A DNA stretch of 64,000 nucleotides. Source: Escherichia phage Ecwhy_1. This document shows, one piece after another, positions 1 through 64,000 of this stretch. The stretch lies in sequence record MH791411.1. One strand, written 5' to 3'. Below the pieces are notes generated by a model. That model was not told the DNA's origin. It saw only the letters and a list, made by a program, of their open reading frames with translations, and ran no database searches. Position 1 is the stretch's first letter; each line of letters starts with the position of its first letter. The translations under genes were made by a program, and so were the position numbers.

Positions 1-91
1 GTTTTATTTGTTAATCAAAAATGTTTTTGTATGCTTCAGATTACTACAAGCACCATTATATCTCGTGAATGATGCTTGTCTCAATTTTTTA

Positions 92-397
92 TCAGTATTT
101 TGTGTTCCAACGTTTAAGGTACGGCTTATCAGCGTTTACACCTGCACCAATGTTGAATTTGTAACGTAGATGTTCTAAGTCTTTTAACGTGTTAACATCT
201 TCAACAATGACAACTTTGCGTTTCTTTTCAATAGAATAGACGTCAACAATCTCACCGTCAATTTCAACAGAACCAGTTCTGGTGAAACCAGCAGACATTA
301 GAACAACTTCATCATCATTATTGTATGCAAGTACTGAATTTACGATAGTACTATCTTCCAGTACTGCACCAACACGCTTATAGATATTTTCCATATT
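92..397 (-). CDS. hypothetical protein (~101 aa, start taken at internal Met MENIYKRVG)
   Basis: ORF in track 92..493; start at 397 overlaps the stop of the upstream small ORF (translational coupling). No recognisable motif. Confidence 0.45.
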   Translation of the reverse strand, partial: NMENIYKRVGAVLEDSTIVNSVLAYNNDDEVVLMSAGFTRTGSVEIDGEIVDVYSIEKKRKVVIVEDVNTLKDLEHLRYKFNIGAGVNADKPYLKRWNTKY

Positions 398-536
398 ACT
401 CTCCTTGGGATGCACTCCATAAAACGTACTGTTCCCACGCCTCGTTAACACTGTCCTCAGACAGTGCCAGTGATTCATCAGATAATACGTCATTTACTTC
501 GTCATATTTTAGTTTAGTTTCGTCTGCAATAATCAT
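396..536 (-). CDS. small hypothetical protein (~46 aa, MIIADETKLKYDEV...)
   Basis: Track ORF 396..623 trimmed to the ATG preceded by AAGGAAA Shine-Dalgarno; sits just downstream of the polymerase stop. Confidence 0.3.
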   Translation of the reverse strand: MIIADETKLKYDEVNDVLSDESLALSEDSVNEAWEQYVLWSASQGE

Positions 537-546
537 AATATTTTCC

Positions 547-3500
547 TTACCAGGTGAAGAATCCGTTATTAACGGCTGCTGTGCTTTTCTCATGAATACC
601 AATATCCATATCCAGAATACCAAAAATGTTTTCTAATTTTTTAGTTAGAACTATTTCTTCCATTTTCTCTGTATCAAATGGTAGTTCTAAGAACCATTCA
701 GGTAGATATTCCACACAGTCAATTGGGTAACCTACTGCTTTGATACCCATCGGGTTATCTTTTAAGTTACATACAATTACTTTTGTACCGTCAGTTACTT
801 CAGGTACAGTTTTGTCATCATATACTTCACGTAGACGGTTCCATTGAATACCTGCTAATACGTGACCAACTTTACATTTACCAGAAACTTCATATTCTGC
901 TTCTAAGTTGGTATAGTTCTTAACAGTTTTCGGTGAACCCTTTTCGTGTACAGGCATGTCTTTAAATACCTCTTTAAAGTCACGTACACGCTGTTTAAGT
1001 TGAGCTTCAGACTCACCCACCAGCAATGCAATTAGAGTCTCTTCTAGGAAGTTCTGGATGTATTTTGGCGTATCTGAACGTTTAATTTCAAGACCCATCG
1101 CTTTAATTTCACCAGGCTTTCCATCAACATCTTTACGGAAACCATCTTCCCAGTACTTGAGAATTGCATAACGCTTTTTCTTCAGGAATAGACCACGGGA
1201 ACCGACCATCTCTAGGTCTGCACCAACAATCTTACCTTTCTCAATACCAGTATTGAACATTTCGTTCATGAATGAAGGGAATGATTCACCAACTTCATCA
1301 CCGATTTTGATATACATGTCAACGATTTCTTCTTTCGAAAGATTATATGGAATACCTTGTTCTTTCAGATAATGAGTTACACTGAAGTAAACAGAGTCAG
1401 TATCACCGTAAATCACAGAGCCACCTTGGTGATTATAAACGCCAGTAGTGATTTCATTGATACGGCTTGCCATATGTTTAGTCATAGAACGACCAGTTAA
1501 GGTAACGGACTGACCTAAACGTTTATCAAAGAAACGTGAACCTTTGTTCAATAGTGCACCATATAGACTGTTTAGAAGAATCTTACGAATTTGCTGGTTC
1601 TGTTTCCAGAATGCACTTTGCTGTTTGAAGTAATTCTTATCTTCCGTTGCACAGAAAATACGACCATCTTTCAGTACTAAACCATTTTCCACAATGAGTT
1701 TTGCAACTTCTTCCCATTGACCTTTACCAATAGCAATACGTAATAGATAAACAGGATCATTGTCATGTAAGTTTGTACGGAACATTGTACCACTTGTGTA
1801 GTTAGATAGCAAAGGTTCAACCTTCTCAGAACCATTGAATTCCCACCCATCACTATACATGTGTTTGTAGTCGATTACCATTTTTTGTTGTGCTTTACGC
1901 TCAGAATACCATTGAGTAAGAATATCTGGAATTACACCATACTTAGACTTATCAAAAAGTGTTCCGTTAGCACTTAGTACAATAGTACTGTCTTCAGCAA
2001 AGATAATATCATACAATTCTTTACCAGTTGCATTGAACGAACTACCATCTTCTAAATCAACAATCAAAGTTTTGTCAGATTTTTCATGAACCATTGTAAA
2101 TTCTACAGCAGCAAATAAACCATGCCATGCAGCGGTCCAATCAGGTTCAAACGCTTTAGATTTGGATTTAGCTTTTTGCTCTTGTACTTTAGCAGCAAGA
2201 TATGCATCAGTGTAGTCTTGACGAAGTTGTCCAAGAATACATTCAGTACTCATGCCAAGTGTACGTAGTACAGTTGGATACAATGAGTTAAAGTCTGTAC
2301 ATCCCAAATCGCTAACAAGGCCAAGAACTGGATCTTGAACCCATGCACCAGCAGCTTTTGCACTGATTTTCTCATCTTCTTCATCACCTTCTTCACCATA
2401 GTACTCCATCTCTGGATCTAACTCAATATCATCTTTCGGTGCTTTGTTAAAAACAACTTCACCGCGACTGTGAGCAAGGTTGATGATAGCAGTGTCGATT
2501 AGTGCAACCGAACCCATTGTAGTACTAATTAGTACACATTCTTTATGAGCAAGACGGTTGTGCAGGTTGATAAAGTCACATTTAGCATCAATTTTCTTTA
2601 GAAGAATACTATCCTGCTTAGAATAACGCAAGAATGTAATGTAATCTTCACGGTATAGTTTATCCAATGAACCTTCATAGGATACTTTGTTTTCTTTAGT
2701 TACCTTTTCAGCAATATAATCTAGTTTGTACGACTGTTCAACTTGACCAGCATGTTTCTTATAAAGAGCAAGATAGTCTAAGTGTACGCGTCCAATAAGA
2801 TCATATGTTACTACAGTTTTACCAAAGTTATCAGCTTCACGAGCATTTGGTTTTTTATTCCACAAGCACCAACGAGCAGTAGTTGCTTCGTTGAAGATTT
2901 TCTTGGTACGGTTTACCATATATGGAATATCAAAGAATTCACTGTTCCAACCTGAAATTACATCAGAGTCATCGATTAGACTAAAGAACTCCATAAACAT
3001 TTCTTTCTCATCCGTATAAAGGATGACAGTACTGTTAGGGTCGTTAGTTTCTTCGTTTAACTGACGAACAATATCTTGTGCTTCGTACATTTCCATATCA
3101 GTTGGTGGCAAAGTCAGTACATAATCCTTACCAGTCCATGATTGATATAGAGAAATTGCAGTTACGCGGTTGAATGGATCTGATGGTGGAGCATAACCAA
3201 ACTTCTTATGGAAGTCGGTTTCGATATCGAAAAATGCTACGTTCAAATCCGGCGAACCTTTACCCATGTATTCTCTAGCCAACGTTTTGAAGGTAATGTT
3301 GCAATCACTTTCAAAAATACGTAGACCTTCATTTTTATGTTGCTCAACGCTTTTATTCATCTGTGATTGAGTTTCAAACTCCAAATGCTTTGCGTTGGTT
3401 CCATAAATTGTTTTGTGTTCACCAGTAGGAGATTCAACATAATATTCATATACTGGGTCCAACTGACGTAGAATACGTTTACCGTTTTTACGTTCTGCTA

Positions 3501-3552
3501 CGTGCAAAATATCACCAGTACGTTTACGTTCCATATAAGCATCGATATACAT
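547..3552 (-). CDS. 43: DNA polymerase, family B (T4 gp43-like), 1001 aa
   Basis: Exo I motif FFDIETD, motif A DFNSLYPTV, motif B KILLNSLYGAL, motif C YGDTDSVYF; segments resemble T4 gp43 as recalled (WNSEFFDIPYMVNRTK, LDYLALYKKH). ATG at 3552 preceded by AAAGGA. Confidence 0.95.
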   Translation of the reverse strand: MYIDAYMERKRTGDILHVAERKNGKRILRQLDPVYEYYVESPTGEHKTIYGTNAKHLEFETQSQMNKSVEQHKNEGLRIFESDCNITFKTLAREYMGKGSPDLNVAFFDIETDFHKKFGYAPPSDPFNRVTAISLYQSWTGKDYVLTLPPTDMEMYEAQDIVRQLNEETNDPNSTVILYTDEKEMFMEFFSLIDDSDVISGWNSEFFDIPYMVNRTKKIFNEATTARWCLWNKKPNAREADNFGKTVVTYDLIGRVHLDYLALYKKHAGQVEQSYKLDYIAEKVTKENKVSYEGSLDKLYREDYITFLRYSKQDSILLKKIDAKCDFINLHNRLAHKECVLISTTMGSVALIDTAIINLAHSRGEVVFNKAPKDDIELDPEMEYYGEEGDEEDEKISAKAAGAWVQDPVLGLVSDLGCTDFNSLYPTVLRTLGMSTECILGQLRQDYTDAYLAAKVQEQKAKSKSKAFEPDWTAAWHGLFAAVEFTMVHEKSDKTLIVDLEDGSSFNATGKELYDIIFAEDSTIVLSANGTLFDKSKYGVIPDILTQWYSERKAQQKMVIDYKHMYSDGWEFNGSEKVEPLLSNYTSGTMFRTNLHDNDPVYLLRIAIGKGQWEEVAKLIVENGLVLKDGRIFCATEDKNYFKQQSAFWKQNQQIRKILLNSLYGALLNKGSRFFDKRLGQSVTLTGRSMTKHMASRINEITTGVYNHQGGSVIYGDTDSVYFSVTHYLKEQGIPYNLSKEEIVDMYIKIGDEVGESFPSFMNEMFNTGIEKGKIVGADLEMVGSRGLFLKKKRYAILKYWEDGFRKDVDGKPGEIKAMGLEIKRSDTPKYIQNFLEETLIALLVGESEAQLKQRVRDFKEVFKDMPVHEKGSPKTVKNYTNLEAEYEVSGKCKVGHVLAGIQWNRLREVYDDKTVPEVTDGTKVIVCNLKDNPMGIKAVGYPIDCVEYLPEWFLELPFDTEKMEEIVLTKKLENIFGILDMDIGIHEKSTAAVNNGFFTW

Positions 3553-3579
3553 CGTTTGTATTCCTTTACGTTTATTAAG

Positions 3580-3610
3580 TTAAAAATAAAGCCCCCATTC
3601 ATTGGAGGCT
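3580..3610 (-). terminator. hairpin plus T-run immediately upstream of the polymerase SD (terminator and/or gp43-type translational operator)
   Basis: Minus-strand read AGCCTCC-aatgaat-GGGGGCT followed by TTTATTTTT, about 20 nt before the polymerase ribosome-binding site. Confidence 0.5.
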
Positions 3611-3634
3611 ATAAAGTTTAGTTTTTAGTACTTA

Positions 3635-3940
3635 TTAGTAATCGTCATCTGCTTGTGGCAAATTGTTAGTAACACTTAGGATAGTTTCGATATTATCGAG
3701 TTTGTTTTGTTTATCAAAGTAATCGCCTTTGTAGATACGTTGAGCGGCTTGTTTGATATCGGATGCATCAATACCTAGTTCATCAGAGATGGAACTAATG
3801 AAATCTGCATAGGATGCTTTGGTGTCGTCAATAAAAGTAAGTTGTACTACTGCGTTGTTTAGTGCATCACCTAGACGTTTACGTTGTTCATCATTTAGGT
3901 CACGAATTTCAACTTTAACTTCTTTTTTAGCTTTTGCCAT
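3635..3940 (-). CDS. hypothetical small acidic protein (101 aa)
   Basis: ATG with GGAGAAG SD; C-terminal acidic tail QADDDY. Function not recognisable from sequence. Confidence 0.5.
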   Translation of the reverse strand: MAKAKKEVKVEIRDLNDEQRKRLGDALNNAVVQLTFIDDTKASYADFISSISDELGIDASDIKQAAQRIYKGDYFDKQNKLDNIETILSVTNNLPQADDDY

Positions 3941-3961
3941 TTGTTTGCTTCTCCATGTGTT

Positions 3962-3999
3962 TTGAAAAAAATGTCATCTCACAACCTCTGTAAGATGAC
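3962..3999 (-). terminator. rho-independent terminator (minus strand)
   Basis: GTCATCT / AGATGAC stem with 13-nt loop followed on the minus strand by a T-run (A-run 3965-3970 on plus). Confidence 0.55.
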
Positions 4000-4040
4000 T
4001 ACATTGTATCACTACTTACGATTTTGTTCCAAAAAAACTT

Positions 4041-4559
4041 TTAAACAGGTTTAACAGGGAACGAAAACTTCTTCTTACTAAATTCAGATGTTGTTAGAGA
4101 TGATAGCTCAAGAACATATGCTTTCAACTTAGGAAACAGTTCTATTTCATAATCAGTTGCTACCTCAAGATCTATCGCCATCTTAATGTTATTCAACTCA
4201 TTAATTGCTACGGTTCTTAATTCTTGGTGCTCAGATGATAGACGTTTGATCTTTTCATCAGTAGATTCAACATAATCAGAAATTTTACTTCCATCATAGA
4301 TTTTACCAACTACTTCATCTTCATCACCATCATGCTCCAACTCAGAAACACTGTATCCATACGGTACTAACAATGTTACATCATATGATGCTTGTGCAAT
4401 ATAACCATCATCAGAGTACTGAACTTTCAAAGTATCTTGTCTGAATTCGTTTTGACAATCATACCAGTCAACACCCTCATCTGACAATAGATAAAGAACA
4501 TTATCTCCATGTTTCTTTTCTACTGGGATATATTTTTTGAAATGTGTATATGTTTTCAT
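4041..4559 (-). CDS. hypothetical protein (172 aa), possibly tail-fiber assembly chaperone
   Basis: ATG at 4559 is 1 nt from the stop of the upstream fiber-like gene; function is a positional guess only. Confidence 0.45.
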   Translation of the reverse strand: MKTYTHFKKYIPVEKKHGDNVLYLLSDEGVDWYDCQNEFRQDTLKVQYSDDGYIAQASYDVTLLVPYGYSVSELEHDGDEDEVVGKIYDGSKISDYVESTDEKIKRLSSEHQELRTVAINELNNIKMAIDLEVATDYEIELFPKLKAYVLELSSLTTSEFSKKKFSFPVKPV

Positions 4560-4560
4560 A

Positions 4561-6189
4561 TTAAGACTCCACTACTACGTTAGTCCATACACCATTGACT
4601 AATTTTTGTGTATATCTCCAACTATAACCTTCAACGTGTGTACCTGAACTACCATTTACTGAAATAAACAACCCATCCAGTGTAGCACCTTCTGGTGCAT
4701 AGATCCAAGAAGAATCAGGAACACTTCGCGTAGATGTTCTTTTACTTAAACGAACATCTTGTACAGCACCTAGTGTTAAAGTTACGTTACCGTTTGCATC
4801 AGCGTTGTTACCGTTAATAGATCTGACGATGTTTTTACTAGCAACAGTTGCTATGTTTCCAGAAATAGACAATGATGCACCAGTTACTGATGGAGCATAA
4901 AGTACACCAGAAGAGTTAATTGTAACTTCAGAACCACCATTACTTCTCAAACGTAATGTATTTGTTGATGAACTGTGATAAATTGCTGCACGTTCAGTAG
5001 TTCCTGCCGCGTTACGGAAGTAAAGTACTAATGAAGTATCATTCGAACGAATTGTTGCACTGTTTGCGATACTTAATGAACCAGACATTGTATCACCAGT
5101 TTTCAGTACATAACGGGTGTTTGCAACTTTTTCACTCAATGCAACGTTAGACTCAGCAATGTTATATAAGTATGCCACATTAAAGTGTGGTACGTCAATA
5201 TTGCTAATTCCGTGGGTATGTGCTTGTCCACTACCAACGGTATTGGTTGAACCACTGAAACTATGCACGTGATCAGGTGCTTCGTTAATGTTATTAATTA
5301 CAGTTGGGATTCCGTTGTCGTTACTGGATGTTAACGCATTAAGACCACTTCTGTCCATACCTTTTAGTGCTTGACTATGACCATGACGACCAGCAGCACC
5401 AGTAGTTCCACTGAAACTAAATGAGTGCGGTGGAAGTTGAGCAATTGATATCGCAGTCCCACTAATTGATGCACTACTTGCAATCACACTATCAGTTTTA
5501 GTTACGCCTGATGTGGTAATGCCTTTCAAGTATGCTTCTTGGTTAAGATTTGGAACTTGTTTTGTGATTGTACCATTTTCACCAACCCATTGCCACCACA
5601 TTCCATCAGCAAAACACCAACCATCAGAAGTTTTCCACGGAGAACCTTGTGAACCATTACGACCACTTTGACCATTGGTCACACCAGACATCTGTTCACG
5701 AATACTAGCAACAGTTTGTCCAGAAGTCAATGAGTACTGGGTAATTGCACCAGGCTTCATTGAAGTATAAAGACCTGTTGGGCCAGTACCGCTACTTGAT
5801 GGAATAGGGAATACGATATTTAAATTCGTACCACTAATGCTCGCACTTGGAACAGCACTACTACTATATGTTACTGTTTCAACTTTTAAATTCAGTTTAC
5901 GGTTCACTTCATCGAGTGAAATACGGATTGGTTCAAGAATTGTATCAGTATCGTATACTGCAATCCAACTTGTCCCGTTGTGGTATTTTAACACCAACTC
6001 ATTTCTATCAAATACCATAGCACCTTGCTCACCTGCTGGCAATGCCTGTACTGGTAAAATGACAGAAGATGAATTAAAACGAATAGGTCTTGGATTAGTT
6101 GGTGTACCACCAAGCACTATTAGTTCTAAAGATCCATTAGCACCAGTACTAGTCATAGTATCCAGTGGGTTATTAAAACTTATGCTCAT
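4561..6189 (-). CDS. tail fiber / receptor-binding-like protein with His-x-His motifs (542 aa)
   Basis: Ser/Thr/Gly-rich fibrous composition; HSFSFSG, HGHSQ, HVHSFSG and HTHGISN motifs resembling the HxH metal-binding tips of T4 gp12/gp37; AATAAATA late-type motif about 35 nt upstream of the ATG. Confidence 0.55.
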   Translation of the reverse strand: MSISFNNPLDTMTSTGANGSLELIVLGGTPTNPRPIRFNSSSVILPVQALPAGEQGAMVFDRNELVLKYHNGTSWIAVYDTDTILEPIRISLDEVNRKLNLKVETVTYSSSAVPSASISGTNLNIVFPIPSSSGTGPTGLYTSMKPGAITQYSLTSGQTVASIREQMSGVTNGQSGRNGSQGSPWKTSDGWCFADGMWWQWVGENGTITKQVPNLNQEAYLKGITTSGVTKTDSVIASSASISGTAISIAQLPPHSFSFSGTTGAAGRHGHSQALKGMDRSGLNALTSSNDNGIPTVINNINEAPDHVHSFSGSTNTVGSGQAHTHGISNIDVPHFNVAYLYNIAESNVALSEKVANTRYVLKTGDTMSGSLSIANSATIRSNDTSLVLYFRNAAGTTERAAIYHSSSTNTLRLRSNGGSEVTINSSGVLYAPSVTGASLSISGNIATVASKNIVRSINGNNADANGNVTLTLGAVQDVRLSKRTSTRSVPDSSWIYAPEGATLDGLFISVNGSSGTHVEGYSWRYTQKLVNGVWTNVVVES

Positions 6190-6230
6190 GTATAAATCCC
6201 TTTAATGATTAATATATACTATATTTATTA

Positions 6231-6539
6231 CTATAGCAAGTCGTTTTCCATATCGTCAAGAACAGAATCGACGATGTTCGCTGCTATCTTCTTAGGCATC
6301 TTGAACCACTCGGTGTTAGGTTGCCTTACTGCGTTCATTTGTTTTAGTCTTTTGTGAATTTCTTTCTCTGCTAAACGTGCATCTTCAAAGTGTACTTCAT
6401 GGTATACCACAAAATCTCTAAAAGGTGTAGCAGTTTGATATGTCCTTAAACGTTCTGTCATTTCAGATTTACTGGTAAATCCTATCTTAACATAATCAGG
6501 CCACGCATCATTTACTATAACATAACATATCTGTGACAT
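6231..6539 (-). CDS. T5orf172 / GIY-YIG-like domain protein (~102 aa)
   Basis: CYVIVND...YVKIGFTS...RLRTYQTATPF...EKEIHKRL...EWF matches the T5orf172 (MUG113) pattern as recalled; ATG at 6539 has a GGAGA SD (track ORF starts 15 nt earlier). Confidence 0.6.
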   Translation of the reverse strand: MSQICYVIVNDAWPDYVKIGFTSKSEMTERLRTYQTATPFRDFVVYHEVHFEDARLAEKEIHKRLKQMNAVRQPNTEWFKMPKKIAANIVDSVLDDMENDLL

Positions 6540-6578
6540 AGAAAATATCTCCATCAGTAATATGAAGATATTTATTAA

Positions 6579-6929
6579 TCAAGTAATTCGGAAATTTACC
6601 CCAGCATCAATTAGGCGTTGGAATGGGTTTTGTGGCTCGAATTCAGAAGGAGTTTTTGAAATGTTCAGTACTGGAGCATCAGCATGTAACTTTGACATAC
6701 GTTCTTTGTACTTATCTAAGTATTCTTCATATAACATATCTTCAGTGTTACTATCAAGTATGTCTTCAATAAATGAATCAATACTATAGTCCAGTCTATC
6801 ATCATTATAATACAAAGTTTCACTAGCTTCATCATAACCAACTAAAGTCCCGTATGGAACGTTAATCTCAATTTTTGAGTACTGACTCTTTAAGTACTCT
6901 TCTTTCTTAAAAATGTATACAGTTAACAT
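6579..6929 (-). CDS. hypothetical protein (~116 aa)
   Basis: Track ORF begins with TTG at 6938; the ATG at 6929 is preceded by TAAGGAG. No recognisable domain. Confidence 0.45.
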   Translation of the reverse strand: MLTVYIFKKEEYLKSQYSKIEINVPYGTLVGYDEASETLYYNDDRLDYSIDSFIEDILDSNTEDMLYEEYLDKYKERMSKLHADAPVLNISKTPSEFEPQNPFQRLIDAGVNFRIT

Positions 6930-6952
6930 CCGTGTCAACTCCTTATGGTTGT

Positions 6953-7876
6953 TTACTTAAAAGTATTTACGATTTCCAAAACACTTTCAAGATACTTAGC
7001 ATCAAAAGTTTCAGTAAATCCTGATGGTAACTCTTCAGTACTTACAACACCACTTTCAATGTATTGCTTGATGAACTTTTCCAATAATAATGGTTTGTTA
7101 CCATCCTCAAAGTAACGTTCTACCAGTACAGTGTGTTCAAAATCAGAATCACGGCTTTGTTCATGAATTCGCCTCTTCATGTCACCAGTAATTCCGTATT
7201 TGTAAACGACTTTTGAGTTATTAGATAGTTTTTGTACATAGAAATATCCAGGCTTTGATGGTTGATAACCATACTCACCACATGATGGACATCCTCTTCC
7301 TGCCATATGAGATTTGGGTATTTGTTTAAAGACACCATGTTCAGGACAAATAATATCCACATGTTCATCACTAGTCTTGTAATCCACCAAGCTATAATCA
7401 TACTTATGGTTATGGATAGGCGACACAAGTTCAATGAAACGTTCAGTACTTCTTCCACCTTTACCAGAACATATTCCACAACTAGTTTTTCCTTTTAATA
7501 ATGTTGCGGCTGATACTTCCCAATCATGAACATCATTTGGATCGTTGTGACATGTTACCGTCACTTTCCCATTACAATCACGTTGTCTTTTGTAGATAGT
7601 TTTTTCAAATGACAATGTTGGATGAATTGTTTTTACTTTCTCTATGAACGTTTCAGTTGTGTATGCTGTATTTTTTTGGCAAATATTACATCCCTTTGCA
7701 GTAGATCTTACAATTTGCATAGGAGTGATTTTGAAATAATGACCACCTTCCACACAATAAAGTTCAACCTGTTTATGTGCATTTATGTATACCATTTTAT
7801 CAAACAAATAAACCCCAGTGCCATATTTTTCATTCACCGTATTGATAAATTTTTCTTCATTTGGATTCATTGTCAT
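6953..7876 (-). CDS. zinc-ribbon repeat protein with C-terminal T5orf172/GIY-YIG-like domain (307 aa); putative homing-endonuclease-like nuclease
   Basis: Three tandem ~55-aa modules each ending in C-x2-C (GCNICQK, CGICSGKG, GCPSCGEYG) with conserved FIE...KYDYS...ICPEHG; C-terminal GYFYVQKLS...YKYGITGDMKRRIHE is GIY-YIG/T5orf172-like. Confidence 0.55.
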   Translation of the reverse strand: MTMNPNEEKFINTVNEKYGTGVYLFDKMVYINAHKQVELYCVEGGHYFKITPMQIVRSTAKGCNICQKNTAYTTETFIEKVKTIHPTLSFEKTIYKRQRDCNGKVTVTCHNDPNDVHDWEVSAATLLKGKTSCGICSGKGGRSTERFIELVSPIHNHKYDYSLVDYKTSDEHVDIICPEHGVFKQIPKSHMAGRGCPSCGEYGYQPSKPGYFYVQKLSNNSKVVYKYGITGDMKRRIHEQSRDSDFEHTVLVERYFEDGNKPLLLEKFIKQYIESGVVSTEELPSGFTETFDAKYLESVLEIVNTFK

Positions 7877-7904
7877 TTCTCTTCTTCATTTATAATGTAC
7901 GCGT

Positions 7905-7933
7905 ATTATTACACAAAAAATGTGACATGTCAA
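7905..7933 (-). promoter_or_regulatory. sigma70-like promoter (TTGACA-N17-AATAAT) for the nuclease/fiber cassette
   Basis: Minus-strand TTGACA at 7933-7928 and AATAAT at 7910-7905, located between the capsid-gene terminator and the 6953..7876 start. Confidence 0.4.
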
Positions 7934-7935
7934 CA

Positions 7936-7966
7936 CAAAAAAGAAAAGGGACTCCGAAGAGTCCCT
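7936..7966 (-). terminator. rho-independent terminator after the major capsid gene
   Basis: GGGACTC-cgaa-GAGTCCC hairpin flanked by an A-run on plus (T-run on minus) and TATTGTTTTT on plus. Confidence 0.65.
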
Positions 7967-8009
7967 ATTGTTTTTAATTTCTTGATTAAATCTTTTAAAT
8001 CGATTACAA

Positions 8010-9185
8010 TTACATGAAAGTAACGTTTTTGATAGCGATTTTGCTGTAGTAGTCAGCAGCGTTACCAAGAGAAGAAGTACTATCAGTCAATTGTACATAA
8101 CCATACCTGGTAAGGAAAGTTGTGACCAATTCCCCAGTGTTAGGGTCCATTACAGTACCGGAAGCCATTAGTGGGATGTATGGGCAATAGAACACACCAG
8201 CATCAGTTTCAGCATTACCTTTATAACCAATCAAAATGTCCTCGACATCTGAGGCATACGTATCGACAAAAATACGCATGGTGCTGTTTAGAGTACCAAC
8301 GAATTTAACGTTAGTTGGAGCTTCGAAAGTACCTTCAGTAGTACGTGCAAAACTAGAAGTAGTTGCAGACTGTAGAATGGTTAGAGCGGTTGGAGAAACA
8401 ACAGCCCAGTTCGCAGCACCACGTTTGGTACGACGAGCAACTTCGTTCGCTTGACGGTTGATTAGGGTAGCTAGAGCAGCGTGCTCGTCACCAACGAAGG
8501 TCGCAACACCAGTAACTTTAGATTGGTCATAAGTTACAGCAGCAGCACCAGGTAGTGCACGTAGACGGCTTAGTAGCTCTTGGTCGATTTCAACGGTAAC
8601 TTCTTGAGCGATTGCAGCCATTAGTTCAGCTTCAACATCGATACCATGTTGGGATTGTGCATCTTGTGCAGATTCAACAGTCCAACGTGCAGATAGACGA
8701 CGAGATTTCGCTTCAACAGTTTCACGTAGGATACGGATGTTAACGCGACGACCCATAGTACCTTCTAGTTGGCTAGTAGGAGCAGCTTGTGGGTTGCTGT
8801 TGTCTGCGTTTAGGTCACCAGTATAAGACTTAGCGATTTTGTATGGAGAAAGCATTTCTTCACCAGCGATAACACCAGGAGCGTTGTCAGCATATTGAAC
8901 ACGTAGGGTGTGGATCTGACCAACTGGGCCAGTCATTGGCTGAACACCGATGATTTCGTTAGCGATTACGGTTGGCATAACACGACGCATAATTGGTAGA
9001 ATCACTTTGTTTAGAGTAGCGATGTTACCAGCGGTGGTTGCACCAGAAGTAGCAGATTCGTTTAGCATTAGTTTACGATGGTTATCAAGTACGGTTTCCA
9101 TTACGGACTTACGAGTACCTTGTAGACCTTCAACTAGTTTCTCTTTAACTGCTACCCATTTGGATTCATTTAGTAGTTGTGACAT
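8010..9185 (-). CDS. 23: major capsid protein (T4 gp23 family), 391 aa
   Basis: IANEIIGVQPMTGPVGQIHTLRVQY and NIRILRETVEAKSRRLSARWTVESAQD align to T4 gp23 IAFDICGVQPM... and ...VIEAKSRQLKAAYSIELAQD as recalled; AAGGAG SD. Confidence 0.85.
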   Translation of the reverse strand: MSQLLNESKWVAVKEKLVEGLQGTRKSVMETVLDNHRKLMLNESATSGATTAGNIATLNKVILPIMRRVMPTVIANEIIGVQPMTGPVGQIHTLRVQYADNAPGVIAGEEMLSPYKIAKSYTGDLNADNSNPQAAPTSQLEGTMGRRVNIRILRETVEAKSRRLSARWTVESAQDAQSQHGIDVEAELMAAIAQEVTVEIDQELLSRLRALPGAAAVTYDQSKVTGVATFVGDEHAALATLINRQANEVARRTKRGAANWAVVSPTALTILQSATTSSFARTTEGTFEAPTNVKFVGTLNSTMRIFVDTYASDVEDILIGYKGNAETDAGVFYCPYIPLMASGTVMDPNTGELVTTFLTRYGYVQLTDSTSSLGNAADYYSKIAIKNVTFM

Positions 9186-9220
9186 TATTATCTCCTTAAA
9201 GATGTTATATTCGTTTTTCA

Positions 9221-9278
9221 GTATGATATTATTTATAGAACTGAAAAATTTGATTATTAAAATGCTTTAAAATGTTTA
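9221..9278 (-). repeat. ~55-bp late-promoter cassette, copy A (second copy at 11978..12034)
   Basis: GTATGATATTATTTA...ACTGAAAAATTT...TTAAAA-GCTTTAAAA-GT is shared almost verbatim with 11978..12034. Confidence 0.6.
9230..9237 (-). promoter_or_regulatory. T4-type late promoter TATAAATA upstream of the capsid gene
   Basis: Exact TATAAATA on the minus strand about 45 nt upstream of the capsid ATG. Confidence 0.6.
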
Positions 9279-10391
9279 TTTTTTATTGATACCAGAAAGA
9301 ACATCGAGTTCTTTTAGGAATGCCATATCGTCAGCGGTCATTTCTTCGCTTTCAACAATAGCCTGACGGTTGCCAGTGATTACTTTACCTTCTGCAAGAG
9401 TTCTCTTAGCGGAAGACTGAACTGCTTGACGAGTGGTAGCAGATTCATTTACTTTAGTACCGTTAAGTACTGACTTATGGTACTTGCTGAAATCGTCTTT
9501 AAGCTTTTCTGTAGGAGAAGTAGCTAGAAGGGATTCCATAATTTGTTTCTGTTGTGTAGTTAGTGGCTTAACTAGTTCAGACATAATCGCATTACGAGCT
9601 TGTGAATCTTCCATAATACGTAGTTTGGTTTTAGCAGCTTTAACTTCACTTACAGTTTCATTTAGTTCTTGTTTAACTTGTGCAATTTCGTCTTCTTTAG
9701 ACTTAATTGATTCAGTTAGGGAACGTAGTAGTGAATTCTCATTAAATTGTTTGACATTAAACTCTTGAGCAAACGCTTCAAAGATTTTACGACCAAACAT
9801 ATTTTGTTTTGCTTCAACAAGATCTTCTTTCAAAGCGTATAGGTTTTTCTGAGTAGTTTCTGCAATGTATTTAGCAGCACTTTCAGAGGTACGTTTGATG
9901 AAGTTGTTACGTGCTTCAGCAATTTGACGGGAGCCTTCAGCTAGTAGTTTTACGCGAGTTTCAACTAGTTGACGTTTCTCGATGTGGAATTCTTTTAGCT
10001 CTTCTGCTAGGATACCGTTAGAGAAATTAACGAATTTACCCATGCATTCTTGAAGATGCTTACGTTCTTTACGCATTTGTTTAACTTCTTCAGCCAAAAC
10101 AGAGTTAGAAAACGCAGAGAAATTACTTAGGGTTTTACGGAGAGTTACACGATCTTCTACAAGACGTTTTTTCTCTTCATATACTGCACCCATTTCTTCA
10201 GCGATAACTTGAGTAACCATAGTATTTAGACCTTCGGTTAGCTCGGACAAATCTTGTTTGTAGCGGCCTTTCATTTCTTCACGCATTTCTGCGGCAAGTG
10301 TGTTTTTTTCTTCATTCCATGCTTCCTGAATTAGCTGTTTTGCCTCATCAGAAAGAGATGATTCTTTTAGAAGCTTTTCTAATTTAGACAT
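9276..10391 (-). CDS. 22: prohead scaffold/core protein (gp22-like), 371 aa
   Basis: Strongly charged, predicted coiled-coil composition (E/K/L/Q-rich); sits between protease and capsid gene as in T4; AAAGGAGAG SD. Confidence 0.6.
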   Translation of the reverse strand: MSKLEKLLKESSLSDEAKQLIQEAWNEEKNTLAAEMREEMKGRYKQDLSELTEGLNTMVTQVIAEEMGAVYEEKKRLVEDRVTLRKTLSNFSAFSNSVLAEEVKQMRKERKHLQECMGKFVNFSNGILAEELKEFHIEKRQLVETRVKLLAEGSRQIAEARNNFIKRTSESAAKYIAETTQKNLYALKEDLVEAKQNMFGRKIFEAFAQEFNVKQFNENSLLRSLTESIKSKEDEIAQVKQELNETVSEVKAAKTKLRIMEDSQARNAIMSELVKPLTTQQKQIMESLLATSPTEKLKDDFSKYHKSVLNGTKVNESATTRQAVQSSAKRTLAEGKVITGNRQAIVESEEMTADDMAFLKELDVLSGINKK

Positions 10392-10457
10392 TCGTTCTCT
10401 CCTTTAAGTACTGAAATATCTGTACTTCAACATACAAATATTTATATTTTTAAAATG

Positions 10458-11078
10458 TTAACCTTTTAATTTCTTGAAAAAATCGTAAATTTCAGAATCT
10501 ACATTATTTACTGTTTTAGATTCTGTGATTTTTTTAGGACTATTACAAGGTGATCCGTACTTACTCATCAGAGATTCAAAAACCGCAGTAGGGTATGCCT
10601 CTGGAGCACTAGGTTGAGCAACAATATCAATTGTGATAATTTCAAAATCAGAAACTATTCCATTGTAATCCACGTTACCGGAACCACGAGAACTTACACC
10701 AAGTTTCACACCAGCTTCTAGCATTTTACGAATATTAGTACCATGAGCAGTATCAAGTAGTTTGATTTCTGCCATGCCGTTAGCACCTTCCATCCAGACC
10801 TTAGTAATCATTGCTGCTACACGGTCAAGGTTAATTGTTAGTGTTTCTGGGTGGTCACATTCAACTAGAATACTTTCACCTTTAGCCAAACGTTGAGCCA
10901 TATTATTAACAGCTTTAGTAATTTCGGCTAAAGGGTAAATTCTCTCATTTAAATTTCTTTGATCGGCTTGAATAGCAATACCACGAAGATAGCAATCACG
11001 CCCACCAAGTCCATTATCACGATGTTCCAAAACAACTTTAGAATCATTGAATGAAGACCATTCACGAATCATACTCAT
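10458..11078 (-). CDS. 21: prohead protease (gp21-like), 206 aa
   Basis: Size and position (core - protease - scaffold - capsid) match T4 gp21; AAGGAG SD. Sequence similarity to gp21 is by impression only. Confidence 0.6.
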   Translation of the reverse strand: MSMIREWSSFNDSKVVLEHRDNGLGGRDCYLRGIAIQADQRNLNERIYPLAEITKAVNNMAQRLAKGESILVECDHPETLTINLDRVAAMITKVWMEGANGMAEIKLLDTAHGTNIRKMLEAGVKLGVSSRGSGNVDYNGIVSDFEIITIDIVAQPSAPEAYPTAVFESLMSKYGSPCNSPKKITESKTVNNVDSEIYDFFKKLKG

Positions 11079-11109
11079 AATGATCTCCTTTCCTTTTCTT
11101 TATTTAGTG

Positions 11110-11943
11110 TTAGATTTTTGGTTGTGATTTTGGTAGTGGAGAACGAGATTTAGAAGCGGTATTTTTTGGCTTCGCAACATCTTTCATTTCGCCACGAGCA
11201 TTTTTACCTAGGTCTTCATCAGTGTGGGACATAGCATCTTCGTTTTCAAAATCATAATCTACTTGTTTTTCGGAAGCTTTAGCGAATTTCACTGGAGCAA
11301 CACCTTGAACTGGAGATTTAGCTTCTGGGGCAACTGGAGACTTGGTATTAACGCCAGCTTTTTCTTTCTTATCAACCGCAGCAACTTGCTTAAGTTTGAA
11401 AGACTCACCAACTTTCTCATCACCGAATTGTACATCAGCAAATTCGTCTTCAGATTCTTCACCATCAGCACCGAATTCTTCTTCCGCACCAACTTCAACT
11501 TCTTCGTCGTCAGAACCTAGGTCAACTTCATCACCACCGATTTCGTCAAACATTTGTTGTAGGCCACGGAAAGCATCTTGAATAGATTCCCATTGGTCTT
11601 CGGAAGGAACTTCTGCACCAACTTCTGCTTCAGCGTCAACTTCTTCGCCATCAGCATCAGCAGAGAATTCAACTTCTTCTTCTGCACTTTCATCTTCTTC
11701 ACCTAGGGTGTATTCGATTTCAGCATTTAGACCAGCGTCTGGTTGAACATCAAAGTCTTCGTCAAGTTTTTCTTCGTCTTTGACTTCAACTTCACATTCT
11801 TCTTCGTCCATGCTTTCTTCTAGTTCTTTATTGATTTCTTGAGCTTGCTCAACAAAGTACTTACGCATTTTTTTATCAGCAACATCTTGTTCGCCGTTTG
11901 CAAACGCTTCAATTGCTTCTTGTAGTAGTTTTAAATTCGCCAT
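11110..11943 (-). CDS. acidic prohead core / internal protein (~277 aa)
   Basis: Extremely acidic (long E/D runs); GGAGGA SD before the second ATG; occupies the T4 gp68-like position between portal and protease. Confidence 0.5.
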   Translation of the reverse strand: MANLKLLQEAIEAFANGEQDVADKKMRKYFVEQAQEINKELEESMDEEECEVEVKDEEKLDEDFDVQPDAGLNAEIEYTLGEEDESAEEEVEFSADADGEEVDAEAEVGAEVPSEDQWESIQDAFRGLQQMFDEIGGDEVDLGSDDEEVEVGAEEEFGADGEESEDEFADVQFGDEKVGESFKLKQVAAVDKKEKAGVNTKSPVAPEAKSPVQGVAPVKFAKASEKQVDYDFENEDAMSHTDEDLGKNARGEMKDVAKPKNTASKSRSPLPKSQPKI

Positions 11944-11977
11944 TATATCCTCCATAGATATATTACATTCATATAAA

Positions 11978-12034
11978 GTATGATATTATTTAGTACTGAA
12001 AAATTTCGCCATTTTTAAAAGCTTTAAAAAGTGC
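11978..12034 (-). repeat. ~55-bp late-promoter cassette, copy B (variant ACTAAATA core at 11987..11994)
   Basis: Near-identical to 9221..9278; the core motif sits 44 nt upstream of the 11943 ATG. Confidence 0.55.
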
Positions 12035-12043
12035 GATTTTTGT

Positions 12044-12271
12044 TTACATTAATCCTGAACCATCACCGGATGGTGCTGCTGCATAAACAACAGCGACAAC
12101 ATTTTTGCGTCGTTGTTCTTCATTAGCTTTAAATTCACGGTACTTTCTTAAATTATTAAGTACTTGTAATGTTAGTTTTGGTTTTCTGGAATCAGTAATT
12201 TTATATACGTTCTGATCATCTTCAGGGTCGTATAAAGAATCACTGCTAGATTCAAAGATGTCCTTTAACAT
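12044..12271 (-). CDS. small head-module protein (75 aa; gp67-like by position)
   Basis: ATG with AAAGGAGA SD; located between portal and core genes. Confidence 0.45.
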   Translation of the reverse strand: MLKDIFESSSDSLYDPEDDQNVYKITDSRKPKLTLQVLNNLRKYREFKANEEQRRKNVVAVVYAAAPSGDGSGLM

Positions 12272-12344
12272 TTCATCTCCTTTGAATATGCATTATAATG
12301 AGGGCAACTAATGTACCCTCATTCTTATACATTGTTATTTATGA

Positions 12345-14081
12345 TTAAAAAGAATCGCCTAAATTATTCGGGTTAAAACCTGCACTTCCTTGTTGTTCTT
12401 GGTATTCAGCATCGGCACTTTCTAAGTTACCGTCACCATCAATACCCAAATCCATACCAGGATCGTTAGGAGCATCTATACCAACAGATTGCAACCCAGC
12501 AGCATCTTCTTCACCACTTGACGGAGCGGAACCATCTTGTGGATTTTCTTGGAGCCACATTTGCTCATTCTTAACAATATCAGCTTTAGAGAAGCCCATT
12601 TTTTCAAGAATAGTTTGTTTTGCCATATATGGCAGATCGTTAAGTGGGAGATAGGTGTTAATTAGTTTAGCATCTAGTTCCGCTTTACGATAAGAAGCCA
12701 AGTTAATAGGTGGATTCATAATTACTTCAAAAGATGAAGTACTAATGTTATATCCATTTTTAACCATAAAACGTTTAAATTCTGCATCAAATAGTTTTGC
12801 AACTAAACGTTGATAACGCATACATTGGTTATTAAAACGTAATTCACTTGCCATTGCTTGTGTTGCACCATCACCGAATAGTGATACACCACCATCATCT
12901 GGACCTTGCGGTAGATATGAAGCTGGAATTTGCAATCCACGAATCAATTTATTGTTGAAGTAACGCAAGTCATCAATCTGACCTAAGTTATCACCACCTG
13001 GAAGTGTTTGTACATCTGAACCACGACCTTCAGAAGTTTGTGGGAAGAAGTAATCTTCTAGAATACTTAATGGATTATATGCTGCATCCATTAGAGAAGT
13101 ACTGCCACCTTTATTTGAAGGAATACGTCTTTGGTGAATTTCATTTTTGAATCGTTCTACGTATGCCATTGCTTGGTGAGTTTGCATATCACCAACGTCG
13201 ATTTTAAATACACGACGCTCTGGAGCACGTTGAACACGATAGATAATAATACTATCTTCAAGTAATTCTTTTTGTTTATAGACTTTGAAAACATCTTCAA
13301 GTATACTAGTACCAAAAGGCCAAACTCCATCTTGTCCTGTATTTAGGGTTAGATGAATTACGTGTTCTGCACCAACTGGAATAACATCAAGACGACCGTT
13401 AGTACTGAATGGGTCAGCAGAGTTTCCTTGGTTAGTAAAGCCAGATGCACCACCTGCTGCTACTGAACCACCGCCACCTAATGTGGTAGGGATTGCACCA
13501 GGATATGCAGTTTTGTCAAAACCAACTTGTAAGTTACTAAACACTTTATCTTTAAGATTCAAAGATACGTCACGGATATAATAAATTACAGGGGTTTTTC
13601 CGGTTGCTTCGTTAACGAATACTTGTTCAACGTTTTTTGGGCTTACCCAGTACCAGTCAAATGTTTCTGGGTCACGAATGAAGAATTGGTCACCGTATTT
13701 TAATAGGCCACGTACAATTTCATACATTCTGGTTTTAAAATCATTTTGTTCAGTCCATGCATCCAAACGGTCTTCAATAGTAGTTACTTCTGTATCACCA
13801 ATATCATCTTTATATTTGATTTTATATGGAAGACCAAAATCTTCAGTACTTTGTGTACAGAAGTCAGCAATGATATTAAGTGCTGTTCTAATTTCAGGAT
13901 CTTGGTCCATCTGTTCATACTGACTATAACGTTCAGTACGGTTAGCTAAACCATTGTATACTACTGGAAGATAGGAAGCGAAATTGGTTTTCGTTCCTGT
14001 TGATTTGTTGCTATTACTGGACTGATTAGGGACGACCGATAACTTCGATCTCCCCATTGTCATATGTCGTTTCCAACTCAT
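12345..14081 (-). CDS. 20: portal protein (gp20-like), 578 aa
   Basis: IIYRVQRAPERRVFKIDVGDM and DYFFPQTSEGRGSDVQTLPGGDNLGQIDDLRYF align to T4 gp20 [21 protein letters not shown] and [33 protein letters not shown] as recalled; AAGGA SD. Confidence 0.9.
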   Translation of the reverse strand: MSWKRHMTMGRSKLSVVPNQSSNSNKSTGTKTNFASYLPVVYNGLANRTERYSQYEQMDQDPEIRTALNIIADFCTQSTEDFGLPYKIKYKDDIGDTEVTTIEDRLDAWTEQNDFKTRMYEIVRGLLKYGDQFFIRDPETFDWYWVSPKNVEQVFVNEATGKTPVIYYIRDVSLNLKDKVFSNLQVGFDKTAYPGAIPTTLGGGGSVAAGGASGFTNQGNSADPFSTNGRLDVIPVGAEHVIHLTLNTGQDGVWPFGTSILEDVFKVYKQKELLEDSIIIYRVQRAPERRVFKIDVGDMQTHQAMAYVERFKNEIHQRRIPSNKGGSTSLMDAAYNPLSILEDYFFPQTSEGRGSDVQTLPGGDNLGQIDDLRYFNNKLIRGLQIPASYLPQGPDDGGVSLFGDGATQAMASELRFNNQCMRYQRLVAKLFDAEFKRFMVKNGYNISTSSFEVIMNPPINLASYRKAELDAKLINTYLPLNDLPYMAKQTILEKMGFSKADIVKNEQMWLQENPQDGSAPSSGEEDAAGLQSVGIDAPNDPGMDLGIDGDGNLESADAEYQEQQGSAGFNPNNLGDSF

Positions 14082-14093
14082 TATTGTTCGTCC

Positions 14094-16292
14094 TTAACTG
14101 TTTCTCTCACCTTGGGTGTTTTCAGAGATAGTTCTTAGATAATTATTTGTCTGTTGTACAGCAGATAGTGATTGTTCATTAACATCGGCAAGCTTTTTGA
14201 GTATTTCTTTCATTTCATCAGAAATCGGTGCTGGTGGTCCAGTTCTCGATGTCACTGCACTACCATTATTTATCATCTTCTTAATTGCCTCTGTATCGTC
14301 AGGTTTTGGTGGAACTGGTGGTTCACCTGGTGCCCATGCAGTTTTATCAAAATCTTTACGAGATACAGTTATTTCTGGAGCAACGTTATTGGTTTTTTCA
14401 ATAACAGGACGAATACGTTCTACTCCTGGACGGTTGAATAAACTGTCAGCATAATCAGATGGTAGTGGTTTTGGTTCTTTGTAGTTACGTGAGGTGTTCC
14501 ATTTGTTGAACTTATCCCACATCCCTGCAAAATAATCACTAACACTATTTACACCGTTGTCAATGATGTTGTTTACGCTTTCTGCTGGGGTTTCAGTACT
14601 GTTATTGAGTTTTATATCATTATCAGAACCACCACCGAACCAACTTTTAACAGAATTCCATAGGTTACCTGGTAAATCCATTAAGTTATTCATAAAGGTA
14701 TCAAATGCTTCTGACACTTTAGAGTAACCTGAACCGAATATATCTGCACCCAATCCATCCAACCAAGCTGTAAATTCAGCACCAATACGATCAAGGTAAG
14801 CAATTGCATCTTTAGCAATAGGTACTAACCCAAATCCATCAAGAGCCAATTCCCCAATAAACTCCCATGCACCATCAGTTCTGTCTGCAATGTCAGAAAG
14901 ATAATCCACAATTGAATTTTGTGTATTAGCATACATTGTATTAAATGGTTCAGTGAATTCTTTACTAATCCACATATTGAAGCGGTTAGTAAATTGAGTT
15001 AATTTATCAGCGGGATTATTTTTAGGTTCATTTACGGTTGCTTCCATATCCAATAGTTGTTGGTAGAAGGTTGCAGCAGTTGTGTTTCCTAATTGAATCT
15101 GGTTAAGCAAATCTTGCTTAATTAATTCTTTATTCTTTTTAACGAATTCTAATTGTTGGCGACGAATTTCTTGTGAATCAGTTACACCACTACGTACAAG
15201 ATTTTCACCTAAATCAGCGAACTGGTTCAGTACTGGAGTGAGTAGGTCATCCGGTACGCCACCAATAGACAATCTGTGTGATATCAAACGGAGGAAATCT
15301 GCACCTGCATCACCCATTGCACCCGCAGCTTCGTTGAACGCCTTAGATGTTGCTACAGCAGCTTTACTGGATAGTCCAGAGTAGTTCTGCAATGCAATTT
15401 GCATAGAACGAGTATCGAGTGATTTATCTAGGTTTTGCGTTTTGTTTAGTAATGCATCAACGGATTCACCCATACTTTTACTGAATTTAGTCATGCTCAT
15501 GATAAATTGTTCAGTACTTTTAGCTTGGTCCATACTACGAAGAGCTTCACGACCACCATATTGTTTTTGGAACTTAATGTTTCTTGCAGTTAAATCAGTT
15601 AATGTTTTTTGAGAAATACCATAAAGGCCAAGTTCATTTTGAGCTTGTTGAACAGTTCCTAATAATTTACCAAAGGTAGCAACACCATCACCATATGCCC
15701 CATCCAATTGAGCTACTACAGAACTATGTGTTTGTAGAGCTTCACTGAATGCATCCATACTCAACATAGATGCACCTGCACCTTTCAGTACTGAACCATA
15801 ACCTTCAGCCAATGCAACACCAGCACTGTTAATTCTGGTATATACTTCCAATTGTGCATTAAGTGCGTTATATACAGCAAGACCAGCACCAGTAACGAGT
15901 TTAAATGCTGCTGCCGCTGCACCAATTGGACCTGGCATCATTGCTAATGAACCAGCAAATGATGATGCACTAACGCCTAATGAGTTTACTACAGTACTTA
16001 CGTTCGTACTGGAGTTCATCATTGTTTTGCTTACATTGGAAACTTCAGAAGATAGTGATTTGAACAATTTACCAAATGCTTTCCCATCATCGGCTTGTGC
16101 ACTTCCACGATTTCCACGATTACTGGAAGAACTGGAACTGGAACCATTCTTTTTACTATTTGAACCTGATTTTTTCTTATCATTCTTTATATTTTCAGCT
16201 AATAACTCACGGATAGCAGTCAAACTATCATTGTTATCTTTAGTTTGATTAACCAACTGCTGTAGTAGGTAATCACTTGTATTGACAGCCAT
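14094..16292 (-). CDS. Gly/Ala/Ser-rich virion protein, tape-measure-like or internal/ejection protein (~732 aa)
   Basis: Start taken at MAVNTSDYLLQQ (AAGGGA SD); poly-Ser tract, Ala/Gly-rich helical segments typical of tape-measure proteins; immediately upstream of portal in the same operon. Confidence 0.4.
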   Translation of the reverse strand: MAVNTSDYLLQQLVNQTKDNNDSLTAIRELLAENIKNDKKKSGSNSKKNGSSSSSSSNRGNRGSAQADDGKAFGKLFKSLSSEVSNVSKTMMNSSTNVSTVVNSLGVSASSFAGSLAMMPGPIGAAAAAFKLVTGAGLAVYNALNAQLEVYTRINSAGVALAEGYGSVLKGAGASMLSMDAFSEALQTHSSVVAQLDGAYGDGVATFGKLLGTVQQAQNELGLYGISQKTLTDLTARNIKFQKQYGGREALRSMDQAKSTEQFIMSMTKFSKSMGESVDALLNKTQNLDKSLDTRSMQIALQNYSGLSSKAAVATSKAFNEAAGAMGDAGADFLRLISHRLSIGGVPDDLLTPVLNQFADLGENLVRSGVTDSQEIRRQQLEFVKKNKELIKQDLLNQIQLGNTTAATFYQQLLDMEATVNEPKNNPADKLTQFTNRFNMWISKEFTEPFNTMYANTQNSIVDYLSDIADRTDGAWEFIGELALDGFGLVPIAKDAIAYLDRIGAEFTAWLDGLGADIFGSGYSKVSEAFDTFMNNLMDLPGNLWNSVKSWFGGGSDNDIKLNNSTETPAESVNNIIDNGVNSVSDYFAGMWDKFNKWNTSRNYKEPKPLPSDYADSLFNRPGVERIRPVIEKTNNVAPEITVSRKDFDKTAWAPGEPPVPPKPDDTEAIKKMINNGSAVTSRTGPPAPISDEMKEILKKLADVNEQSLSAVQQTNNYLRTISENTQGERNS

Positions 16293-16437
16293 AACATTCC
16301 CTTTTAATAGATGTATTATAGAAATATTTATGAATCTATAACGAATAAAAAAGACCCATCTATAACATTTGTCCAATTTGTCCCATTTTTTGGTAATAAA
16401 TACTACAGAGACATTTATTACATGGAGATTTAATAAA

Positions 16438-17274
16438 ATGGCAATGAACCCACTAGCTAAGTATACTAAAATTGAAGAACTTGGTACAAAATTGGTCACA
16501 AATGGCGTGATTCCTTATAAAGAAGGAGTTCTTGGCTCTAAAGGTATCAAATGTGGCATTTGTGCTCGTAGTGCACGCGATGAAATGACACTCAATACAC
16601 CAGATATGCTTCTAAATGGTGATGCAATTGCTCGTGTTATTGAAAACTGCGTACCTAACGTACTTGATGCAGATGAACTTTATGTAAATGACGTAGAGCA
16701 ACTACTTATCGCTATTAAAGTAGCTTCTAAAGAAGAATCATATGATATTAATGTGACATGTCCTGAATGTAACAAAGAAGGCCGTTTTGAGCGTAGCTTA
16801 TCATATCTACTAGAAACAGCACAAACTTTCAGTGAAGTTCCTACTGTACAATTGGATAATGGACTAAGTTTAGAGTTTAGACCACTTACTTGGAAGGAAT
16901 ATTCTAACTTCGCAGAAAGAATGTTTACAGAACAACAAAAAACTAAATTCCTTGAAACTGCCGAAATGGAGCAGGAAGAAAAAGTTAAAGTGTTTGGTGA
17001 AGTATTTGAAAGTATGGCACAACTCAACTTTGATATGATCGCAGGAGTTATTGCTAAAGTAATTACTCCTGAAGGTGATGAAGTAACTGAAAACGAATTC
17101 ATTGCTGAATGGCTAGGTCAGCAGTCCAAAGGAACACTTAAAATAATTCGTGAAAAAATGGATGAAGTACTTGAAATTGGTGTTTCCCATACTATGGAAG
17201 TTGAATGCAGTGACTGTAATCATCAATGGGAAATTAATGGACTGAAATATGACCCAAGTCATTTTTTCGCATAA
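16438..17274 (+). CDS. hypothetical zinc-binding protein (~278 aa) with three C-x2-C motifs
   Basis: CGIC, CPEC and CSDC motifs; GGAGA SD; AATAAATA late-type motif upstream. Confidence 0.5.
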   Translation: MAMNPLAKYTKIEELGTKLVTNGVIPYKEGVLGSKGIKCGICARSARDEMTLNTPDMLLNGDAIARVIENCVPNVLDADELYVNDVEQLLIAIKVASKEESYDINVTCPECNKEGRFERSLSYLLETAQTFSEVPTVQLDNGLSLEFRPLTWKEYSNFAERMFTEQQKTKFLETAEMEQEEKVKVFGEVFESMAQLNFDMIAGVIAKVITPEGDEVTENEFIAEWLGQQSKGTLKIIREKMDEVLEIGVSHTMEVECSDCNHQWEINGLKYDPSHFFA

Positions 17275-17483
17275 TGCTTCTCCACTCATCTCCTGAAGAA
17301 ATACAAGAAGTACTTAAGGAATTTGAGTTGAATAAGTCAGATATTAAAACTGCATTAATGGAGTGTTCTGTTTATATGGAAAGTGTTGATTACGGAACAC
17401 TACTTAATATGCCACTAATTGATAGAGACTTATTAGTTAAGTCTTTTAATAAGAAAATTAAAAAACAAAACGAGAAGCACTAA
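17274..17483 (+). CDS. small hypothetical protein (69 aa)
   Basis: ATG overlaps the stop of the upstream gene (TAATG); followed by a strong terminator. Confidence 0.4.
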   Translation: MLLHSSPEEIQEVLKEFELNKSDIKTALMECSVYMESVDYGTLLNMPLIDRDLLVKSFNKKIKKQNEKH

Positions 17484-17492
17484 CTCACAAGG

Positions 17493-17523
17493 AGCCAGCA
17501 CATTGTTGCTGGTTTTTTTTTTT
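17493..17523 (+). terminator. rho-independent terminator
   Basis: GCCAGCA-cattgt-TGCTGG hairpin followed by a 12-nt T-run. Confidence 0.75.
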
Positions 17524-18323
17524 GGTTTTAAACTACAGAATTGATTGAATTGAATTATGAAAGGAATTAATTATTTTATAGTGAACTCATCTAACTCATT
17601 TCATTCGTTAGCTGAAGAATATTCGTTACTACGTAACTCATATTCATTTCTTATAATTAATTATAAAGAACTTTAAAAGATTTAATACTTGACGGGATTT
17701 GTTGAAGACATTTTCATCCCCCCGCAGGGGAATGAAGACAATAAAAAAGAGACAATTAAGTCTCTTAATTCTTGACGCTGATGGTTTCAGCATTTATTGT
17801 ATTGCGAATTTCTTAAAATTCATTAAGAACGAAAGCGGGTTGCTCTGTTTCTCTCTATCGCAGTCATGTGCAACGGTCGTCAGTCTTAATCATCCTGACA
17901 CTCACCTGAAAGTCTATACAATCAAACTTCAGGCTGTTTATTAAATCACTTAATAAACTCCCTTAGCAAATCTGGTAAGGTGCGATCCTTATACATCTAT
18001 CGAGGAACTCTCTGTATGCTTATCGGAGTTCTTTATTGAGCCGTGTCGCCGTGAGGGGTTCAAACTATGCCCACATCTAACGGGTTTCTTCTGCTCATCG
18101 CACTGTTGAACTGCTCATCTGCCATCTACATTTTCGATAGGATCAGGTTCTAATTTATATGCATTTCTGCATTCAACAGGATTGTCATCACTACAATTAA
18201 CATTATAGCACCAAATTCAAAAGTGTCTCACTATTATGATAAAAAATTTATAAAAAGTACATAATTCTTGAACATTGAAGTAACGCATAAATATTTTGAT
18301 AAGAATTAGTTTAGTGGGGATTT

Positions 18324-18815
18324 ATGAAGAAAAGATTAAAAGATAGTAAAGAAGCTGCAAACTATCGAAATGAATTACTAAAGAAGCAAAAAGGAATTGA
18401 TCCTATAATTAAGGAACCAATCACTAAGCCAGTACTTGATCACTATCACTTCGAGAATCAACACTGTCGTGAAGTTCTCCAGAACGAAGTGAACGCATGG
18501 GAAGGTAAAGTACAGAACAGCTTTAATCGCTATATGAAGCACTTAACCGATAAACCCTTATACGAGGTACTACGAAATCTTGCGGATTATCTGGAGCGTA
18601 ATAACAGCATTCCTGAAGATGAGCAAGTTATACATCACACTGCACTAACAATCGATACGAATAAGTTTAAAAGGCTCCCAGCAGGACAACAGAATGCAAT
18701 ACTGGAAGAGTTAGGTGTTATCCCTGGTGCAAACAATGCTGCTCGTGTTAAGCAAGCCAGAAAGCTTATCAAGGAAGGCAAATTAAATATGGTAGATATA
18801 AAAAAAGGGAGCTAA
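18324..18815 (+). CDS. endonuclease VII-like (T4 gp49-like) HNH-type nuclease, 163 aa
   Basis: LDHYHFENQ...NEVNAWEGKVQNSFNR...DYLERN resembles T4 EndoVII HLDHDHELNG...NAAEGQMKHKFNR...DYLEWLEN as recalled; CATAAATA late-type motif about 30 nt upstream. Confidence 0.5.
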   Translation: MKKRLKDSKEAANYRNELLKKQKGIDPIIKEPITKPVLDHYHFENQHCREVLQNEVNAWEGKVQNSFNRYMKHLTDKPLYEVLRNLADYLERNNSIPEDEQVIHHTALTIDTNKFKRLPAGQQNAILEELGVIPGANNAARVKQARKLIKEGKLNMVDIKKGS

Positions 18816-18833
18816 GGCTCCCTTTCCTTTTAA
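18800..18833. terminator. bidirectional terminator between convergent genes
   Basis: GGGAGC-taag-GCTCCC hairpin flanked by an A-run upstream and T-run downstream; the plus-gene stop codon lies in the loop. Confidence 0.7.
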
Positions 18834-20981
18834 TTAGAATACATCATCAAGAGTTGTATACTCAACAGTACTGAAACCATCCTCTTTAACTACTTTTAGG
18901 ATTTTCTCAGTCTTAGAAAGCAATTCTTCTCTGTGAGAAATGGCATATACATTCTTACCACGCACAGCAGCCATATCTTGGAAGATAGACCACACGCGAA
19001 GAACACCACTTGAATCAAGACCTTGGTCAATCATCTCATCAATGATAAGAATATTGATACTTTGATACAATGACTCATATGTATCACGGAAAGCACAAGA
19101 TAAAGCAATGTTTACCCTTGTACGCTCACCGCGACTAAGCTGTTTATAGTCAAAGTACTGACCACTTTTCTCAATTTCTACACTCAAATCATTCAAGAAC
19201 ACAACATTATGTTCAGAACCACACATATCAATGTAATATTGAAGACGTGTATTCAGATACGAAATGTTTTGTTCAATAATACGCTTACGGACATAAGAAT
19301 CCTTGTTTAACAACAATTTAACCAAGAAATCTTGGTGATTTGCCATCTTATCAAGGTTATTATAGTCACTATAGTCGATTGGTACTAATGAATCGGTCGT
19401 AAGTGTATTAATTTGTCCAATAAATGTGTTAGTAGTTTTCAATTCACGATCTAATTGCTGCGATAATGAAGTTACTGTCATTTCTAACTCTTTTACTTCA
19501 GATTTATTCAATGTATCTGGTACTTCTTGAAGAACATGTGCGTTCAGTTCTTCATATGATGACATAAGTTCATTAGCATAGATGTTAATTTGCTCTTCTT
19601 CACTCTTTTTAATAAGTTCTTGAAGCTTATGCTCATGCATTTGTGCTTCAGTTAGTGTAGAATAGAATGTCACAGGCTTAGGTGGCATATCAAAAATCTC
19701 AATACTATCAATTTCCTGAAGTATTGTTTCAATTTCAGAAGCGGAACTATCAATTTTCGATTGAAGTTCATTAATAGTATTTTGAATTTTATCTTTAATA
19801 GACGAAGTATGTTCATTATGTTCTAATTCGGACATACAAAGTGGACATTTACTACTCTCCACTGTTGCTAATTTGTCCACCTCAGCACGTAACGAACTCT
19901 CATGACCATTTAAAGCCACCTTTAATGCGTTAAGTTTTTGTTCTTTGAAACGTTTTTGGTTATTATTCTCTTTTAGAATACCCTCCAACTGTTTCCATAT
20001 CTCCAACTCATTGTGATTTTCTAATTCAGTACTGATATCAATAGTTTTTAGCTTATCAATACTTACATTTAATGCTAATTTTGCTGTTGCTAGTTCACGG
20101 TCATATGCATCATACTTCAAAGCTAACTCTTGCACACGTCTTTCTATTTGATCACGAGCAGCATTATGAATAAGAGCTTTCTCTTTCACTTCTGCCAAAT
20201 CATAGAGATCGTTGAAGTCTAAAGTTTTGTAGATATTCAATTCTTCAGTCAACTTAGATACTCTATTATTTTTATCAATCTCAAATTGGTTAGCTTGTTC
20301 TTGTAATGATTCAATACTTTTTTGAATACGTTCATTACTTGCAGCCACAGTTTCAATTTTAAACTTTTCTTGTTCAGCTAAACGTTTAGAATCTTTATAC
20401 ATATCCTTTAATAGTTCAGCTTTCTCTGTTAATTGTGTGATGCCCAGAAGTTCCTCAATCATATCACGTTGTTTCTGTGATGATAATGCAAGAAACGGCT
20501 CTACGTTAGCATTAAGTACTACAATATGTTCAAATAGTAGTTGAGAAATCCCAAGAATCTCGTTTAGATCTTCTTGTGTATCTTTCTTCTCCCCTCTTGA
20601 CTCATCTTCGACCTTATTATCTTTACCTAATGTAATAAAGTTGAAATACGTGGGACTTCTCCCACGCTCGACGAGATATTGTACACCATCTTTCTCGAAC
20701 TCAACAGATACTTCACAGTTTTTAGCATTAGTTTTATTAACTAAGTTTGGAATTTTGATATCGTTACCAATACTTTTTCCAAACAAACCAAAAACTAAAC
20801 CTTGAATGATGGCACTTTTACCAACACCATTACGGCGACCGGAACTATCACCACCTTCAATAACTGCATCATTGTTTTGACCAAGAACTAACGATATATC
20901 AGCACCAGACAAATCAATTACTTGTGGTGCATTGCCAAATGAAAAGAAGTTCCTCATTGATATACGTGTAATGTTTAGCAC
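18834..20981 (-). CDS. 46: Rad50/SbcC-like recombination ATPase (gp46-like), 715 aa, GTG start
   Basis: N-terminal Walker A GRRNGVGKSAI, long coiled-coil with CPLC zinc-hook, ABC signature LSRGERTRV, Walker B ILIIDE; GTG at 20981 preceded by AAGGGAAA. Confidence 0.85.
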   Translation of the reverse strand: MLNITRISMRNFFSFGNAPQVIDLSGADISLVLGQNNDAVIEGGDSSGRRNGVGKSAIIQGLVFGLFGKSIGNDIKIPNLVNKTNAKNCEVSVEFEKDGVQYLVERGRSPTYFNFITLGKDNKVEDESRGEKKDTQEDLNEILGISQLLFEHIVVLNANVEPFLALSSQKQRDMIEELLGITQLTEKAELLKDMYKDSKRLAEQEKFKIETVAASNERIQKSIESLQEQANQFEIDKNNRVSKLTEELNIYKTLDFNDLYDLAEVKEKALIHNAARDQIERRVQELALKYDAYDRELATAKLALNVSIDKLKTIDISTELENHNELEIWKQLEGILKENNNQKRFKEQKLNALKVALNGHESSLRAEVDKLATVESSKCPLCMSELEHNEHTSSIKDKIQNTINELQSKIDSSASEIETILQEIDSIEIFDMPPKPVTFYSTLTEAQMHEHKLQELIKKSEEEQINIYANELMSSYEELNAHVLQEVPDTLNKSEVKELEMTVTSLSQQLDRELKTTNTFIGQINTLTTDSLVPIDYSDYNNLDKMANHQDFLVKLLLNKDSYVRKRIIEQNISYLNTRLQYYIDMCGSEHNVVFLNDLSVEIEKSGQYFDYKQLSRGERTRVNIALSCAFRDTYESLYQSINILIIDEMIDQGLDSSGVLRVWSIFQDMAAVRGKNVYAISHREELLSKTEKILKVVKEDGFSTVEYTTLDDVF

Positions 20982-20993
20982 AATAAATTTCCC

Positions 20994-22025
20994 TTATAGT
21001 GATCTGTAAATTTGGATTAGAAGATTTTTATCGAACATAGGTGAATCAATTTCCATGATTTGTTGTAACACAATCTCATCAACTGACTCAGTACTTTCAA
21101 AGCTTTCACCATCTTCAATAAGTTCTTTGATACTTTGCTTGCTAGTAACAACGTTAAACTCACGAATGTTATAAAGTTTAGTAAAAGTATCACGAATAAA
21201 ACTAATCTCATCAGTAGTGATAGCAATATCAACTTGAACCTTTGAAATAGTATTGTCTTGAAGATAATAACTTGGATCTGTTAATAGTTCTGAAAGTGTA
21301 AATGTTCTATATTTTGGTGCTTCTGACCAAGAATGGAAAGTTGGTTCTTTACCATGTTCTAAAATCATCACACCTCTTGCATCATCCCATGTATCAGAAA
21401 AGTTATGTGGGAAACAGTTACCTGTGTAAATTACACGAGTTCCTTTAGATGTTGTTTTTGCTTGTCTCTTGTGGAAATGTCCACTAAAAACATACTCACA
21501 ACCACCAAAAGAACCTTCAGTCTCTTTACCATGATCTGGCATCTCAACCATTTTATTGAGCAAGTATCCAGGTAACTCTAAGTGACCAAAAACATACTTA
21601 CTTTTAAGTTGAGGTAGAACTTTGTATTCATCTTCAATCATAAATGGAATGAAAGTACAATCATCAAATGTTGTGATTTCATTAATGAACTCGATGTTCT
21701 CATAAACTTGTGCCATATTAATACTAGTAATGTCACGTTTATTTTTATGATACATGTCATGGTTCCCAACTAAGAAGTAAACCTTATCAAAGTTGTCATT
21801 TAGTAATTGTAGAATTTGTAAACCATAGTTTAATGTTTGAATGTTAATATTACTGCGGTTATGGAAGTAATCTCCCATAAACACGCATACAGTAATACCA
21901 TTTTTCTTAGCAAGTTCAATCATAAACTTGATGAAGTTCAAACAATCTTCGTTGTGCTGCTTGCTGTTATTCTTTAATCCTAAATGAATATCAGTAAATG
22001 TAATTGCTTTATCAAATAGAGCCAT
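20994..22025 (-). CDS. 47: Mre11/SbcD-like nuclease (gp47-like), ~343 aa
   Basis: Calcineurin-like phosphoesterase motifs FTDIHLG, GDYFH, GNHD, GHLE, SGHFH; ATG at 22025 with AAAGGA SD (track ORF starts 18 nt earlier). Confidence 0.85.
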   Translation of the reverse strand: MALFDKAITFTDIHLGLKNNSKQHNEDCLNFIKFMIELAKKNGITVCVFMGDYFHNRSNINIQTLNYGLQILQLLNDNFDKVYFLVGNHDMYHKNKRDITSINMAQVYENIEFINEITTFDDCTFIPFMIEDEYKVLPQLKSKYVFGHLELPGYLLNKMVEMPDHGKETEGSFGGCEYVFSGHFHKRQAKTTSKGTRVIYTGNCFPHNFSDTWDDARGVMILEHGKEPTFHSWSEAPKYRTFTLSELLTDPSYYLQDNTISKVQVDIAITTDEISFIRDTFTKLYNIREFNVVTSKQSIKELIEDGESFESTESVDEIVLQQIMEIDSPMFDKNLLIQIYRSL

Positions 22026-22851
22026 CTTCGTTTTTCCTTTCAATCATGTTCATTTCAATTTCGATTTGACGAGTGTGTGATGGTGTAAAACCATGCATCT
22101 CAAGTAAATCGTCTCGGATGTTACGAACATTTTTCTCACTATTAAGAATCGAACGGAAACTATTGTTAACGAACGAAGTATAGTAAGAGAAAGGATTCAA
22201 CTGTACTGCTGGTTTATCTTTTTTGTAAAGAATACTCTCTTTAAAGAGAAGTGCGTTTTTAACTAATTGTATTCTGGCATCACCCATCATTTCATCCAAA
22301 TATGTATAGTTTCTATAGTTGGATTTGTGTGAGATTTCCTCTGCCAGTTTAATGAACATTTTACCTAGTTCATTAGTGATTTTACCATGAACAGTACTGA
22401 ATTCTCCGTCTTCAAGATCACCTTTCCAGTGAGAACGAACGACTTCGTACAGAATACCTTCTTCATCTACAATGTAATGTTTGAATGGTTCAAAATTTAC
22501 TCTTGTATCTGCTGGGATATGTTCATCGGTAATTACACGAATAACCACCTCATCGATAGGTACATCAGTCAGTACTAAATTGTGCTCATCTGCGTATTCC
22601 TTCGCTTTCTTCGCACTCATACCTTCTTTTTCACGAATTGCATCAAGCATTTCATTGTTGAGACGTTTAATACGTGCTGCTTTAGCTTTATCTAAAAGTT
22701 CTGCTGTAATTTCGGATTCATCAAAAACGATATAATCGTACATACTGTAGCACTTATCTAGTAACCAGCAATATGAGATTTTACTTTTTTGTATCTCACG
22801 AAGTAAATCAGCATTGTTAAGATACTTTTTACGCTTCGGCCTATTTGTCAT
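22012..22851 (-). CDS. 55: late-transcription sigma factor (gp55-like) with ~120-aa internal insertion, ~279 aa
   Basis: KYLNNADLLREIQKSK resembles T4 gp55 KYNYVNNKELLQAIIDWK; LGKMFIKLAEEISHKSNYRNYTYLDEMMGD and NPFSYYTSFVNNSFRSIL resemble the gp55 core as recalled; GGAGAG SD. Confidence 0.65.
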   Translation of the reverse strand: MTNRPKRKKYLNNADLLREIQKSKISYCWLLDKCYSMYDYIVFDESEITAELLDKAKAARIKRLNNEMLDAIREKEGMSAKKAKEYADEHNLVLTDVPIDEVVIRVITDEHIPADTRVNFEPFKHYIVDEEGILYEVVRSHWKGDLEDGEFSTVHGKITNELGKMFIKLAEEISHKSNYRNYTYLDEMMGDARIQLVKNALLFKESILYKKDKPAVQLNPFSYYTSFVNNSFRSILNSEKNVRNIRDDLLEMHGFTPSHTRQIEIEMNMIERKNEDGSI

Positions 22852-22908
22852 TATTTCAACTCTCCATGTTTTAAATCCAATAGGTACATTCCTTGTACCA
22901 TCAATGTT

Positions 22909-22936
22909 ATTATAGCACCAAAAACGTCTTTGTCCC
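22909..22936 (-). promoter_or_regulatory. sigma70-like promoter (GGGACA-N16-TATAAT) for the gp55-gp47-gp46 operon
   Basis: TATAAT at 22914-22909 and GGGACA at 22936-22931 read on the minus strand. Confidence 0.4.
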
Positions 22937-22939
22937 ACG

Positions 22940-22947
22940 TATAAATA
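22940..22947 (+). promoter_or_regulatory. T4-type late promoter TATAAATA for the baseplate operon
   Basis: Exact TATAAATA 36 nt upstream of the 22983 ATG. Confidence 0.65.
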
Positions 22948-22982
22948 CATCAAATGTTCCCTTCTTATGGAGAATCAAAAAG

Positions 22983-23714
22983 ATGATTGATCGTAGAATC
23001 CGATTAAGACCTAAAACCGCAGGTGCTAACTATGTGTATGGTGATTTTGGCAACAGTTCAGAACCAACATTGCTATCGTTTCTGCGTCCAACAAATGGTT
23101 TGGTTTGGACTGTAACCCCAACTGTAACTGAACAAAGGTCGGTTCAATATGAAACACAGTCCCCTATACATACTAACAGTAACTACAACAACTACAAGAA
23201 TACAACAAACACTGTTTTCACTATTCAAGGTGAGTTTTATGCGAACACTGCTGCTGAAGCAATGTATGCATTGGCTTGTGTTCATTTTATTCGTTCCGTG
23301 TCCTTAATGGACTTTGGTCGTCAAGCAGCATCTGCTAATAATCCCGAACTAGCAATTGCAGGTGCACCACCGCCAATTTTACTATTAAGTGGGTATGGTC
23401 GTTATACATATAATGATATTCCTGTTATTTTGAAAGCATATAATTTTACATATCCAAATGATGTTTCTTACATTCAGGTTCCATTGAATAGTAGTGATAG
23501 TACTTTTAATTTATCTGATATGGATAGTCGTAAATTCTTCGAACAGCTTAGAAGTACTGGATATATGAATCCACAAGATGAGGTATGGGTTCCACAGAAA
23601 ATATCGGTAACGCTTCAACTTGAAGAACAACCAACATCTGATTACATGACTAAAAAGTTCAACCTAAATGCATTTAAGCGTGGTGAACTATTACGTAATG
23701 GAGGATTTATCTAA
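22983..23714 (+). CDS. baseplate/tail structural protein (~243 aa)
   Basis: Start taken at MIDRRIRL with GGAGAA SD; first gene after the late promoter in the baseplate module. Function inferred from position only. Confidence 0.4.
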   Translation: MIDRRIRLRPKTAGANYVYGDFGNSSEPTLLSFLRPTNGLVWTVTPTVTEQRSVQYETQSPIHTNSNYNNYKNTTNTVFTIQGEFYANTAAEAMYALACVHFIRSVSLMDFGRQAASANNPELAIAGAPPPILLLSGYGRYTYNDIPVILKAYNFTYPNDVSYIQVPLNSSDSTFNLSDMDSRKFFEQLRSTGYMNPQDEVWVPQKISVTLQLEEQPTSDYMTKKFNLNAFKRGELLRNGGFI

Positions 23715-24028
23715 TGTCCAATTATAGTCAATACTCTCCTTATGCAAAGGTTAAACAAACGTGGTATCTTGGTTACAATTTACCACGTGATATGGTTCCT
23801 GCTGATACTGACGACTTCTATGTAATTCCATTGAAGTATGAGCATCAACCTTGGCGTTTAGCATACGAAATGTATGGTAATGAACGTCTGTATTATGTAT
23901 TTGCCCTATTGAATCCTGATATATTAGGAGAAGACCCAATATACAATTTTAATAGTGGTATCACAATTCGTGTTCCCTCAAATCAACGAGTGCAAAACTA
24001 TTTGAACGGTACTCGTAACATAGGTTAA
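23714..24028 (+). CDS. LysM-like / tail protein X (gpX)-like baseplate protein, 104 aa
   Basis: FYVIPL...WRLAYEMYGNERLYYVFALLNPDIL...GITIRVP resembles the P2 gpX pattern as recalled; ATG overlaps the upstream stop. Confidence 0.4.
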   Translation: MSNYSQYSPYAKVKQTWYLGYNLPRDMVPADTDDFYVIPLKYEHQPWRLAYEMYGNERLYYVFALLNPDILGEDPIYNFNSGITIRVPSNQRVQNYLNGTRNIG

Positions 24029-24039
24029 TGGAGTAAAGT

Positions 24040-26295
24040 ATGGCAGATTTACAAAGTTCTGTTGATAATTTTAAAAATGATATTTCAAACATCACAAGTT
24101 CTGCAAAGGCAGCAAAAGAAACTGCAACAAGTACTATTGAAAGCTTAAAAGCCACTGCTAATACTTTGCAAAATGATCTTGAAAAAGTAAAAAACAATTT
24201 TAAAGCTAAGGTTAGTAACGTACAGTCTTTACCAAAGCAAAGTGCAAGCGTTGACCAAGTGTATGAAGACTTGGATCTAAGTGAGTTTGTTATTCCTTAT
24301 GACAATAAATTGTTAAAGTATGACAATCCAACTTGGCACTTTTCCCTTTTCGCATTAGACAAGGATGATTTCAAAAACTTCTGGCTTTACCCAGATGCTG
24401 AAGTTCAACGTCATGTCATCTCTGAAAGTGGTGTAACTGGAAAGTATAATATCACAAGTGTTCAGATGACGCAAGCTGGTCCTTCAACTCCAGGGATGAC
24501 AACCAACTATTGCTTCAACACAGCAGTACTGAACCTTTCAGAAAACAATAGTATGAGTTTATATGATGAACTAATTTCTTTAAGTAATAAACTAAGGTAT
24601 CATAAGTTCATGGACTTACCTTTAATATTAGAATTGAAATTTATTGGATTCAATACTAATGGTGTACCTGAAACTATACCAGAAACAACTCGTAAATGGT
24701 CCGTGAAGATTAACAGTGTTACCGCTAGTGCATCACAAAGTGGTAGTACTATGATGTATTCTATGAGTCTTGTTCATAACCGTACTGCTCTAGTGGATAA
24801 CGTTGAATGGACTCTTAAAGAACCATTTAACTGCACAGCAGAAAACTTTGGTGATTTTTGTTTTGATTTGGAAGATAAATTGAATCAAATGGCAGACCAA
24901 CAATATGGTTATTTGCGTTATAAATTTGGTGAGTTAGCAGAAGGGAAGTTCTTTGAATTTAAAGTTGCACCAGATTTACAGGATTTGTTTATAAACTATG
25001 ATTCTAAACAGATGGCAGAAGCTGGAGCTACAAAAAGTGGTGCACAGGGTTCTAAAAACTTTTCATGGAATCCAAGTACTCCAATTTCTCGAATTATCGA
25101 TGACGTAATAGATACCTGTACTGTACAGGCTGATGATAGTACTAGTGTTCGTCAATTTGTTAATATAATCCCACTTAAACAGTATGTTGGATTTGATAAT
25201 TACCGAAACACGTCAGTTTATAAAGTTGTTTTCTATATAGTTCGTTTTAAAATTGGTGATATTGTTCATGAATCCGATTTACAGCCAGAAAACTTTACAT
25301 TTGAGTATTTCTTTGAAAATGCCGAGAAATATGTAGACCCAAATGACCAAAAACCAAAGATTAACATGAAAACTTACAATTATCAGTTTAGTGGACTCAA
25401 TAGTGAGATTCTAGACCTTGATTTGAAGTTTGACCAGCAATTCTTTGTGGCTACAACTCGTAACCCTGGACCAATACAGGATGTTGCTAACCACGCTGGT
25501 ACTCATACCTCCCAAGAATTGAATATACAAGGGGTTCAGTACAACAGTATACCAGATGCATGGGCAAAAACAAGTGATTTACGCGTTACACGTGATCTTG
25601 GTGGTATGTTAACACAGGCCCAGGAACAACTACTCAATAAAGTTGAAACTTTAGCAAAAGAACAAATGCAAGTTGGTAATGCTGAAGAACAGGATCGTTA
25701 TAATAACTATCAAGTAAACGTTCTACCACAGTATATTGAAGATTATGTAACCACATATGAAGAAAATGACGGTGGAACCGATGGAATTGGTCATCGATAT
25801 GGTGAAGTGTTTACAATGCCGACTGAAGCAACAAATAATGAAACAACATTGTCTGCATCATTGAACGATAACAGTAGCACATATGAAATGGATCGCCGTA
25901 AAATTCGTGACAACTATTACAATCGTCCATTCTTGTGTAAATTGGATATGCGTGTTGTTGGTGACCCATTCTGGTTGGGTTGGAGTGATTATTCATATAT
26001 CCAATATCTTGAACAGGTAATTAATGGGGAAGATATGGAAATTAATCCCGAAGATTACCATGTTGCTAACTATATTACATCTGAAGCATATCTTTTATTG
26101 AAATTACAACCTGTGGTTTCTATAAATGATAATACTGGTGTTCTTGATATTAATACACCAACTACATTTAACCAAACTGTATATCGTGTTAACAAAATTG
26201 TTCATGATTTTGGTGCAGGTGGTTCATTTACACAACAAATTCAGGCTGCAATTGTAATTCGTGCACTCAAACGTCACGATAGTATAATTGAATAA
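24040..26295 (+). CDS. baseplate hub-like structural protein (751 aa)
   Basis: N-terminal coiled coil; lies immediately upstream of the spike gene as hub proteins usually do. Positional inference. Confidence 0.35.
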   Translation: MADLQSSVDNFKNDISNITSSAKAAKETATSTIESLKATANTLQNDLEKVKNNFKAKVSNVQSLPKQSASVDQVYEDLDLSEFVIPYDNKLLKYDNPTWHFSLFALDKDDFKNFWLYPDAEVQRHVISESGVTGKYNITSVQMTQAGPSTPGMTTNYCFNTAVLNLSENNSMSLYDELISLSNKLRYHKFMDLPLILELKFIGFNTNGVPETIPETTRKWSVKINSVTASASQSGSTMMYSMSLVHNRTALVDNVEWTLKEPFNCTAENFGDFCFDLEDKLNQMADQQYGYLRYKFGELAEGKFFEFKVAPDLQDLFINYDSKQMAEAGATKSGAQGSKNFSWNPSTPISRIIDDVIDTCTVQADDSTSVRQFVNIIPLKQYVGFDNYRNTSVYKVVFYIVRFKIGDIVHESDLQPENFTFEYFFENAEKYVDPNDQKPKINMKTYNYQFSGLNSEILDLDLKFDQQFFVATTRNPGPIQDVANHAGTHTSQELNIQGVQYNSIPDAWAKTSDLRVTRDLGGMLTQAQEQLLNKVETLAKEQMQVGNAEEQDRYNNYQVNVLPQYIEDYVTTYEENDGGTDGIGHRYGEVFTMPTEATNNETTLSASLNDNSSTYEMDRRKIRDNYYNRPFLCKLDMRVVGDPFWLGWSDYSYIQYLEQVINGEDMEINPEDYHVANYITSEAYLLLKLQPVVSINDNTGVLDINTPTTFNQTVYRVNKIVHDFGAGGSFTQQIQAAIVIRALKRHDSIIE

Positions 26296-26308
26296 GGAAT
26301 AATTTAAG

Positions 26309-28972
26309 ATGGCAGATACAAGTAAGAAATATGCCCAACAACAGTTGGGTCGTTTTGACCCTTCGTATCCACAACTAGCAACCGTGATGGATAACCGTGA
26401 CCCAACTAAATCCGGTAAGCTAAAAGTGTGGATTCAAGGTTCACAAAGTGATAAAAATTCAAAAGAGTCATGGATTGAAGCATCATACATGTCTCCATTC
26501 GCTGGTAAAACTCCAGGGATACCAAGTGCTGATGCTTATGGTCAATATCCAAAGGGATATGGTTTTTGGGCGGTTCCACCTGATGTCGGATGTACTGTTG
26601 TTGTTATATTTGCACAAGCAAGAACATTCCAAGCGTATTGGATTGGTTGTGTTTATGACCAACGTATGAATACGATGGTTCCTGGGATGGCTACTGAAAT
26701 AAGCAACTATGCTGGTACTGATATGCCATTACCCGTAACTGATTATGACCGTAATACAATTTCTACCAGTACTCAAGACAAATATGCAAACGTTCCAATT
26801 ATTGCAGGTCTGAAAAAACAAAACTTACTTTATGATGAGGAAGCGGGTGTTGCTAACCGTAGCAGTACTCGCCAGACCACCAGTACTGTTTATGGTCTTT
26901 CCTCACCTCGTGGTAACAGTTTTATTATTGATGATGGTTACACAGAAGAAGAATTAACAGCACCTACATGGGATCAAGATCCAGATGGTTATCAGGATAC
27001 CCAATTCAATAACCCAGTGAACGATACTCGTGTTGGTTCTCGTAAAAATGAAGGCGTTGTAATTAAAACACGTAGTGGTGCACAGTTGTTGTTATCTGAA
27101 GCCTCTGGTGATGTTCTTTTAATTAACCGTGATGGTACTGCACGTATTAAATTCACTGGTGAAGGTGATATTGAAATGCACTGTGATAAGAATATTAACA
27201 TTCGTGCAGGTCAAGATATTAACATGGTTGCTGGACGCTCATATAATATTGAAAGTGGAGCAGACTTCAATGCTCGTGTTGGTGCAAACACTAAACTAGA
27301 TTTGGTTGGTGCATTGGATGCTAAAGTTGGTGGTCAGGTTGTTATTAACGCTGGAGCAGATTTACGTTTAGTAACAGCAGCTTCATTACGTATGCAAAGT
27401 GGTAGCAGTACTGATATAACTGCTGGTTCTAATGCGTCAATCTCTGCTGCTACCAGTGCTAATCTTATTGGTTCTTCATCAGCTATTATTAGTGGTGGTG
27501 GTCAAACTCTTACTGTTAACAGTGGTGGTAATAGTGGTACTGCTGAATTTAATGCACCAAACTTCCGCACCCCATCTGCTGGCTTGAATGATCATATACA
27601 TGATATATCGGCTTGGGTTGATGCTGAGAATCACGGCAGTACTGTTGAACCTCCACGTCAAGGTGGTGGTAGTGGGAATAGTGAATCCCCAGTTCAACCT
27701 GAACCTGCTAATGATGTAGCTCCAACTTTAGCTCCAGTACAGGACACTGAAGCAATTCAATATGTAAATTATACAACAGAAACAGAACAAGTTCAAACAC
27801 AAGATTTAATGACTTCTGATCCTGGTATGACTGGTTATAGCATTACGTATGAAGGTCTTCATATGTTCATGCCGTGTAGTGGAACCATTCGCCAATACGG
27901 TTATTGGGGGAAAGGTGTCCCGACTAGTGGTGGTGGTAAAGCTGATAGAAGTGGCTGGGAAATACAGTGCAAGGGTGATGTTGTAGCTCCAGATGGCGGT
28001 GTAGTTGTTATCACTAATGGTGCTTTATTGGTTCAACATAAGTCTGGATATAAATCTGTATTTTATAATATTCAATCAGATTTGCTCAATAAAGACGTTG
28101 TTCAAAAAGGTCAAGTTATCGGTAAAGCTAATGGTGTTATTCAATTTGAAATAAGAGTTACCTCTGCCAACGTACTAGGATTTAGTGGTTCAGTTGACCC
28201 TGGATTATTCTATGCATCCCAGACTGGTACAGGTTCTGAAGCGGGAAATAAAACATTAATTGCAGGACAAGCAACGAACCAAGCAGCACCGAAAGCTGTT
28301 GTTCAACCTTCTGTTGATAGTGATGAATTAGTTGTAACAACTAAAATTAAAACTATCGGTACTGGGTATTCTCAACGTGGTTCTCGTCATGTCCCTCGTC
28401 GTAGAAGAACACAACGTTCAGGTGGTACTCCAGCACCCACTGCACAAGAATCATACAATGTGGGTAATGTTGATAAGACTGCAATTGATTGGAAAGTTGT
28501 TCCAGGTGATTCACAATTTATTTCTGAATTGAAAGAATATGAAGGAACAATGGCGTATCAACAAGCTAAAGGATATTACCGCAATGGTAAATTCTGGAGA
28601 TATTTGGACAGTCGTGGGTTCCCAACCATCGGCTACGGACACTTGATCGTTGGTGGTGAAAACTTCTCTGGTGGGATTACCGAACAGGAAGCCAATGATA
28701 TGTTGGTGCGTGATAGTAGTAAGGCTATATATGACGCAAAATCCATTTACGCTTCTTATAAGATGAAAACACCTTACATGGCACAACAAGTTCTATGTCA
28801 AATGGTATTCCAGATGGGTAAAGGTGGTGTAATGAAATTTAAGTCAATGCTATCTGAAATGGCTAAAGGTAACTACAAGCAAGCTGCTGCTCAAATTCGA
28901 AATTCAGCTTGGTATCGTCAAACTACACGCCGTGCTGAATTAATGGCACGTAGATTAGAGGCATGTCAATAA
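26309..28972 (+). CDS. 5: baseplate central spike (gp5-like) with M23-peptidase-like domain and C-terminal GH24 lysozyme domain, 887 aa
   Basis: Middle Gly/Ser/Ala-rich beta-helix-like repeats; residues ~745-887 are T4-lysozyme-like with Glu (EYEG), Asp (YLDSRG) and Thr (PTIGYGHL) aligned to the T4L catalytic triad; GWEIQCKGDVVAPDGGVVV...QFEIRV resembles the M23 fold but lacks the His ligands. Confidence 0.7.
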   Translation: MADTSKKYAQQQLGRFDPSYPQLATVMDNRDPTKSGKLKVWIQGSQSDKNSKESWIEASYMSPFAGKTPGIPSADAYGQYPKGYGFWAVPPDVGCTVVVIFAQARTFQAYWIGCVYDQRMNTMVPGMATEISNYAGTDMPLPVTDYDRNTISTSTQDKYANVPIIAGLKKQNLLYDEEAGVANRSSTRQTTSTVYGLSSPRGNSFIIDDGYTEEELTAPTWDQDPDGYQDTQFNNPVNDTRVGSRKNEGVVIKTRSGAQLLLSEASGDVLLINRDGTARIKFTGEGDIEMHCDKNINIRAGQDINMVAGRSYNIESGADFNARVGANTKLDLVGALDAKVGGQVVINAGADLRLVTAASLRMQSGSSTDITAGSNASISAATSANLIGSSSAIISGGGQTLTVNSGGNSGTAEFNAPNFRTPSAGLNDHIHDISAWVDAENHGSTVEPPRQGGGSGNSESPVQPEPANDVAPTLAPVQDTEAIQYVNYTTETEQVQTQDLMTSDPGMTGYSITYEGLHMFMPCSGTIRQYGYWGKGVPTSGGGKADRSGWEIQCKGDVVAPDGGVVVITNGALLVQHKSGYKSVFYNIQSDLLNKDVVQKGQVIGKANGVIQFEIRVTSANVLGFSGSVDPGLFYASQTGTGSEAGNKTLIAGQATNQAAPKAVVQPSVDSDELVVTTKIKTIGTGYSQRGSRHVPRRRRTQRSGGTPAPTAQESYNVGNVDKTAIDWKVVPGDSQFISELKEYEGTMAYQQAKGYYRNGKFWRYLDSRGFPTIGYGHLIVGGENFSGGITEQEANDMLVRDSSKAIYDAKSIYASYKMKTPYMAQQVLCQMVFQMGKGGVMKFKSMLSEMAKGNYKQAAAQIRNSAWYRQTTRRAELMARRLEACQ

Positions 28973-28984
28973 ATATTTCAGTAC

Positions 28985-28992
28985 TATAAATA
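28985..28992 (+). promoter_or_regulatory. T4-type late promoter TATAAATA for the lysozyme gene
   Basis: Exact TATAAATA 18 nt upstream of the 29010 ATG, preceded by TTTCAGTAC as at the capsid promoter. Confidence 0.6.
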
Positions 28993-29009
28993 ATAATGAG
29001 GAAATCTTT

Positions 29010-29498
29010 ATGAGTAAATGGGAAATCAAAAATACCGACGAACAATTTTTTAAAGAAATTAAAGAATTTGAAGGTACTATTGCGTATCAGAAAAAACTTG
29101 GTTATTTTAAAAATGATAAGTTTTGGGTATATAAAGACAGTCTAGGTCTTGATACCATTGGTTACGGTCACCTTGTACTTAAGGGTGAAAGTTTCAAAAA
29201 TGGACTCACTGAAGCAGAAGCTGATGCTCTCCTTATAAAAGATGCTCAGACCGCTTACAATGACGCAAAATCAATCTATGATCAATTTGGAATGACTGCT
29301 CCAGTACAGGTTCAGCGTGTATTGTGGTTTATGGTGTTCCAAATGGGTAAATCAAAAGTTTTAAATTTCAAAAAAGCGATGGCTGCTCTCGGTCGTGGTG
29401 ATTATAAAACTGCTGGTAAAGAAATGCGTGATAGTTCGTGGTACAAACAAACCACATCCAGAGCGGAGAAGATGGCTCGCATCGTCGAATCCGTATAA
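29010..29498 (+). CDS. e: lysozyme / endolysin, GH24 (T4 gene e-like), 162 aa
   Basis: EFEGT...YKDSLGLDTIGYGHL...MVFQMG...WYKQTTSRAEK matches T4 lysozyme motifs including the catalytic Glu/Asp/Thr; paralogous to the C-terminus of the spike. Confidence 0.9.
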   Translation: MSKWEIKNTDEQFFKEIKEFEGTIAYQKKLGYFKNDKFWVYKDSLGLDTIGYGHLVLKGESFKNGLTEAEADALLIKDAQTAYNDAKSIYDQFGMTAPVQVQRVLWFMVFQMGKSKVLNFKKAMAALGRGDYKTAGKEMRDSSWYKQTTSRAEKMARIVESV

Positions 29499-29513
29499 TA
29501 AAGGAAACACATA

Positions 29514-29909
29514 ATGGCAATTGTTTTTAAAGGTTTTTCAACTCCAGTAGTTGGAAGAACTGAAACATTGTATGACAGTGAATTGGTTCGTCAGGATTTA
29601 ATGAATCATTTCAATACAAAAAAAGGTGAACGTGCATTTGATGCTGATTATGGGTTCATTGCGTGGGATTTGCTATTTGAATTGGATGGTTATAATACAA
29701 TCAACCTTTTGGAAGCAGATGCCCGTAGAATTATTAGCTTGGACCCACGTTTAAGCTTAAAGAAACTTCAAATATCAAGAATTGAGTACGGTTATCAGAT
29801 GGATATAGTACTTGAATATGTTGTTCTCAATACTCTTGAAGAATTAACTATAGTTTTTGATGCAAGAAGTAACAACAGAATGGCTACCTATTCTGTATCA
29901 TCTTTGTAA
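29514..29909 (+). CDS. 25: baseplate wedge protein gp25 / gpW-like, 131 aa
   Basis: KKGERAFDADYGFIAWDLLFE aligns with T4 gp25 RKGSRPFDPEFGCDLSDQLFE as recalled; size matches. Confidence 0.7.
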   Translation: MAIVFKGFSTPVVGRTETLYDSELVRQDLMNHFNTKKGERAFDADYGFIAWDLLFELDGYNTINLLEADARRIISLDPRLSLKKLQISRIEYGYQMDIVLEYVVLNTLEELTIVFDARSNNRMATYSVSSL

Positions 29910-29915
29910 ATTATA

Positions 29916-29945
29916 AAAGCACTCTTCGGGGTGCTTTTCTTTTTG
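29916..29945 (+). terminator. rho-independent terminator
   Basis: AAGCACTC-ttcg-GGGTGCTT hairpin followed by TTTCTTTTT. Confidence 0.7.
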
Positions 29946-30011
29946 GATAAATATTTCTATATATAATTCCCAGTACTGAACTAGTACTTTACTGATTTAA
30001 AGGAATAAATT

Positions 30012-33000
30012 ATGTCACAACAAAAAAGGCAATCAAATTTATACGCTGGTGAAGATTGGACTCAAGTATATGAAAGCTTTTATAAGATCAATCTAACAGC
30101 TTATGACTTTGATACAATCCGTCAAAGTATGATTGACTATCTACGTGCTACGTACCCAGATTCTTTCAACGACTGGATCGAAAACGACCAGTTCATCTTT
30201 ATTCTAGATACCATTTCTATGCTAGGACAGAACTTAGCATTCCGTATGGATTTAAACACTCGTGAGAACTTCCTAGATACTGCTACTCGTCGTGCATCAG
30301 TACTGAAACTCGCAAAAATGATTTCTTACTCTCCACGCCGTTCATATCCAGGTCGTGCAGTTGCTAAATTAACAGAAATAAAAACCAACCAAGACGTTCG
30401 TAATAGTTTTAACGAATCACTTAAGGATAAAATCATTCGTTGGAATGACCCAATGGACACAAACTGGTATGAGAACTTCATTCTAGTTATGAACAGTTCA
30501 TTTGTCAGTACTAACCAGTTTGGTAATCCGGTTAAACGTATCGATATCAATGGTGTTTCTCGTCAGCTATATCGTATGAATACAATTCCAATGTCAGCAC
30601 CAAGTCTTCCATTCACAGCTACAGTTAATGGTGAATCGATGACATTTGAAGTTGTCAACCCTGATATTACAGCAGTTGGTGTTGAAGAGCGTCACCCTGA
30701 ACCACAAGAGCAAAAATATATCGTTTATCAGAATGATGGTAACGGATTTAGTTCACCAAATACTGGTTTCTTCGTTTATTTTGTTCAAGGGACATTGACA
30801 TACCAAGATTACCAATATAATATTCGTGAAGAAAACCGTATCCAAGACATCAACGTAGATAATATCAACGAAACTGATGTTTGGGTTCAGGAAATCAACG
30901 AAGATGGTATTGTACGTACTAAATGGACCAAAGTTCCATCTATGGAAAGTATCGCATACAATACTGTTAACCGTCAACTAAAAACAATCTTTGCTGTCAC
31001 AACTCGTGATAAAGACCAGATTACTATTAAGTATCCTGATTCTCGTAGTGGTGTTGTTCCTCGTGGGACGTATCGTGTATGGTATCGTGTTAGTAATGGT
31101 GAAACATACAACATTAAAACGTCTGAAATCCAGAACAAAAGTGTAAAATACACCTATAGAACCAAAACACAATCAAGCTATGAATCCAGTACTTTGGATA
31201 TTCGTTTCACATTGCAATATGAATCAGATCGTGCACAAAGTGCAGAAACAATTGAACAAATTAAGGCTCGTGCTCCACAAATGTATTACACTCAAAACCG
31301 TTTTGTTAACGGCGAAGACTATAACATTGCTCCGTTGAGTTTGGGTAACACAGTTCTTAAATCGAAAGCAATTAACCGTTTATATAGTGGACAGTCACGA
31401 TTCATTGATATTAATGATCCAACTGGTAAGTATCAAAACACTGATGTGTTTAGTGATGATGGTTCAATGTATCAAGAAAACACACAATTTAATAAATCTT
31501 TACAATTACCAACTACCAAAACAAATGCTAGTATTGTAATTGATAATATTCAGCCATTGATTGGTGAGAATGCTGTAATCCAACGTTATCAAGCATATCC
31601 ACCGAATACAATTGGTATTGAAATTCAACAAAAATGGACACCTGAATACAATTCTAATTACGCAACTAATACGTATGGTCGTATTATGGGGGCAACAGGT
31701 AACGTATTCGGAAATTATCAAGTTGGTACGTTGATTAAGTTTTCAAATGCCGGAACTACTGTGTGGGCTAGTATTGTTAGTGTTCTTGATAATGGATATT
31801 ACGTTCTAAGTACTTCAGTTTCATCAAATATGCAAGCACAAGAGTACATTTTACAATACAGAACACGTTTTAATAGTGTCGAAGTGCAAGCAATCGCTGC
31901 AATGCTTGATAAAAAGACAGATTTTGTTATTATTCATGATAAAGAAACAACTTCTTGGATTCCATTAGAAATCAGTACTGATGAAGATACTATTTCTTAT
32001 AATGGAAATGAAGTTCTTGTTATGATTAACATCAAATATACTGCTGAAACCTGGGAATTTGATGCGAATGGCGTTGAATATGTGTTCGTTGGTGGTGATA
32101 AAGTTCGTTTTTACTTCGTTTCTTCTAAAAAGATAACTGATATTAGTACTGGTAGTGTTCAAAGTGACAAAATTGAAATTTTATCATCAAATACCACAAG
32201 CAATAGTAATGCTGGGTTGACAAGTAACATAGATTTCCAAATTTATGACACAATTCAACAAGAAAACGGGTATCTTGATGGTTCTCGTGTGGTTATCACC
32301 TCTGAAAACGTTGATAGTAATGGAATCCCACTAGAACCTAATCAATTCAGAGAAATTGTACCAAATTGGACTGGTGAAGATTCAGTTAAATATGGTGGTA
32401 TATTGGTTTTCCAAGAAAACGATGATTTCACTATATCAGTACTGTCATTACCGAATGATACTTTCACTATTCTTGATTCTTCATGGGCTTATACAATGGA
32501 TCAAGCACTTGCAGAAACTAATGCGTATAAGAGAAGTGAATTTGTTCGCAACAATGCTATTCGATCAACAACATTGAGTGGTATCTATAGTAAAGGTTCA
32601 GGCTTTATAGTTGGCTTTAACTATGATGGTAAATATTACTTCATTGAACAAACTGTTGGTAATAATAATGACCGTTTAAACCAATTAATTGAGAACTTGA
32701 CCTATTCTGATGATACAACTGCTGCAACTCCTGAACTTGCGTTTTATCGTGCTATTGTTAATATCGGTACTAATGCTGATGTTAACCAAAAGTTAGATTA
32801 TTATGGTTATAAAGATGTAACTTCACAATATACCGTAAAAACGAATGCAAGAACTGGTATTGATTTCCACTGGAAACATTATGCACCAGATGATAATCGC
32901 ATTGACCCAAGTAGAACAAACTTGATTGACATGTATGTATTAACCAATTCATACAAAACTGAAGTTGATGTATGGTTGAAGAATGGAACACAAGGTAATA

Positions 33001-33473
33001 TGCCTAAACCGCCAACATCTGTTGAATTGAAAGACATTTTTAAAGAAGTTGAACAAAAAATAGTCATCAGTGACAGTATTATTTGGCATAGTGCAGAATA
33101 TCTACCATTATTTGGTGCGAGTGCTGCTGAAGATTATAAAGCAGATTTTAAAGTCGTCAAATTGCCTAACAGTACAATGAGTGATGATGAAATTCGTCAA
33201 AATGTCGTAGCACTAACTAACGAGTATTTTAATGTTGACAACTGGGATTTTGGTGAAAGTTTCTATTACACAGACTTGTGTACATACATTCATTCCCAAT
33301 TAGGACGACATATTAGTACTATTGTTATCGTAGCTCAAAACCCTAACTCTAAATTTGGCTCACTATTTGAAATCCCTTCACGTTCTGACCAGATTTTCTT
33401 AAGTACTGCATCAGTTGATAACGTACAGATAGTCAATTCCTTGGCTAAGAGTAACATTAACATTGGTTCATAA
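30012..33473 (+). CDS. 6: baseplate wedge protein, baseplate-J (gp6-like) family, 1153 aa
   Basis: N-terminal region DYLRATYPDSFNDWIENDQFIFILDTISMLGQNLAFRMDLNTRENFLDTATRRASVLKLAKMISYSPRR is typical of baseplate J / gp6; follows gp25-like as in P2 W-J. Confidence 0.6.
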   Translation: MSQQKRQSNLYAGEDWTQVYESFYKINLTAYDFDTIRQSMIDYLRATYPDSFNDWIENDQFIFILDTISMLGQNLAFRMDLNTRENFLDTATRRASVLKLAKMISYSPRRSYPGRAVAKLTEIKTNQDVRNSFNESLKDKIIRWNDPMDTNWYENFILVMNSSFVSTNQFGNPVKRIDINGVSRQLYRMNTIPMSAPSLPFTATVNGESMTFEVVNPDITAVGVEERHPEPQEQKYIVYQNDGNGFSSPNTGFFVYFVQGTLTYQDYQYNIREENRIQDINVDNINETDVWVQEINEDGIVRTKWTKVPSMESIAYNTVNRQLKTIFAVTTRDKDQITIKYPDSRSGVVPRGTYRVWYRVSNGETYNIKTSEIQNKSVKYTYRTKTQSSYESSTLDIRFTLQYESDRAQSAETIEQIKARAPQMYYTQNRFVNGEDYNIAPLSLGNTVLKSKAINRLYSGQSRFIDINDPTGKYQNTDVFSDDGSMYQENTQFNKSLQLPTTKTNASIVIDNIQPLIGENAVIQRYQAYPPNTIGIEIQQKWTPEYNSNYATNTYGRIMGATGNVFGNYQVGTLIKFSNAGTTVWASIVSVLDNGYYVLSTSVSSNMQAQEYILQYRTRFNSVEVQAIAAMLDKKTDFVIIHDKETTSWIPLEISTDEDTISYNGNEVLVMINIKYTAETWEFDANGVEYVFVGGDKVRFYFVSSKKITDISTGSVQSDKIEILSSNTTSNSNAGLTSNIDFQIYDTIQQENGYLDGSRVVITSENVDSNGIPLEPNQFREIVPNWTGEDSVKYGGILVFQENDDFTISVLSLPNDTFTILDSSWAYTMDQALAETNAYKRSEFVRNNAIRSTTLSGIYSKGSGFIVGFNYDGKYYFIEQTVGNNNDRLNQLIENLTYSDDTTAATPELAFYRAIVNIGTNADVNQKLDYYGYKDVTSQYTVKTNARTGIDFHWKHYAPDDNRIDPSRTNLIDMYVLTNSYKTEVDVWLKNGTQGNMPKPPTSVELKDIFKEVEQKIVISDSIIWHSAEYLPLFGASAAEDYKADFKVVKLPNSTMSDDEIRQNVVALTNEYFNVDNWDFGESFYYTDLCTYIHSQLGRHISTIVIVAQNPNSKFGSLFEIPSRSDQIFLSTASVDNVQIVNSLAKSNINIGS

Positions 33474-33479
33474 CACATT

Positions 33480-33507
33480 AAGGCGTTCTTCGGAACGTCT
33501 TTTTTAT
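33480..33507 (+). terminator. rho-independent terminator
   Basis: GGCGTTC-ttcg-GAACGTC hairpin followed by TTTTTTAT. Confidence 0.7.
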
Positions 33508-33553
33508 ATCATAAATAAATCAAATGAATGAACGAATTATATGGAGTCCAAAA

Positions 33554-36500
33554 ATGACTAATAATTTTAAGTTTCAACCTACACAGATGGCTGAAGCAGT
33601 ACAGAAGAAGCTTTTCATAAAAAGATTGCCTGAGTGGATGCAAGGCTTAGAAGATATTCAGAAAGTCAGTGATGATGTTATCCAACAATGGTTTAATCCG
33701 GCTGAAAACGAATTAGTTGACGGCTACATTGGTGACATGGGTTCTCCGGCAGCAGCAGGGAACATCTTCTTACACGAGTCAACAGTCGCACGTCAACTAT
33801 ATCAGTTGTCCACTGCGTATGTCTCAAGAAATGATGACTCCAGCATTCGTTCAATTCAATTTTATGATGATCTAGTTGGCTATATGAATCATTACGGTGC
33901 ACTAACCGAAAATGAAAGCCGTTTGTTTAATGGTAAGTTCTATTCATGGACCCCACCAATTAACCCAAATAAAATGAACAACTACAGTTCATACCTATGG
34001 GATTCCAAGAATAGCTATAATATCACAACTCCAGATTATATTGTAATGGAACGTGGTGCAGAAAATGGTAACACTTGGTCACTACAAAACTTCTGGTACA
34101 CATTAGGTGAAACTTTAGAAGATGGTACTATCCTAACTGAAGAACTAATGCAAGATTCCCGTTTTGTTCGTGCTCGTGCACCAATTATCGAATACAATAA
34201 AAATATCGAACTAATGAACTACGGTACTAAATTCCGTGGGACAGTTGATTTGTTCTCTGATATTATTAAACCTGAAGATATCGTACAAAAAGATATTAAC
34301 AGCGGTATACGTATTGATGGTATTATTCCACAAGATGGTATGCGTATTCTTTTCACCAGTATTGGTAACAATGGTGAAAACAACCGAATTTATAAAGTAT
34401 ATGTTAAACGTATGCAAGATGGAACACGTGTGTATGGTCTAGCATTAGATCCAGACGAAGAATCTGAAAGCCGTCCGAGTGGTGAACCACAAGATGGTGA
34501 CGTAGTTCTTATTATCAAAGGTAATGAATTTGGTAACAGTTCCATGTATTGGGACGGTTCTCATTGGATTCAAGCACAGTCTAAAACTTCTGTGAACGTA
34601 TTTCCACAATTCCAATTGTATGACCGTAATGGTGTTAAACTAAACAACACTACTACCTATCCATCAAGTACTTTTACTGGTTCTTCACTATTTGGTTTTA
34701 AAATTAACTATAATTATGCAACTGATAGCGTTTATGGTTATAATATTGAACTAGGTGATTACAATTATTACACATATGAGAATTTCCTACAATCAACTCG
34801 TTATACTTACGAGCATTTGGGTGTGGAAGTTGAAATTGATGGACTATATTACTATAACGTAATTGGTGAAGGTAATACAATGAACCTAGAAACTGATTGG
34901 GTTCGTAGTACTGAATACTCCAAACAATATGTTAAACAAACTCCACAGGTTGAACGTACAGTAATGTTCCGCGTGTTCAGTACTGTTTATGACATGGAAA
35001 GTTTCAAAGACCCAGTTGAAGGAATGTATGCTTATGTAATTGAAGTTGACAGAACTTATCAATATTACAAAGCAGAACGTGAAACATATCTTGATTGGCA
35101 TGTTATCGTTGGTGATGGGGTACAAAGCGTTAAGTACAATCATACATTTGAATTGGCACAAAAAGTACTAGATAATTCTGATGATATTATCGAACTAGTT
35201 GTTGATGGTGTGGAAATAAAAGAATACACCAAAACTGTAGTTAATAATCAAGTACAAAGTATTACAATTGATAGCTCTGTTGATTTGGATGAAGATTCTG
35301 TTGTACAAATCAGAACTTATAGTAGCACTATCACTCCTAATAAAGAGTTGGGTGCATATGAAGTTCCAATTAACCTACAAAATAACCCATATAATTCAAA
35401 CATTGAATACATCAACCAAGGTGATTACACCCTGCACTTCCAAGATATTATTCAAAAGAATATTACATCTGGTTCTGCTGATGACTTTAACAATTACGAA
35501 GAACGTTTGGCTGCTGGTTTGGTTAATAATGGTGTAGGCACTAAAATTATTCAAAACGAAGCGTCCATGTTACCACTAATGGCACATACCGCTAATGAAG
35601 ATATTGATTTGTTTGAATCAATCATGTTTATGCAAGCAGAATACTTCCGCTTCATTAACAAGTTCAACACTCAAATGCTTCGTTTGTATGAAGAAGACCC
35701 AAGTGCTTTTCTTGGTAATAGTGCATCAAACATCGTAGATGCGATTCTAACAGCTATTAATATGGGACGTGATAGTACATTCCCATTCTACTATGACAAC
35801 GTTGCAAGCACTGCTGGGTTTATTCGTGCATTTGTCCCACCAACTCCACAGTTCTTGGGTATTTTGCAAGCTTATACACCACAAAAAGCAACATTCTTAA
35901 CTGCTGGTAGTAAATCTAGCTGTTATAATATCAGTCATACTGGTATTATTTCAAAAGCATACCGTGTTATCAATGGTGTTGATAAAATGGATGACGTAGT
36001 TTTTGAATTGGAAAATCGTATCTTTAATAGTATTGATCTTACTTTCAAGGATATTGATTATAAACCAGTACTAAACAGTGAAGACCTATTCCCAACTCCA
36101 TATTTCACTGGTACTGATTATAGTGCAGAAGAAAAGAAAACTCTATTACTACGTGGTTACATTAACTTCACAGCAACCAATGGCATTAGTAACAGTACTC
36201 ATGATTATGATGCAAATAACTGGAGAACTTGGAACTATACTGGTAGTTATTATGTTGTTGATGGTCAACGTACTGAAATTCCTGCTCGTGGTTCATGGCG
36301 TGCAATCTATACTGACCAATATGGCACATATCGTCCAGCAACCCATCCGTGGGAAATGATGGGCTTCTCTCAACGTCCTACTTGGTGGAACCAAGAATAC
36401 GAACCAACCGCAGTTCAAGTTGGTGAACGTGAGGGTGATGTTGTTTATGTGTATGAAGCACTAGTAATGAATGAAAATGGTGATTTGGTCCCAAGTGGAT

Positions 36501-39500
36501 TGTGGGATATTGATGGTACTATCGGTGATAGCAGTACTGGTACTATTTTGTCAGGTGAACGCCGTGGTCAATATGACAAATACAAGCGTTTCGGTGTACA
36601 GCCATTTAAAATCACTAAGACTGGCGAGAAAACCAGTACTGGTATTGATATTTGTGAAGTTGAGTATATTGCACCTGAAGTTTTAGGTCTTGTTAGTGGT
36701 AATTTAGATCATCGTGCAGAACCGTGGTCTTATGGTGACATGGGTGACATGGAATTCACTTACATGAACACTGCGATGTTTGCTTATGACCAAATGCTTC
36801 TTCTATACAAAGCAAAACCAGCACAGTTTGCAAACTATTACTGGGATACCCGTAATGATAACCTTAAACCAGTTTATACTGATGGTTCACAGTTCCTTTA
36901 TGGTGAAACTCGTAAGCGTCTAAACTTTGACAGTACTACATTAGTACATGGTGAGAAAAACACCCGTACTATCGGTTATCAAATGTTTGTTAGTGACTAT
37001 TTGATGTATCAGAATAAGAACATTACCACCAAATACGGTGACGTTGTTCGTTCTTCTTATGTCAATGTCGCTCACAAAATTGGTGGCTTTACTAAAGCAG
37101 ACCAATTGACATTCACTGCTAAATCTTTCGGTTTGATTTCACAAGAAAACCAAACTATCGGTCTAGTTCGTTCCAATAACATTCGCGATGAGCAAATGAG
37201 TGCAGTAAAAATTACTTGGAATGGTAGTGCATATCAAATTGATGGTTATGATTTAGTTGGTGCTAAATTTAAATATAAAATTCCAGTTAAAAATGGAAGA
37301 AAAGTAACTCTTAAATTGGAAGACAGAACTGTTGTTCATTACAATGAATGGAAATCTGAAGGTACATTAGAATATGGTAAAATATTCAATACATACCAAG
37401 AAGTTTATACTTTCATTTGTGGATATGGTGAATATCTAAAAGAACATGGCTGGATTTTTGAAGATGTAAATGATAGTGGTACTCAACAAGACTGGACAAC
37501 TATTGCTAAAGACTTTGTTATTTGGAGTCAGAATAATTTAAGTACTGGTGAGTTCATCTCCTGCACTCCAAGTGCAGCTAATGCTAAATTTGGTGCGGAT
37601 TTTGGTTCAGTTCAATCTGTTACACAGAATAGTGGTGGTGTTTGGTCACTACTCGATGATGAAAACCAAGGTATCCGTCAATATGAAATCGAAACTTCGC
37701 GTATCGGTAACGTATTCACAGTGAGAACTACATCTGAATCACAAAAACGTATGGCGTTGATTCGTTTGAGCCTAAGTTCATATGAACACGCAGTTGTTTT
37801 TGATGATAAAACTATCTTTGGTGATTACATTTACCAACCAACTTATGGTGCTATTCAAGAATTGATTAAAATGTATGGTTACATTACTGGGTCATGGACT
37901 GGTCGCCTACAAGCACCTGGTTTCATTATCCTAGAAGCAGGAACTTTACCATCATTTGAAAAATTAGTAACTGATTTTGAATTATATTATAATAGTGAAA
38001 CTCCTGTGAGTGATGTTCAGCTTCAAGAGTTATCAAATCACTTGATTGGCTATCAAACTCGTGATTATCTACAACGTATGATTAGTAGTGATGTTAGTCG
38101 TGTTGATTTCTATAAAGGATTCATTCATGACAAAGGTACTAACCAAGTAATGGAAAAAGTACTACGCGTTTCTAAATCTTACGACACTGATGAATATAAA
38201 GCACTTCAGGAATGGGCATTTAAGATTGGTACTTATGGTAATATCAATGGTAAGAAAAATCTACAATTTAAACTAATCAATGACCAATTTAAACAACAAC
38301 CACAGATGGTTTCGTTTGATGTTAATGCTACATCAAATGGTACTGGTAATGGTATTGTTTATTACGGTGAACAAGGGGTTGACTCACGCTGGATTACTCG
38401 TCCAAATGGTAAGTTTTCATTCCCAATGCGTAGTGGAAGAAGTGAGAATATCCAACTTCCAGACATTGGTCCTGTAACACTAGATGAAATTTCATACGTT
38501 ACTAAAGATTTCAGTACTGCATATAATGATCGTATCAATTATATGAATAACAGTGGTGAAATCCCAGATTCTGTATGGATGTTTAAAGATGGTAATGATT
38601 TGTGGAATATTTTCGAACTAGTAGACACTGAAGTTGAGATGCTCTCTATCGTTCCAATTGAAAATACCGATGTATATGCAGAACAATTCTGTAAAGTAAC
38701 TCTAAGTGATGATATCCCACTAAATGATGGTGATTATTATTACTTTGTTGATGAAACTAACTTTATGCCAGATACATTGACTATAGAAAGTCAATATTAT
38801 ACTGCGGGTAATGACCCTAGAGTTATGGTAGTTCCGTTTGACACTTCAATCACTATTGACTTCACTGATCCTGATACTCGCCCACGCTTGTATCGTTATG
38901 TTTCACGATTCAGTACTGAAGAGATGCGTCAGGAATACATTGACAGAAAATATAGTTTTAAAGCTCCACAAAGTACTTTGTTTGACCGCCCAACCACATA
39001 TGATGAGCGTACTAACATTACTGCGTTGTACCTAAACGTGTTTGACCCAATCAACGGTGTTATTCCTGGTGCAGCGATGCAGAACGTTACCTACACATCT
39101 CCAGTTGACCCAGCACAATACAACAGCAATGGTGAATTGATTCAAGCATGGGGTGCTGATAAAGTTGGTCAGGTTTGGTGGAACACCAGCACTGCTTTCT
39201 ACTTAGATTACACTCGTGCAATCTATGATGCTGATGGTAATGTGGATGTTGATGCAACAAATGAATATAAACGTTATAACTGGGGCAGATTGCTACCGCA
39301 CAGTACTGTTGATGTTCTTGAATGGGTATGTTCACCAGTTGAACCATATAACTGGGACAAATACTGCAAAGACGTTGCTAACAAAAATAAAAACAACACT
39401 ATGTACCTACCAAGCGGAACCGCATTGGAAGATAATTATAGTACGTTCTTAGAATATGATAGCACAACTGATACTTATGTTACAAAATACTATTTCTGGG

Positions 39501-42500
39501 TTCGTGATACAATCTATGTACCACCATTGCATTCCAGAACTAAATCTTGTACTGATATTGCTCGTATTATTAAAGAACCAGCACAGCTTAACATTCCTTG
39601 GTTTGCACCAATCAATGAAAGCTCGTTCATTCTAAGTAATATGCAATTTGAAGTCAACGATGACACAAGTATTTTAACTGTTTCTTATTACATGGATAAT
39701 ACTGAAGTTATTAAACATGACCAGTATCAATTATGTAAAGAAGGTGATAGCTATAACTTCAATCCATCAATCTGGACTTCTATGTGGAATTCTATGATTG
39801 GTCAAGAAACTACTGAATCAGGAACTGTTATTGATTTACTATATCCTTTAGTACCAAACGGTTTAGGTTCTAATAAGACTTGGTTCCAAGATGTAATTGA
39901 AGCTCGTAGAAACTTTGTAGAAAGTGCAAATAACTATTATCGCTCACAGAATATAACAACTAACACTGTTCTAATGGACGAAGTGTTTAATGTTAAAACT
40001 ACTGAAGTTAACCCGAATGAAGTATCATATCGTGTACTAACTTACAATAGTGAATTAGTCATTGCACCTGAAAGTGACAAGTTCAAAGAAAACGACGCAG
40101 TACTAGTAAGTACTAGTGGTGTATTACCTAACCCACTATCAACTAGCTCTGTATATTTTGTGCATATTGATGCTAATGGTTATATTCATCTAATGAATAG
40201 TCCATCAAGTGCTGGTAGTGTGGTTACCATTACATTGGAAAACCGTGGTGAAGGTCAACAGAAAATGATTAAACAATCAGACTATGTTGAAGCACTAGGA
40301 ACTTCATTGGACATGACCCAGTACTGGTCACTAGCAGATTGGTATGATATTGGCTACGATAAAAATACTGCATATACACAAGAATCCAGCCTAGAAGATG
40401 CAAACACTAAGAACTATCAAGTTGGTGACATTATCAGAATTACAGATGTTGATGGCATCTGGACATTGTACATTAAAGCACAATCACGTGATTCAGTTTA
40501 CTGGAAAGCAATTGGTCGTGAAAATAGTACAGTTGAATTGAATGATATGTTATACGCTGACTATACAGTTCGTGATGCTAATGGTTCGTTGAGTAATCGT
40601 GAGATTAACGTTCGTAAAGCACTAGCTTTATTGAAGAACTCATTCGACTTACATCAGAGTGAAATTGTGTTTGATATGGTTAAGTATGTTCACGTAGAAC
40701 AAAGCGTTGTTGATTGGGTATTCAAAACATCTTACATTTATATTGTAGGTTTAGAACAATCATTAGTACAGAACTATTCCAACGACAACTTGATTAATCA
40801 AATCGTTGAGTACTTTGAAGAAGTTAAACCATATAGAACTAAGATTCGTTCCCAGATTGAACAGAAAACTTCAGATGATGATTTAATTAAAGGTTTGTGT
40901 AATGATTTAGATCCTAATGGCTATATATTTGCAGATGGGACTTGGGTTAAAACGGAAAAAGACATTTGGGATTATGAATATGCTCAATTCAATGAGGTAA
41001 CTCAACGTTGGGAGCAAGTTGGTGAATTGCCAAGTGATTTCGTAACACCTAATCGCCGTTTCCAAGAAATTGATGTTATCATGCACTACGACAACACTCA
41101 ATGTAAACCAAATGATAATTTGGCAAGTGTTGATGTATTGGAAGAAGTGAATAAGAAATATCAATCTAATGCACAAGATGTTGTTAGTAATTTTGAATTA
41201 CAACGTTACAAATATACATTCCCAGAATACAGTGATGAAGATTTCGACCTATTGGTTGCTTATCAGATGCAATTGTATTACCCAGAATTGAACGTAACTC
41301 TAGGGATTGCTTACGGTGTTAACCAATGGTATGCAGACCATGCAGATGATTTGGTAGCAACCGCAGAATTCACAGAAACGTTGAATCGTGTATATAAAGA
41401 ATCAACACAAAATGAAATGTTTAATGACGTAAATCATTATGTTCAGTATAACACACTCTCTAACCGTTTGAAATTGTACACAGGTGCAGATGATGAAGTA
41501 ATTCATGATGAGGTTGGATGTGGATTTAGTGGGTTAACCTATGATGATAATCCAAGCACCAGACTACCGTTTGGTTATGCATCCAGTACTGATTATAACT
41601 TTGGTTACTTTGAAGTTAGTAGTGAGTTGTATAAAAAGTATGTTTCTTTAATTAAAGAAAACAATACTACTGCAACTGATGATGAAGTTAGAATTATACT
41701 TGAAGTTGAATATGGTGTTTATTCATATCGCCATGTAGATGAAGATGGAAATCAACGATTCTACAATGACGCAATTCATGTATTGTCTGGTATGCGTGGT
41801 TTGTATGACAAAGATGCTACCGACCATTATGAAAAGGCTGAAGAAATACTAAGTAGAATGCCTATTGATATTCATGCATTTACTATGATGCCACGAAAAT
41901 ATGTTTATGTTAATGTTAATGGTGTATACGAGAGTATCCCAGATGACCAAAGCATTGATGATTTCATGGAAGACAAATTCATAACTGACGGTCAACTAGT
42001 TCAATTGGCAGAAATAAATCTTGATGACTTACCTCTTGATAGAAATAACCCAATGTACAGTGATTATCAGCACATCCTAGATAGCATCACCGATGCTAAG
42101 TACTACGATGATATGAATGCATTTGATAACCTAGCACTTGAATCACAAACTTCCGAGTTAAAATGGGAAGTTGAAGGTGACGAAGTAGATCCGTACATAA
42201 TCGACATTTCTGATATTAACCCATCAGGAAGAAAGATTGGTCAGATTCGCTTCACAGTTGATGGTTATGGATTCAATAGTGTTTCACTAGTTCAATTGAG
42301 AGACAATAGTAGATATAAAACTGAAGGTATGGTTATCATCAACCCTTATAAAACAACAGAAGCAATTGTTAGTATTCCTTCTTACGCTAAGATTGAAAAT
42401 GATATTAGTAAATCATACAGTAAGTATGATGAAAAATACTTCTATAAAATTAAATCAATTGTTAGTGATACAGAAGCTGAAGTAATTGACAATACCCTAT

Positions 42501-43525
42501 CTGATGGTGATAAGGTTATGATATTCACAACTGATGGTGAAGATTATGTGAGATACCAAAACAATGCATGGGAAACCATCTTGAGTGTATCAAAAATCAA
42601 AACTGACACCACACCAACCTTGTACACAGTAAGAAACACTGCGAACGGAACTGTAGAACTACTAGATAGTACTGGAGTTGTACTTCGTTATGATAACATC
42701 ACTAAACAACAACAGAATGAACCAGCAATACCTCTAGCATTGAACATCGTTCGTATTAGAACCTTTGCTGATCCAGAATTCTTGGTTGATGGTGTTAAGT
42801 TGTATGAAACAAATAGAAACTATGCTATCGACGCAATGAACTATGAAGTATTCTACGACACAACACTATACGGTGGTTCTTATAATGATGGAATTACACC
42901 AGATGACGTTGATGTTTGGGTAGTGTCTAACGAGATATTTGAAGTTGATGGTGTTACCATTGATAACGGATATAACTTACCAATTACTGGTGCAGGTGTT
43001 CTTAGTGAGTTAGTGAGAACCAAAATGACTGATAGTGTGGAAATTAACGTGTTCGAGTATGATGTTGGTATTATTCAACCAGTACTGAATACTGAAGGGG
43101 TATGGGAATATGCATATCCACTAGTTAGTGATACATATATTGGTGTAGTTGGTGGAACCGTAACTAACATTACTGCTATCAGTGAAGAAAATACTACTTA
43201 TGTTTCACAACCAGATTCAGTTAGTCCATATAGTGTTACTAATAATGTTCTATCTGGTGCTGGTGCAAGTATGAATGATATTATTTCTCTTGGTTTTGAA
43301 AAAGTTGAAGTACGTTTTGCAAATAACTTACTCCGTGGGGTAATGTATAGTGCAGAACACGACTTTAAAGAGAATGTGACATATTCATTTAATGGCTTGA
43401 ACTTAGGTAAAGTTAATTTACTAAAACGTTATAGTGTTAACAGTTATCCAATCGAACTATCTGTTTACTCCGATAGTTTGCAAATAAGTGGTACTGACAT
43501 TAAAAATCTATTAGAAGTTAAATAA
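33554..43525 (+). CDS. giant virion protein (~3323 aa), probable baseplate wedge (gp7/gpI-position) or fiber-network protein
   Basis: Uninterrupted 10-kb ORF; start taken at the second ATG with GGAG SD; CATAAATA late-type motif upstream; non-repetitive composition; position after gp6-like. Confidence 0.55.
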   Translation: MTNNFKFQPTQMAEAVQKKLFIKRLPEWMQGLEDIQKVSDDVIQQWFNPAENELVDGYIGDMGSPAAAGNIFLHESTVARQLYQLSTAYVSRNDDSSIRSIQFYDDLVGYMNHYGALTENESRLFNGKFYSWTPPINPNKMNNYSSYLWDSKNSYNITTPDYIVMERGAENGNTWSLQNFWYTLGETLEDGTILTEELMQDSRFVRARAPIIEYNKNIELMNYGTKFRGTVDLFSDIIKPEDIVQKDINSGIRIDGIIPQDGMRILFTSIGNNGENNRIYKVYVKRMQDGTRVYGLALDPDEESESRPSGEPQDGDVVLIIKGNEFGNSSMYWDGSHWIQAQSKTSVNVFPQFQLYDRNGVKLNNTTTYPSSTFTGSSLFGFKINYNYATDSVYGYNIELGDYNYYTYENFLQSTRYTYEHLGVEVEIDGLYYYNVIGEGNTMNLETDWVRSTEYSKQYVKQTPQVERTVMFRVFSTVYDMESFKDPVEGMYAYVIEVDRTYQYYKAERETYLDWHVIVGDGVQSVKYNHTFELAQKVLDNSDDIIELVVDGVEIKEYTKTVVNNQVQSITIDSSVDLDEDSVVQIRTYSSTITPNKELGAYEVPINLQNNPYNSNIEYINQGDYTLHFQDIIQKNITSGSADDFNNYEERLAAGLVNNGVGTKIIQNEASMLPLMAHTANEDIDLFESIMFMQAEYFRFINKFNTQMLRLYEEDPSAFLGNSASNIVDAILTAINMGRDSTFPFYYDNVASTAGFIRAFVPPTPQFLGILQAYTPQKATFLTAGSKSSCYNISHTGIISKAYRVINGVDKMDDVVFELENRIFNSIDLTFKDIDYKPVLNSEDLFPTPYFTGTDYSAEEKKTLLLRGYINFTATNGISNSTHDYDANNWRTWNYTGSYYVVDGQRTEIPARGSWRAIYTDQYGTYRPATHPWEMMGFSQRPTWWNQEYEPTAVQVGEREGDVVYVYEALVMNENGDLVPSGLWDIDGTIGDSSTGTILSGERRGQYDKYKRFGVQPFKITKTGEKTSTGIDICEVEYIAPEVLGLVSGNLDHRAEPWSYGDMGDMEFTYMNTAMFAYDQMLLLYKAKPAQFANYYWDTRNDNLKPVYTDGSQFLYGETRKRLNFDSTTLVHGEKNTRTIGYQMFVSDYLMYQNKNITTKYGDVVRSSYVNVAHKIGGFTKADQLTFTAKSFGLISQENQTIGLVRSNNIRDEQMSAVKITWNGSAYQIDGYDLVGAKFKYKIPVKNGRKVTLKLEDRTVVHYNEWKSEGTLEYGKIFNTYQEVYTFICGYGEYLKEHGWIFEDVNDSGTQQDWTTIAKDFVIWSQNNLSTGEFISCTPSAANAKFGADFGSVQSVTQNSGGVWSLLDDENQGIRQYEIETSRIGNVFTVRTTSESQKRMALIRLSLSSYEHAVVFDDKTIFGDYIYQPTYGAIQELIKMYGYITGSWTGRLQAPGFIILEAGTLPSFEKLVTDFELYYNSETPVSDVQLQELSNHLIGYQTRDYLQRMISSDVSRVDFYKGFIHDKGTNQVMEKVLRVSKSYDTDEYKALQEWAFKIGTYGNINGKKNLQFKLINDQFKQQPQMVSFDVNATSNGTGNGIVYYGEQGVDSRWITRPNGKFSFPMRSGRSENIQLPDIGPVTLDEISYVTKDFSTAYNDRINYMNNSGEIPDSVWMFKDGNDLWNIFELVDTEVEMLSIVPIENTDVYAEQFCKVTLSDDIPLNDGDYYYFVDETNFMPDTLTIESQYYTAGNDPRVMVVPFDTSITIDFTDPDTRPRLYRYVSRFSTEEMRQEYIDRKYSFKAPQSTLFDRPTTYDERTNITALYLNVFDPINGVIPGAAMQNVTYTSPVDPAQYNSNGELIQAWGADKVGQVWWNTSTAFYLDYTRAIYDADGNVDVDATNEYKRYNWGRLLPHSTVDVLEWVCSPVEPYNWDKYCKDVANKNKNNTMYLPSGTALEDNYSTFLEYDSTTDTYVTKYYFWVRDTIYVPPLHSRTKSCTDIARIIKEPAQLNIPWFAPINESSFILSNMQFEVNDDTSILTVSYYMDNTEVIKHDQYQLCKEGDSYNFNPSIWTSMWNSMIGQETTESGTVIDLLYPLVPNGLGSNKTWFQDVIEARRNFVESANNYYRSQNITTNTVLMDEVFNVKTTEVNPNEVSYRVLTYNSELVIAPESDKFKENDAVLVSTSGVLPNPLSTSSVYFVHIDANGYIHLMNSPSSAGSVVTITLENRGEGQQKMIKQSDYVEALGTSLDMTQYWSLADWYDIGYDKNTAYTQESSLEDANTKNYQVGDIIRITDVDGIWTLYIKAQSRDSVYWKAIGRENSTVELNDMLYADYTVRDANGSLSNREINVRKALALLKNSFDLHQSEIVFDMVKYVHVEQSVVDWVFKTSYIYIVGLEQSLVQNYSNDNLINQIVEYFEEVKPYRTKIRSQIEQKTSDDDLIKGLCNDLDPNGYIFADGTWVKTEKDIWDYEYAQFNEVTQRWEQVGELPSDFVTPNRRFQEIDVIMHYDNTQCKPNDNLASVDVLEEVNKKYQSNAQDVVSNFELQRYKYTFPEYSDEDFDLLVAYQMQLYYPELNVTLGIAYGVNQWYADHADDLVATAEFTETLNRVYKESTQNEMFNDVNHYVQYNTLSNRLKLYTGADDEVIHDEVGCGFSGLTYDDNPSTRLPFGYASSTDYNFGYFEVSSELYKKYVSLIKENNTTATDDEVRIILEVEYGVYSYRHVDEDGNQRFYNDAIHVLSGMRGLYDKDATDHYEKAEEILSRMPIDIHAFTMMPRKYVYVNVNGVYESIPDDQSIDDFMEDKFITDGQLVQLAEINLDDLPLDRNNPMYSDYQHILDSITDAKYYDDMNAFDNLALESQTSELKWEVEGDEVDPYIIDISDINPSGRKIGQIRFTVDGYGFNSVSLVQLRDNSRYKTEGMVIINPYKTTEAIVSIPSYAKIENDISKSYSKYDEKYFYKIKSIVSDTEAEVIDNTLSDGDKVMIFTTDGEDYVRYQNNAWETILSVSKIKTDTTPTLYTVRNTANGTVELLDSTGVVLRYDNITKQQQNEPAIPLALNIVRIRTFADPEFLVDGVKLYETNRNYAIDAMNYEVFYDTTLYGGSYNDGITPDDVDVWVVSNEIFEVDGVTIDNGYNLPITGAGVLSELVRTKMTDSVEINVFEYDVGIIQPVLNTEGVWEYAYPLVSDTYIGVVGGTVTNITAISEENTTYVSQPDSVSPYSVTNNVLSGAGASMNDIISLGFEKVEVRFANNLLRGVMYSAEHDFKENVTYSFNGLNLGKVNLLKRYSVNSYPIELSVYSDSLQISGTDIKNLLEVK

Positions 43526-43558
43526 CAAAAAGGAGAGCAAATGCTCTCCTTTTCTTTT
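43526..43558. terminator. bidirectional terminator between the giant ORF and the ClpA-like gene
   Basis: GGAGAGCA-aa-TGCTCTCC hairpin flanked by an A-run and T-run. Confidence 0.75.
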
Positions 43559-45847
43559 TTACGCAATAACTTTTTCTACTGCTTTAGTGCGTTTAGGTTT
43601 GATAGCCAATTTACCATCAATCACATCAAACGTCACGTTACCACCATTAACTAGAGAACCACACAACATCTCTTTAGCTAGTGGAACACGGATGTTTTGC
43701 TCAATAGTGCGTTTCATTGGACGTGCACCCATCCCAACTTTAACACCATTTGTTGCCAACCACTCACGTGCCGCTTTAGTCAGGGAAACTTTAACTTTGC
43801 GGTCTTTGATTTGTTCATTCAGACTACCCATGAACTTATCAATGATGCTGTCAATCGCTTCGCTGCTTAGGTCTTTGAATGTCACAATACTATCGATACG
43901 GTTGATGAATTCAGGTGGCAAGAATGCTTTAATAGCTTTATCTTGTGCTGTATCACTACCGCTCATCCCAATACTACGCTTGGTTGAATCTGCTGCACCA
44001 AGGTTAGTCGTCATAATAACAGTTACGTTATTGAAGTAAACAGTTTTACCTTGTGAACCAGTCAAACGTCCTTCGTCCAGAACCTGTAGGAAGGTTAGTA
44101 GTACTTTACGATCAGCTTTTTCGATTTCATCAAGCAACAGTACTGCATTCGGGAACTGCTCAATCTTGTCGAGTAGCAGACCGTTACCAGAATCGTGACC
44201 AACATAGCCTGGAGGTGAACCAATCAGTTTAGCAACAGTATGTTCCTGTGAAAACTCGGACATATCGAAACGAATCAGTTCGGAACCAGTTGCATCAGCC
44301 AGTGCTTTGGTAATTTCAGTTTTACCAGTACCAGATGGACCAACAAACATGAATGCACCTTGAACACTTGATTTATCACGCAGACCAGCACGAGCTACCA
44401 TCACGTTATCAACCAGTTTCTGTACTGCTTCTTCTTGACCGTATACACGAGAACGGAGTGCATCTGGTAGATTACGCATACGTTCACTTTCAGTGCAAGC
44501 AACCACGTTAATATCTAGGTTTGCGATACCTGCAACAACTTCTTGAATCAGTGCAACAGTGATGATGTTATCATCAGTTTCACGAGAACGTACTTTCGCT
44601 GCTGCCGCATCCATTAGGTCGATTGCTTTGTCAGGGAAGTGTTTGTTCTTCAGGAACTTATCACTTAGTGTAATAACTGCATCCATTGCTTCAGTACTGA
44701 ACTCTACGTTATGGAAAGTTTCATAAGTAGATTTCAAACCATTCACAATCGCACGGGTTTCATCAATTGTTGGCTCAACTACATCAATTTTCATGAAACG
44801 GCGAGTTAGTGCACTATCTTTTTCGATGTTTTTACGATATTCATCGTAAGTTGTTGCACCGATTACACGAATCTCACCACGAGATAGTGCAGGTTTGAGC
44901 ATGTTGCTCATATCCATAGAACCGTTGCTTGCTGACCCAGCACCAACCATAATATGGATTTCATCGATGAACACAATAGTGTTTTCACGTTTCTTCAGTT
45001 CTTTTAGTAGGTTATCGATACGTTCTTCGAACTCACCACGGTACTTAGTACCAGCAGTCAGTGCACCTACGTTCAGAGACAGAATTTCAACATCTTTAAG
45101 ATGCTCTGGTACTTCACCATCAGCGATTGCCTGTGCTAGACCATCAATGATTTGAGTTTTACCAACACCAGCTTCACCAGTCAGGATGGCATTCTTCTTA
45201 GTCTTACGGGCCAGAGTTTCAATCAGTGCAGAAAGCTCTTTCTGGCGACCAATCATTGGGTCAAGTTTACCTTCTTTTGCAAGTGCGGTTAGGTTAGTGG
45301 TGTAATCTTCTAAACCTTTTTGTTTGGACGATGGTTGCTGTTGTGCCACTTTTTTCTCCCCAGTTGGCTCATCACTAATGCTTTGAAGGTTGATTCCGTT
45401 GTCGATTGCTTCTACGTGCTTCTGTAGAGTTCGTGCTGCTTCAGTACAAGTGATACCCTCTTCACGCAATGCTGCTTCTAGTGCAGTATTTGGGAAGGAC
45501 AAACACTCAAACAGTACAAAATAAGCATCAATTGAGAAATCATCACGTTTAAGTTGCTCAATTACTGATTTCTTAGAAAGTTCCTGAACTACACGGTTCA
45601 CGAGAAGTGATGTGCGGTTCGCTTCATCACCATCAGCACTTTTAGGTGCATGTGGGAATGTTGTATTCTTCAGATATGCAATCAAACGACCGTGTAGGTT
45701 GTCTGCATCGATGTTCATATCTTCAAATACTGCTTTGATGCTATCGATTGTCAGTACTGTAGCACTTAGATGGTCAATAGTCAAGAATGTATGACCCAGA
45801 GAAGTTGCCAGTTCGTCGCTTTTTTTGAATAATTGGGTAAGATTCAT
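43559..45847 (-). CDS. clpA: ClpA-family AAA+ unfoldase (two AAA+ modules), ~762 aa
   Basis: D1 Walker A GEAGVGKT, Walker B IVFIDEIH, arginine-finger region ALTRRF; D2 Walker A GPSGTGKTE, Walker B LLLDEIEKA, sensor MTTNLG and GARPMKR; collinear with E. coli ClpA as recalled; AGGAGA SD. Confidence 0.9.
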   Translation of the reverse strand: MNLTQLFKKSDELATSLGHTFLTIDHLSATVLTIDSIKAVFEDMNIDADNLHGRLIAYLKNTTFPHAPKSADGDEANRTSLLVNRVVQELSKKSVIEQLKRDDFSIDAYFVLFECLSFPNTALEAALREEGITCTEAARTLQKHVEAIDNGINLQSISDEPTGEKKVAQQQPSSKQKGLEDYTTNLTALAKEGKLDPMIGRQKELSALIETLARKTKKNAILTGEAGVGKTQIIDGLAQAIADGEVPEHLKDVEILSLNVGALTAGTKYRGEFEERIDNLLKELKKRENTIVFIDEIHIMVGAGSASNGSMDMSNMLKPALSRGEIRVIGATTYDEYRKNIEKDSALTRRFMKIDVVEPTIDETRAIVNGLKSTYETFHNVEFSTEAMDAVITLSDKFLKNKHFPDKAIDLMDAAAAKVRSRETDDNIITVALIQEVVAGIANLDINVVACTESERMRNLPDALRSRVYGQEEAVQKLVDNVMVARAGLRDKSSVQGAFMFVGPSGTGKTEITKALADATGSELIRFDMSEFSQEHTVAKLIGSPPGYVGHDSGNGLLLDKIEQFPNAVLLLDEIEKADRKVLLTFLQVLDEGRLTGSQGKTVYFNNVTVIMTTNLGAADSTKRSIGMSGSDTAQDKAIKAFLPPEFINRIDSIVTFKDLSSEAIDSIIDKFMGSLNEQIKDRKVKVSLTKAAREWLATNGVKVGMGARPMKRTIEQNIRVPLAKEMLCGSLVNGGNVTFDVIDGKLAIKPKRTKAVEKVIA

Positions 45848-45885
45848 GTATTCTCCTAAATGAGTAGTCACTCTAATTAATAAAC

Positions 45886-45913
45886 ATTATATCACATTCT
45901 TTGCGTTTGTCAA
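45886..45913 (-). promoter_or_regulatory. near-consensus sigma70 promoter TTGACA-N16-TG-n-TATAAT driving the ClpA-like gene
   Basis: Minus-strand TTGACA (45913-45908), 16-nt spacer, extended -10 TGATATAAT (45894-45886); about 35 nt upstream of the ATG. Confidence 0.7.
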
Positions 45914-45955
45914 CAAGGTAAATAAAGATATACCCGATTTATTTTGGAGACAAAC

Positions 45956-47452
45956 ATGGCATATAGAATGTGGAAAAAAGGTAGAACCAATGATTACAAG
46001 TTCATTGACTCTGCCATAGCAGAACAATACAACATCGGTGGTGTTGACATGTGGCTTTATGCCTATGTCGGACCAAAACAAGTCGCTGATAACACTGATT
46101 TATCATACGGCGGTGATTATTATGGATCAGATAGTACCGTTGTGTCAAGCATTGGTGATTTAATTTTTGGTGACACTCCAAGTCGTAACTATAATCTCGA
46201 AGCTATCACCTTAAGTTGCGTCTACCAAGTCCAAGAAGCAACTCCTGACTTGAAAATCCCAGGATTGTTCTTCAACTTTAACACTATGGACATCACAATT
46301 CATTATAACACAATGATTCAGCGTTTGGGAAGAAAAATTATGCCAGGTGACGTAATCGAACTTCCTAACTTACGTGATTTTGATGTACTTGGTAAAGATT
46401 CTGGTTTAAACCGCTTCTATGTAGTACAAGATGGGTTTAGAACGTCAGAAGGTTACTCAGTTACATGGCAACATCACATTTACAAACTCCGTGTTAAACC
46501 TCTTACTGATTCACCAGAGTACTCTGACCTTCTAGGTAACAATAACTACCCTGATGACCCAGATGATCCAAACAACGGCAATGGTAATACTGATGATGGC
46601 TCTTCAGAGAACAGCAGCTATGGTAATGAAATGGATATTATGAACCGTATCATTATGCAAGCTGATGATGAAGTACCATACATTCATTTTACTAACGAAC
46701 ACTTGTTCGATGACAGACCAGATACTGTTGATTTGTCTAAGTATATGCTAAATGGATACGAATTACCAGAGGAACCAGCAAATAAAATGTATTTCCTCAA
46801 GAAAACTTACCCAGTACTGAAAGAACTATCTAATGATACATGGATTTCTGTAGAAGTCAAGCGTGGAACAATCTTTCCTCGCAAACCGATGGATGGTGAC
46901 TTCTTCTTTAAAGAAAACGAGGCTGATGTCACTGGCTTCTCATTGTATCAATACGATAAATCTGCCAAAAAGTGGCTAAATTGTGATGTTGAGTATACTA
47001 CAGAAAGCACACCACCACAAGGGGTTGATGATTTTTATATTGAATACAAAGAACCACACATTTATCAGTACTTAAATGGTAAATGGGGAGAACCAGAAGT
47101 AACTTACGTTAATGACCCATTCACTTCTAATAGTGTTTATGGAAATATCGATTCACAACAAGATTATCGTCCTAAGATTCCTCCAGCACGAGGTACAGTT
47201 CCTGAAGGTAATATGTTCCCAAGTGATGCAGTTGATGGTGATTACTACTATCGTACCGATTATACACCAGTAACCCTATGGGAATACAGTGCGTCCAAGA
47301 ATTCTTGGGTGATTTTCGATTACGGTGGTAGAAAACCGTGGGAAGGTGCAGATCTTGCTCTAACAGAATTTGTTAATAGCCCGAACCGTGTACCATTACA
47401 TGATGCAGTTAAACCTAATACAGCGTATCGTATACATAAGGATTCAGAATGA
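45956..47452 (+). CDS. virion structural protein, possibly neck (gp13/gp14-like), 499 aa
   Basis: GGAGA SD; internal duplicated motif DGDFFF...YQYD..AKKW / DGDYYY...WEYS.SKNSW; immediately upstream of the gp15-like gene. Assignment is positional. Confidence 0.35.
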   Translation: MAYRMWKKGRTNDYKFIDSAIAEQYNIGGVDMWLYAYVGPKQVADNTDLSYGGDYYGSDSTVVSSIGDLIFGDTPSRNYNLEAITLSCVYQVQEATPDLKIPGLFFNFNTMDITIHYNTMIQRLGRKIMPGDVIELPNLRDFDVLGKDSGLNRFYVVQDGFRTSEGYSVTWQHHIYKLRVKPLTDSPEYSDLLGNNNYPDDPDDPNNGNGNTDDGSSENSSYGNEMDIMNRIIMQADDEVPYIHFTNEHLFDDRPDTVDLSKYMLNGYELPEEPANKMYFLKKTYPVLKELSNDTWISVEVKRGTIFPRKPMDGDFFFKENEADVTGFSLYQYDKSAKKWLNCDVEYTTESTPPQGVDDFYIEYKEPHIYQYLNGKWGEPEVTYVNDPFTSNSVYGNIDSQQDYRPKIPPARGTVPEGNMFPSDAVDGDYYYRTDYTPVTLWEYSASKNSWVIFDYGGRKPWEGADLALTEFVNSPNRVPLHDAVKPNTAYRIHKDSE

Positions 47453-48792
47453 AAATAGATTATTATTATGATGGTCAATTTCGTCGAGTACTGAAACATC
47501 TTATCAGAGTGTTTGGTGAATTTCAAGTACAAAATGGTGTTGATGCTGACGGAAAACCAAAATATAAGAAAGTTCCTTGCCGCTATGCAGATATTTCACG
47601 TATGGCAGCAGCAATTATTAATGGTAACAGTGAGAACGTGCTTCCAACAGCACCAATCATGACCATTAGTGTAAACCAACTTAAACTAGATCGCAAGTCA
47701 GTTCGTTCAAACGCAAATGAAACATTAGTTATGGGGACTAACAAGTCCCCTGGAATTAACGAATATACTAAAGACTTAGATAAACAGTATAAAGTAACTC
47801 GTCATAACCCAGTACCTTGGACATTTACGTTTGATGTTAATATTTGGGTTACACAAACACAAACTAAAATGGAACTATTTGAGCAAATTTCAACATTGTT
47901 TGCTCCTAGTATTCAATTACAACTCTCCGAGAACCCACTGGATTGGACATCATTGAGTGATGTGGAGTTGATTGACTGTCAATTTACTACTCGTGGTTTC
48001 CCACAAGGAACCGATAGTGATTTGGATATAATGGTATTGACATTTGAAACCACAATTTGGTTCTCTTTGCCAGCTATTGTTGAGAAACCAAAACTTATCC
48101 AACAAATCACCACCAATATTAAAGGTGCTCGTGATGAACTTGATTTTGAAATTGGTAATTACTCGGATATCATTACTGATGTATTCACACCAAAGAACTT
48201 ATGTATTAAAGTTGATGAAATAACAAACTCTGAACTTAATATTCCAGATACTTACCAACTCACTCTTGTTAGTCAATCACTATCAGAAACATCACCAAAT
48301 GGTGGGATTTATTCATGGGAAAAATACCTTAAGTACTTGGACCCAGAATATGAAGACAAGACTGTAGGTATTAAATTCCAACAAGCTATAGAAGAGGATA
48401 ACCCACTAAAAGGACATATCTCTTCATTTGGGGAAGGGGCTGATTCTAACAAGATTGTAGTTCAGCTTGATAATAGTAATTATACTGTTGATTATACAAT
48501 ACATGGATTCATTAGTAAAGACTCTTTGTTATATAACGCACTACCTGAACAATATTATGTAAATAATAGCATACATAACATCATTTACAAAGAGACTGAA
48601 ATCCCAGCGAACTATTTGTTTAAAATTACCAATGATGGAGCAGAACTTATTGAGCCATCGCGAGTACACAACTATGTTTATAATATGGAAGATAGTGGAT
48701 ATTATAGATATAATGACAAATTCAAATGGCATAAGAGTATTATGTCAGTATATCGTCAGGGATATTGGAAAATAACTTTCACTGACAAATAA
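47449..48792 (+). CDS. 15: tail sheath stabiliser / completion protein (gp15-like), 447 aa
   Basis: MKIDYYYDGQFRRVLKHLIRVFGEFQ...KYKKVPCRYAD resembles the T4 gp15 N-terminus (MFGYFYNSSFRRYATLMGDLF...KFIRVPITYAS) as recalled; start overlaps the upstream stop. Confidence 0.55.
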   Translation: MKIDYYYDGQFRRVLKHLIRVFGEFQVQNGVDADGKPKYKKVPCRYADISRMAAAIINGNSENVLPTAPIMTISVNQLKLDRKSVRSNANETLVMGTNKSPGINEYTKDLDKQYKVTRHNPVPWTFTFDVNIWVTQTQTKMELFEQISTLFAPSIQLQLSENPLDWTSLSDVELIDCQFTTRGFPQGTDSDLDIMVLTFETTIWFSLPAIVEKPKLIQQITTNIKGARDELDFEIGNYSDIITDVFTPKNLCIKVDEITNSELNIPDTYQLTLVSQSLSETSPNGGIYSWEKYLKYLDPEYEDKTVGIKFQQAIEEDNPLKGHISSFGEGADSNKIVVQLDNSNYTVDYTIHGFISKDSLLYNALPEQYYVNNSIHNIIYKETEIPANYLFKITNDGAELIEPSRVHNYVYNMEDSGYYRYNDKFKWHKSIMSVYRQGYWKITFTDK

Positions 48793-48804
48793 GGAGGTGT
48801 TGTT

Positions 48805-49269
48805 ATGAATGAAGCAGTAGGTGCTATATTTTTATCTAAAAGTACTGGACACATGATGTTAAACTTGAGATCAGAAAGAAGTACGTATTCTAACAACTGG
48901 GCATTTGTTGGTGGGAAGCTTGAGTATAATGAAACTCCGTTACAGGGTCTTATGCGTGAGATTAAAGAAGAGCTAGGTGATTCTATTCCAACGATAATAG
49001 ATATTATACCATTTGATGTATTTTGTACGAAGAATGGTAAATTTAAATATTATTCATTTGTCATTGTAGTTGAAAATGAATTCGTACCTACTTTAAATCA
49101 TGAGAGTTCTGGTTATGCATGGGTTAAGATTGGCTCATGGCCCAAACCATTACATCCTGGTGCAAAAAACACATTACTCAACACAAATTTAATGAAGGAT
49201 TTCTATTCATTGTGGGAAAGTATACGACAAGGTACACAGTTTGTCAACAGCTTACCATATCGATATTAA
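48805..49269 (+). CDS. Nudix hydrolase, 154 aa
   Basis: Nudix box GGKLEYNETPLQGLMREIKEELG (G-x5-E-x7-REUxEExGU); AAGGAGG SD. Confidence 0.8.
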   Translation: MNEAVGAIFLSKSTGHMMLNLRSERSTYSNNWAFVGGKLEYNETPLQGLMREIKEELGDSIPTIIDIIPFDVFCTKNGKFKYYSFVIVVENEFVPTLNHESSGYAWVKIGSWPKPLHPGAKNTLLNTNLMKDFYSLWESIRQGTQFVNSLPYRY

Positions 49270-49305
49270 TAAAAAAAAGGAGCCAATGGCTCCTTTTTTC
49301 TTTTT
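49270..49305. terminator. bidirectional terminator
   Basis: GGAGCC-aat-GGCTCC hairpin between an 8-nt A-run and a 12-nt T-run. Confidence 0.75.
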
Positions 49306-50404
49306 ATACCCCAATTAGTGGGATACCTGTTATATTAAGTAGAACCGATGCTTGAAGCTTAACTGACTCACCTGCCGAAAGGTTGTTTACTATACCATCG
49401 ACGCGGAACCCTAAGTTTTTATTAGAGTTAAGAGAGTTAACCACCCAGTTTTCGTAATCCGCTTTTGTAATACCATTCGGATTTGGGAGAGTTGGGTCAA
49501 CACCATTAATTACCATAGATACATCCCAATTAGGGCGACTACTTGTAATTACATCCTTGATTGATTCTAGTTGTGTTATGCGACGTGGGTCTGGAATCTG
49601 ACTTGCACCAATTGAACCAGGAACAAATGTACCTTGGTTATCAACATAGAACTGACCTTTAATGAAAAATGTTTTTGAATTATACGGAAGAGAAACAATT
49701 TCACCTGATGAATCACTAACTTCACGAATCATAATTTTCAATTCATAAAAATAGTTACTACCAAATTCAAACACACCAGTACCATTTGTAAATGTTGTCC
49801 AGTTATTTGAATCAACCTGTGAAGTACCACCCATATTGAAGTACGCTAATGGCTTAGTACTGTTACTTTGTGTAAATTCAATATATTTCTTACCTGTATC
49901 ATAGTTGATATCAAGTAGTGTGGAGTACTCTTTATTTTCTGGACGAGATGTTTGAATTTCACGCCATTCTTTATTTTTCATTAGGACACGAAGGGAATCA
50001 CCATTACTGGTAAGAACCATACGACCCATAATACTATTTTCACCATCTGGTACTGTGTTGAAAATTGAAATCATTGGGATAGATGCCCAGTCAGCTTCAG
50101 ATGCAGTATCTACTGGCTGACGAGCATTATCAACTAATGCAAGAAGTAGTTCGCCAGTGTTGCCAGTATTTCTGTACCAAATCTGACCATTAACGTTACC
50201 ACGAGGTGCAGTAGCTCCACTGAAGTTCTCAACCAAGTGGAGGAAGTTTTCGTTCCATGCTTGACCGTAACCAACTTTATTTCGACCTGCAAAGTTTAAC
50301 GGTACTGGGTTACTACCAGGTTGGTTTGGTCCTAATATTACGTTATTTGGAATGGTAGCATAAACGCTACCATTACTTCTATAAATTGTATAACTTACAC
50401 TCAT
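49304..50404 (-). CDS. tail/baseplate structural protein (366 aa)
   Basis: Ser/Thr/Asn/Gly-rich, fiber-like composition; part of a three-gene minus-strand unit inside the tail region. Confidence 0.4.
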   Translation of the reverse strand: MSVSYTIYRSNGSVYATIPNNVILGPNQPGSNPVPLNFAGRNKVGYGQAWNENFLHLVENFSGATAPRGNVNGQIWYRNTGNTGELLLALVDNARQPVDTASEADWASIPMISIFNTVPDGENSIMGRMVLTSNGDSLRVLMKNKEWREIQTSRPENKEYSTLLDINYDTGKKYIEFTQSNSTKPLAYFNMGGTSQVDSNNWTTFTNGTGVFEFGSNYFYELKIMIREVSDSSGEIVSLPYNSKTFFIKGQFYVDNQGTFVPGSIGASQIPDPRRITQLESIKDVITSSRPNWDVSMVINGVDPTLPNPNGITKADYENWVVNSLNSNKNLGFRVDGIVNNLSAGESVKLQASVLLNITGIPLIGV

Positions 50405-50416
50405 ATCATCACCTTA

Positions 50417-51025
50417 TTATTGTAGTTGGACACGAACTGTGTATTTGATTTGCAAAACACGGTTAGCACTTTTCTCAACTGGGTGAAAAATAATATGGGT
50501 AAGTGGAATACCGCTATCACCATTTGTATATAAACCCAATTCGTCAAATACATATGTCCCATCCATGCTAGTACCAGAGCTAACACCTTGGTCAGATGGC
50601 TCACCTAAACCTAATGTACAAATACAGACGATATCAGTGTAAGCTTGACCTGGAATGTGAACAGTTGTAATGTTGTTATATTGTGAATCAATACCAGCAG
50701 AGATACGTGGGTTGATTTTTTTCAGATAAGTCTGAGAATATAGACCACCGAAAGAAGTAACGCGTGGTTTCTTGTATGTGATACGACCAGTACTCAAAAC
50801 TACTGTTCCACCATTACCAAAACGCATCTCACTAATAGATCCAATAGGAATACCAGTACTATCTTGATTATAAGCCAACGCATTAGCAATAGCAGTACTC
50901 ATATTTTCAGGGTGAATTGCGTTTGATTTATCCAAAACGATTTTTTGGTTAGATGGATCAGTAACGTCAGTAATTAGTACATGACCCTTAACAAATAGTT
51001 TTGGTTGTTCTGTTTCTAATTTCAT
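50417..51025 (-). CDS. structural protein (202 aa)
   Basis: ORF with coding-like composition in an operon with its neighbours; no recognisable motif. Confidence 0.35.
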   Translation of the reverse strand: MKLETEQPKLFVKGHVLITDVTDPSNQKIVLDKSNAIHPENMSTAIANALAYNQDSTGIPIGSISEMRFGNGGTVVLSTGRITYKKPRVTSFGGLYSQTYLKKINPRISAGIDSQYNNITTVHIPGQAYTDIVCICTLGLGEPSDQGVSSGTSMDGTYVFDELGLYTNGDSGIPLTHIIFHPVEKSANRVLQIKYTVRVQLQ

Positions 51026-51034
51026 TTCTAATCC

Positions 51035-51532
51035 TTAGTAGTTAATTAAAATTTGTTCTAACTTACCAGCTAAACTTTTTTGTACATCAGATGGATACTT
51101 GCTAATGTAATCACGGTCAATACCAACTTTCAGATAGGTAAAGTTTCCGGTTAAGGTTTCAGCGAATGTACCAGTTGTACCTTGTTCTCTAATAAGGTCA
51201 CCACCATTTGGGTTAAGAATGACATTATCAGTAAATTCAAGATAGAAGTTGCAGCTTTCGGTAAATTTAATTGGGAACCAATCATCGTCAGATGGATTAC
51301 TTGCCAGTGTAGCGAGTACGTAAATTCTACCAATGAAGTTACGTAGGGTAAAGGATATTGTATGTAATCCTGTAGTACTACCATAATAGCCGCCACTAGC
51401 TAATGGTAATGTTTGTTCGTTCCAATGATAATCTAAGTTAGCAGGATACCAGCTATCTGATTCAGGAAATTCTTGCCATGAACCATCTTTAGTTTTTCTT
51501 TTGAAGAGGAAGTCTTTTGATCTTAATGCCAT
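51035..51532 (-). CDS. structural protein (165 aa)
   Basis: AAAGGG SD; AATAAATA late-type motif upstream; no recognisable motif. Confidence 0.35.
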   Translation of the reverse strand: MALRSKDFLFKRKTKDGSWQEFPESDSWYPANLDYHWNEQTLPLASGGYYGSTTGLHTISFTLRNFIGRIYVLATLASNPSDDDWFPIKFTESCNFYLEFTDNVILNPNGGDLIREQGTTGTFAETLTGNFTYLKVGIDRDYISKYPSDVQKSLAGKLEQILINY

Positions 51533-51641
51533 TGTTAAGCCCTTTTAGTAGTGAACTTTCATTTATTTATTAATGGCAACGAAATGTATTTTGTACTGAT
51601 AAATATTGGTATATGACATTAACTCATACAAGGGAAATATT

Positions 51642-52769
51642 ATGACAATTTCATTCAACAATGGGTCAGGTGGTTCATGTAATAATTCTGGCATCAAAAG
51701 TTTAGTTATTAACGCTGCTGGACATTTAATTGTAACCTATTCCGACAATACAATCCAAGACCTAGGTCTAGTGGTTGGACAAAATGGTGCTAACGGTAGA
51801 AACTTTTATCCAAATGAGATAGGTTTTGAAGTTCCTAATGAACTCTTCCGTGTTGGTGAAGAACTAGGGTGGTGTTATCTTAGTCTTGCAAATGGCACTA
51901 GTACTTTATATTTCAAATCAAACGATGCACAAGAAGCAATTAGTACTTGGAACCGTGTAGAGTTTGGTAAAGGCGATACTGGTGAAACTGGTAAACCATT
52001 CCACATTGACAGTTCTGGTACGGTGTTTCCAACAACTGGTCTTTTCAATAATTACACATTCTATAATACTGAAGATGGTAAATTATATTTCTATCAAAGC
52101 GTAACTGCAACATGGAGTGATGGTATTCCTTTCCGTGGTGAACAAGGTCTACGTGGTCGTTTCCATATTGATAGTACTGGTAGTCAATTCCCAAGCATTG
52201 ATAATCTACCACAAGATTATTGCTTCTATAACACGACAGATGGTAATTTGTATTATGTCGATATCGTAACTACATCATCAACCCCAACTAAAGAGTGGAG
52301 TGCTGGTATCTTATTCCGTGGAAAAGACGGTGAAGAAGGTAAGCAAGGTGAACAAGGTATTCAGGGTGAACCAGGTAAAGATACAGTTGTTATCATCAAC
52401 ACTATTGATCATTCATGGACTAACGCATTGTTAGTTATTGGTACATGCCCTGCTGGATACCTAGTAACTAATATCGAAGTTGATATTAACCAAGCATATG
52501 ATGAACCAGTAAATGAAATGTTTGTACGTTTCGGTGGTGAAGCACAAGAAGATATTGGTGGTACTGTAATTGCACCTGTTGATTATTTCGATATCAACCG
52601 CAAAATGCGTTACATTGTTAACGAAACCAACCACGAAGTATCAAGTAAAGATGAAATCATTTCTTGTGTATTCAATGATTCCGTAAACAACAGTTCATTT
52701 GGTGAAATGAAGATCGTTTGTACTTTATCATGGCAAGCACCTATTCAGCCTATTCAAGATAACATTTAA
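51642..52769 (+). CDS. fiber-like protein with short collagen-like tract (~375 aa)
   Basis: G-x-y repeat GKDGEEGKQGEQGIQGEPGKD; start taken at MTISFNN with AAGGGAAA SD; GATAAATA late-type motif upstream. Confidence 0.5.
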   Translation: MTISFNNGSGGSCNNSGIKSLVINAAGHLIVTYSDNTIQDLGLVVGQNGANGRNFYPNEIGFEVPNELFRVGEELGWCYLSLANGTSTLYFKSNDAQEAISTWNRVEFGKGDTGETGKPFHIDSSGTVFPTTGLFNNYTFYNTEDGKLYFYQSVTATWSDGIPFRGEQGLRGRFHIDSTGSQFPSIDNLPQDYCFYNTTDGNLYYVDIVTTSSTPTKEWSAGILFRGKDGEEGKQGEQGIQGEPGKDTVVIINTIDHSWTNALLVIGTCPAGYLVTNIEVDINQAYDEPVNEMFVRFGGEAQEDIGGTVIAPVDYFDINRKMRYIVNETNHEVSSKDEIISCVFNDSVNNSSFGEMKIVCTLSWQAPIQPIQDNI

Positions 52770-52783
52770 AAGAGGGTTGATAA

Positions 52784-54925
52784 ATGGCAGTTTTTTCCAA
52801 TTTAGAAGGGACCATGATGCCAACATTCAAGTTGGGTAAACGTGGTGCTTCTATTAATTTTGTAAACGATTCTGTCGCAATCAAAGACTTTTTAGGCGAA
52901 ACGTTCCTACCTGTTAAGGTGGGAACTCCTAATGACGATGATTCCGCAGTAAACGTTAGGTATCTTGAAGATAACCCAAATGCTTTATTTGGCGTACTTC
53001 CACCAACAAATGACATTGGTAAAAATAACAACACTTATTTTCAAGTTGATTCTGAGGGTATTGTTGATATCTTTGCAAAAACAAATGATGTTTGGGTAAA
53101 ATCATTATACATTAATAAAAATGTCCTTTCCAGTGTTAACGGTGCTGATTATATCGGACTTATTACTGGAGGAACACTTCAACAGGCACAGTTTTACATA
53201 ACTCCAGAAGAGTTTGGTGCAAAAGGTGATGGCATCACTGATGACACGGCGGCGGTTAACGCATGTGCAGTTTATGCTAAAGAACACAAAATCCAAATTC
53301 AAGCTGGTGGTAATTATCGTATCAGAACTGCTGTTTATTTGAATGATATTCAATGGTTTGGTGGTACAATCACTGGTAACGGTGGCACAATGGTATCGGT
53401 ACTGAATAGTACAATCCAACAAGCAACATTAACAGGATGTTATTTAAAATTCTTTGGTGGTAATGGTAAATTTTATTTTAATAAATTTATTAATATTACA
53501 AGTACTGCTGCATTTCTAATGCAAGGTATGACTGAATCAGGTACTATCGACTTCTGCTTTAATGAAATGACACAATGTAAGTACGGTGTTCTTCAGCAAG
53601 GCACTGGTGAGAAAATGACCGTTGGGCGTTATTCATACAACCACATCCATGATATATATGGTGATGCAATTGAATTGAACGTAGTCAACTCACATTACCC
53701 AGACGGATTTGTAATAGAAGGTAACTTGATTGAAAACGTAGATGGTACAAATGCACCAATTCCTCTTTCAAACTGGGGTATTGGTATCGGTGTTGCAGGT
53801 TCTGGTCCTTATGATGTGAATGCTGATGATTCACAATATGTAAAAAAATTCGTTATAAAAAATAACCGCTTGTACAATGTCCGTCAATGTATTCACGTTG
53901 AGTTGGGTAAAGACTTTAAAATTCTCAATAATGAAGTTTATCCATCAACGTTGGTATCAATTGGTACTGGTTTGACAACCGCTGGTGTAATTACTTATGG
54001 TTCTGTTGATTTTATTATTGATGGCCTATCTGGGCATCTATTAAATGATCCATCAGTAACTAACCGTATGGTTTCTATTAACTGGGGCGTAACATCTGGT
54101 AAATTTGCTGGTCCTCCACGAAACTTTAAATTATGTAATCTCCACATTCCTGAGTCGTCTATTATTGTGTATACTTCAGGCTCTGATAATTGGCTAAATA
54201 CTACTGAACTTTCTAATATTACATGTAGTAGAATTCAATGGCGTGGATTGCCGTCATCTTCCAAGTTTAATAATATCAGTACTAAAGAACTTGATGTTAT
54301 TGGACAACACCTTGCAACTGAAGGTGAAGGAGGGGGCTTATATACTCGCTCTAAATATACATATACCAACTGGACTAATTGTGTTGTTCAAGATGATTGT
54401 AACATATCAAAATATAGTTTCTCAAGAATGTATGTTGACCGTATTGACCAATCATCTAATAACTTTAAAGTAACCACTGCAATTGATGGAACGGGTCATC
54501 GTGGACCTGTAGTAATACCTGTAGTTGAACAGTATTACGTGCCTTATGATGTTTTTCCTGGTGGGAGATATTTCCCAGCAGGAACAATTATCCATAAACA
54601 ATCAGGTGGAAAATTTATTGTTACAGTAGGTGGTTCTTTCTTTGGTCGATATGACACAATTAGACAAACAGTTGCAGGACAAACTTATATCGAAGCATTG
54701 GGTGTATCATGGGGTGATAATCAATATGCTAAAGCTGCTGGAACCGAAATCCTAATCACAGGAGCAGGGGAAAATGGCGAAGATTTAAAAACATATATCA
54801 CTAGAGCAGTTTATGTTGTTAATAATGCGTATCGTATCGATATTGCCGATCCGATTGTTACTGCTACCGCAGCAGGGGCATTATTGAAAGCTGCTCAACC
54901 AATAACATATATCACCCTATCTTAA
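52784..54925 (+). CDS. tailspike with pectate-lyase-like beta-helix (probable polysaccharide depolymerase), 713 aa
   Basis: ITPEEFGAKGDGITDDTAAVNA is the hallmark N-terminus of pectate-lyase-3-type tailspike beta-helices; N-terminal MAVFSNLEGTM adapter shared with the next gene. Confidence 0.6.
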   Translation: MAVFSNLEGTMMPTFKLGKRGASINFVNDSVAIKDFLGETFLPVKVGTPNDDDSAVNVRYLEDNPNALFGVLPPTNDIGKNNNTYFQVDSEGIVDIFAKTNDVWVKSLYINKNVLSSVNGADYIGLITGGTLQQAQFYITPEEFGAKGDGITDDTAAVNACAVYAKEHKIQIQAGGNYRIRTAVYLNDIQWFGGTITGNGGTMVSVLNSTIQQATLTGCYLKFFGGNGKFYFNKFINITSTAAFLMQGMTESGTIDFCFNEMTQCKYGVLQQGTGEKMTVGRYSYNHIHDIYGDAIELNVVNSHYPDGFVIEGNLIENVDGTNAPIPLSNWGIGIGVAGSGPYDVNADDSQYVKKFVIKNNRLYNVRQCIHVELGKDFKILNNEVYPSTLVSIGTGLTTAGVITYGSVDFIIDGLSGHLLNDPSVTNRMVSINWGVTSGKFAGPPRNFKLCNLHIPESSIIVYTSGSDNWLNTTELSNITCSRIQWRGLPSSSKFNNISTKELDVIGQHLATEGEGGGLYTRSKYTYTNWTNCVVQDDCNISKYSFSRMYVDRIDQSSNNFKVTTAIDGTGHRGPVVIPVVEQYYVPYDVFPGGRYFPAGTIIHKQSGGKFIVTVGGSFFGRYDTIRQTVAGQTYIEALGVSWGDNQYAKAAGTEILITGAGENGEDLKTYITRAVYVVNNAYRIDIADPIVTATAAGALLKAAQPITYITLS

Positions 54926-54939
54926 AGGAGATTATAAAA

Positions 54940-55839
54940 ATGGCAGTTTTTTCTAATTTAGAAGGAACCATGAAGAAGACCTTCATACTTGGTAAAAATG
55001 GTGCACAAATTGCCACTAATGGTAATGTTGTTCAAATCCAGAACTACACGGGTACACAACTTCTTCCTGTTTCAGCAGGTGACCCAACCGCAAATACACA
55101 CTTGGTTACATTGGGTTATTTGAATACACATAGCGGTGGTGGTGGTGGTTCCGGTATTTTACGTGGAACTATTGCACCATCTGAATCAATCGGTGTAGAT
55201 GGTGACGCTTACTTCTTAGTTGACAGTACTAATATTATTCAGATCTATATTAAAGACCTTGGTGTTTGGAAGCCTCTCCAAAGCACAACTCCAGGTACTG
55301 ATAGTTCTTACGTTACTACTGAAATCGTTCCTGTATCGGCATTTACATTAGTTCCTGGAACAACAGATCAATATACTTATTCTTTGCCTGAATCAGTACA
55401 TGGTCGTGGTCCAGATATTATGGTTCAGCTACAGGGTGATCCTGGTAACATCCCACTTGACACTGTATTCCAAACTAACGTCACTGTGAGTGGTATTGGT
55501 GACATTACGATTGATGTTATTGGTCAAATCACTGAATACACAAGTGTCAAAGTCAACATCATAGGAGCAACAACAATGACAGTACCTTATAGTAAATTAA
55601 TTAATATAGCAGATTGGGTAGCATCTGGTGATGATTACACCATTACTGTTCCAGCGTCAGAACATAACCAAACACCTGACAATTTGTATATTTCTATATA
55701 TTCAAATAAAACACCAGGCAGTACAGCAGCATCACCATTTGAACTGGTAATAACCGAAACTCAAATTGATGCAAGTGGTAATGTTACATTCACTTCTGAC
55801 GAAGCGTTTAGTGGTAAAATAGTAATTTCCGGTAAATAA
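54940..55839 (+). CDS. second receptor-binding protein sharing the N-terminal adapter, 299 aa
   Basis: First ~35 nt nearly identical to 52784 (MAVFSNLEGTM...LGK.GA); distinct C-terminal domain; poly-Gly linker GGGGGSG. Confidence 0.5.
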   Translation: MAVFSNLEGTMKKTFILGKNGAQIATNGNVVQIQNYTGTQLLPVSAGDPTANTHLVTLGYLNTHSGGGGGSGILRGTIAPSESIGVDGDAYFLVDSTNIIQIYIKDLGVWKPLQSTTPGTDSSYVTTEIVPVSAFTLVPGTTDQYTYSLPESVHGRGPDIMVQLQGDPGNIPLDTVFQTNVTVSGIGDITIDVIGQITEYTSVKVNIIGATTMTVPYSKLINIADWVASGDDYTITVPASEHNQTPDNLYISIYSNKTPGSTAASPFELVITETQIDASGNVTFTSDEAFSGKIVISGK

Positions 55840-55845
55840 AAAAAA

Positions 55846-55882
55846 TAGTCCAGACTATGATTCATCTAGTCTGGATTTTTTA
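55846..55882 (+). terminator. rho-independent terminator
   Basis: TAGTCCAGACTA / TAGTCTGGA stem followed by TTTTTT. Confidence 0.7.
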
Positions 55883-55889
55883 TATCAAT

Positions 55890-55915
55890 AACTAAATATA
55901 TGTATATTAACAAGG
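55890..55915 (+). repeat. fiber-gene promoter box AACTAAATATATGTATATTAACAAGG (copy 1; copy 2 at 60972..60998)
   Basis: Near-identical 26-27-bp element 43-44 nt upstream of both long-fiber ATGs; contains late-type ACTAAATA. Confidence 0.6.
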
Positions 55916-55957
55916 TCAAATGTATTTTATGCTTTTTGCCTATTTGGAGGGAACTAA

Positions 55958-58900
55958 ATGTACTCGATTAAAACAGATCTCGATATAACTGGTGGTGCAA
56001 CGGTTGCTAAAGATCTTCTTGTGAAAGGCGATGCAGTATTCAATAAAAATCTAACAGTTAATGGAACTGTAACTTTTGCTGACGCTGTATTCACTGCAAT
56101 TGAAGCAGAAACTGTAGACATTTCATCTACACTAGATGTTGCTGGTAAAGCATCATTGAATGGTGGAATTGAAGTTCATGGTAATTCCGTAATTGGTAAT
56201 TTGCCTGTTGGTTCTGATACTGCAACGATTAATTCTAATGCACAATTCCAAAGCCCAGTATCAATGGCAGGTAATCTAACACAAACCGCTGGCACTGCTG
56301 TACTAAAAGATACCCAAGTGGCATCAATGGATGTTCTTGGGACTTCTTCATTTAAAGGTAATATTACTGCTGAAACTGGCACTACCGCAGCATTTGACAA
56401 AATAACTGCAACTGATGCAACATTCACAAACACTGCAACTACTGATATCACATCAACTGGAACTGCAAACTTTAAAGATGTGAATATTTCCGGTACACTA
56501 GGTGGAACATTTAGTCTATCTGATGTTAATGCAACAACTCTAACTGTTTCTGGTTTAACCAGTCTACAAGGTGGTGTTACATTAGGTTCCAACATTACTG
56601 GTGTGAATAGTAGTGCAAACTTCCGTGATATTAAAATTGGTTCCAATGCTGCAAACACTAACTACCGTTTGAGCTTTAACTATTCTGCTCCAAGTCTTCG
56701 TCCAACTGTAATTCTACAGAACGAAATCCAATCAGAATTGATGTCTCCAGCTACCCTAAGTGTATTGAAAACTGCATCTTTTGGTGATTCGTCACTATCC
56801 ACTTTTGGTATTACTGGTAATGGTCTAAACAAACTAGATTACCTAACAGTATCTGGTAACTCTGTTCAAGATCCAACAACTCCACTATTACAAGTAACTT
56901 CAGGTAAAACTAAAGTTCATGATTTCGAAGTAACAGGAACTGCAACTATTCCTAACATTGAAAGTACTGGTACTGCTAATTTTAATAACATCAACGTATC
57001 TGGTACACTCGGTGGTACTTTCAGTCTTGATGATATTGAAGCAAACACACTAACTGTATCCGGTTTAACTAGCCTTGTTGGTGGTGTAACTTTAGGTGCT
57101 GATATTTCCGGTGCTAATAGTACTGCTAATTTTAAAGCAGTAAGTTTAGGACAAAACGCCGCCGATGCTAACGTTAAGTATGGTTTTGCTTATTCTGCCC
57201 CTGGTGCTCGCCCAACTGTAATTCTACAAAATGAAATTCAGTCTGAGCTAGTATCTCCAGCAGTACTTAATGTACAAAAAACTGCAACCTTTGGTGATGC
57301 ATCTCTTGCAACCTATGGTATCACAGGTAACGGTCTAAACAAACTAGATTATCTATCTATTACTGGTAATGGTACACAAAGTCCAGCTACCCCACAACTA
57401 CAAGTTGCTGGTAAATCAGTACTAAATGATGTTGAATTCACTGGTACTGTAACTGGTCTAACTGTTGATGTGAGTGGACAAGATCTAACTCCTAAATCAG
57501 TAGATGCTGCTGAAGCAATCAAAGGTCAAACCCTTGAATCAGTTGGTCAAACCACAGTAGGAACTAACCTACAAGTTGGTGGAACTGCTAATGTTGTTGG
57601 TGCACTAACTGGTACTGCTGCTACCTTCACTGGTGATGTAAGTGCTGCTAAAGGTACTTTCAGTGGTGATGTTAGCGTTACTGGTCAAACTGTAACTGTA
57701 CGTGATTTAGTAGTAACTGGTACAACTACTGGTGTAACTGCCCAAGCTGATGTTGATGGTCTTGATATCGCCCCAAATAAAGTTGATGTTACAACAACAC
57801 TATCTGTTGCTGGGGACACTACTTTAGCTGGCCTAACTGCTAGTTCAGTAACCAGTACTGGTGATGTTACTGGTGCGTCTGTATCTGGTAATACAGTAAC
57901 TGCGGCTGGGGCACTATCTGGTGGTTCTCTTGCAGTAACTGGTGCTGGTTCTATGGCTTCACTAACTGTTCCAAGTATTACTGGTGACACTACTTTTGCT
58001 AATAACGTAACTATTACTGGAACACTAACTCCGAGTAGTATAGATTTAAGCACTACTGATGTAAGTGCTGCTTCTTTAACAACTACTGGTAACGTAACTG
58101 TTGGTGGTTCTCTTGCAGTAACTGGTGCTATTGATTTGTCTGCTGCTGATGTAGTAACAAAATCAGTTAGTGCAACTAACCCAAGTACATTTGGTGTAAT
58201 TAATGCATCTTCTGTTGCCGCAACTGGTGACGTTTCAGGTGGCACACTAACTACTACTGGTGCAGCGAAAGTAGGAACACTAACTAGTACTGGTGTAGTA
58301 TCTGGTTCGCGTTTGTCTTCTGGTACTGCAACAATCACAACTTCTGTAACAGTTCCAACTTTACAAGCTGAAGCTGCTGGTGCTGGTACACTAAATCTAG
58401 CAAGTAATGTTGTCGCGGCAAAAGATCTAACTGTCACTGGTGTATTCAAACCTGAAGGTGGTCTTGATCTAACAACTGTTGATATTACTGCAAACTCACT
58501 AACTACTACTGCTGATGTTAATGTTGGTGGAAACTTAGTAGTTGATGGTACTTTTGACCTAAGTGCTGCTGATGTGTCTGTGAAATCTCTTGCAAGTGCA
58601 GAGACAATTACAAGTGCTGGTGTTATTACCGTTACCGATTCAACCAATACTAGTTCGTTACCTAAAATTACTTCAACTGATGCAACACTCTTTACAGTAA
58701 ATGCAGGTACTATTAATGCAACTGGTAACAGTGTACTACAAAGTGTATCAGCTACTCAAGTAACTGCTAATAGTGCTGAATTTTCTGGTGGTGGCCTTGG
58801 TCTTCAAGTTGATAATGATGCAAACGTTGGTGGTGCATTATCTGTTGGTGGCATTGCAACTGTTGGTTCTTTAACAACAACTGCTGCTTCTCTTAATATT

Positions 58901-60892
58901 GCAAAAAATACTGCAATCACTGGTGATTTAGCTGTATCTGGCACACTAACTGCTGGTTCAATCGACCTAAGCAATACTGATGTAACCGTTAAATCTCTTG
59001 ATTCACTAGGTAACGCACACATTGCTGGTAACCTAACTGTAGATGGTGCATTCGACTTAAGTGCAACTAACCTTGTAGCTGCAAGTCTAGCAAGTACTGG
59101 TTCTACTACTGTTGGAACTGATCTAGTACTAACAACTGGTGTTGTGACTGGTAGCCCAGCTATCTCTGGTAATACAACAATCGGTGGAACTCTTGGTGTA
59201 ACTGGTGCTGTTAACCTAACTGATATTGTTAATATCGGTAAGAAAGTAACAGTGAGTACTGGTGGTATTCAGGTAGTTGATGGTGGTATCAATACTAACA
59301 CAATTAACGTTTCTGGTGCTTCTACTCTAGCAGGAACTTCCATTACTGGAACTTTAGGTGTAACTGGTGCTTCTACTCTAGCAGGTGTATCTGCGACATC
59401 ACTAACAGTTTCTGGTGACAGTACTGTTCAGAAACTAACTGTCCAAGGTGAATTGATCCCACAAGGTGGTCTTGACCTAAGCGGTGCAGACATTACTGCT
59501 AATAGTCTAACTACTGCGACAACTATCAATGCAACTGGCCTAAGTACTCTAAGTGGTGGTGTTAGTACTTCTACTGTGACTGCATCTGGTCTAGCAACTG
59601 TTGGAAGTTTAACTTCTACTGCAAACGCATCAGTTGGTGGTAATTTGGGTGTAACTGGAACTCTAGGTGTTACTGGTGCAACTACTGTATCTTCACTAAC
59701 AGCTACTGGTGCAGTGAAAACTGGTACAACCCTAACTGTTGGTACTCCAGTTGGTGAACAACCTGAAACTGTACAGATCATTCCAGATACTTATATTGCT
59801 GGTAAATTGCGTGTAATCGGTGGTATTAACGCTGAAATCGACGTAAGTGGTCAAACACTAGAACCATATGCAATTGAAGCTGCTGCAACACTATCTGCTG
59901 TTGGTAACATTACTTCTGGTGCAACCATCGTTTCTAAAGCTGCAACAATTGGTGATGTTGGTTCACAAAACAACAACCTAACTGTTAATGGTAACGTAGT
60001 AACTAATGGTGACTTCACCGTTACTGGTGTACTAAATGCACAATTGAACCAAGCAGATTCCGATGTAGCTGTTAAGTCTTTGACTGCAACTAATAACGTT
60101 GCGGCTGGTACTTCAATCACTGCTGGAACATCCATCACTGCATCAGGCTTACTAAAAGGTAATTCGTTAGAAGTCACCACTACTGGTTCATTTGGTGGTG
60201 CAGTAACTATGTCAAGTGGTGCAAACATCACTGGTACTGTTGGTATCACTGCTGGTGACCTAACAGTAGGTGGTAATATCTCTGCAACTGGTACTGCTGG
60301 ATTCGGTGCAACAACCGTTTCTACCATTACAACATCAGGTTTAGCTACCCTTGCAAGTGCATCTGTAACTGGTGCTCTAACTGTAGGTGGTACATTAACT
60401 GCAAATGGTAACACTGTGATTGGTGATGCTGCTGCTGATACTTTAACTGTAAATGCAACATCTACATTTAAAGAGAACGCAACATTTGATAAGAACCTAA
60501 CAGTGACTGGTTCTATTAACACCACCACTGCAAACTTCACTACAAACAACATGGTAACTAAGAAATATTCTGTTATCCCTGCTAGTGTTACTGCTTCTAC
60601 TGCTGCTGTAGGTGGCACTTGGACACCAGATGGTACTACTAACGTATATCGCTTAACTCTTGACCAAAGTGTTACAATGGATTCCATCGCGGGTCTAATT
60701 GGTAGTGGTCAAGCATGTTCAGTGTATATCTATGTAACTCCATCTGTTGCTGATACTACTTTCACCTTCGGTGGTGCATACTCTGTAGTTTCTGGTACAG
60801 TAAGTGCTGTAGTTGGTCAAACAAGTATTATCCAAGTAATCTATGATGGTTTCAGTACTGTGTTTGATACCTTCGTTGCACAACGTGTATAA
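55958..60892 (+). CDS. long tail fiber protein, 1644 aa
   Basis: Thr/Gly/Ala/Val/Ser-rich with many internal repeats (ISGTLGGTFSL..., TGNGLNKLDYL..., VDVSGQDLTPKS... each occurring twice or more); GGAGGG SD. Confidence 0.65.
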   Translation: MYSIKTDLDITGGATVAKDLLVKGDAVFNKNLTVNGTVTFADAVFTAIEAETVDISSTLDVAGKASLNGGIEVHGNSVIGNLPVGSDTATINSNAQFQSPVSMAGNLTQTAGTAVLKDTQVASMDVLGTSSFKGNITAETGTTAAFDKITATDATFTNTATTDITSTGTANFKDVNISGTLGGTFSLSDVNATTLTVSGLTSLQGGVTLGSNITGVNSSANFRDIKIGSNAANTNYRLSFNYSAPSLRPTVILQNEIQSELMSPATLSVLKTASFGDSSLSTFGITGNGLNKLDYLTVSGNSVQDPTTPLLQVTSGKTKVHDFEVTGTATIPNIESTGTANFNNINVSGTLGGTFSLDDIEANTLTVSGLTSLVGGVTLGADISGANSTANFKAVSLGQNAADANVKYGFAYSAPGARPTVILQNEIQSELVSPAVLNVQKTATFGDASLATYGITGNGLNKLDYLSITGNGTQSPATPQLQVAGKSVLNDVEFTGTVTGLTVDVSGQDLTPKSVDAAEAIKGQTLESVGQTTVGTNLQVGGTANVVGALTGTAATFTGDVSAAKGTFSGDVSVTGQTVTVRDLVVTGTTTGVTAQADVDGLDIAPNKVDVTTTLSVAGDTTLAGLTASSVTSTGDVTGASVSGNTVTAAGALSGGSLAVTGAGSMASLTVPSITGDTTFANNVTITGTLTPSSIDLSTTDVSAASLTTTGNVTVGGSLAVTGAIDLSAADVVTKSVSATNPSTFGVINASSVAATGDVSGGTLTTTGAAKVGTLTSTGVVSGSRLSSGTATITTSVTVPTLQAEAAGAGTLNLASNVVAAKDLTVTGVFKPEGGLDLTTVDITANSLTTTADVNVGGNLVVDGTFDLSAADVSVKSLASAETITSAGVITVTDSTNTSSLPKITSTDATLFTVNAGTINATGNSVLQSVSATQVTANSAEFSGGGLGLQVDNDANVGGALSVGGIATVGSLTTTAASLNIAKNTAITGDLAVSGTLTAGSIDLSNTDVTVKSLDSLGNAHIAGNLTVDGAFDLSATNLVAASLASTGSTTVGTDLVLTTGVVTGSPAISGNTTIGGTLGVTGAVNLTDIVNIGKKVTVSTGGIQVVDGGINTNTINVSGASTLAGTSITGTLGVTGASTLAGVSATSLTVSGDSTVQKLTVQGELIPQGGLDLSGADITANSLTTATTINATGLSTLSGGVSTSTVTASGLATVGSLTSTANASVGGNLGVTGTLGVTGATTVSSLTATGAVKTGTTLTVGTPVGEQPETVQIIPDTYIAGKLRVIGGINAEIDVSGQTLEPYAIEAAATLSAVGNITSGATIVSKAATIGDVGSQNNNLTVNGNVVTNGDFTVTGVLNAQLNQADSDVAVKSLTATNNVAAGTSITAGTSITASGLLKGNSLEVTTTGSFGGAVTMSSGANITGTVGITAGDLTVGGNISATGTAGFGATTVSTITTSGLATLASASVTGALTVGGTLTANGNTVIGDAAADTLTVNATSTFKENATFDKNLTVTGSINTTTANFTTNNMVTKKYSVIPASVTASTAAVGGTWTPDGTTNVYRLTLDQSVTMDSIAGLIGSGQACSVYIYVTPSVADTTFTFGGAYSVVSGTVSAVVGQTSIIQVIYDGFSTVFDTFVAQRV

Positions 60893-60910
60893 CATTTTAA
60901 ATTAATAATT

Positions 60911-60944
60911 AAAGCCAACTTTTTTAGTTGGCTTTTTCTTTTGT
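60911..60944 (+). terminator. rho-independent terminator
   Basis: AAAGCCAACT-tttttt-AGTTGGCTTT hairpin followed by a T-run. Confidence 0.75.
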
Positions 60945-60971
60945 ATTAGATAATAGTGTTTTTGTGAATTA

Positions 60972-60998
60972 AACTAAATATAAGTATATTAACAAAAG
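60972..60998 (+). repeat. fiber-gene promoter box, copy 2
   Basis: AACTAAATATAAGTATATTAACAAAAG, near-identical to 55890..55915. Confidence 0.6.
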
Positions 60999-61041
60999 AT
61001 GGGTTATGAATATATAGTTCATCGTTATAGGAGGGGACTCT

Positions 61042-64000
61042 ATGTACTCGATTAAAACGGATCTTGATGTATCTGGTAATTCCACGGTAGGTAAGGATCT
61101 TTTGGTCAAAGGTAATGCAGTATTCAGTAATGACCTAACGGTTAATGGGGAAGTGTCTTTTGCTAACGCAGTATTCACTGCAATTACCGCTGGTTCTGTG
61201 AATGTCACAGGTGCATTGGATGTTGCTGGTAAGGCAACCTTATCCGGTGGTGCTGATGTTTCAGGTGCTGCGACATTTGCAGGAAACATTACTGCTGCTG
61301 GCGGCACAACTGCAAAATTTGATAACTTAGAAGCTAATTCAGGATCATTTGATTCTGTTGAATCAACTGATATTACTTCAACTGGCACAGCAACTTTTAA
61401 AGATGTAAACATTTCTGGTACACTTGGTGGTACTTTTAATCTTTCTGATATTAATGCTACAACACTTAATGTGTCTGGTGCTTCAGCACTAACTGGTTCA
61501 GTCACATTGGGTGCAAATATCACTGGTCTTGCAAGTACTGCAAACTTCCGTGATATTCGTATCGGGCCTAATGAAGCAGGTCAAGCATATAGACTAAACT
61601 TTGGTTACACCGTTCCAGGACAACGACCAACCGTTCTTCTACAGAACGAAGTTCAATCCGAACTAATGTCACCAGCTAAGTTGAATGTTCTACAAACTGC
61701 AACATTTGGTGATTCTTCACTTTCAACTTACGGTATTACAGGTAATGGTTTAAACAAATTAGATTATGTAACTATTTCTGGTAACGCAATTCAATCACCA
61801 ACCACTCCTTTACTTGAAGTAACTAAAGGTAAAACTAAAGTTGTTGATTTAGAAGTAACTGGTGTAGCAACTATTCCTAATATCGAAAGTTCTGGTACTG
61901 CAAACTTTAACAACATCAACGTATCTGGTACTATTGGTGGTAGTTTTGATTTAGATGATATCCAAGCAACAACATTATCAGTATCCGGTGCTTCAGCACT
62001 AACTGGTGCAGTTACATTGGGTGCAAACATCACTGGTCTAGCAAGTACTGCAACATTCAAAGCAATCAATTTGGGTCAAAATACCGCTGATGCTAACGTT
62101 AAGCTAGGTTTTGCATATACTGCACCTAGTGCACGTCCAACAGTCTTGTTAGCAAACGAAGTTCAATCTGAACTAATGTCTCCTGCTAAGTTGAACGTTC
62201 TACAAACTGCAACCTTCGGTTCTGCTGCACTATCTACCTATGGTATTACTGGTAATGGTCTAAACAAATTAGATTATCTAACAATTACTGGTAACGCAAC
62301 ACAAAACCCTGCTACTCCACAACTTCAAGTTGGTGGTAAAGCAATTCTTAATGATGTTGAATTTACAGGTACTGTAACTGGCCTAACTGTTGATGTGAGT
62401 GGACAAGATCTAACTCCTAAATCAGTAGTTGCTGCTGAAGCAATCAAAGGTCAAACTCTTGAATCAGTTGGTCAAACAACTGTAGGTTCATCTCTACAAG
62501 TTGGCGGTACTGCAACTGTTACTGGTGCATTATCTGCTGCCTCTGGTACTTTCAGTGGTGATGTTAGTGGTTCTAAAGGTATCTTCAGTGGTAGCGTATC
62601 CGGTACAAGTGCAACCTTTACTGGGGATGTTAGCGGTGATAACGCAACCTTTAGTGGCGATTTATCTGCTGTAGCTGGCACTTTCAGTGGTGATGTAACC
62701 GTAACTGGTCAAACAATCACTGTTAAAGACTTGGTAGTAACTGGAACTTCAACTGGTGTAACTGCAATCGCTGACGTTGACGGTCTTGATATTGCTCCAA
62801 ACAAAGTTGATGTTACAACAACTCTATCTGTTGCTGGTGAATCAACTCTTGCTGGTATTACAGCAACTTCAATCAATAGTACTGGTGCAATTGCAGGTAC
62901 TGCAATTTCTGGCTCTACTATTACAGCAACTGGTGAAATTTCTGGTGCATCATCTGTAGTAACTGGTCTTTCTAAATCTGGTAGCGTTGAAACTGGTGCT
63001 CTAAAGGCATCTTCTGTTGAAACTGCAATCATTAGCAACACTGCTGGTGTGTCAATAACAAACAACACTTCCATTGCAGGTAATCTATCTGTGACTGGAA
63101 CTGTTACCCCTGGTGCAATTGACCTAAGCACTACTGATATTGATGCTAAGTCCCTAACTACAACTGAAGGTGCTAACATTGGTGGTAACCTAGTTGTTGC
63201 AGGTACAGTTGATCTAAGTGCTGCTGACGTTGCTGTTAAATCTCTAACCAGTACTGGTGCAGTTATTAGTTCTGAAGGTACTGTAAGTAGTGTTCTACCT
63301 AAACTTTCCAGTACTGAAGCTAATATTACCACAGTAACTGCAACCACTGCAAATGCTACCACACTAAATGTAACTGGTACATCAACTCTAGCTGGTGTTA
63401 ACGCTTCTGGTGCTATTACTTCTGCAACTAACATTACCGCTACTGGTGTATTAAAAGGTGCATCTGTTGAAACTGCGTCAATCAGCAATGCTGATGGTGT
63501 AGCAATTAACAATAACACTACAATCACTGGTAATTTGGACGTATCTGGGACATTGACCCCTGGTGCAATTGACCTAAGCACTACTGATATTAGTTCTAAG
63601 TCTCTAACCACAACTGAAGGTGCTACAATTGGTGGCGATCTTGTGGTAGCAGGTACTGTTGACCTAAGTGCTGCTGATGTGTCTGTGAAATCTCTTGCAA
63701 GTGCAGAGACAATTACAAGTGCTGGTGTTATTACAGTTTCGGATACAGTGAATTCTAGCACTCTACCAAAACTAATTACTACTGATGCAACTATTGGTGC
63801 TGTCCATGCAGCTACTATTGAAACAACTGGTTCAAGTACACTAAAACAAGTATCTGCTACTGAAGTAACAGCTACAAGTATTGTACTAAATTCAGTTGGT
63901 GAAGGTTTACGTGTTGACAATAATGCAAACATTAATGGTATATTAAGTGTTAATAATATTACTTCTACCAATGATACTATTGCAATTGCGAAAAGTGCTG
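61042..64000 (+). CDS. second long tail fiber paralog, 5' partial (continues beyond the window)
   Basis: Not in the ORF track because no stop occurs before the window end; ATG at 61042 with GGAGGGG SD; N-terminus MYSIKTDLDVSGNSTVGKDLLVKGNAVF is nearly identical to the 55958 gene. Confidence 0.6.
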   Translation, partial: MYSIKTDLDVSGNSTVGKDLLVKGNAVFSNDLTVNGEVSFANAVFTAITAGSVNVTGALDVAGKATLSGGADVSGAATFAGNITAAGGTTAKFDNLEANSGSFDSVESTDITSTGTATFKDVNISGTLGGTFNLSDINATTLNVSGASALTGSVTLGANITGLASTANFRDIRIGPNEAGQAYRLNFGYTVPGQRPTVLLQNEVQSELMSPAKLNVLQTATFGDSSLSTYGITGNGLNKLDYVTISGNAIQSPTTPLLEVTKGKTKVVDLEVTGVATIPNIESSGTANFNNINVSGTIGGSFDLDDIQATTLSVSGASALTGAVTLGANITGLASTATFKAINLGQNTADANVKLGFAYTAPSARPTVLLANEVQSELMSPAKLNVLQTATFGSAALSTYGITGNGLNKLDYLTITGNATQNPATPQLQVGGKAILNDVEFTGTVTGLTVDVSGQDLTPKSVVAAEAIKGQTLESVGQTTVGSSLQVGGTATVTGALSAASGTFSGDVSGSKGIFSGSVSGTSATFTGDVSGDNATFSGDLSAVAGTFSGDVTVTGQTITVKDLVVTGTSTGVTAIADVDGLDIAPNKVDVTTTLSVAGESTLAGITATSINSTGAIAGTAISGSTITATGEISGASSVVTGLSKSGSVETGALKASSVETAIISNTAGVSITNNTSIAGNLSVTGTVTPGAIDLSTTDIDAKSLTTTEGANIGGNLVVAGTVDLSAADVAVKSLTSTGAVISSEGTVSSVLPKLSSTEANITTVTATTANATTLNVTGTSTLAGVNASGAITSATNITATGVLKGASVETASISNADGVAINNNTTITGNLDVSGTLTPGAIDLSTTDISSKSLTTTEGATIGGDLVVAGTVDLSAADVSVKSLASAETITSAGVITVSDTVNSSTLPKLITTDATIGAVHAATIETTGSSTLKQVSATEVTATSIVLNSVGEGLRVDNNANINGILSVNNITSTNDTIAIAKSA

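Follow-up and report, generated by a model that had tools for sequence, protein, structure and literature searches.

The window analysed here, a stretch of 64,000 nucleotides from Escherichia phage Ecwhy_1 (sequence record MH791411.1), is identified by nucleotide identity as part of a Rak2-like (Asteriusvirus-type) jumbo coliphage. The 2.1 kb round the locus of interest show 99.9% identity to the Escherichia phages EC.P1 and fEgEco12 and about 87% identity to 121Q, PBECO4 and Sharanji, which belong to Asteriusvirus, the 'Rak2-like' jumbo phages of about 350–380 kb. The locus is a gap of 131 bp (22852–22982), the entire intergenic region between a gp55-like gene, with its ATG at 22851 on the minus strand, and a gene for a 243-aa baseplate/virion protein, with its ATG at 22983 on the plus strand. 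A search of Rfam at the gathering threshold over the whole window and a tRNA search gave no match.

The leftward operon (18834–22851, minus strand) comprises, according to the gene calls, genes for a gp55-like late sigma factor of 279 aa (22012–22851, preceded by the Shine-Dalgarno sequence GGAGAG at 22860–22865), a gp47-like SbcD/Mre11 protein (20994–22025, overlapping gp55 by 14 nt) and a gp46-like SbcC/Rad50 protein (18834–20981). The gp55-like protein has no family in Pfam or NCBIfam; it matches phrog_12791 (E=9e-153) and phrog_234 (E=1e-16), and a profile built from its long relatives matches T4 gp55 (PDB 7d7c_F, E=6e-4). A profile search was needed to reach T4 gp55, and Enzyme I, the result of a single-sequence search of the PDB, was rejected as spurious. 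Compared with T4 gp55, about 125 extra residues are inserted after the N-terminal helix. The first late transcription unit (22983–28972, plus strand) encodes a gp48-like baseplate tail-tube/virion protein, which is the 243-aa protein mentioned above (22983–23714, Shine-Dalgarno GGAGA at 22969–22973), a gp53-like wedge protein (23714–24028), a virion protein of 751 aa (24040–26295) and a gp5-like hub/lysozyme (26309–28972). PHROG and profile matches agree with the gene identities given in the original prediction, with gp55, gp47 and gp46 leftward and baseplate genes rightward. The 'baseplate operon' proposed there does consist of rightward baseplate genes, but additional late promoters interrupt it at 28969, 28986, 29947 and 33511, and the first two of these mark the beginning of the next unit. 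The gene order 55-47-46, divergent from baseplate genes, is unlike that of T4, where 46 and 47 map upstream of 55.

The gap contains both promoter motifs that had been described in it: TATAAATA at 22940–22947 on the plus strand and GGGACA-N16-TATAAT at 22936–22909 on the minus strand. TATAAATA is two bases away from the TGGGACA element of the leftward promoter. ATAAATA (22941–22947, plus strand) is invariant in the aligned orthologous gaps of eight phages, with hosts among E. coli, Salmonella, Pectobacterium, Erwinia, Klebsiella, Vibrio and Pseudomonas, while the surrounding sequence has diverged. The geometry of the motif predicts a late transcription start at an A located 6 nt past it (22953, plus strand). 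Position +12 from the start of the motif is an A at 67% of 33 late sites, and a preference for A at this position fits the geometry of T4 late promoters.

Genome-wide motif counts were made on the whole genome of fEgEco12, 99.9% identical to the window. ATAAATA occurs there 49 times versus 202 +/- 13 in dinucleotide shuffles, an approximately 4-fold depletion, and TATAAATA occurs 9 times versus 58. Of these 49 ATAAATA sites, 33 are gene-proximal, with a Shine-Dalgarno sequence and the ATG of an ORF of 50 or more codons no farther than 85 nt downstream. Across these 33 sites only the 7-mer ATAAATA is fixed, the 10 nt upstream are T-rich, and nothing is conserved at -35. The leading T is found in 24% of the sites, so that the exact TATAAATA emphasised in the original prediction is indeed present in the gap but the conserved element is the shorter ATAAATA. 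In the window, 15 of the 16 copies of ATAAATA lie 14–63 nt upstream of same-strand gene starts, mostly of structural genes; the genes behind them include those for the major capsid, tail fibre, baseplate, hub and endonuclease VII. The same holds for all four window copies of TATAAATA, each 14–63 nt upstream of a same-strand gene start, although their number as such (4 versus 7.05 expected) is not above chance.

ATAAATA at 22941–22947 is thus best described as a predicted T4-type late promoter pointing right: it is a -10-like element without a -35, the genome encodes a gp55 homologue, and the motif is found close to late genes and is depleted elsewhere. The late promoter had been assigned to this strand and direction before, and its placement, its invariance in eight phages and the gp55 homologue in the genome uphold that assignment. 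T4 late promoters (TATAAATA) are read by gp55 together with gp33 and the gp45 sliding clamp, which activate initiation on replicating DNA. As in T4, gp55 is encoded by the phage and an A/T-rich -10-like element without a -35 precedes structural genes by tens of nucleotides; the difference is that the conserved core here is the 7-mer ATAAATA. No function was found for the annotated clamp in Pfam or PHROGs, and a gp33 homologue was not reported for the related phage CBB (PMC5259590). For these two reasons a T4-like activation mechanism is only putative here.

On the minus strand, GGGACA (22936–22931) is separated by a 16-nt spacer from TATAAT (22914–22909), with TGC directly before the -10. The -35-region element can be extended to TGGGACA (22931–22937), following the consensus TG[G/A]GAC[A/G] of a promoter class that we call class M, and the extended -10, TGCTATAAT, occupies 22909–22917. 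The full class-M site, TGGGACAAAGACGTTTTTGGTGCTATAAT (22937–22909, minus strand), has a fixed 29-nt frame common to 18 sites in CBB and about 19 in fEgEco12, and it conforms to the broader pattern of these Rak2-like promoters, TG[A/G][A/G]A[C/T][A/G]-N13-TGnTATAAT. Sequence geometry predicts that the gp55 mRNA starts at 22901–22902 (minus strand), 7–8 nt past the -10. Five positions in the -10 region (T-A-x-A-x-T plus the next A) are invariant in the alignment of eight phages, and the TGn of the extended -10 is kept in five of the six enterobacterial phages included in it. Scored against the sigma70 consensus, the site reaches 10/12, with 6/6 in the -10 and 4/6 in the -35 region, where GGGACA has lost the TTG. 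A scan for sigma70-type sites between 20000 and 26000 returned 22 sites versus 27 expected, which is not above chance. An internal sigma70-like site in gp55 (22295–22266) was set aside, as it overlies an invariant coding motif, YLDEMMGDARIQ.

Two sigma70-family promoter classes separate cleanly across the fEgEco12 genome. The early class has the form TTGAC[A/T]-N16/17-TATAAT, with A/T-rich sequence (aaaa/tttt) upstream and often AGTACTG before the -10. The 63 early-type sites, defined by a -35 matching TTGACA at no fewer than five of six positions, cluster at the genome ends; the class is concentrated at 0–20 kb, at 283–327 kb and in the terminal repeat, before short hypothetical genes. The strict motif of the second class, TG[G/A]GAC[A/G]-N13-TGnTA[T/C]AAT, occurs 12 times versus 0.05 expected, and class-M sites precede the DNA polymerase operon and the genes for the clamp, gp32, primase, exonuclease, topoisomerase II, a Nudix hydrolase and gp55. 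Four class-M sites are found in the window, all on the minus strand (83–55, 4031–4003, 18230–18202 and 22937–22909). The leftward promoter of the gap fits the sigma70 consensus in its -10 and spacer, but its -35 is not the TTGACA that, together with A/T-rich upstream sequence, characterises the early class. It had been called 'host-type', and it does belong to the sigma70 family; the missing TTG, however, and its membership of a phage-specific class assign it, on sequence grounds, to the second, 'middle' class of phage promoters and not to the host-consensus early class.

T4 middle promoters join a sigma70 -10 to a MotA box, (a/t)(a/t)TGCTT(t/c)A, which has its centre at -30, and rely on sigma appropriation by AsiA and MotA. 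Class M is analogous in that a sigma70-type -10 is kept, the -35 is replaced, and the promoters serve replication genes together with a factor of the late switch. It differs in having no MotA box and in the position of its upstream element, which is where a -35 would usually be; a MotA box in the gp55 promoter was rejected, because the sequence from -35 to -20, TGGGACAAAGACGTTT, is without TGCTT. The readers would also differ, a phage RpoD-like sigma being the likely one for class M and the appropriated host sigma serving T4 middle promoters. Placement of the late-sigma gene in the same transcription class as replication genes is a further likeness to T4, where middle genes include factors programming the middle-to-late switch (PMC2988021).

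A candidate for such a reader is encoded by the phage itself. The product of g519 of fEgEco12 is an RpoD-like sigma with Sigma70_r2 and Sigma70_r3 domains; it aligns to RpoS/SigB through region 4, its own region 4 being divergent, and its gene is located behind early-type promoters. The upstream element of class M shifts between genera in all members together, from the consensus TGAAACG in CBB to TG[G/A]GACA here, and this concerted shift suggests co-evolution with a phage-encoded reader, of which it is the expected pattern. The most serious competing explanation would make gp55 an early gene: its promoter would be a plain host sigma70 promoter that needs no phage factor and is active as soon as infection begins. 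We regard it as possible, with appreciably less weight than the phage-specific reading. A perfect TATAAT, the TG of the extended -10, GACA at -35, a 16-nt spacer and the overall score of 10/12 all speak in its favour, as does the TTGACA-N17-TATAAT found before gp55 in distant relatives. Extended -10 promoters require little -35 contact, and with its GACA at -35 the leftward promoter could be used by host sigma70 alone. Yet the early genes of this phage use a different, canonical class with A/T-rich upstream sequence, and the TG[G/A]GACA element is common to about 19 promoters of replication genes. The concerted change of this element between genera and the existence of the RpoD-like phage sigma likewise point away from unaided host sigma70 and towards a dedicated phage reader.

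A stem-loop, GGTAC(A)-AGGAA-(U)GUACC (22883–22899, minus strand), lies no more than about 3 nt from where the gp55 mRNA is predicted to begin; it is the centroid structure of the gp55 leader in the window (-6.9 kcal/mol). In all relatives with a longer leader, which form the enterobacterial clade, the hairpin begins 7–11 nt past the -10. Among 14 distinct relatives, pairing is kept in 87.5% of cells versus 20–53% in slid controls, three of the six pairs show compensatory changes (14 cells with double changes), and the covariation score was reached by none of 500 shuffles. The arms vary in step, the forms seen being GGTAC/GTACC, TGGGAC/GTCTCA, TAAAAC/GTTTTA, TAGAAC/GTTCTA, AGGAC/GTCCT and CGAAC/GTTCG, and they enclose a conserved 7-nt loop, A[A/C]GGA[U/A]N. 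Compensatory changes that preserve pairing are the mark of a conserved RNA structure, and support for the hairpin is comparative only, as folding of the 55-nt leader in its entirety does not surpass that of its shuffles (z = -1.07). Six similar hairpins were found genome-wide, the other five lying outside promoter-proximal leaders, and the idea that the hairpin is a member of a regulon was therefore dropped.

The inverted repeat at 22883–22899 may alternatively be viewed as an operator in the DNA to which a dimeric repressor binds, or as a transcription attenuator or terminator. It is a perfect palindrome, GGTACA-N5-TGTACC, and a lenient scan flagged it as terminator-like. We consider either function unlikely. 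Arms that covary round a conserved loop are the signature of an RNA structure and not of an operator. An intrinsic terminator was rejected, since the stem has three G-C pairs and is followed by UAUUGGAUUU, and in relatives the stem is followed by A-rich tails without a U-run. The comparative data are most economically read as a stem-loop that would stabilise the gp55 mRNA at its 5' terminus and possibly bind a factor or the ribosome as well; most likely it would protect the message from 5'-end-dependent decay or tune its translation. Stem-loops at the 5' terminus, for example that of the ompA leader, stabilise E. coli mRNAs against RNase E. The gp55 leader resembles the ompA leader in carrying a short, stable hairpin a few nucleotides from the (here predicted) 5' end. 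It is unlike ompA in its conserved, Shine-Dalgarno-like loop (AAGGA), a hint that the ribosome or some factor may recognise it; a role in mRNA decay is putative. The leader hairpin is a new detail at the predicted start of the gp55 mRNA.

Transcription of gp55 almost certainly starts in the gap, as the original prediction required, and not far upstream. The next minus-strand gene upstream starts at 45871, more than 20 kb away, and the minus strand in between is antisense to 20 kb of structural genes (22983–43525). A main origin of gp55 transcripts outside the gap, be it far-upstream read-through or a promoter within the baseplate gene, is formally possible but very improbable: we found nothing in support of it, the antisense block and the distant position of the next gene oppose it, and every relative examined has a conserved promoter and leader directly before gp55.

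The wider conservation of the divergent layout was assessed in IMG/VR, where a search with a gp55 alignment gave 547 relatives; 80 loci from these were retained. Upstream of gp55 and on the opposite strand, 76 of 87 loci encode a homologue of the 243-aa baseplate protein; the other 11 show no match to the baseplate protein, and most of them extend only a short way upstream. A good sigma70-type gp55 promoter preceded by the late motif in reverse complement, TATTTA[T/G/A], is present in 63 of 65 non-redundant loci. Chance matches in A/T-rich intergenic DNA, a notion fed by TATAAATA and sigma70-like counts at or below shuffle expectation, are opposed by the statistics of placement and orientation, by motif columns that are invariant where the spacers have diverged and by the persistence of both motifs in these 63 loci, so that the comparative data effectively refute this explanation. 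The form of the gp55 promoter varies with distance. Distant environmental relatives have the canonical TTGACA-N17-TATAAT and a short leader, mostly of 18–30 nt; their -35 is TTGAC[A/T] (51 of 65 loci), with TATAAT or TATACT as the -10. The enterobacterial clade combines a class-M gp55 promoter with a leader of 47–57 nt, and the canonical promoter of distant relatives indicates that the class-M form before gp55 is confined to this clade. A fixed promoter-to-promoter geometry was rejected, as relatives have anything from 0 to 47 nt separating the late motif from the -35. Such variability argues against a conserved steric switch. The 'temporal switch' architecture claimed for the hub stands as ordinary T4-like middle-to-late logic, but it is not a property of the hub as such.

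The orthologous promoter pair has already been listed for CBB. The promoters that Buttimer et al. (2017, PMC5259590) predicted in that phage fall into three classes, RpoD-like early promoters, 'divergent RpoD-like' promoters with a TGAAACG -35, and ATAAATA late promoters; the last two motif classes were also predicted in GAP32 (PMC5259590). The authors noted that the gp55-like gene of CBB lies just downstream of a 'divergent RpoD-like' promoter (PMC5259590). Their Tables S6/S7 contain Porf_244 (TGGAACGTTTTTTAAAATTGTGGTATAAT; TGGAACG...TGGTATAAT) at 168,994–169,022 and the late promoter Porf_243 (ATAAATACTTGATA) at 168,976–168,989 (PMC5259590). These two sites occupy the orthologous gap, flanked as here by the gp55-like gene and the baseplate gene, belong to the same two classes and stand back to back, 4 bp apart in CBB versus 2–3 bp here. 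CBB also agrees with the present phage in associating the second class with replication genes and ATAAATA with structural genes. The sites appear in the supplementary tables only, and the paper makes no comment on their pairing, on a leader hairpin or on wider conservation. In both phages the start sites are predicted ones. With a prediction at the same spot in a relative, the arrangement is real but largely ordinary. In the literature covered, our search on Asteriusvirus and Rak2-like phages found no transcript or start-site data; the papers on phAPEC6, Sharanji and RaK2 are without promoter analysis, and the PA5oct RNA-seq paper reports only TTGAC/TATAATA promoters.

Other divergent gaps of the window also have promoters both ways. 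Two of them are of the late/late type (16325/16396 and 51564/51599), and one is a second middle/late hub (18202–18293, both strands; pair 18230/18287). On its minus strand, the class-M site TGAGACA-N13-TGCTATAAT (18230–18202) stands before a non-coding RNA; on its plus strand, a late ATAAATA (18287–18293) stands 30 nt before the endonuclease VII gene. The RNA region behind this class-M promoter (17689–18201, minus strand) is about 510 nt long and has no credible ORF. Identity reaches 95.8% in 121Q and Sharanji, against about 87% for the genes next to it, and is 66–73% in CBB, GAP32 and phages of Yersinia, Serratia and Salmonella. For the most part it is unannotated; there are 4–5 copies per genome, and three of the four fEgEco12 copies lie directly after class-M promoters. 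When four paralogues and three orthologues are aligned, 98 pairs are predicted, 50 of which, long-range pairs included, carry compensatory double changes, and long invariant single-stranded blocks are located between the helices. It matches no Rfam family, and a 27-nt signature was found only in Rak2-like contigs of IMG/VR and was absent from 185,579 bacterial and archaeal genomes. A literature search found no paper on this RNA, and it is apparently an undescribed family of large structured RNAs.

Taken together, the data make it probable that two real promoters stand back to back in the 131-bp gap, a class-M promoter serving gp55-gp47-gp46 and a T4-type late promoter serving the baseplate unit. 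The start sites, timing and sigma assignments at the hub are all inferred from sequence; the two predicted starts, 22902 (minus strand) and 22953 (plus strand), would be about 51 bp apart. Gene order and promoter classes, which are all that the following cascade is drawn from, suggest that host sigma70 would read the canonical TTGACA early promoters. One early product would be the phage RpoD-like sigma, with its regions 2 and 3 and a divergent region 4. This sigma, or sigma70 by way of the extended -10, would then read the middle class, giving rise to the replication proteins and gp55. Acting on the host RNA polymerase core, gp55 would activate about 30 ATAAATA promoters, including the one that abuts its own promoter. 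At the hub, the rightward ATAAATA would start the first baseplate unit (22983–28972) and the leftward class-M promoter the gp55-gp47-gp46 operon. Polymerase footprints at the two promoters would overlap, and late transcription may, speculatively, damp gp55 synthesis.

Bacillus phage SPO1 employs a comparable cascade, from host sigmaA to gp28 and then to gp33/34. The likeness lies in phage sigmas that, one after another, turn the host core polymerase to new classes of promoter; the difference is that the last sigma here would be T4 gp55-like and not of the sigma70 family, and that the middle step is putative. A stronger version of the scheme would see a three-sigma node at the gap, at which the RpoD-like sigma licenses gp55, the gp55-polymerase occludes its own gene, and the hairpin provides a dedicated control of the late sigma. 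We put this forward as a tentative and rather doubtful proposal.

The hub leaves the current understanding of such phages unchanged, since its logic is known from T4 and its sites have been predicted in CBB. Of the original prediction, the sequence observation is confirmed and the interpretation partly supported: it is right in outline, but it gives the leftward promoter the wrong label and makes the hub out to be more special than it is. What emerges is a testable map of the order of gene expression in a 360-kb coliphage relying on the host polymerase. The map consists of three sequence-defined promoter classes, with the late-sigma gene in the middle class and its predicted promoter abutting a late one. 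It helps annotation, as in the case of the gp55 start in fEgEco12, where the gene is annotated as 313 aa with a TTG start and runs through both promoters. It may also assist in the engineering of phages that are therapeutic candidates and in choosing templates for the phage RpoD-like sigma.

Compared with T4 gp55 (185 aa), the product of the gp55-like late sigma gene (22012-22851, minus strand) contains roughly 125 additional inserted residues. The insertion comprises residues ~26-148 and separates the N-terminal KPK..Y(L/V)NN..LL helix, which is conserved, from the main body; in sequence it resembled neither gp33 nor any other entry in the PDB. This long form is common to more than 500 environmental relatives. 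In fEgEco12, a phage 99.9% identical to Ecwhy_1, the gene is annotated (g336; L008:20013-20951, L008-L016 being pieces of that genome, each with its own coordinates) from an upstream TTG, giving a 313-aa product and corresponding to window 22012-22953. Such an ORF would span the gene's own promoter as well as the late one, and the start favoured both by other genomes and by the protein alignment is the ATG at 22851.

Within the window, the sole canonical sigma70 promoter lies at 45886-45913 on the minus strand, upstream of the ClpB-like ATPase gene (43559-45871), and combines the full consensus TTGACA-N16-TATAAT with an extended -10 TG (TGATATAAT). The early promoters belong to a highly uniform family, built from an A/T-rich region, TTGACA, nine nucleotides, AGTACTG and TATAAT, and those of fEgEco12 occupy the regions 0-20 kb, 283-327 kb and 354-374 kb (L009, L014-L016). 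In one subgroup the -35 element is located within a hairpin (GGTTGACTTCGGTCAACC). No description of this family or of its hairpin subgroup was found for fEgEco12.

Downstream of a promoter of the middle-type class M (18230-18202, minus strand) lies a candidate non-coding structured RNA of about 510 nt (17689-18201, minus strand). Rak2-like jumbo phages encode four to five such paralogues per genome, among them L010:9846-10384, L011:10625-11199 and L014:45188-45680 in fEgEco12; directly downstream of the phage RpoD-like sigma gene (g519, L014:44156-45124), a class-M promoter is accompanied by one of these paralogues (fEgEco12 genome 307083-307604). The RNA is better conserved than its surroundings, being 95.8% identical in the relative 121Q versus ~87% for the flanking genes. 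The alignment predicts 98 pairs, 50 of them with compensatory changes, and contains long invariant loops (e.g., GAUAGAGAGAAACAGAGCAACCCGCUUUCG). There were no matches in Rfam, none to a 27-nt signature in 185,579 bacterial and archaeal genomes, and a literature search found no publication on this RNA. Four ncRNAs defined by RNA-seq in the distant relative PA5oct may be its analogues; alternatively, by analogy with T4 oriF/oriG, it could be read as an origin transcript.

Late promoters facing both ways are present in two further divergent gaps, with the T4-type core ATAAATA on each strand, 65 nt apart at 16325-16402 and 29 nt apart at 51564-51605, and tandem late promoters (28969 and 28986) precede the gene at 29010. 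A terminator hairpin with a T-run is often placed directly upstream of late promoters (e.g., ctcttcggggtgcttttctttttggATAAATA; 29920-29953 and 33485-33517), so the baseplate block appears to be a string of short late units rather than a single operon. Across the whole fEgEco12 genome (L008-L016), ATAAATA is 4-fold rarer than expected (49 versus 202 occurrences) and TATAAATA 6-fold rarer (9 versus 58). This depletion suggests selection against stray late promoters.

Follow-up and report, generated by a model that had tools for sequence, protein, structure and literature searches.

The 64,000-nucleotide stretch of DNA analyzed here (the window) belongs to a 121Q/PBECO4/RaK2-like jumbo coliphage, with a nucleotide identity of 99.6% to phage EC.P1 and 84% to PBECO4. 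Two neighboring open reading frames, found exactly at the coordinates given in the initial annotation, encode a central spike protein of 887 residues and a free-standing lysozyme of 162 residues; they are flanked by the gene for a 751-residue virion protein and by a gp25-like baseplate wedge gene (Table 1). The 751-residue protein has no match in a Pfam search; its orthologs CBB_241 (phage CBB) and gp240 (phAPEC6) appear in virion MS lists, and its position, taken by itself, suggests a gp27-like hub partner. Scans of the window for terminators (7 found versus 5.2 expected) and sigma-70 promoters (53 versus 47.5) are at background. GenBank records of near-identical phages annotate both the spike and the free lysozyme genes as tail lysozymes.

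Table 1. Features of the spike and lysozyme locus, in window coordinates.
Feature	Position	Strand	Basis
Virion protein upstream of the spike gene, 751 aa	24040..26295	+	PHROG 11190 'virion structural protein'
Central spike gene, 887 aa: OB-fold, beta-helix, HxH (putative apex), dead LytM, GH24	26309..28972	+	ORF
gp5/VgrG-type OB-fold domain, aa 19-116	26363..26656	+	Pfam PF04717; phmmer alignment to T6SS VgrG 9jg8/8gra OB domain
Triple-stranded beta-helix region, aa ~246-415	27044..27553	+	Pfam DUF2345, VgrG1 alignment, AF2, Foldseek
Invariant HxH motif H429-I-H431, putative histidine-cage apex	27593..27601	+	Family conservation and published signature
Degenerate M23/LytM domain without metal site, aa ~513-650	27845..28258	+	Profile, AF2 fold, ligand columns
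Linker with conserved motif YSQRGSRHVPRRRR (aa 685-700), then a disordered basic stretch (701-719)	28361..28408	+	Family alignment
Spike C-terminal GH24 lysozyme domain, aa 725-887 (E745, D767, T773)	28481..28969	+	Pfam, BLASTP, PDB, Foldseek
TATAAATA, match to the late promoter consensus of T4 type, within the 37 nt between spike and free lysozyme genes	28985..28992	+	Consensus match only
GAGG ribosome-binding site of the free lysozyme gene	28998-29001	+	Sequence
Free-standing GH24 lysozyme, 162 aa (E21, D43, T49)	29010..29498	+	ORF, Pfam, PDB matches
gp25-like baseplate wedge gene, directly downstream of the free lysozyme gene	29514..29909	+	Pfam GPW_gp25 34.7 bits; PHROG 43
Hairpin plus T-run resembling a terminator, behind the gp25-like gene	29915..29938	+	Consensus scan only

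The N-terminal half of the 887-residue protein is that of a gp5/VgrG-type spike, in which an N-terminal OB-fold (PF04717, 29.8 bits versus a GA of 23.8) precedes a triple-stranded beta-helix (DUF2345, 30.9 bits versus a GA of 30.7). The first 470 residues match VgrG chains in both sequence and fold; the beta-helix aligns to that of VgrG1 (4uhv/4mtk) and is modeled by AF2, as a monomer, with a pLDDT of 80-93, and the Foldseek matches are eCIS and T6SS spikes. Directly after the beta-helix, H429 and H431 are invariant in 85/85 spikes, and H442 is retained in at least 90%. An HxH motif in this position is the recognized signature of a P2 gpV-type apex (bioRxiv 10.1101/2023.02.25.529910); the apex reading is kept as putative because fibres, too, contain internal HxH cages, which keep the chains in register (bioRxiv 10.1101/2023.02.25.529910). 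A single-sequence PDB search with residues 1-470 matched VgrGs and neither P2 gpV nor phi92 gp138, and the apex assignment therefore draws on the HxH motif itself. No PAAR-like gene is found in the baseplate gene run, and a crude PAAR motif scan, which is weak evidence, was negative too. Virion MS of CBB and phAPEC6 recovered orthologs of the spike; RaK2 gp078 was missed by shotgun MS of virions.

The putative apex is not the C terminus of the protein, since 456 residues follow it; the invariant HxH motif right behind the beta-helix would place both wall-attacking domains beyond the spike tip. The lysozyme domain comes last, behind helix and HxH, so that the domain order bears out the initial annotation in setting this spike apart from T4 gp5, where the lysozyme lies in mid-protein. 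Linker residue G691 is invariant across the spike family, R690, S692, and P696 are each conserved in at least 90%, and residues 701-719 have an AF2 pLDDT below 50.

Between the HxH motif and the lysozyme lies a segment whose homology to M23 peptidases is secure. PF01551 stays below its GA of 28.7 in this spike (18.1 bits with the whole protein, 23.9 bits with the isolated domain), and 32/34 spike family members match it at E < 0.1 (best E 5e-11); a profile of the spike family in turn retrieves from the PDB, at E < 0.1, M23/LytM chains only (LasA at 8.7e-7, SpoIIQ, and DipM). The AF2 model of residues ~513-650 (pLDDT 89.7) matches the LytM domains of DipM and EnvC with a TM of 0.66-0.70, and its 50 best structure matches in the PDB are all M23-fold. 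As the initial annotation had proposed, the metal-binding histidines are gone: the ligand positions are occupied by R547, E551, V610, and Q612, with no His at 585-589. Among 85 homologs, ligand columns read R70/H5/Q4 and I50/E8/T8/D2, a His is found at the YaHL position (584-588) in none and within residues 609-615 (the HxH region) in one, and 0/85 have a complete metal site (HxxxD, HxH, and catalytic His). These positions were mapped by HMMER alignment to DipM and by motif register with LytM and lysostaphin sequences; a MAFFT placement of the latter two (--add --keeplength) put the HxxxD half out of register and was set aside.

The fold is thus that of a degenerate LytM domain, a LytM fold without the metal site. 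It is predicted to be dead family-wide, yet is conserved as strongly as the lysozyme domain, with a mean pairwise identity of 58% versus 55% for GH24 and 54% for the beta-helix. Such strong constraint on a dead LytM domain within a virion protein points to a nonenzymatic job (binding, gating, or activation of host enzymes) that is directly testable. Literature searches for "degenerate LytM" in phage tails returned nothing.

The spike C terminus and the 162-residue protein are GH24 paralogs, as originally noted: BLASTP aligns spike residues 728-886 with residues 4-162 of the free copy at 80/159 identities (50%), with no gaps and an E of 7e-57. Both exceed the GA of Phage_lysozyme (PF00959, 22.3) at 41.6 bits (spike) and 37.3 bits (free), and both match T4 gp5 and T4 lysozyme (T4L) chains in the PDB with E of 1e-11 to 1e-8; NCBIfam gives only a weak gene-transfer-agent endolysin match, far below cut-off. 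The spike domain is modeled with a pLDDT of 81-90 (residues 725-887), and Foldseek aligns it with T4L and the gp5 lysozyme at a target-normalized TM of about 0.70 and 26-30% identity. The catalytic residues said to be intact in both copies are in place, with T4L E11/D20/T26 corresponding to spike E745/D767/T773 and free E21/D43/T49. The Glu11 equivalence is taken from the alignment to the T4L sequence; the gp5 alignments, which cover the Asp-Thr core (YxDxxGxxTIGxGH), agree with it for Asp and Thr. Across the family, Glu and Asp are conserved in 84/85 spikes and 81/81 free copies, and Thr in 63/85 spikes and 81/81 free copies, the triad being invariant in the free orthologs.

Both copies depart from T4L in the same two places. 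Glu and Asp are 21 residues apart versus 8 in T4L, and the insertion, which had been put at about 10 residues, is indeed shared and measures 13; from the His31 equivalent to the column of spike A795, both copies have 16 residues versus 31 in T4L, or 15 fewer. The 13-residue insertion also occurs in a third paralog of the phage and in 150-residue GH24 proteins of Enterobacterales chromosomes and marks a wider GH24 subfamily, not just the spike/free pair.

A local duplication, as suggested in the initial annotation, is supported by these data; the shared insertion, being a subfamily trait, adds nothing specific to the pair, and the event is ancient. The adjacency of the two genes is kept in GAP32, XaC1, and metagenomic relatives; orthologs compared between genera reach 60-64% identity, above the 50% of the paralogs in this phage; and third codon positions of the spike GH24 region and the free gene are only 40% identical. 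These values, with a nucleotide identity of 56%, rule out a recent duplication or gene conversion. The paralogs of GAP32 are 61% identical. In a bootstrap tree of cleaned GH24 sequence sets, the pairing of spike and free copies as sisters is poorly supported: the clade of free copies reaches 71%, spike plus free copies to the exclusion of bacterial GH24 28%, and free copies plus bacterial GH24 5.5%. Synteny is the better evidence for duplication. In the most distant clade the spike gene runs to gp25 with no gene between, the free copy being absent from the site, and the core clade keeps the free gene even where the spike Thr is replaced. The free copy probably arose by copying of the spike 3' end.

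The free gene appears to have a late-promoter-like site of its own, TATAAATA, a consensus match that recurs at the same position before RaK2 ORF073 and in WPEC3 and is absent in GAP32 and XaC1. The window contains 4 such motifs where 7 are expected, so there is no enrichment, and the case for a promoter is therefore its position and its partial conservation. In related phages, annotation places a gp55-like late sigma factor a short way upstream. The hydrophilic N terminus of the protein, MSKWEIKNTDEQFF, leads straight into the catalytic domain, with no signal peptide or transmembrane segment visible in the sequence; as expected of an endolysin, the protein is predicted to be a soluble muralytic enzyme without an export signal. 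The gene is not part of a lysis cassette, since the spike and gp25-like genes flank it, a holin having been sought in the WPEC3 annotations within ±20 kb only. A third GH24 paralog is encoded elsewhere in the genome (RaK2 ORF029) and combines a signal-anchor, a LysM-like region, and GH24; this membrane-anchored protein is the predicted endolysin. Within the window, tblastn detects no third GH24 copy and no second M23 copy. In RaK2-like phages the free copy has not been confirmed as a virion protein, while spike orthologs have been found in virions; MS nondetection of a 162-residue protein is weak evidence because the spike itself was missed in RaK2, and the constant location of the gene, with the spike gene on one side and gp25 on the other, speaks for a part in structure or assembly. 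For the free copy, a late soluble muramidase is favored and a low-copy baseplate part is possible.

We consider it fairly probable that the locus encodes a RaK2/121Q-like spike that tethers a dead LytM domain and an active lysozyme past its apex, next to an old tandem copy that serves as a late lysozyme. The domain identities, residue states, conservation, and synteny in this model are shown by the results above, and trimer geometry, delivery to the periplasm, and the roles of the dead domain and of the free copy are inferred. In this model, the 887-residue protein would form the trimeric spike with which a RaK2/121Q-like jumbo myophage punctures the cell, plugged into the baseplate hub by its OB-fold, with a VgrG/gp5-type beta-helix that ends in an HxH histidine-cage apex. 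Past the apex, each chain would continue through flexible linkers into the dead LytM (M23) domain and then into the active T4-type (GH24) muramidase. When the tail contracts, these tethered domains would be brought into the periplasm by the spike, where the lysozyme may cut glycan strands locally and so let the tail tube pass. The LytM domain, being noncatalytic, would most likely serve as a binding module for peptidoglycan or for a protein, and so keep the lysozyme in position or in check. The 162-residue gene, as an old tandem copy of the spike 3' end that became independent in the core RaK2-like clade, would specify a soluble, signal-less, and fully competent muramidase, most likely a free late lysozyme (auxiliary endolysin) and not a stoichiometric virion part.

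Other readings of the free copy concern its place of action and its source. That it is instead a low-copy baseplate part on the spike or hub, filling the place of the T4 gp5 lysozyme in a virion with two lysozyme sets, strikes us as rather unlikely. The gene always lies between the spike and gp25-like genes within the baseplate gene run and in RaK2 stays with gp25 despite four inserted ORFs; the gp5 lysozyme domain is among the closest PDB relatives of the free copy, low-copy proteins escape shotgun MS (RaK2 gp078 being an example), and a dedicated exported endolysin is already predicted elsewhere in the genome. Yet virion proteomes in which the spike (three copies), the small gp25-like protein, or both were detected did not yield the free copy, it has no docking extension beyond the catalytic domain, its gene has the late-promoter-like site, and the distant clade makes the same spike without it. 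Separate acquisition from a prophage or bacterial GH24 pool of the same subfamily, with the gene landing beside the spike by chance, appears quite improbable, even though the free copy is 51% identical to an Enterobacterales 150-residue GH24 protein, P0202 (group mean 46%), versus 50% to spikes (mean 48%), the shared insertion is a subfamily trait, and spike/free monophyly reaches only 28% bootstrap. Monophyly of free and bacterial copies fares worse still (5.5%), the insertion point falls precisely behind the GH24 domain that the spike itself carries, the GAP32 pair is 61% identical, and the 159 ungapped residues include the N-terminal lead-in W.v...D..f...K.(Y/F)EGT, all of which favor the tandem copy.

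For the dead LytM domain, the alternative to a binding module is an activator like EnvC, NlpD, or DipM, which, at the site of puncture, would bind and switch on host amidases (AmiA/B/C) or lytic transglycosylases and so add removal of peptide stems to the glycan cleavage of the spike lysozyme. Enterobacterales, the hosts of these phages, use EnvC/NlpD-activated amidases, DipM and EnvC, whose LytM domains are regulatory and lack metal, head the structural matches (TM 0.66-0.70), SpoIIQ and DipM rank high in the profile search, and the domain is strongly conserved despite the absent catalytic site. We nonetheless judge this very unlikely, as the domain is no more than 19-21% identical to EnvC and DipM, active M23 enzymes match nearly as well in Foldseek, and a domain that simply binds peptidoglycan or acts as a lid would be just as likely to lose its active site, an example being the dead CHAP "clip" of phage 812. 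We likewise give little credence to a conserved domain beyond the apex acting as a phage-delivered EnvC/NlpD mimic that activates host amidases or gates the neighboring lysozyme; if true, such mimicry would make the spike an "evolved-VgrG-like" effector carrier within a phage virion.

The layout of a spike with twin lysozymes is already known from RaK2 (2013) and CBB (2017), the same genes being RaK2 gp078/gp073/gp029, CBB_240/CBB_239/CBB_187, and phAPEC6 gp241, so that the original observation, as rediscovery of a published feature, matters little in itself. RaK2-like spikes of 886-894 residues were described as joining an OB-fold of gp5 type to a beta-helix, an M23 match in mid-protein, and a C-terminal lysozyme, together with a T4-type lysozyme adjacent to the spike and a third lysozyme elsewhere (PMC3622015, PMC5259590). 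Loss of the M23 ligands, an HxH motif ahead of the enzyme domains, and the age and direction of the duplication are not reported in PMC3622015 or PMC5259590, and we found no paper that states them. The locus offers a clear case of a contractile-tail spike with wall-attacking domains past its membrane-piercing apex, in the layout of an evolved T6SS VgrG; how three arms of ~440 residues are stowed in the baseplate and released is a structural question that it raises, and literature searches found no structure of a RaK2-like baseplate or spike. Three GH24 paralogs per genome (exported, free, and spike-borne) also make a tidy system for the division of lysozyme roles between entry and exit.

As in T4 gp5 and gene e, a GH24 domain in the central spike is paired with a paralogous free lysozyme, with Glu, Asp, and Thr conserved and with homologous OB-fold and beta-helix. 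The order of domains is OB-fold, helix, apex, dead LytM, and lysozyme versus OB-fold, lysozyme, and helix in T4, which has no counterpart of the extra dead LytM and carries a separate PAAR tip (gp5.4) in place of the HxH apex; moreover, the free gene is adjacent here and distant in T4, and GH24 has the 13-residue insertion and a 15-residue deletion relative to T4L. "Evolved" T6SS VgrG spikes carry C-terminal effectors, as in V. cholerae VgrG-3 with its peptidoglycan hydrolase, and share with this spike an OB-fold and beta-helix followed by enzymatic cargo beyond the helix tip; unlike them, this spike is a phage virion protein without the gp27-like N-terminal half, has dead LytM and GH24 as cargo, and shows an HxH motif where VgrGs are PAAR-capped. 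The iron-loaded spikes P2 gpV and phi92 gp138 likewise have an OB-fold, a beta-helix, and an invariant HxH right behind the helix, although gpV (211 residues) ends at its apex and has no sequence-level match here. Absence of the HxxxD/HxH zinc site from an M23 fold is shared with EnvC, NlpD, DipM, and SpoIIQ, which are bacterial periplasmic or forespore proteins and not phage spike domains, at an identity of about 20%. A BFVD search shows the M23 fold to be frequent among tape-measure, tail, and internal proteins of phages, including a "Morphogenesis protein 1 hydrolase." The tail-tip protein phi29 gp13 joins a lysozyme-like domain to an active M23 domain and so also pairs a glycosidase with M23, but its M23 domain is catalytically active and it is not a beta-helical spike. 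Finally, the weld protein of phage 812 has a dead CHAP-fold clip domain, and its lid domain covers an active hydrolase; that clip differs in fold, protein, and Gram-positive host, and is like the LytM domain described here in being a hydrolase fold without catalytic residues, retained as a structural or regulatory element of the baseplate.

The region that includes the spike gene is 99.6% identical in nucleotide sequence to Escherichia phage EC.P1, 99.0 to 99.5% identical to BF17, vB_Ec-M-J, fEgEco12, WPEC3, Turkey3, and WPEC5, and ≈84% identical to PBECO4, phAPEC6, and related records, which places the window in a RaK2/121Q-like jumbo coliphage of 350 to 385 kb. The coordinates of the spike and adjacent lysozyme ORFs in the initial annotation are exact, and both genes, together with that for the 751-residue virion protein upstream, belong to a baseplate gene run. 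Its position next to the spike suggests that the 751-residue protein, which gives no Pfam match whatsoever, is a gp27-like hub partner. The gene for the 3,333-residue virion structural protein comes right after the gp6-like wedge gene.

Features of the spike–lysozyme locus and of compared sequences (L-numbers, compared loci; P-numbers, homologous proteins; all other nucleotide coordinates refer to the window)
Feature	Position	Strand	Remark
gp53-like gene	23714-24028		baseplate gene run
751-aa virion protein	24040-26295		immediately upstream of spike
Spike ORF, 887 aa	26309-28972	+	
gp5/VgrG OB-fold	spike residues 19-116		
VgrG-type beta-helix	spike residues ~246-415		
GLNDHIHDISAWVDAENH			directly after beta-helix
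HxH motif	spike residues 429-431; 27593-27601		H442 at 27632-27634
LytM–lysozyme linker	spike residues ~671-719; 28319-28465		
TATAAATA	28985-28992	+	T4 late-promoter consensus; 37-nt gap between spike and free lysozyme genes
Free lysozyme ORF, 162 aa	29010-29498	+	adjoins spike ORF
gp25-like wedge gene	29514-29909		baseplate gene run
gp6-like wedge gene, 1153 aa	30012-33473		baseplate gene run
~10-kb gene, 3,333-aa virion structural protein	33524-43525		homology with WPEC3 CDS390, L005 27216-37217
Distant-clade spike loci	L003 3576-6610; L008 4001-7004		Vibrio phage 2.275.O and metagenomic P0080
150-aa Enterobacterales GH24 set	P0186-P0228		Serratia, Erwinia, Yersinia, Raoultella, Pantoea records
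RaK2 ORF029	L006 1704-2606		32% identity to free copy

The C-terminal domain of the spike and the adjacent 162-residue protein (the free copy) had been read as paralogous GH24 (T4-type) lysozymes with intact catalytic Glu, Asp, and Thr, and both points are borne out. Residues 4 to 162 of the free copy align without gaps to spike residues 728 to 886, with 80 identities over 159 positions (E = 7e-57); both sequences pass the Pfam Phage_lysozyme threshold, and both match the T4 gp5 lysozyme domain and T4 lysozyme (T4L) in the PDB. Alignment to T4L places the equivalents of Glu11, Asp20, and Thr26 at E745, D767, and T773 in the spike and at E21, D43, and T49 in the free copy; the Glu equivalence depends on this T4L alignment, and the mapping of the Asp–Thr core agrees with the T4 gp5 alignments, which span that core. 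The insertion relative to T4L, put at ≈10 residues in the initial annotation, is indeed common to both copies but measures 13 residues, since Glu and Asp are separated by 21 residues in each versus 8 in T4L. From the His31 equivalent to the alignment column of spike A795, both copies have 16 residues versus 31 in T4L (15 fewer).

Active-site conservation, counted over 85 full-length spikes and 81 free orthologs, is stricter in the free copy than in the spike copy. Glu and Asp are kept in 84/85 spikes and in every free ortholog (81/81); the catalytic Thr is likewise present in 81/81 free copies but is substituted in 22 of the 85 spikes (V 15, S 4, Y 1, A 1, and E 1), among them the spike homologs P0008, P0018, and P0020, and the distant spike P0085 has also lost Glu and Asp. 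The Thr substitutions hint that the spike-borne lysozyme may be under relaxed constraint where a free copy exists. The free copy is signal-less and is predicted from its sequence to be a fully competent muramidase.

The 13-residue insertion is not private to this pair. It recurs in 150-residue GH24 proteins encoded on Serratia, Erwinia, Yersinia, and Raoultella chromosomes (≈51% identity to the free copy), which probably represent lysozymes of this subfamily from prophages or tailocins, and in RaK2 ORF029, a third phage GH24 paralog, also of this subfamily, that carries a signal-anchor at its N terminus as well as a LysM-like segment. Proteins of the ORF029 type are predicted to be the exported endolysins of this phage group; no third GH24 copy was found in the window.

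The initial annotation had further described an M23-like segment in the spike, apparently without the metal-binding histidines. The Pfam M23 score is 18.1 bits for the whole protein and 23.9 for the isolated domain, both below the gathering score of 28.7; despite this, M23 homology is secure. PF01551 matches 32 of 34 diverse family members (best E = 5e-11), and a family profile of residues 508 to 640 retrieves only M23/LytM chains from the PDB at E < 0.1, including LasA (8.7e-7), SpoIIQ (4e-6), DipM (4.5e-5), TagE, and zoocin A, with EnvC lower at E = 0.22. The AF2 model of the segment (pLDDT 89.7, pTM 0.84) finds the M23 fold in all 50 best Foldseek matches, with the DipM and EnvC LytM domains at the top (E = 1.5e-6 to 3e-6, TM 0.66–0.70). 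When the zinc site is mapped by HMMER alignment to DipM and motif register, the HxxxD ligand positions correspond to R547 and E551, the YaHL catalytic His to a position within F585–Q589, and HxH to V610-I611-Q612. Across 85 homologs the HxxxD columns hold R70/H5/Q4 and I50/E8/T8/V7/S5/D2, none has His at 584 to 588, a single sequence has one within 609 to 615, and 0/85 has a complete metal site, so the LytM domain is degenerate throughout the sampled family. The structural His (H577) is nonetheless retained in 84/85, and mean pairwise identity is 58% in the LytM domain, 55% in the lysozyme domain, 54% in the beta-helix, and 26 to 40% in the linkers. By these measures of sequence conservation, the LytM domain is predicted to be under functional constraint and not an enzyme; our literature search found no statement that the M23 domain of this spike is degenerate.

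H429 and H431 of the spike HxH motif are invariant (85/85), and H442 nearly so. An HxH after the beta-helix is a recognized signature of the P2 gpV-type iron-binding apex, and spikes without it have a PAAR protein in its place (bioRxiv 10.1101/2023.02.25.529910); no PAAR-like gene occurs in the baseplate gene run. Because HxH cages are found inside fibers too (bioRxiv 10.1101/2023.02.25.529910), an apex at this motif is what we infer. The motif lies mid-protein, with an unusual 456 residues downstream of it: a Gly/Ser/Pro linker, a small conserved element (467–500), a disordered linker (501–512), the degenerate LytM domain, a further linker with a conserved YSQRGSRHVPRR, a disordered basic stretch (701–719), and the lysozyme. 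The LytM–lysozyme linker conserves S.ELVV.T.V.SIGS.YSQRGSRHVPRR ahead of its basic stretch. This conserved element may serve for processing or docking; in T4, assembly involves cleavage of gp5.

The proposed local duplication stands in a refined form. The spike-plus-free arrangement is kept in GAP32, XaC1, Serratia phage BF, and metagenomic relatives; in RaK2 (L001 6390-7883), four small hypothetical ORFs, two per strand, are inserted between the two genes, and the free gene remains joined to the gp25-like gene despite them. In the most divergent spike clade (Vibrio phage 2.275.O and P0080), the spikes are ≈40% identical and still have LytM and GH24 domains, and the gp25-like gene directly follows the spike with no free gene between. 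Spike and free paralogs share 50% identity in the window and 61% in GAP32, ortholog identity between these two genera is 60 to 64%, and the two copies are 56% identical in nucleotide sequence and 40% at third codon positions. The arrangement is most economically explained if the 3′ end of the spike gene was copied in tandem once, long ago, in the ancestor of the core RaK2-like clade. By itself, the phylogeny lends this weak support: neighbor-joining recovers the free-copy clade (bootstrap 71%) and the bacterial group (100%), and the full tree puts the free clade within the spike domains, but spike plus free is joined in only 28% versus 5.5% for free plus bacterial.

RaK2 has three lysozymes with similar domains, ORF029, 073, and 078 (PMC3622015). 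In phage CBB, of the spike (CBB_240), the free lysozyme (CBB_239), and protein 238, only 238 and 240 are confirmed to be in virions, and the endolysin role is given to CBB_187, with TM, LysM-like, and lysozyme segments and homologs in GAP32, 121Q, and RaK2 (PMC5259590); in phAPEC6, proteomics detected the 95.9-kDa spike in virions and not the adjacent small proteins (PMC7247149). In the window, the free gene has its own late-promoter-like site, TATAAATA followed by GAGG eight bases ahead of the ATG (28985-29001 together). The only other plus-strand TATAAATA (22940-22947) falls in the gap that immediately precedes the baseplate-gene run, and in relatives a gp55-like late sigma factor gene, transcribed divergently, is annotated a few hundred bases farther upstream. 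TATAAATA also occurs 37 nt before the RaK2 free gene and at the equivalent WPEC3 site; it is absent from the equivalent sites in GAP32 and XaC1 and is not enriched in the window overall. These promoter-like signals, like the terminator-like hairpin 3′ of the gp25-like gene, are consensus matches only. We favor the free copy as a soluble late lysozyme, acting as an auxiliary endolysin, rather than as a stoichiometric component of the baseplate. The latter role, which we regard as unlikely, is kept alive by the way the gene keeps its place between those for the spike and gp25 and by the little weight that negative virion mass spectrometry carries for this protein.

The spike would act as a trimeric puncturing device: upon contraction, helix and apex would pass the outer membrane, and the tethered LytM and lysozyme arms would reach the periplasm, where the lysozyme would open the sacculus locally. 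For the degenerate LytM domain, binding to peptidoglycan or to a protein partner is the most likely role, by which it may position or gate the lysozyme; that it is instead an EnvC-like activator of host amidases seems to us quite improbable. The initial observation as a whole is confirmed, and its interpretation is supported with the refinements described. What was observed is already known from ortholog literature and database annotation, and the remaining interest lies in the unexplained postapex topology and the conserved degenerate LytM domain. The phage 812 weld protein, with a dead CHAP-fold clip domain and a separate lid domain over an active hydrolase site, sets a precedent for baseplates that contain inactive hydrolase folds. 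Our literature search turned up no structure for this spike, and no solved structure matches its whole arrangement; the full-length model matches eCIS spikes, T6SS spikes, DipM, and T4L separately, and the layout is closer to that of evolved T6SS VgrGs than to T4 gp5.

Follow-up and report, generated by a model that had tools for sequence, protein, structure and literature searches.

A giant gene at the gp7 position of the baseplate module in a Rak2-like jumbo coliphage: a probable wedge and arm scaffold protein

Gene organization and flanking signals

The window, a stretch of 64,000 nucleotides from Escherichia phage Ecwhy_1 (MH791411.1), belongs to an Asteriusvirus jumbo coliphage and is 99.8% identical to phage vB_Ec-M-J. 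Its baseplate genes run in the order gp53-like, gp5-like hub/lysozyme, gp25, gp6-like and, last, a giant gene (Table 1). The latter is a single ORF of 3,323 codons followed by a stop, in a reading frame which is open from 33524 to 43525, and specifies a protein of 3,323 aa (380.5 kDa, pI 4.5). The preliminary description reported one uninterrupted ORF of about 10 kb and 3,320 aa at these same coordinates, and its estimate of about three times the size of T4 gp7 is correct since the T4 protein has 1,032 aa.

Translation almost certainly starts at the ATG at 33554, because a GGAG sequence lies 7 nt upstream, M1 is invariant or nearly so in three of the four homologue alignments which report it, and the GenBank entry for vB_Ec-M-J places the start at the same ATG. 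The remaining five frames contain between 170 and 538 stops across this stretch, and comparison with the PBECO4 orthologue gave a dN/dS of 0.083 overall and of 0.04–0.12 in each 300-codon block. On both grounds this is a real and strongly constrained gene, not a chance ORF. Self-BLAST revealed no internal repeats, in agreement with the earlier remark that this is not a simple repeat protein, and none of the other window proteins is a paralogue.

The upstream neighbours bear out the assignment of the ORF to the baseplate module, at the position of gp7/gpI. The first gene of the conserved triad matches Pfam GPW_gp25, and the gp6-like protein matches phrog_219 over aa 26–125 (E 3.4e-21) and its N-terminus shows a weak BLAST match to T4 gp6 (E 0.07). 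The giant gene lies directly downstream of gp25 and a gp6-like gene of ~1,150 aa in the window, vB_Ec-M-J, PBECO4, RaK2 and a distant metagenomic locus (L003, 27% identity), the gp25-like gene preceding it in PBECO4 and L003 also. PBECO4 retains the triad gp25, wedge protein of ~1,130 aa, giant gene; at L003 the triad is present with its two large genes overlapping. In RaK2 the gp6-like wedge gene (ORF071w) lies directly before the giant ORF070w, the preceding small ORF being unannotated, and PA5oct displays the same neighbourhood (gp128–130). Dedicated tail fibre and colanidase tailspike genes are situated downstream of the giant gene.

Strong terminators had been noted on both sides of the gene, and both were recovered as stable hairpins. 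The one downstream is shared with a convergent ClpA/B-like gene, and its stem is conserved in PBECO4 and RaK2. The gene's own late-type motif also stands: the putative late promoter ATAAATA, in the context CATAAATA, lies 43 nt before the start codon, and the arrangement of hairpin plus ATAAATA is kept in PBECO4 and RaK2 with differing stem sequences. This core occurs 16 times in the window, on 10 occasions 7–65 nt upstream of a gene start. The vB_Ec-M-J record includes a gp55-like late sigma factor gene near the giant gene, and a late promoter, TATAAATA, is reported for this phage group in the CBB paper.

Table 1. Coordinates of the giant gene, its protein regions and its neighbouring features in the window
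Feature	Position	Strand	Evidence
gp25-like wedge/sheath-initiator gene, first of the conserved triad	29514–29909	+	PF04965 GPW_gp25, E 1.5e-8
gp6-like baseplate wedge gene (1,153 aa)	30012–33473	+	phrog_10646 over full length; phrog_219 "baseplate wedge subunit"
Terminator-like hairpin, then T-run, after the gp6-like gene	33480–33501	+	-11.2 kcal/mol, z -6.1
Late-promoter-like motif ATAAATA	33511–33517 (context 33510–33517)	+	43 nt upstream of start codon
Ribosome-binding site GGAG	33543–33546	+	Read from sequence, 7 nt before ATG
Giant CDS	33554–43525	+	phrog_10938 full-length match; 99.8% identical to EcMJ_317; dN/dS 0.083
aa 1–150, N-terminal helices (aa 9–47) and small conserved alpha/beta module	33554–34003	+	Model 1
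aa 1–2450, conserved core	33554–40903	+	Common to the whole family down to 24% identity
aa 1409–1544, highly conserved, low-confidence stretch	37778–38185	+	pLDDT 28–50
aa 2451–3323, lineage-specific acidic C-terminal region (~870 aa)	40904–43522	+	Alignment, identity profile
Bidirectional terminator hairpin of the giant gene and the convergent ClpA/B-like gene	43528–43553	both	-16.6 and -17.7 kcal/mol

Homologs and presence in virions

The giant gene is already known, being annotated in dozens of genomes, and the product of its orthologues has been detected in virions. In vB_Ec-M-J it is EcMJ_317, a "virion structural protein", and the phrog_10938 profile covers it almost end to end (E = 0, 5,479 bits, aa 1–3320 on profile positions 1–3324). 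Compared with that family the gene, its neighbours and its length are the same; nothing material differs and the window adds no new feature. Orthologues include 121Q gp582, PBECO4 gp538, phAPEC6 gp245, RaK2 ORF070w, CBB_236 and PA5oct gp128. At the nucleotide level the gene is 99.8% identical to that of vB_Ec-M-J and 82% identical to those of 121Q and PBECO4; the RaK2 protein (3,326 aa) is ~70% identical over aa 1–2450.

Megablast returned homologues in 50 records and tblastn in 92, 72 of which cover at least 80% of the core. Orthologues of the same length are found in Asteriusvirus, Alcyoneusvirus, Mimasvirus, Eneladusvirus and PA5oct-like genomes. The family further comprises 1,783 metagenomic clusters at 50% identity, nearly all of the members listed having 3,000–6,400 aa.

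Mass spectrometry (ESI-MS/MS) of phAPEC6 virions detected gp245 (381.9 kDa, 17 unique peptides), adjoining gp244 ("baseplate wedge") in the list; gp244 (131 kDa), the orthologue of the gp6-like protein, was detected as well. CBB_236 was likewise found in virions by ESI-MS/MS (21 peptides) and stands beside CBB_237 in the list given by the CBB paper, where the gene, as "the largest ORF", is also used as a landmark for Rak2-like phages. The preliminary description had proposed a search for the protein in virions, and these data from orthologous phages supply it. Because orthologues sit in the virions of related phages, neither of the two grounds on which the gene might have been dismissed, an assembly artefact and absence from the virion, holds. 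Our literature searches found no published function or structure for the family; a preprint on transposon mutagenesis of phiKZ has no bearing on it.

The idea that several genes were fused by an assembly or sequencing error is favoured by the records of CMSTMSU, SD-1_S14 and SD-6_S16, in which the region is split into 3–11 CDS. These splits are most simply explained as sequencing errors themselves. The ORF is uninterrupted in 34 independent phage records (at least 80% coverage), as it is in RaK2 and in the PA5oct-type phages; the size of the listed metagenomic members and the uniformly low dN/dS along the entire length likewise speak against fusion. We regard an artefact as effectively refuted, its probability being negligible.

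Homology and fold searches

The preliminary description suggested that the wedge protein might be fused to fiber-network, enzymatic or receptor-binding domains. This was not borne out by homology: the entire protein matched no Pfam domain at E<=1, searches against PDB chains (phmmer and a 14-sequence profile) gave only noise (E 0.5–1.9), and hhalign comparison of the family profiles with T4 gp5, gp6, gp7, gp8, gp9, gp10, gp11, gp12 and gp53 gave probabilities below 1% throughout. For T4 gp7 the values were 0.1–0.3%, with no match to any Pfam wedge family. Nor did the profiles match the gp6-like protein of the window itself (<1% probability).

Structures were modelled for aa 1–1200 (pLDDT 84) and aa 1240–2439 (pLDDT 72), each from 23 sequences. 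Foldseek found nothing in the PDB for the first model at E<=0.001, and neither model, covering aa 1–2439 between them, contains an enzyme, beta-helix, depolymerase or lectin fold, so the suggested enzymatic domain found no counterpart in this portion. The wedge-type structural matches which did appear were weak, though in keeping with the proposed role; their rmsd was very large, and they may be nothing more specific than resemblances among beta-sandwiches. The protein is shown to be multi-domain and non-repetitive, and to be devoid of a detectable enzyme domain.

Several candidate identities were rejected on these results: a repeat fibre (no internal repeats, no Pfam domain, no beta-helix in aa 1–2439), a tape measure (models of aa 1–2439 beta-rich, not predominantly alpha-helical) and an injected polymerase-like protein (no polymerase or other enzyme signature).

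That the protein is internal or ejected, or acts as a tape measure, nevertheless deserves mention as an alternative. The N4 virion RNA polymerase is comparable in size to the giant protein, the largest gene of phiKZ, whose gp181 would be the other precedent, encodes a tape-measure-like tail protein, and PHROGs files the present family under "head and packaging". Against it, the models are beta-rich and multi-domain where a long alpha-helical rod would be expected, polymerase, lysozyme or other enzyme signatures are lacking, and the gene directly follows gp25 and gp6. Homologues, moreover, carry CBM and FG-GAP modules of extracellular type, the related phage Atu_ph07 has an annotated tape measure gene apart from this one, and 3,323 aa is, by our own estimate, far beyond what the ~94-nm contractile tail section of phAPEC6 would need. 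Taken together, this alternative appears highly improbable.

Protein architecture

The protein begins with a separately conserved block, aa 1–150. Its helices (aa 9–47) are of low pLDDT in the monomer model, as expected for a helix which needs partners, and are followed by a compact conserved module. In distant homologues an insertion hot-spot lies just after the block, at aa ~150–160, and in all but one of the family members listed the best-matching stretch begins within the first ~30 residues. A search with the N-terminal module included ~900 weaker members (E between 1e-30 and 1e-3). We propose, by analogy, that this block is a candidate for joining the wedge, in the role played by the core-bundle helices and the trifurcation domain of known wedges.

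The models depict the core as small beta-rich modules strung together by helical linkers. Within it, aa 1409–1544 combines high conservation with low model confidence; its invariant residues are H1412, D1417, W1448, G1450, G1522, K1527 and G1528. The stretch is a candidate partner-binding or oligomerisation segment. Distant homologues bear CBM_5_12 and FG-GAP modules inserted at variable sites, as one would expect of an exposed, host-facing scaffold.

Beyond the core, the C-terminal region can be aligned only within the enterobacterial and Vibrio branches. It is under purifying selection (omega 0.07–0.12), and its identity to RaK2 declines by degrees to ~0.5, without a swap of modules. Used alone as a query, its 869 aa returned no homologues although full-length ones exist, which reflects a limitation of the word index and not biology. 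The receptor-binding domain suggested earlier is not apparent here: the last 870 aa diverge little by little and show no exchange between phages that infect different hosts, which speaks against an exchangeable receptor-binding module of the classic kind.

The same evidence bears on the view that the protein serves mainly to bind the host, as an adhesin or fibre-like receptor-binding protein with perhaps a glycan-degrading activity, and not as a wedge or scaffold. It would have to do so with no repeats, no carbohydrate-binding or enzyme domain recognised by Pfam and, in some 2,400 modelled residues, neither a beta-helix nor a depolymerase or lectin fold; its C-terminus is ~50% identical between E. 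coli and Klebsiella phages, decaying gradually and with no exchange of modules, and separate tail fibre and tailspike genes follow it. We therefore think an adhesin unlikely.

Proposed function

We consider it probable that the giant protein is the gp7-position wedge and peripheral baseplate/arm scaffold protein of the Rak2-like jumbo myoviruses. From gene order and N-terminal anatomy we infer the gp7-like assignment; no sequence or profile similarity to T4 gp7 was seen. The earlier placement of the gene where a gp7/gpI-type wedge protein is expected stands. The T4-homologue table in the accessible part of the CBB paper lists gp6, gp25 and gp53 and has no gp7, gp8, gp10 or gp11, and because gp7 is missing from that table no other gp7 candidate presents itself there. 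Three uncharacterised virion proteins of the module (273, 751 and 502 aa) may be alternative gp7-equivalents.

Three known systems may be compared. As functional counterparts of the giant protein we propose T4 gp7, P2 gpI or the arm scaffold of phage 812. The gene for T4 gp7 follows gp6/J as the giant gene does, with P2 gpI and T6SS TssG as minimal versions. In T4, gp7 completes the (gp6)2-gp7 wedge as its third chain and serves as a backbone for the binding of peripheral proteins (Taylor et al. 2016, as cited in later work), and the same might be expected of the giant protein. In phage 812 (Kayvirus) the arm scaffold gp117 is also encoded directly after a gp6-like wedge protein. The wedge module of that phage consists of a pair of wedge proteins together with residues 1–176 of gp117 (helices and trifurcation domain), while the long remainder of gp117 forms the baseplate arm on which receptor-binding trimers dock; we propose gp117 as the closest working model, by analogy, for the giant protein. 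The periphery of phiKZ, in contrast, is a platform of many small and medium-sized proteins in many copies (the wedge chain gp128, and gp27, gp26, gp139, gp130 and gp157 making up the outer "hexagonal star"), where for the window phage we propose that one chain of 380 kDa takes over much of this task. PhiKZ and the window phage are unrelated lineages and their similarities lie below significance.

The baseplate location, gp7-like N-terminus, copy number of six and docking of fibres are parts of the following model. The N-terminal ~150 residues, that is, three helices and the alpha/beta module, would link a pair of gp6-like proteins of 1,153 aa, the presumed partner with two copies in each wedge, and the resulting heterotrimer would be one of the six wedges that surround the hub. 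The other ~3,100 residues, as a string of small beta-rich modules, would reach outward as a single-polypeptide baseplate/arm scaffold. This would bear the branched tail fibres and tailspikes and pass their movement to the wedge ring, whereupon sheath contraction would be triggered. The tail map of phAPEC6 has a resolution of only ~25 Å.

One might alternatively suppose that the product is a polyprotein, cleaved into the missing gp7-, gp8- and gp10-like parts, perhaps with the aid of the adjacent Clp-like ATPase. The protein is indeed composed of numerous separable modules, the conserved neighbour bears the annotation "ATP-dependent protease", and the published virion lists are peptide-based, no intact ~380-kDa band having been found in the literature consulted. 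In neither the giant protein nor the Clp-like neighbour, however, was a protease domain found (the latter having only AAA+/ClpB domains), the neighbour is absent at the distant locus, and profile similarity to T4 gp8–gp12 was not seen. We know of no myovirus baseplate proteins which mature through polyprotein cleavage. The supposition is quite improbable.

A bolder version of the wedge and scaffold model, which we put forward tentatively and think somewhat doubtful, is that one chain of ~380–600 kDa, made of folds without solved relatives, replaces the whole periphery of the baseplate, with aa 1409–1544 docking or triggering the branched fibres. If true, a single-chain periphery would give contractile tails a new type of baseplate architecture. 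The periphery so replaced is gp7, gp8, gp9, gp10 and gp11 in T4 and six proteins in phiKZ.

Significance

The giant gene is the largest gene of the Rak2-like jumbo phages, occurs in more than 1,700 clusters from many environments, and its product has no recognisable structural relative. The clade of jumbo myoviruses which carries it is very large and mostly uncultured. The model-based domain map offers boundaries for further work, namely the aa 1–150 block, the core (aa 1–2450), the variable insertion sites and the variable C-terminus. Several Rak2-like phages (RaK2, K64-1 and the E. coli Asteriusviruses) owe their status as therapy candidates to their multi-valent branched tailspikes, and knowledge of the scaffold which couples these fibres to sheath contraction would help to explain, and possibly to engineer, broad host range.

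The giant gene and its relatives

The phage is an Asteriusvirus jumbo coliphage. The uninterrupted ORF of some 10 kb noted in the preliminary description is borne out, the remaining five frames over the same stretch carrying 170–538 stop codons. Its ATG coincides with the GenBank start of the vB_Ec-M-J orthologue and with M1 of the homologues, being near-invariant in one alignment and invariant in another. The computed product has 3,323 aa, a mass of 380.5 kDa and a pI of 4.5. Against the PBECO4 orthologue, at 82% nucleotide identity, dN/dS is 0.083 overall and 0.04–0.12 in each 300-codon block, C-terminus included; since it is low in every block, the entire 10 kb is translated and under purifying selection. 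The intact ORF recurs in related phages, and the chance that it is an assembly artefact, a concern raised earlier, is negligible.

A few records split the orthologous ORF (CMSTMSU, SD-1_S14 and SD-6_S16), which is best explained by sequencing errors. In MH494197 (CMSTMSU), OR699183 and OR699182 it is cut into 11, 3 and 4 CDS. The EJP2 orthologue (OQ411014) is labelled "D-alanyl-D-alanine carboxypeptidase," and no such domain was detectable in the giant protein of the window; the split CDS and this label are probably sequencing or annotation errors.

Identity of the ORF is 99.8% with EcMJ_317 of vB_Ec-M-J, which carries the annotation "virion structural protein," 99.1–99.7% with its counterparts in eight further E. 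coli phages, and ~82% with those of 121Q (gp582), PBECO4, phAPEC6, G17 and others. The phrog_10938 profile covers the protein end to end. By tblastn the family was found in 92 phage records, which include Asteriusvirus, RaK2/K64-1, GAP32, the Erwinia/Serratia/Yersinia Eneladusvirus group, PA5oct-like Pseudomonas phages, Atu_ph07, SCTP-2 and XacN1.

The CBB paper treats "the largest ORF" as a shared landmark for aligning Rak2-like genomes, and reports CBB_236 in virions (21 peptides) beside the wedge protein CBB_237. Similarly, the phAPEC6 virion proteome includes gp245 (381.88 kDa, 17 unique peptides), which adjoins gp244, a "baseplate wedge," and PA5oct gp128, one of the two largest proteins of that phage, lies beside gp129 (wedge), gp130 and gp133 (hub). 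Orthologues are thus virion components, as had been anticipated. That the product is a polyprotein which undergoes processing seems to us quite improbable.

Family breadth and domain organization

A word-indexed search returned 237 homologues, the 120 listed being 2,780–5,638 aa long with identities down to 24%. When a profile of the N-terminal 460 aa was used for an exhaustive search, it gave 1,783 representatives (50% clustering) at E≤1e-3, 848 of them at E≤1e-30. Most among the 150 listed measure 3,000–6,362 aa, the shorter entries looking like contig-truncated fragments; with a single exception, the listed entries have a best match that begins within the first ~30 residues.

BLAST and alignment mapping gave the domain map included in the table. 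Identity to RaK2 tapers off toward the C-terminus, from ~0.74 to ~0.5, and nowhere shows the sharp drop that replacement of a module would leave. The C-terminal region is common to dozens of full-length homologues at 44–86% identity; the C-terminal 869 aa alone as query matched no homologue, which is not evidence that relatives are absent. Self-comparison revealed no internal repeats, in keeping with the earlier remark that this is not a simple repeat protein, and no similar protein is encoded elsewhere in the window.

Features of the giant gene, its product and its surroundings
Feature	Position	Strand	Remarks
Open frame	33524-43525	+	one ORF in the ORF listing
GGAG	33543-33546	+	7 nt upstream of ATG 33554
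gp53-like gene		+	upstream of giant gene
751-aa virion protein gene		+	upstream
gp25 gene		+	upstream; PF04965
1,153-aa protein gene		+	upstream; N-terminus matches gp6-type phrog_219, E 3e-21
gp5-like hub protein	26309-28972	+	OB, DUF2345, M23 peptidase-like region, C-terminal lysozyme
Small, separate second lysozyme gene	29010-29498	+	next after gp5-like hub
ClpA/ClpB-like gene	43559-45871	-	double AAA+
Colanidase-type tailspike ORF	52784-54925	+	single, 713 aa, phrog_6117
gp55-like late sigma factor gene	~22012-22953	-	annotation
Hairpin then T-run	33480-33501		stable fold
Hairpin then T-run, bidirectional	43528-43553		stable fold
ATAAATA (examples among ten near gene starts)	28969, 28986, 29947, 33511, 51599	+	motif scan
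ATAAATA (examples among ten near gene starts)	51570, 10445, 9236, 6575, 6228	-	motif scan
Conserved core	aa 1-2450
Lineage-specific inserts	aa ~451-550, ~951-1040, ~2201-2250
Insertion hot-spots	aa ~150-160, ~1256, ~1590-1800		marine homologues: CBM_5_12 module at ~1256, FG-GAP repeats in 1590-1800
Variable C-terminus	aa 2451-3323
Conserved segment	aa 1409-1544 (37778-38185)	+	AlphaFold pLDDT 28-50

Gene neighbourhood

The triad of gp25, a wedge protein of ~1,130 aa and the giant is kept in PBECO4 and in a metagenomic phage (locus L003) whose giant protein is only 27% identical. In RaK2 the gp6-like wedge gene lies directly 5' of the giant gene, preceded by a small ORF without annotation. The entries covered here from the CBB paper's table of T4 homologues in these phages include gp6, gp25 and gp53; gp7, gp8, gp10 and gp11 are not among them. 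That the giant is an internal, ejected or tape-measure protein appears very improbable.

Together, the gp5-like hub and the separate lysozyme gene after it give the tail tip an unusually rich complement of cell-wall enzymes, as noted for RaK2 gp078. The Clp-like gene is convergent with the giant ORF and has a terminator in common with it; such a gene also adjoins the giant gene in PBECO4 and RaK2 (ORF069) and is absent at L003. Its annotation reads "ATP-dependent protease"; the domains detected in it are ATPase and ClpB-small ones, with no protease domain, and its product may serve large virion proteins as an unfoldase or chaperone. The tailspike stretch is annotated as two CDS (34229–35311 and 35316–36371 of its locus, L001) in vB_Ec-M-J, which is 99.8% identical; either the gene is intact in the present isolate, or the vB_Ec-M-J record is in error.

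Transcription signals

Terminators on both sides and a late-type motif of its own had been ascribed to the giant gene, and the sequence agrees: terminator-like hairpins flank it and CATAAATA lies upstream. The core of this motif, ATAAATA, has 16 copies in the window, 10 of them 7–65 nt upstream of gene starts, with no enrichment of the exact TATAAATA. This distribution and the gp55-like gene are consistent with putative late promoters of the T4 type in which the first base is relaxed. A hairpin plus ATAAATA also precedes the orthologues in PBECO4 and RaK2, the stem sequences differing. At L003 (span 6607–20881) the giant gene shares 8 nt with the gp6-like gene, which Pfam DUF8360 matches, and neither terminator nor promoter separates the two; it is therefore only in the enterobacterial lineage that the giant gene forms a transcription unit of its own.

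Predicted structure

AlphaFold2 models built from 23-sequence alignments cover aa 1–1200, with confidence (pLDDT 84.4, pTM 0.79), and aa 1240–2439, moderately (pLDDT 72, pTM 0.40). Both are strings of small beta-sandwich or beta-barrel modules with helical segments between them; the first ~55 residues form three low-confidence helices, followed by a compact conserved module. No enzyme fold was seen in either model, which leaves the enzymatic part of the fusion suggested in the preliminary description unsupported. The segment at aa 1409–1544 is one of the best-conserved stretches of the family (H1412, D1417, W1448, G1450, G1522, K1527 and G1528 are invariant), yet it resists modelling, which suggests that it may fold only with partners and makes it a candidate partner-binding or oligomerisation segment.

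Compared whole rather than domain by domain with known structures, the models gave weak likenesses to adaptor domains at the N-termini of tailspikes and fibres (CBA120 TSP4, T7 gp17, phi92 endosialidase), to neck and tube proteins of phages, to Ig domains of pilin-like type and to generic beta-barrels (UBA1 FCCH, FNR-like). Among baseplate chains the likenesses, again weak, were to KP1 gp6, Streptomyces CIS Baseplate_J, P1 BplA, phiKZ gp27 and gp87 and a phi812 chain. That the giant protein is mainly an adhesin we consider unlikely. Comparisons of the family profile with T4 gp5–gp12 and gp53 were all negative, and the protein is without any solved structural relative.

Function

Wherever contractile systems have been studied well, the wedge heterotrimer has as its third chain, to our knowledge, the product of the gene that follows gp6/J/TssF. 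Phage 812 draws this chain from a long "arm scaffold protein," whose first 176 residues (helices plus trifurcation domain) make up the wedge part and whose remainder forms an arm docking receptor-binding trimers; in phiKZ a very wide fibre platform of many proteins is attached to wedge chain gp128. Four traits of the giant protein agree with such an arrangement: its gene position, a separable N-terminal block of helices plus module, a long multi-module body, and exposed insertion sites that take up adhesion modules in relatives. On these grounds we judge a wedge and peripheral scaffold role the most likely. The expectation of a gp7-type protein thus holds for the position after gp25 and gp6, and fails for profile homology to T4 gp7; such homology having been sought and not demonstrated, we do not file the giant as a gp7 family member.

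The existence of this protein will not surprise a jumbo-phage specialist, its gene, size, conservation and virion association being already known from databases and literature. What is added here is the domain map, the family size, the negative result for enzyme domains, the lack of a solved relative, and the conserved segment which resists modelling, and the protein is a worthwhile target for cryo-EM. Judging from position and anatomy, it is probably the gp7-position wedge and peripheral scaffold protein of Rak2-like phages, which, present once per wedge, would carry the branched fibres and couple them to the wedge ring.

Follow-up and report, generated by a model that had tools for sequence, protein, structure and literature searches.

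The clpA-like gene and its surroundings

The window analysed here, a stretch of 64,000 nucleotides from Escherichia phage Ecwhy_1 (MH791411.1), is 99.8% identical to the jumbo coliphage vB_Ec-M-J and represents Asteriusvirus-type jumbo coliphage DNA. It harbours a clpA-like gene with virion genes on either side. The earlier note on this sequence had treated the segment as phage DNA, and an origin from the host is indeed ruled out by the vB_Ec-M-J match together with the flanking virion genes. The features of the locus are as follows (window coordinates).

43527..43554, no strand assigned: bidirectional intrinsic-terminator hairpin, common to clpA and the convergent 3333-aa gene (terminator scan)
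43559..45847, minus: clpA-like CDS, 762 aa plus stop codon (ORF list, profile and structure matches)
43613..44527, minus: D2 AAA+ module and D2-small domain, residues ~441-745 (Pfam AAA_2, ClpB_D2-small)
43709-43729, minus: D2 sensor-2 GARPMKR (translation)
43892-43915, minus: D2 arginine finger PEFINRID (translation)
43964..43972, minus: IGM tripeptide, residues 626-628, at the tip of a D2 helix-loop-helix (HMMER alignment to 1ksf)
44114-44140, minus: D2 Walker B LLLDEIEKA (translation)
44198-44209, minus: D2 pore loop GYVG (translation)
44318-44341, minus: D2 Walker A GPSGTGKT (translation)
44528..45277, minus: D1 AAA+ module, residues ~191-440 (Pfam AAA, AAA_lid_9)
44795-44809, minus: D1 arginine finger LTRRF (translation)
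44954-44977, minus: D1 Walker B IVFIDEIH (translation)
45035-45046, minus: D1 pore loop KYRG (translation)
45155-45178, minus: D1 Walker A GEAGVGKT (translation)
45398..45847, minus: N-domain, residues 1-150, divergent Clp_N double repeat (Pfam, AlphaFold model)
45853..45857, minus: Shine-Dalgarno sequence AGGAG, 5-nt spacer to the clpA ATG (read from the sequence)
45886..45913, minus: sigma70-type promoter TTGACA-N16-TG-A-TATAAT, 12 of 12 positions, extended -10 (promoter scan)

The ORF of 762 aa described in the earlier note exists, but it has to be placed on the minus strand, with its ATG at 45847 and its stop codon at 43559-43561. An alternative start, the GTG at 45871, would lead to a protein of 770 aa. 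Because this GTG has no ribosome binding site and lies too near the predicted transcript start (only about 8 nt away), the ATG is taken as the start of clpA, in agreement with the annotation of fEgEco12 g327.

Read in the direction of clpA, the genes for a gp15-like sheath stabiliser and a 498-aa virion protein precede it and the gene for a virion protein of about 3300 aa follows it, all of them pointing the opposite way. This arrangement is identical in 121Q, RaK2, GAP32 and SE_PL. The terminator hairpin behind clpA comprises 11-12 pairs, is flanked by a T run on each side and was found on both strands. The 5′ side of clpA is a 108-bp divergent promoter region and not a terminator, so that the gene is bounded by a bidirectional terminator, as had been proposed for both ends, on one side only.

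Perfect hexamer pairs occur twice in the window, once in the promoter upstream of clpA and once at 30795-30821 (plus strand), where the 15-nt spacer is poor. A -10 element with the extended TG is found at the equivalent place upstream of clpA in 121Q, RaK2, GAP32 and SE_PL, which represent four genera. The promoter which the earlier note had singled out as the strongest is therefore real and conserved, but it is not exceptional for a phage of this kind: 28 promoter sites of perfect consensus occur in the close relative TH47, all on one strand. The 11-mer TGTGATATAAT occurs 13 times in TH47, likewise on a single strand, and one copy lies upstream of clpP. In Asteriusvirus both clpA and clpP are located 34-38 nt downstream of a promoter of the type T(T/A)GACAA-N-TGTGATATAAT, and the IF3-clpS operon is preceded by a 12/12 promoter. 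In phages other than Asteriusvirus a separate clpP promoter is missing. No tRNA was found downstream of two tandem promoters at ~315.4 kb of TH47. In the related phage PA5oct, which relies on the RNA polymerase of its host, the promoters are of the type TTGAC/TATAATA (PMC7318152). For the expression timing of the clpA-like gene nothing was found in the literature.

Domain architecture and relationship to ClpA

Among the protein families the best match of the phage protein is the NCBIfam ClpA model TIGR02639 (751.6 bits), followed by the ClpB model with 637.5 bits, and the TssH model scores 542 bits. The scores are below both NCBIfam equivalog cutoffs (751.6 vs 993.15 for TIGR02639, 648.7 vs 1350 for NF008263). 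The protein is thus ClpA-like in architecture, while by NCBI's threshold it does not count as an equivalog. The match to phrog_4871 reaches 1019.9 bits. HMMER aligns E. coli ClpA (1ksf) and the phage protein in one stretch (17-741 against 20-734, E 5.6e-178), and Foldseek finds ClpA chains from ClpAP complexes with TM-scores of 0.82-0.88 (target-normalised) and 46-47% identity.

The TIGR02639 alignment begins at residue 3, in line with the proposed collinearity of the N-domain with that of ClpA. The sequence signal is weak, as Pfam Clp_N covers residues 11-59 with 21.2 bits, only just over its cutoff of 20.7. In the AlphaFold model the N-domain consists of eight helices (residues 3-148, pLDDT 52-89), and it is the most variable domain of the phage-clade ClpAs (mean entropy 1.62). 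The two AAA+ modules with intact Walker and sensor motifs, which had been read from the sequence before, are recovered by Pfam AAA and AAA_2 (for D2, AAA_2 167.6 bits and ClpB_D2-small 76.9 bits) as well as by the alignment to E. coli ClpA. Each of the D1 and D2 motifs listed above occurs once and intact. The ATPase motifs are near-invariant across 118 aligned homologs, 111 of which belong to the phage clade, and within this clade the catalytic motifs are kept down to 53% identity. The phage proteins form a separate clade: identities show a gap from 53% to 45%, and the cellular ClpAs come afterwards at 39-41%.

No coiled-coil middle domain is present between D1 and D2, and the structural model contains no long coiled coil. 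ClpB, ClpC, ClpV and Hsp104 each match in two stretches, the ClpB match breaking off at residue ~421 and resuming in D2, because the phage protein lacks their middle domain. An identity as ClpB, ClpV or ClpC is ruled out by this missing domain. The assignment to the ClpA type rather than to ClpB/Hsp104 made in the earlier note is borne out by the single collinear stretch, and the gene is predicted to encode a full-length, intact ClpA-type double-AAA+ protein.

E. coli ClpA (1KSF, 6UQO/6W1Z, 7UIV) shares with the phage protein the order N-domain, D1, D2 without a middle domain, the Walker A/B, pore-loop (KYR, GYVG), sensor and arginine-finger motifs, and a flexible D2 helix-loop-helix with a hydrophobic-Gly-hydrophobic tripeptide. 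However, the two proteins are only about 40% identical overall (46-47% over D1-D2), the phage N-domain is barely recognisable by sequence, and the phage tripeptide IGM is followed by S-G-S where E. coli ClpA has IGL followed by I-H-Q. The phage protein is also virus-encoded and belongs to a clade apart from the cellular ClpAs. ClpB and Hsp104 have the class-1 Hsp100 fold with two AAA+ rings in common with it, but ClpB possesses a coiled-coil middle domain, which the phage ClpA lacks, and has no ClpP-docking tripeptide.

Partner proteins and the docking tripeptide

According to the earlier note no ClpP or ClpS partner gene is visible. This is correct within the window. However, the genome encodes a ClpP homolog and a ClpS-domain protein; their positions were determined in TH47, a close relative with 99.9% ClpA identity to the window:

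TH47 27345-27977: ClpP homolog (36% identity to E. coli ClpP, E 2e-34)
TH47 204859-205389: ClpS-domain ortholog (reached via GAP32_314 and Yen9-04 g315)

The Ser-His-Asp triad of the ClpP homolog is intact and invariant in 66 phage-clade sequences. Its NCBIfam ClpP scores of 153-156 bits are below the cutoffs (249-309); the 156 bits reached with models of cellular ClpP compare with 51 bits for the head-maturation model related to ClpP. The neighbours of clpP in TH47 are non-structural (metallophosphoesterase, ligase, endonuclease) and the gene lies outside the head module. Twelve hydrophobic residues of the IGL pocket were listed by Lopez et al. (10.1101/820209), and eight of these have hydrophobic counterparts in the phage ClpP. 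The substituted pocket residues (A52S, Y60T, L114G, F82N/S) are themselves conserved within the phage clade, and therefore the docking site seems to be maintained but reshaped. The pocket shows no extra variability in the phage clade (mean entropy 1.13 vs 1.08 in cellular ClpPs). A loss of R192 in ClpP was considered and ruled out, since an Arg comes to stand there in a second alignment, which has a one-residue insertion, and the phage clade does not conserve this position. A tblastn search with E. coli ClpX matched only the D2 module of clpA in the genome.

The ClpS-domain ortholog is annotated as ClpS in 121Q (gp48). The Pfam ClpS score of the window phage's protein is 17.1 bits, below the cutoff of 23, and tblastn with E. 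coli ClpS gave no match in Escherichia jumbo phages. As read by eye from an alignment, of the ClpS residues that would face the ClpA N-domain E79 seems to be kept and K84 not.

The IGM tripeptide aligns column for column with I617-G618-L619 of E. coli ClpA, the ClpP-docking IGL, so that its recognition in the earlier note was correct. Residues 624-630 of the loop have a pLDDT below 50 in the AlphaFold model and are predicted to be disordered, as would be expected for a flexible docking loop. The helix-loop-helix is present in all homologs, but its tip varies. Among 111 phage homologs 25 tripeptide forms occur at the docking position, and residues 626 and 628 belong to the most variable ones of D2 (87th and 92nd percentile). 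The hydrophobic-Gly-hydrophobic pattern is kept in 74 of the 111 phage ClpAs (67%), while about a third of the clade is non-canonical (MNM, MSM, IGG, IGA, TAI). 121Q has LGL, Klebsiella phage RaK2 IGV, Cronobacter phage GAP32 LGM and Salmonella phage SE_PL MNM. In E. coli ClpX even the exchanges I268L and F270L severely impair the binding of ClpP (PMC7112951). In view of such defects and of the often non-canonical tripeptide, canonical docking may be lost in some lineages.

The clpA-like gene is known at the annotation level in dozens of records including 121Q gp581, and ClpA is conserved in Rak2-like phages and was discussed before (PMC6102473, PMC7824862), so that the novelty implied in the earlier note does not hold. 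The ClpA-like proteins of Rak2-like phages (121Q gp581, RaK2 ORF069, GAP32_229, Atu_ph07 gp292; phrog_4871) represent the same gene as that of the window and differ only in the tripeptide and in details of the promoter -35. Identical proteins (100%) are found in vB_Ec-M-J, fEgEco12, EC.P1 and WPEC3/5, and the identity is 92.8% for 121Q, 74.7% for RaK2 and 61% for GAP32. ClpA and ClpP occur together in Asteriusvirus, RaK2/K64-1, EJP2, SE_PL/Munch, CBB and GAP32, in Erwinia and Serratia phages and Yersinia fHe-Yen9, and also in the more distant PA5oct and Atu_ph07. Among the matches listed, every Rak2-like genus has ClpP alongside ClpA, and the identities of both proteins drop in parallel across the phages. 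The two genes are 87-95 kb apart and never adjacent. Atu_ph07 and PA5oct likewise carry ClpA, ClpP and ClpS homologs together (PMC6102473), but their ClpAs are only about 40% identical to that of the window, and PA5oct has all three genes within about 21 kb, whereas those of the window phage are 84-87 kb or more apart. The ClpP of CBB was detected in virions by a single peptide only.

Possible roles of the phage ClpA

We consider it probable that the protein is a hexameric double-ring AAA+ unfoldase belonging to the phage's own Clp proteolytic system. Because the phage also carries ClpP and a ClpS-like adaptor, ClpA is most likely part of a phage-encoded degradation machine, the other parts of which, a serine peptidase of the ClpP family and an adaptor-like protein with a ClpS domain, would be supplied from elsewhere in the ~350-380 kb genome. 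Transcription of clpA by the host RNA polymerase would not depend on the late structural operons on either side. The hexamer would then pull its substrates through the pore loops and, by way of the IGM loops, pass them to ClpP. This partner is probably the ClpP which the phage itself encodes, with the clade-specific substitutions in its docking pocket, although host ClpP might serve as well. Host proteins, early regulators of the phage and misfolded products of the very large phage proteins are candidate substrates. The variable tripeptide, the distance between clpA and clpP, the missing clpP promoter outside Asteriusvirus and the low Pfam score of the ClpS-domain protein weigh against such a phage ClpAP(S) machine.

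The strictly conserved site of clpA between virion genes would also fit a role in assembly. A translocase or assembly role was suggested by Iyer et al. (PMC7824862), and a stand-alone unfoldase or chaperone, which without a peptidase folds, translocates or assembles large virion proteins such as the adjacent 3333-aa protein, would explain why the gene order is identical in four phages and why a third of the clade can do without a canonical tripeptide. We nevertheless regard this as unlikely. The gene is orientated opposite to both neighbours, has its own sigma70-type promoter and ends at a terminator, and its expression therefore seems uncoupled from the late structural operons; moreover, ClpP and the ClpS-domain protein are co-inherited with ClpA, all homologs retain the helix-loop-helix and two thirds a canonical tripeptide. 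The absence of the ClpA-like protein from the virion proteome of phAPEC6 (62 proteins; PMC7247149) is neutral with respect to assembly.

The earlier note had named a redirection of host ClpP among the possible roles. The idea that ClpA has to act via host ClpP for want of an encoded partner is undercut by the finding of the phage's own ClpP with an intact catalytic triad and of a ClpS-domain protein. That the phage ClpA docks to host ClpP and redirects host proteolysis, the phage ClpP having an unrelated role, appears quite improbable to us, even if IGM, placed exactly where the host IGL docks, departs from it only conservatively and a strong host-type promoter would fit expression before host shut-off. 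Among phages of enterobacterial hosts the tripeptide differs (IGM, LGL, IGV, MNM, LGM). ClpP is nearly identical among these hosts. With such similar host ClpPs and the sensitive interface known from E. coli, the differing tripeptides do not fit easily with a host pocket that stays the same. It is hardly conceivable that we are dealing with a mislabelled ClpB/Hsp104/ClpV-type disaggregase, with host DNA or with a degenerate gene: the ClpB and TssH models do score 637 and 542 bits and some records read 'heat shock protein' or 'ClpB protein', but ClpB, ClpC and ClpV match in two stretches where ClpA matches in one, the window is phage DNA, and the catalytic motifs are intact and conserved in the clade.

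Starting from the favoured phage-encoded machine, one may speculate further that the ClpA-ClpP(-ClpS) protease of Rak2-like phages is orthogonal, its docking interface having diverged from that of the host, so that no cross-assembly takes place and a private degradation channel results. This is a tentative idea. The channel would serve host takeover or counter-defence, and the variable ClpA tripeptide, the ClpP substitutions A52S, Y60T, F82N/S and L114G and a conserved ClpP C-terminal tail of ~18 aa might be marks of such an interface. Some loops and pockets appear to be paired, IGV with the bulkier Y82/F112 in RaK2 and VGF with the smaller T92/T114 in one metagenomic pair; these pairings favour a drifted interface in an anecdotal way.

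Phage-encoded unfoldase-protease pairs are barely studied. Because ClpA, ClpP and a ClpS-like protein are kept together across a clade of ~350-kb phages, controlled proteolysis seems to matter for their infection cycle. It might be used for the recycling of host proteins, the timing of phage regulators, the quality control of virion proteins of 3000 residues or the removal of host defence proteins. Should the phage pair prove to be insulated from the Clp components of the host, nature would here provide an example of an orthogonal interface in an AAA+ protease.

The clpA gene and its product

The 762-aa ORF described in the earlier note is present in the window. It lies on the minus strand, which that description had left out, and the interval 43559-45913 assigned to it comprises the coding sequence plus the promoter.

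45913-45886, minus: clpA promoter TTGACA-N16-TG-A-TATAAT, 12/12 consensus positions, extended -10
45853-45857, minus: ribosome-binding site AGGAG of clpA, read from the sequence
45847 (ATG) to 43559-43561 (stop codon), minus: clpA, 762 aa, from the ORF list of the window
43527-43554, scored on both strands: terminator hairpin dividing clpA from the convergent 3333-aa gene

The gene had also been described as bounded by bidirectional terminators. This holds for the 3′ end, where the hairpin lies, but not for the 5′ side, which is a divergent intergenic region of 108 bp (45848-45955).

Phage ClpA contains the Pfam domains AAA, AAA_lid_9, AAA_2 and ClpB_D2-small, and Clp_N is marginal in the N-terminal 186 residues (21.2 bits versus a cutoff of 20.7). 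The top NCBIfam model is that of ClpA (TIGR02639), which matches residues 3-741 in a single stretch with 751.6 bits, whereas the ClpB (637.5 bits), TssH and ClpK/G models each match in two stretches; phage ClpA stays under the NCBIfam equivalog cutoffs. The best match among PDB sequences is E. coli ClpA (1ksf, E 5.6e-178, residues 17-741 versus 20-734). In this alignment all catalytic motifs are intact, and the tripeptide IGM (residues 626-628) lies exactly under I617-G618-L619, the ClpP-docking IGL of E. coli ClpA, as the earlier note had stated. PDB matches to ClpB, ClpC and Hsp104 all break where the middle domain would be. Because ClpA ranks first in one stretch, these other matches are split and the motifs are intact, a ClpB/Hsp104 identity, which that note had named as an outcome speaking against its reading, was rejected on profiles and PDB sequences. 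In the AlphaFold model (input alignment of 49 sequences, mean pLDDT 79) the N-domain has eight helices, there are two AAA+ modules, and the loop of residues 624-630 is disordered; Foldseek against the PDB retrieved ClpA chains from ClpAP complexes (TM 0.82-0.88, 46-47% identity). The protein is ClpA-like in architecture and a member of a divergent clade.

Escherichia phage vB_Ec-M-J shares 99.8% identity with the window region; for fEgEco12, EC.P1, WPEC3/5 and TH47 (MT446416.1), a close relative classified as Asteriusvirus, the figure is 99%. Identity to 121Q, PBECO4 and phAPEC6 is 84% for DNA and 92.8% for protein, and to Klebsiella phage RaK2 74.7% for protein. The ClpA family is phrog_4871, and Iyer et al. 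mention ClpA, ClpX, ClpP and ClpS of jumbo phages (PMC7824862). Because the gene is annotated and discussed in the literature, the finding is already known from annotations and comparative genomics, and its novelty is low; a functional study of this gene was not found in the literature searched.

Window segments 6960-7938 and 15023-15752 are strain-specific insertions or replacements, since TH47, elsewhere 98% identical, lacks a counterpart of either. Segment 17681-18158 is 81% identical also to a second, distant TH47 site (146046-146524), pointing to a dispersed repeat or duplicated gene.

Promoters and gene neighbourhood

The near-consensus sigma70 promoter of clpA was found as claimed. The only other perfect TTGACA/TATAAT pair of the window (30795-30821, plus strand) has a poor 15-nt spacer; because of this spacer, and of a strand nearly devoid of such sites in this phage, that pair is probably a chance match. 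For the phage, however, the clpA promoter is unexceptional: sigma70-like sites with at least 11/12 matches number 117 in TH47 and show an extreme strand bias, with 109, including all 28 perfect sites, on the strand that also carries clpA. The 11-mer TGTGATATAAT, which marks a distinct promoter family, occurs 13 times in TH47, always on the clpA-bearing strand, and in the window solely at 45886-45896 (minus). In Asteriusvirus it lies directly upstream of clpA and of clpP, 38 and 34 nt from the respective ATG; in RaK2, GAP32 and SE_PL, clpP lacks a promoter of its own.

In 121Q, RaK2, GAP32 and SE_PL the gene order is identical: a gp15-like sheath stabiliser and a 498-aa virion protein, both pointing away from clpA, then clpA, and a virion protein of ~3300 aa converging on it. 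In all four the -10 element with extended TG, 35-47 nt 5′ of the clpA start codon, is kept in an otherwise diverged spacer, which speaks for a functional promoter. PA5oct, a related phage, is sensitive to rifampicin, with strand-specific early transcription from TTGAC/TATAATA promoters (PMC7318152). It is therefore likely that clpA is transcribed by host RNA polymerase, apart from the surrounding late structural operons.

The converging gene of the window, a 3333-aa ORF (33524-43525, plus), adjoins clpA also in these four phages, and a homolog of its product was detected in the phAPEC6 virion (gp245, 382 kDa). The plus-strand reading of 45848-45955 contains GGTAAATAAAGATATACC ~35 nt ahead of the start codon at 45956, with AAATAAATAC in the corresponding position of GAP32 and SE_PL. 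Because these resemble ATAAATA, the motif reported for late promoters of phage CBB, the 108-bp region may carry back-to-back host-type and late-type promoters. A second promoter family with AGTACTGTATAAT is clustered at TH47 88-165 kb. Tandem perfect promoters (TTGACAA-N-GATGTGATATAAT) are located 94 bp apart at TH47 ~315346 and ~315440 (minus; L008 ~21346-21440); with neither an ORF of at least 40 aa with a ribosome-binding site within 150 nt downstream nor a tRNA (ARAGORN), a non-coding RNA is possible there.

ClpP and ClpS homologs

The earlier note had seen no ClpP or ClpS partner. Both genes are indeed absent from the window, but not from the genome: in TH47, reassembled from loci L002-L009 (352,450 bp, the window corresponding to 244231-306369), homologs of both are present, and ClpX was not found.

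TH47 27345-27977 (L002), minus: ClpP homolog (tblastn with E. coli ClpP, 36% identical, residues 17-203, E 2e-34)
TH47 204859-205389 (L006:8859-9389), minus: ClpS-domain protein, 181 aa, ortholog of GAP32_314 and fHe-Yen9-04 g315

The ClpP homolog has an intact Ser, His, Asp triad. Cellular ClpP models give it 153-156 bits, the ClpP-related model for head maturation only 51 bits. The RefSeq name of the homolog, "head maturation protease", probably derives from the broad PHROG family phrog_94; the phage clpP neighbours in 121Q, RaK2, GAP32 and SE_PL are non-structural genes, and the T4-type prohead protease is a separate gene (PMC7247149). E. coli ClpS as a direct query gave no match. Pfam ClpS domains were found in GAP32 (GAP32_314, 41.8 bits) and Yersinia phage fHe-Yen9-04 (g315, 54.6 bits). 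The TH47 ortholog (36.5% identical, E 7e-34, same IF3-X-Y gene order) reaches 17.1 bits, under the threshold, and has an additional ~70-aa N-terminal region; several records, 121Q (gp48) among them, name it "protease adapter protein ClpS". A 12/12 promoter site at TH47 205991 precedes this IF3-clpS operon (IF3-ClpS-like-X).

Phage ClpP and phage ClpA as tblastn queries retrieve the same jumbo phages at parallel identity levels: Asteriusvirus, RaK2/K64-1, EJP2, SE_PL/Munch, CBB, GAP32, Erwinia pEa_SNUABM phages, Serratia BF and Yersinia fHe-Yen9, and more distantly PA5oct and Atu_ph07. In a large protein database both clades are discrete, ClpA (P0001-P0112) reaching down to 53% identity, with a gap between it and the cellular ClpAs at 39-41%, and ClpP (P0121-P0186) down to 61%.

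The docking interface and the probable role of phage ClpA

Across the ClpAs of this phage clade the ATPase motifs are nearly invariant. The docking tripeptide, surveyed in 111 of them, takes 25 forms (including MGM, IGM, IGV, LGM, IGA, LGL, MSM, IGG, MNM and VGF), is canonical hydrophobic-Gly-hydrophobic in 74, and its positions 626 and 628 are at the 87th and 92nd percentile of variability within D2, the second AAA+ module; the six cellular ClpAs sampled have IGF or MGF. Phages of enterobacterial hosts carry IGM, LGL, IGV, MNM and LGM, and ClpP is nearly identical among these hosts. In E. coli ClpX, I268L and F270L cause severe defects in ClpP binding (PMC7112951). Taken together, these points make a fixed host pocket an unlikely common target, and we regard hijacking of host ClpP as improbable.

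Compared at the residues that the ClpA-ClpP structure paper (10.1101/820209) lists for the pocket, phage ClpP shows L23M, L48V, F49W, A52S, Y60T, Y62Y, F82S (S or N in the clade-specific form), I90V, M92M, F112L, L114G and L189I, and 8/12 positions are still hydrophobic. Altered residues are kept in the clade (S52 in 58/66, T60 in 57/66, G114 in 62/66), and overall the pocket is not more variable than in cellular ClpPs. The clade has a common ~18-aa C-terminal tail (…NEEGKYLVKRRGGVEEWV) adjoining the pocket-lining C-terminal strand. The R192 equivalent is alignment-dependent and not conserved, so no conclusion was drawn from it. The phage ClpP docking site would seem maintained but reshaped, and a phage ClpA-ClpP pair appears to fit the pattern of pocket and tripeptide better than loss of function.

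The original observation is confirmed, its interpretation in part: it stands for the ClpA type, the position of IGM and the promoter, but not for novelty, and the idea of a lacking partner is undercut by the homologs outside the window. As the most likely mechanism, held with somewhat more confidence than doubt, phage ClpA would be the unfoldase subunit of a phage-encoded ClpAP(S) protease; a peptidase-independent assembly chaperone is a good deal less probable, though ahead of hijacking. The points of interest are the substrates of such a ClpAP(S) protease and a possible insulation of the phage ClpA-ClpP pair from the host Clp system.
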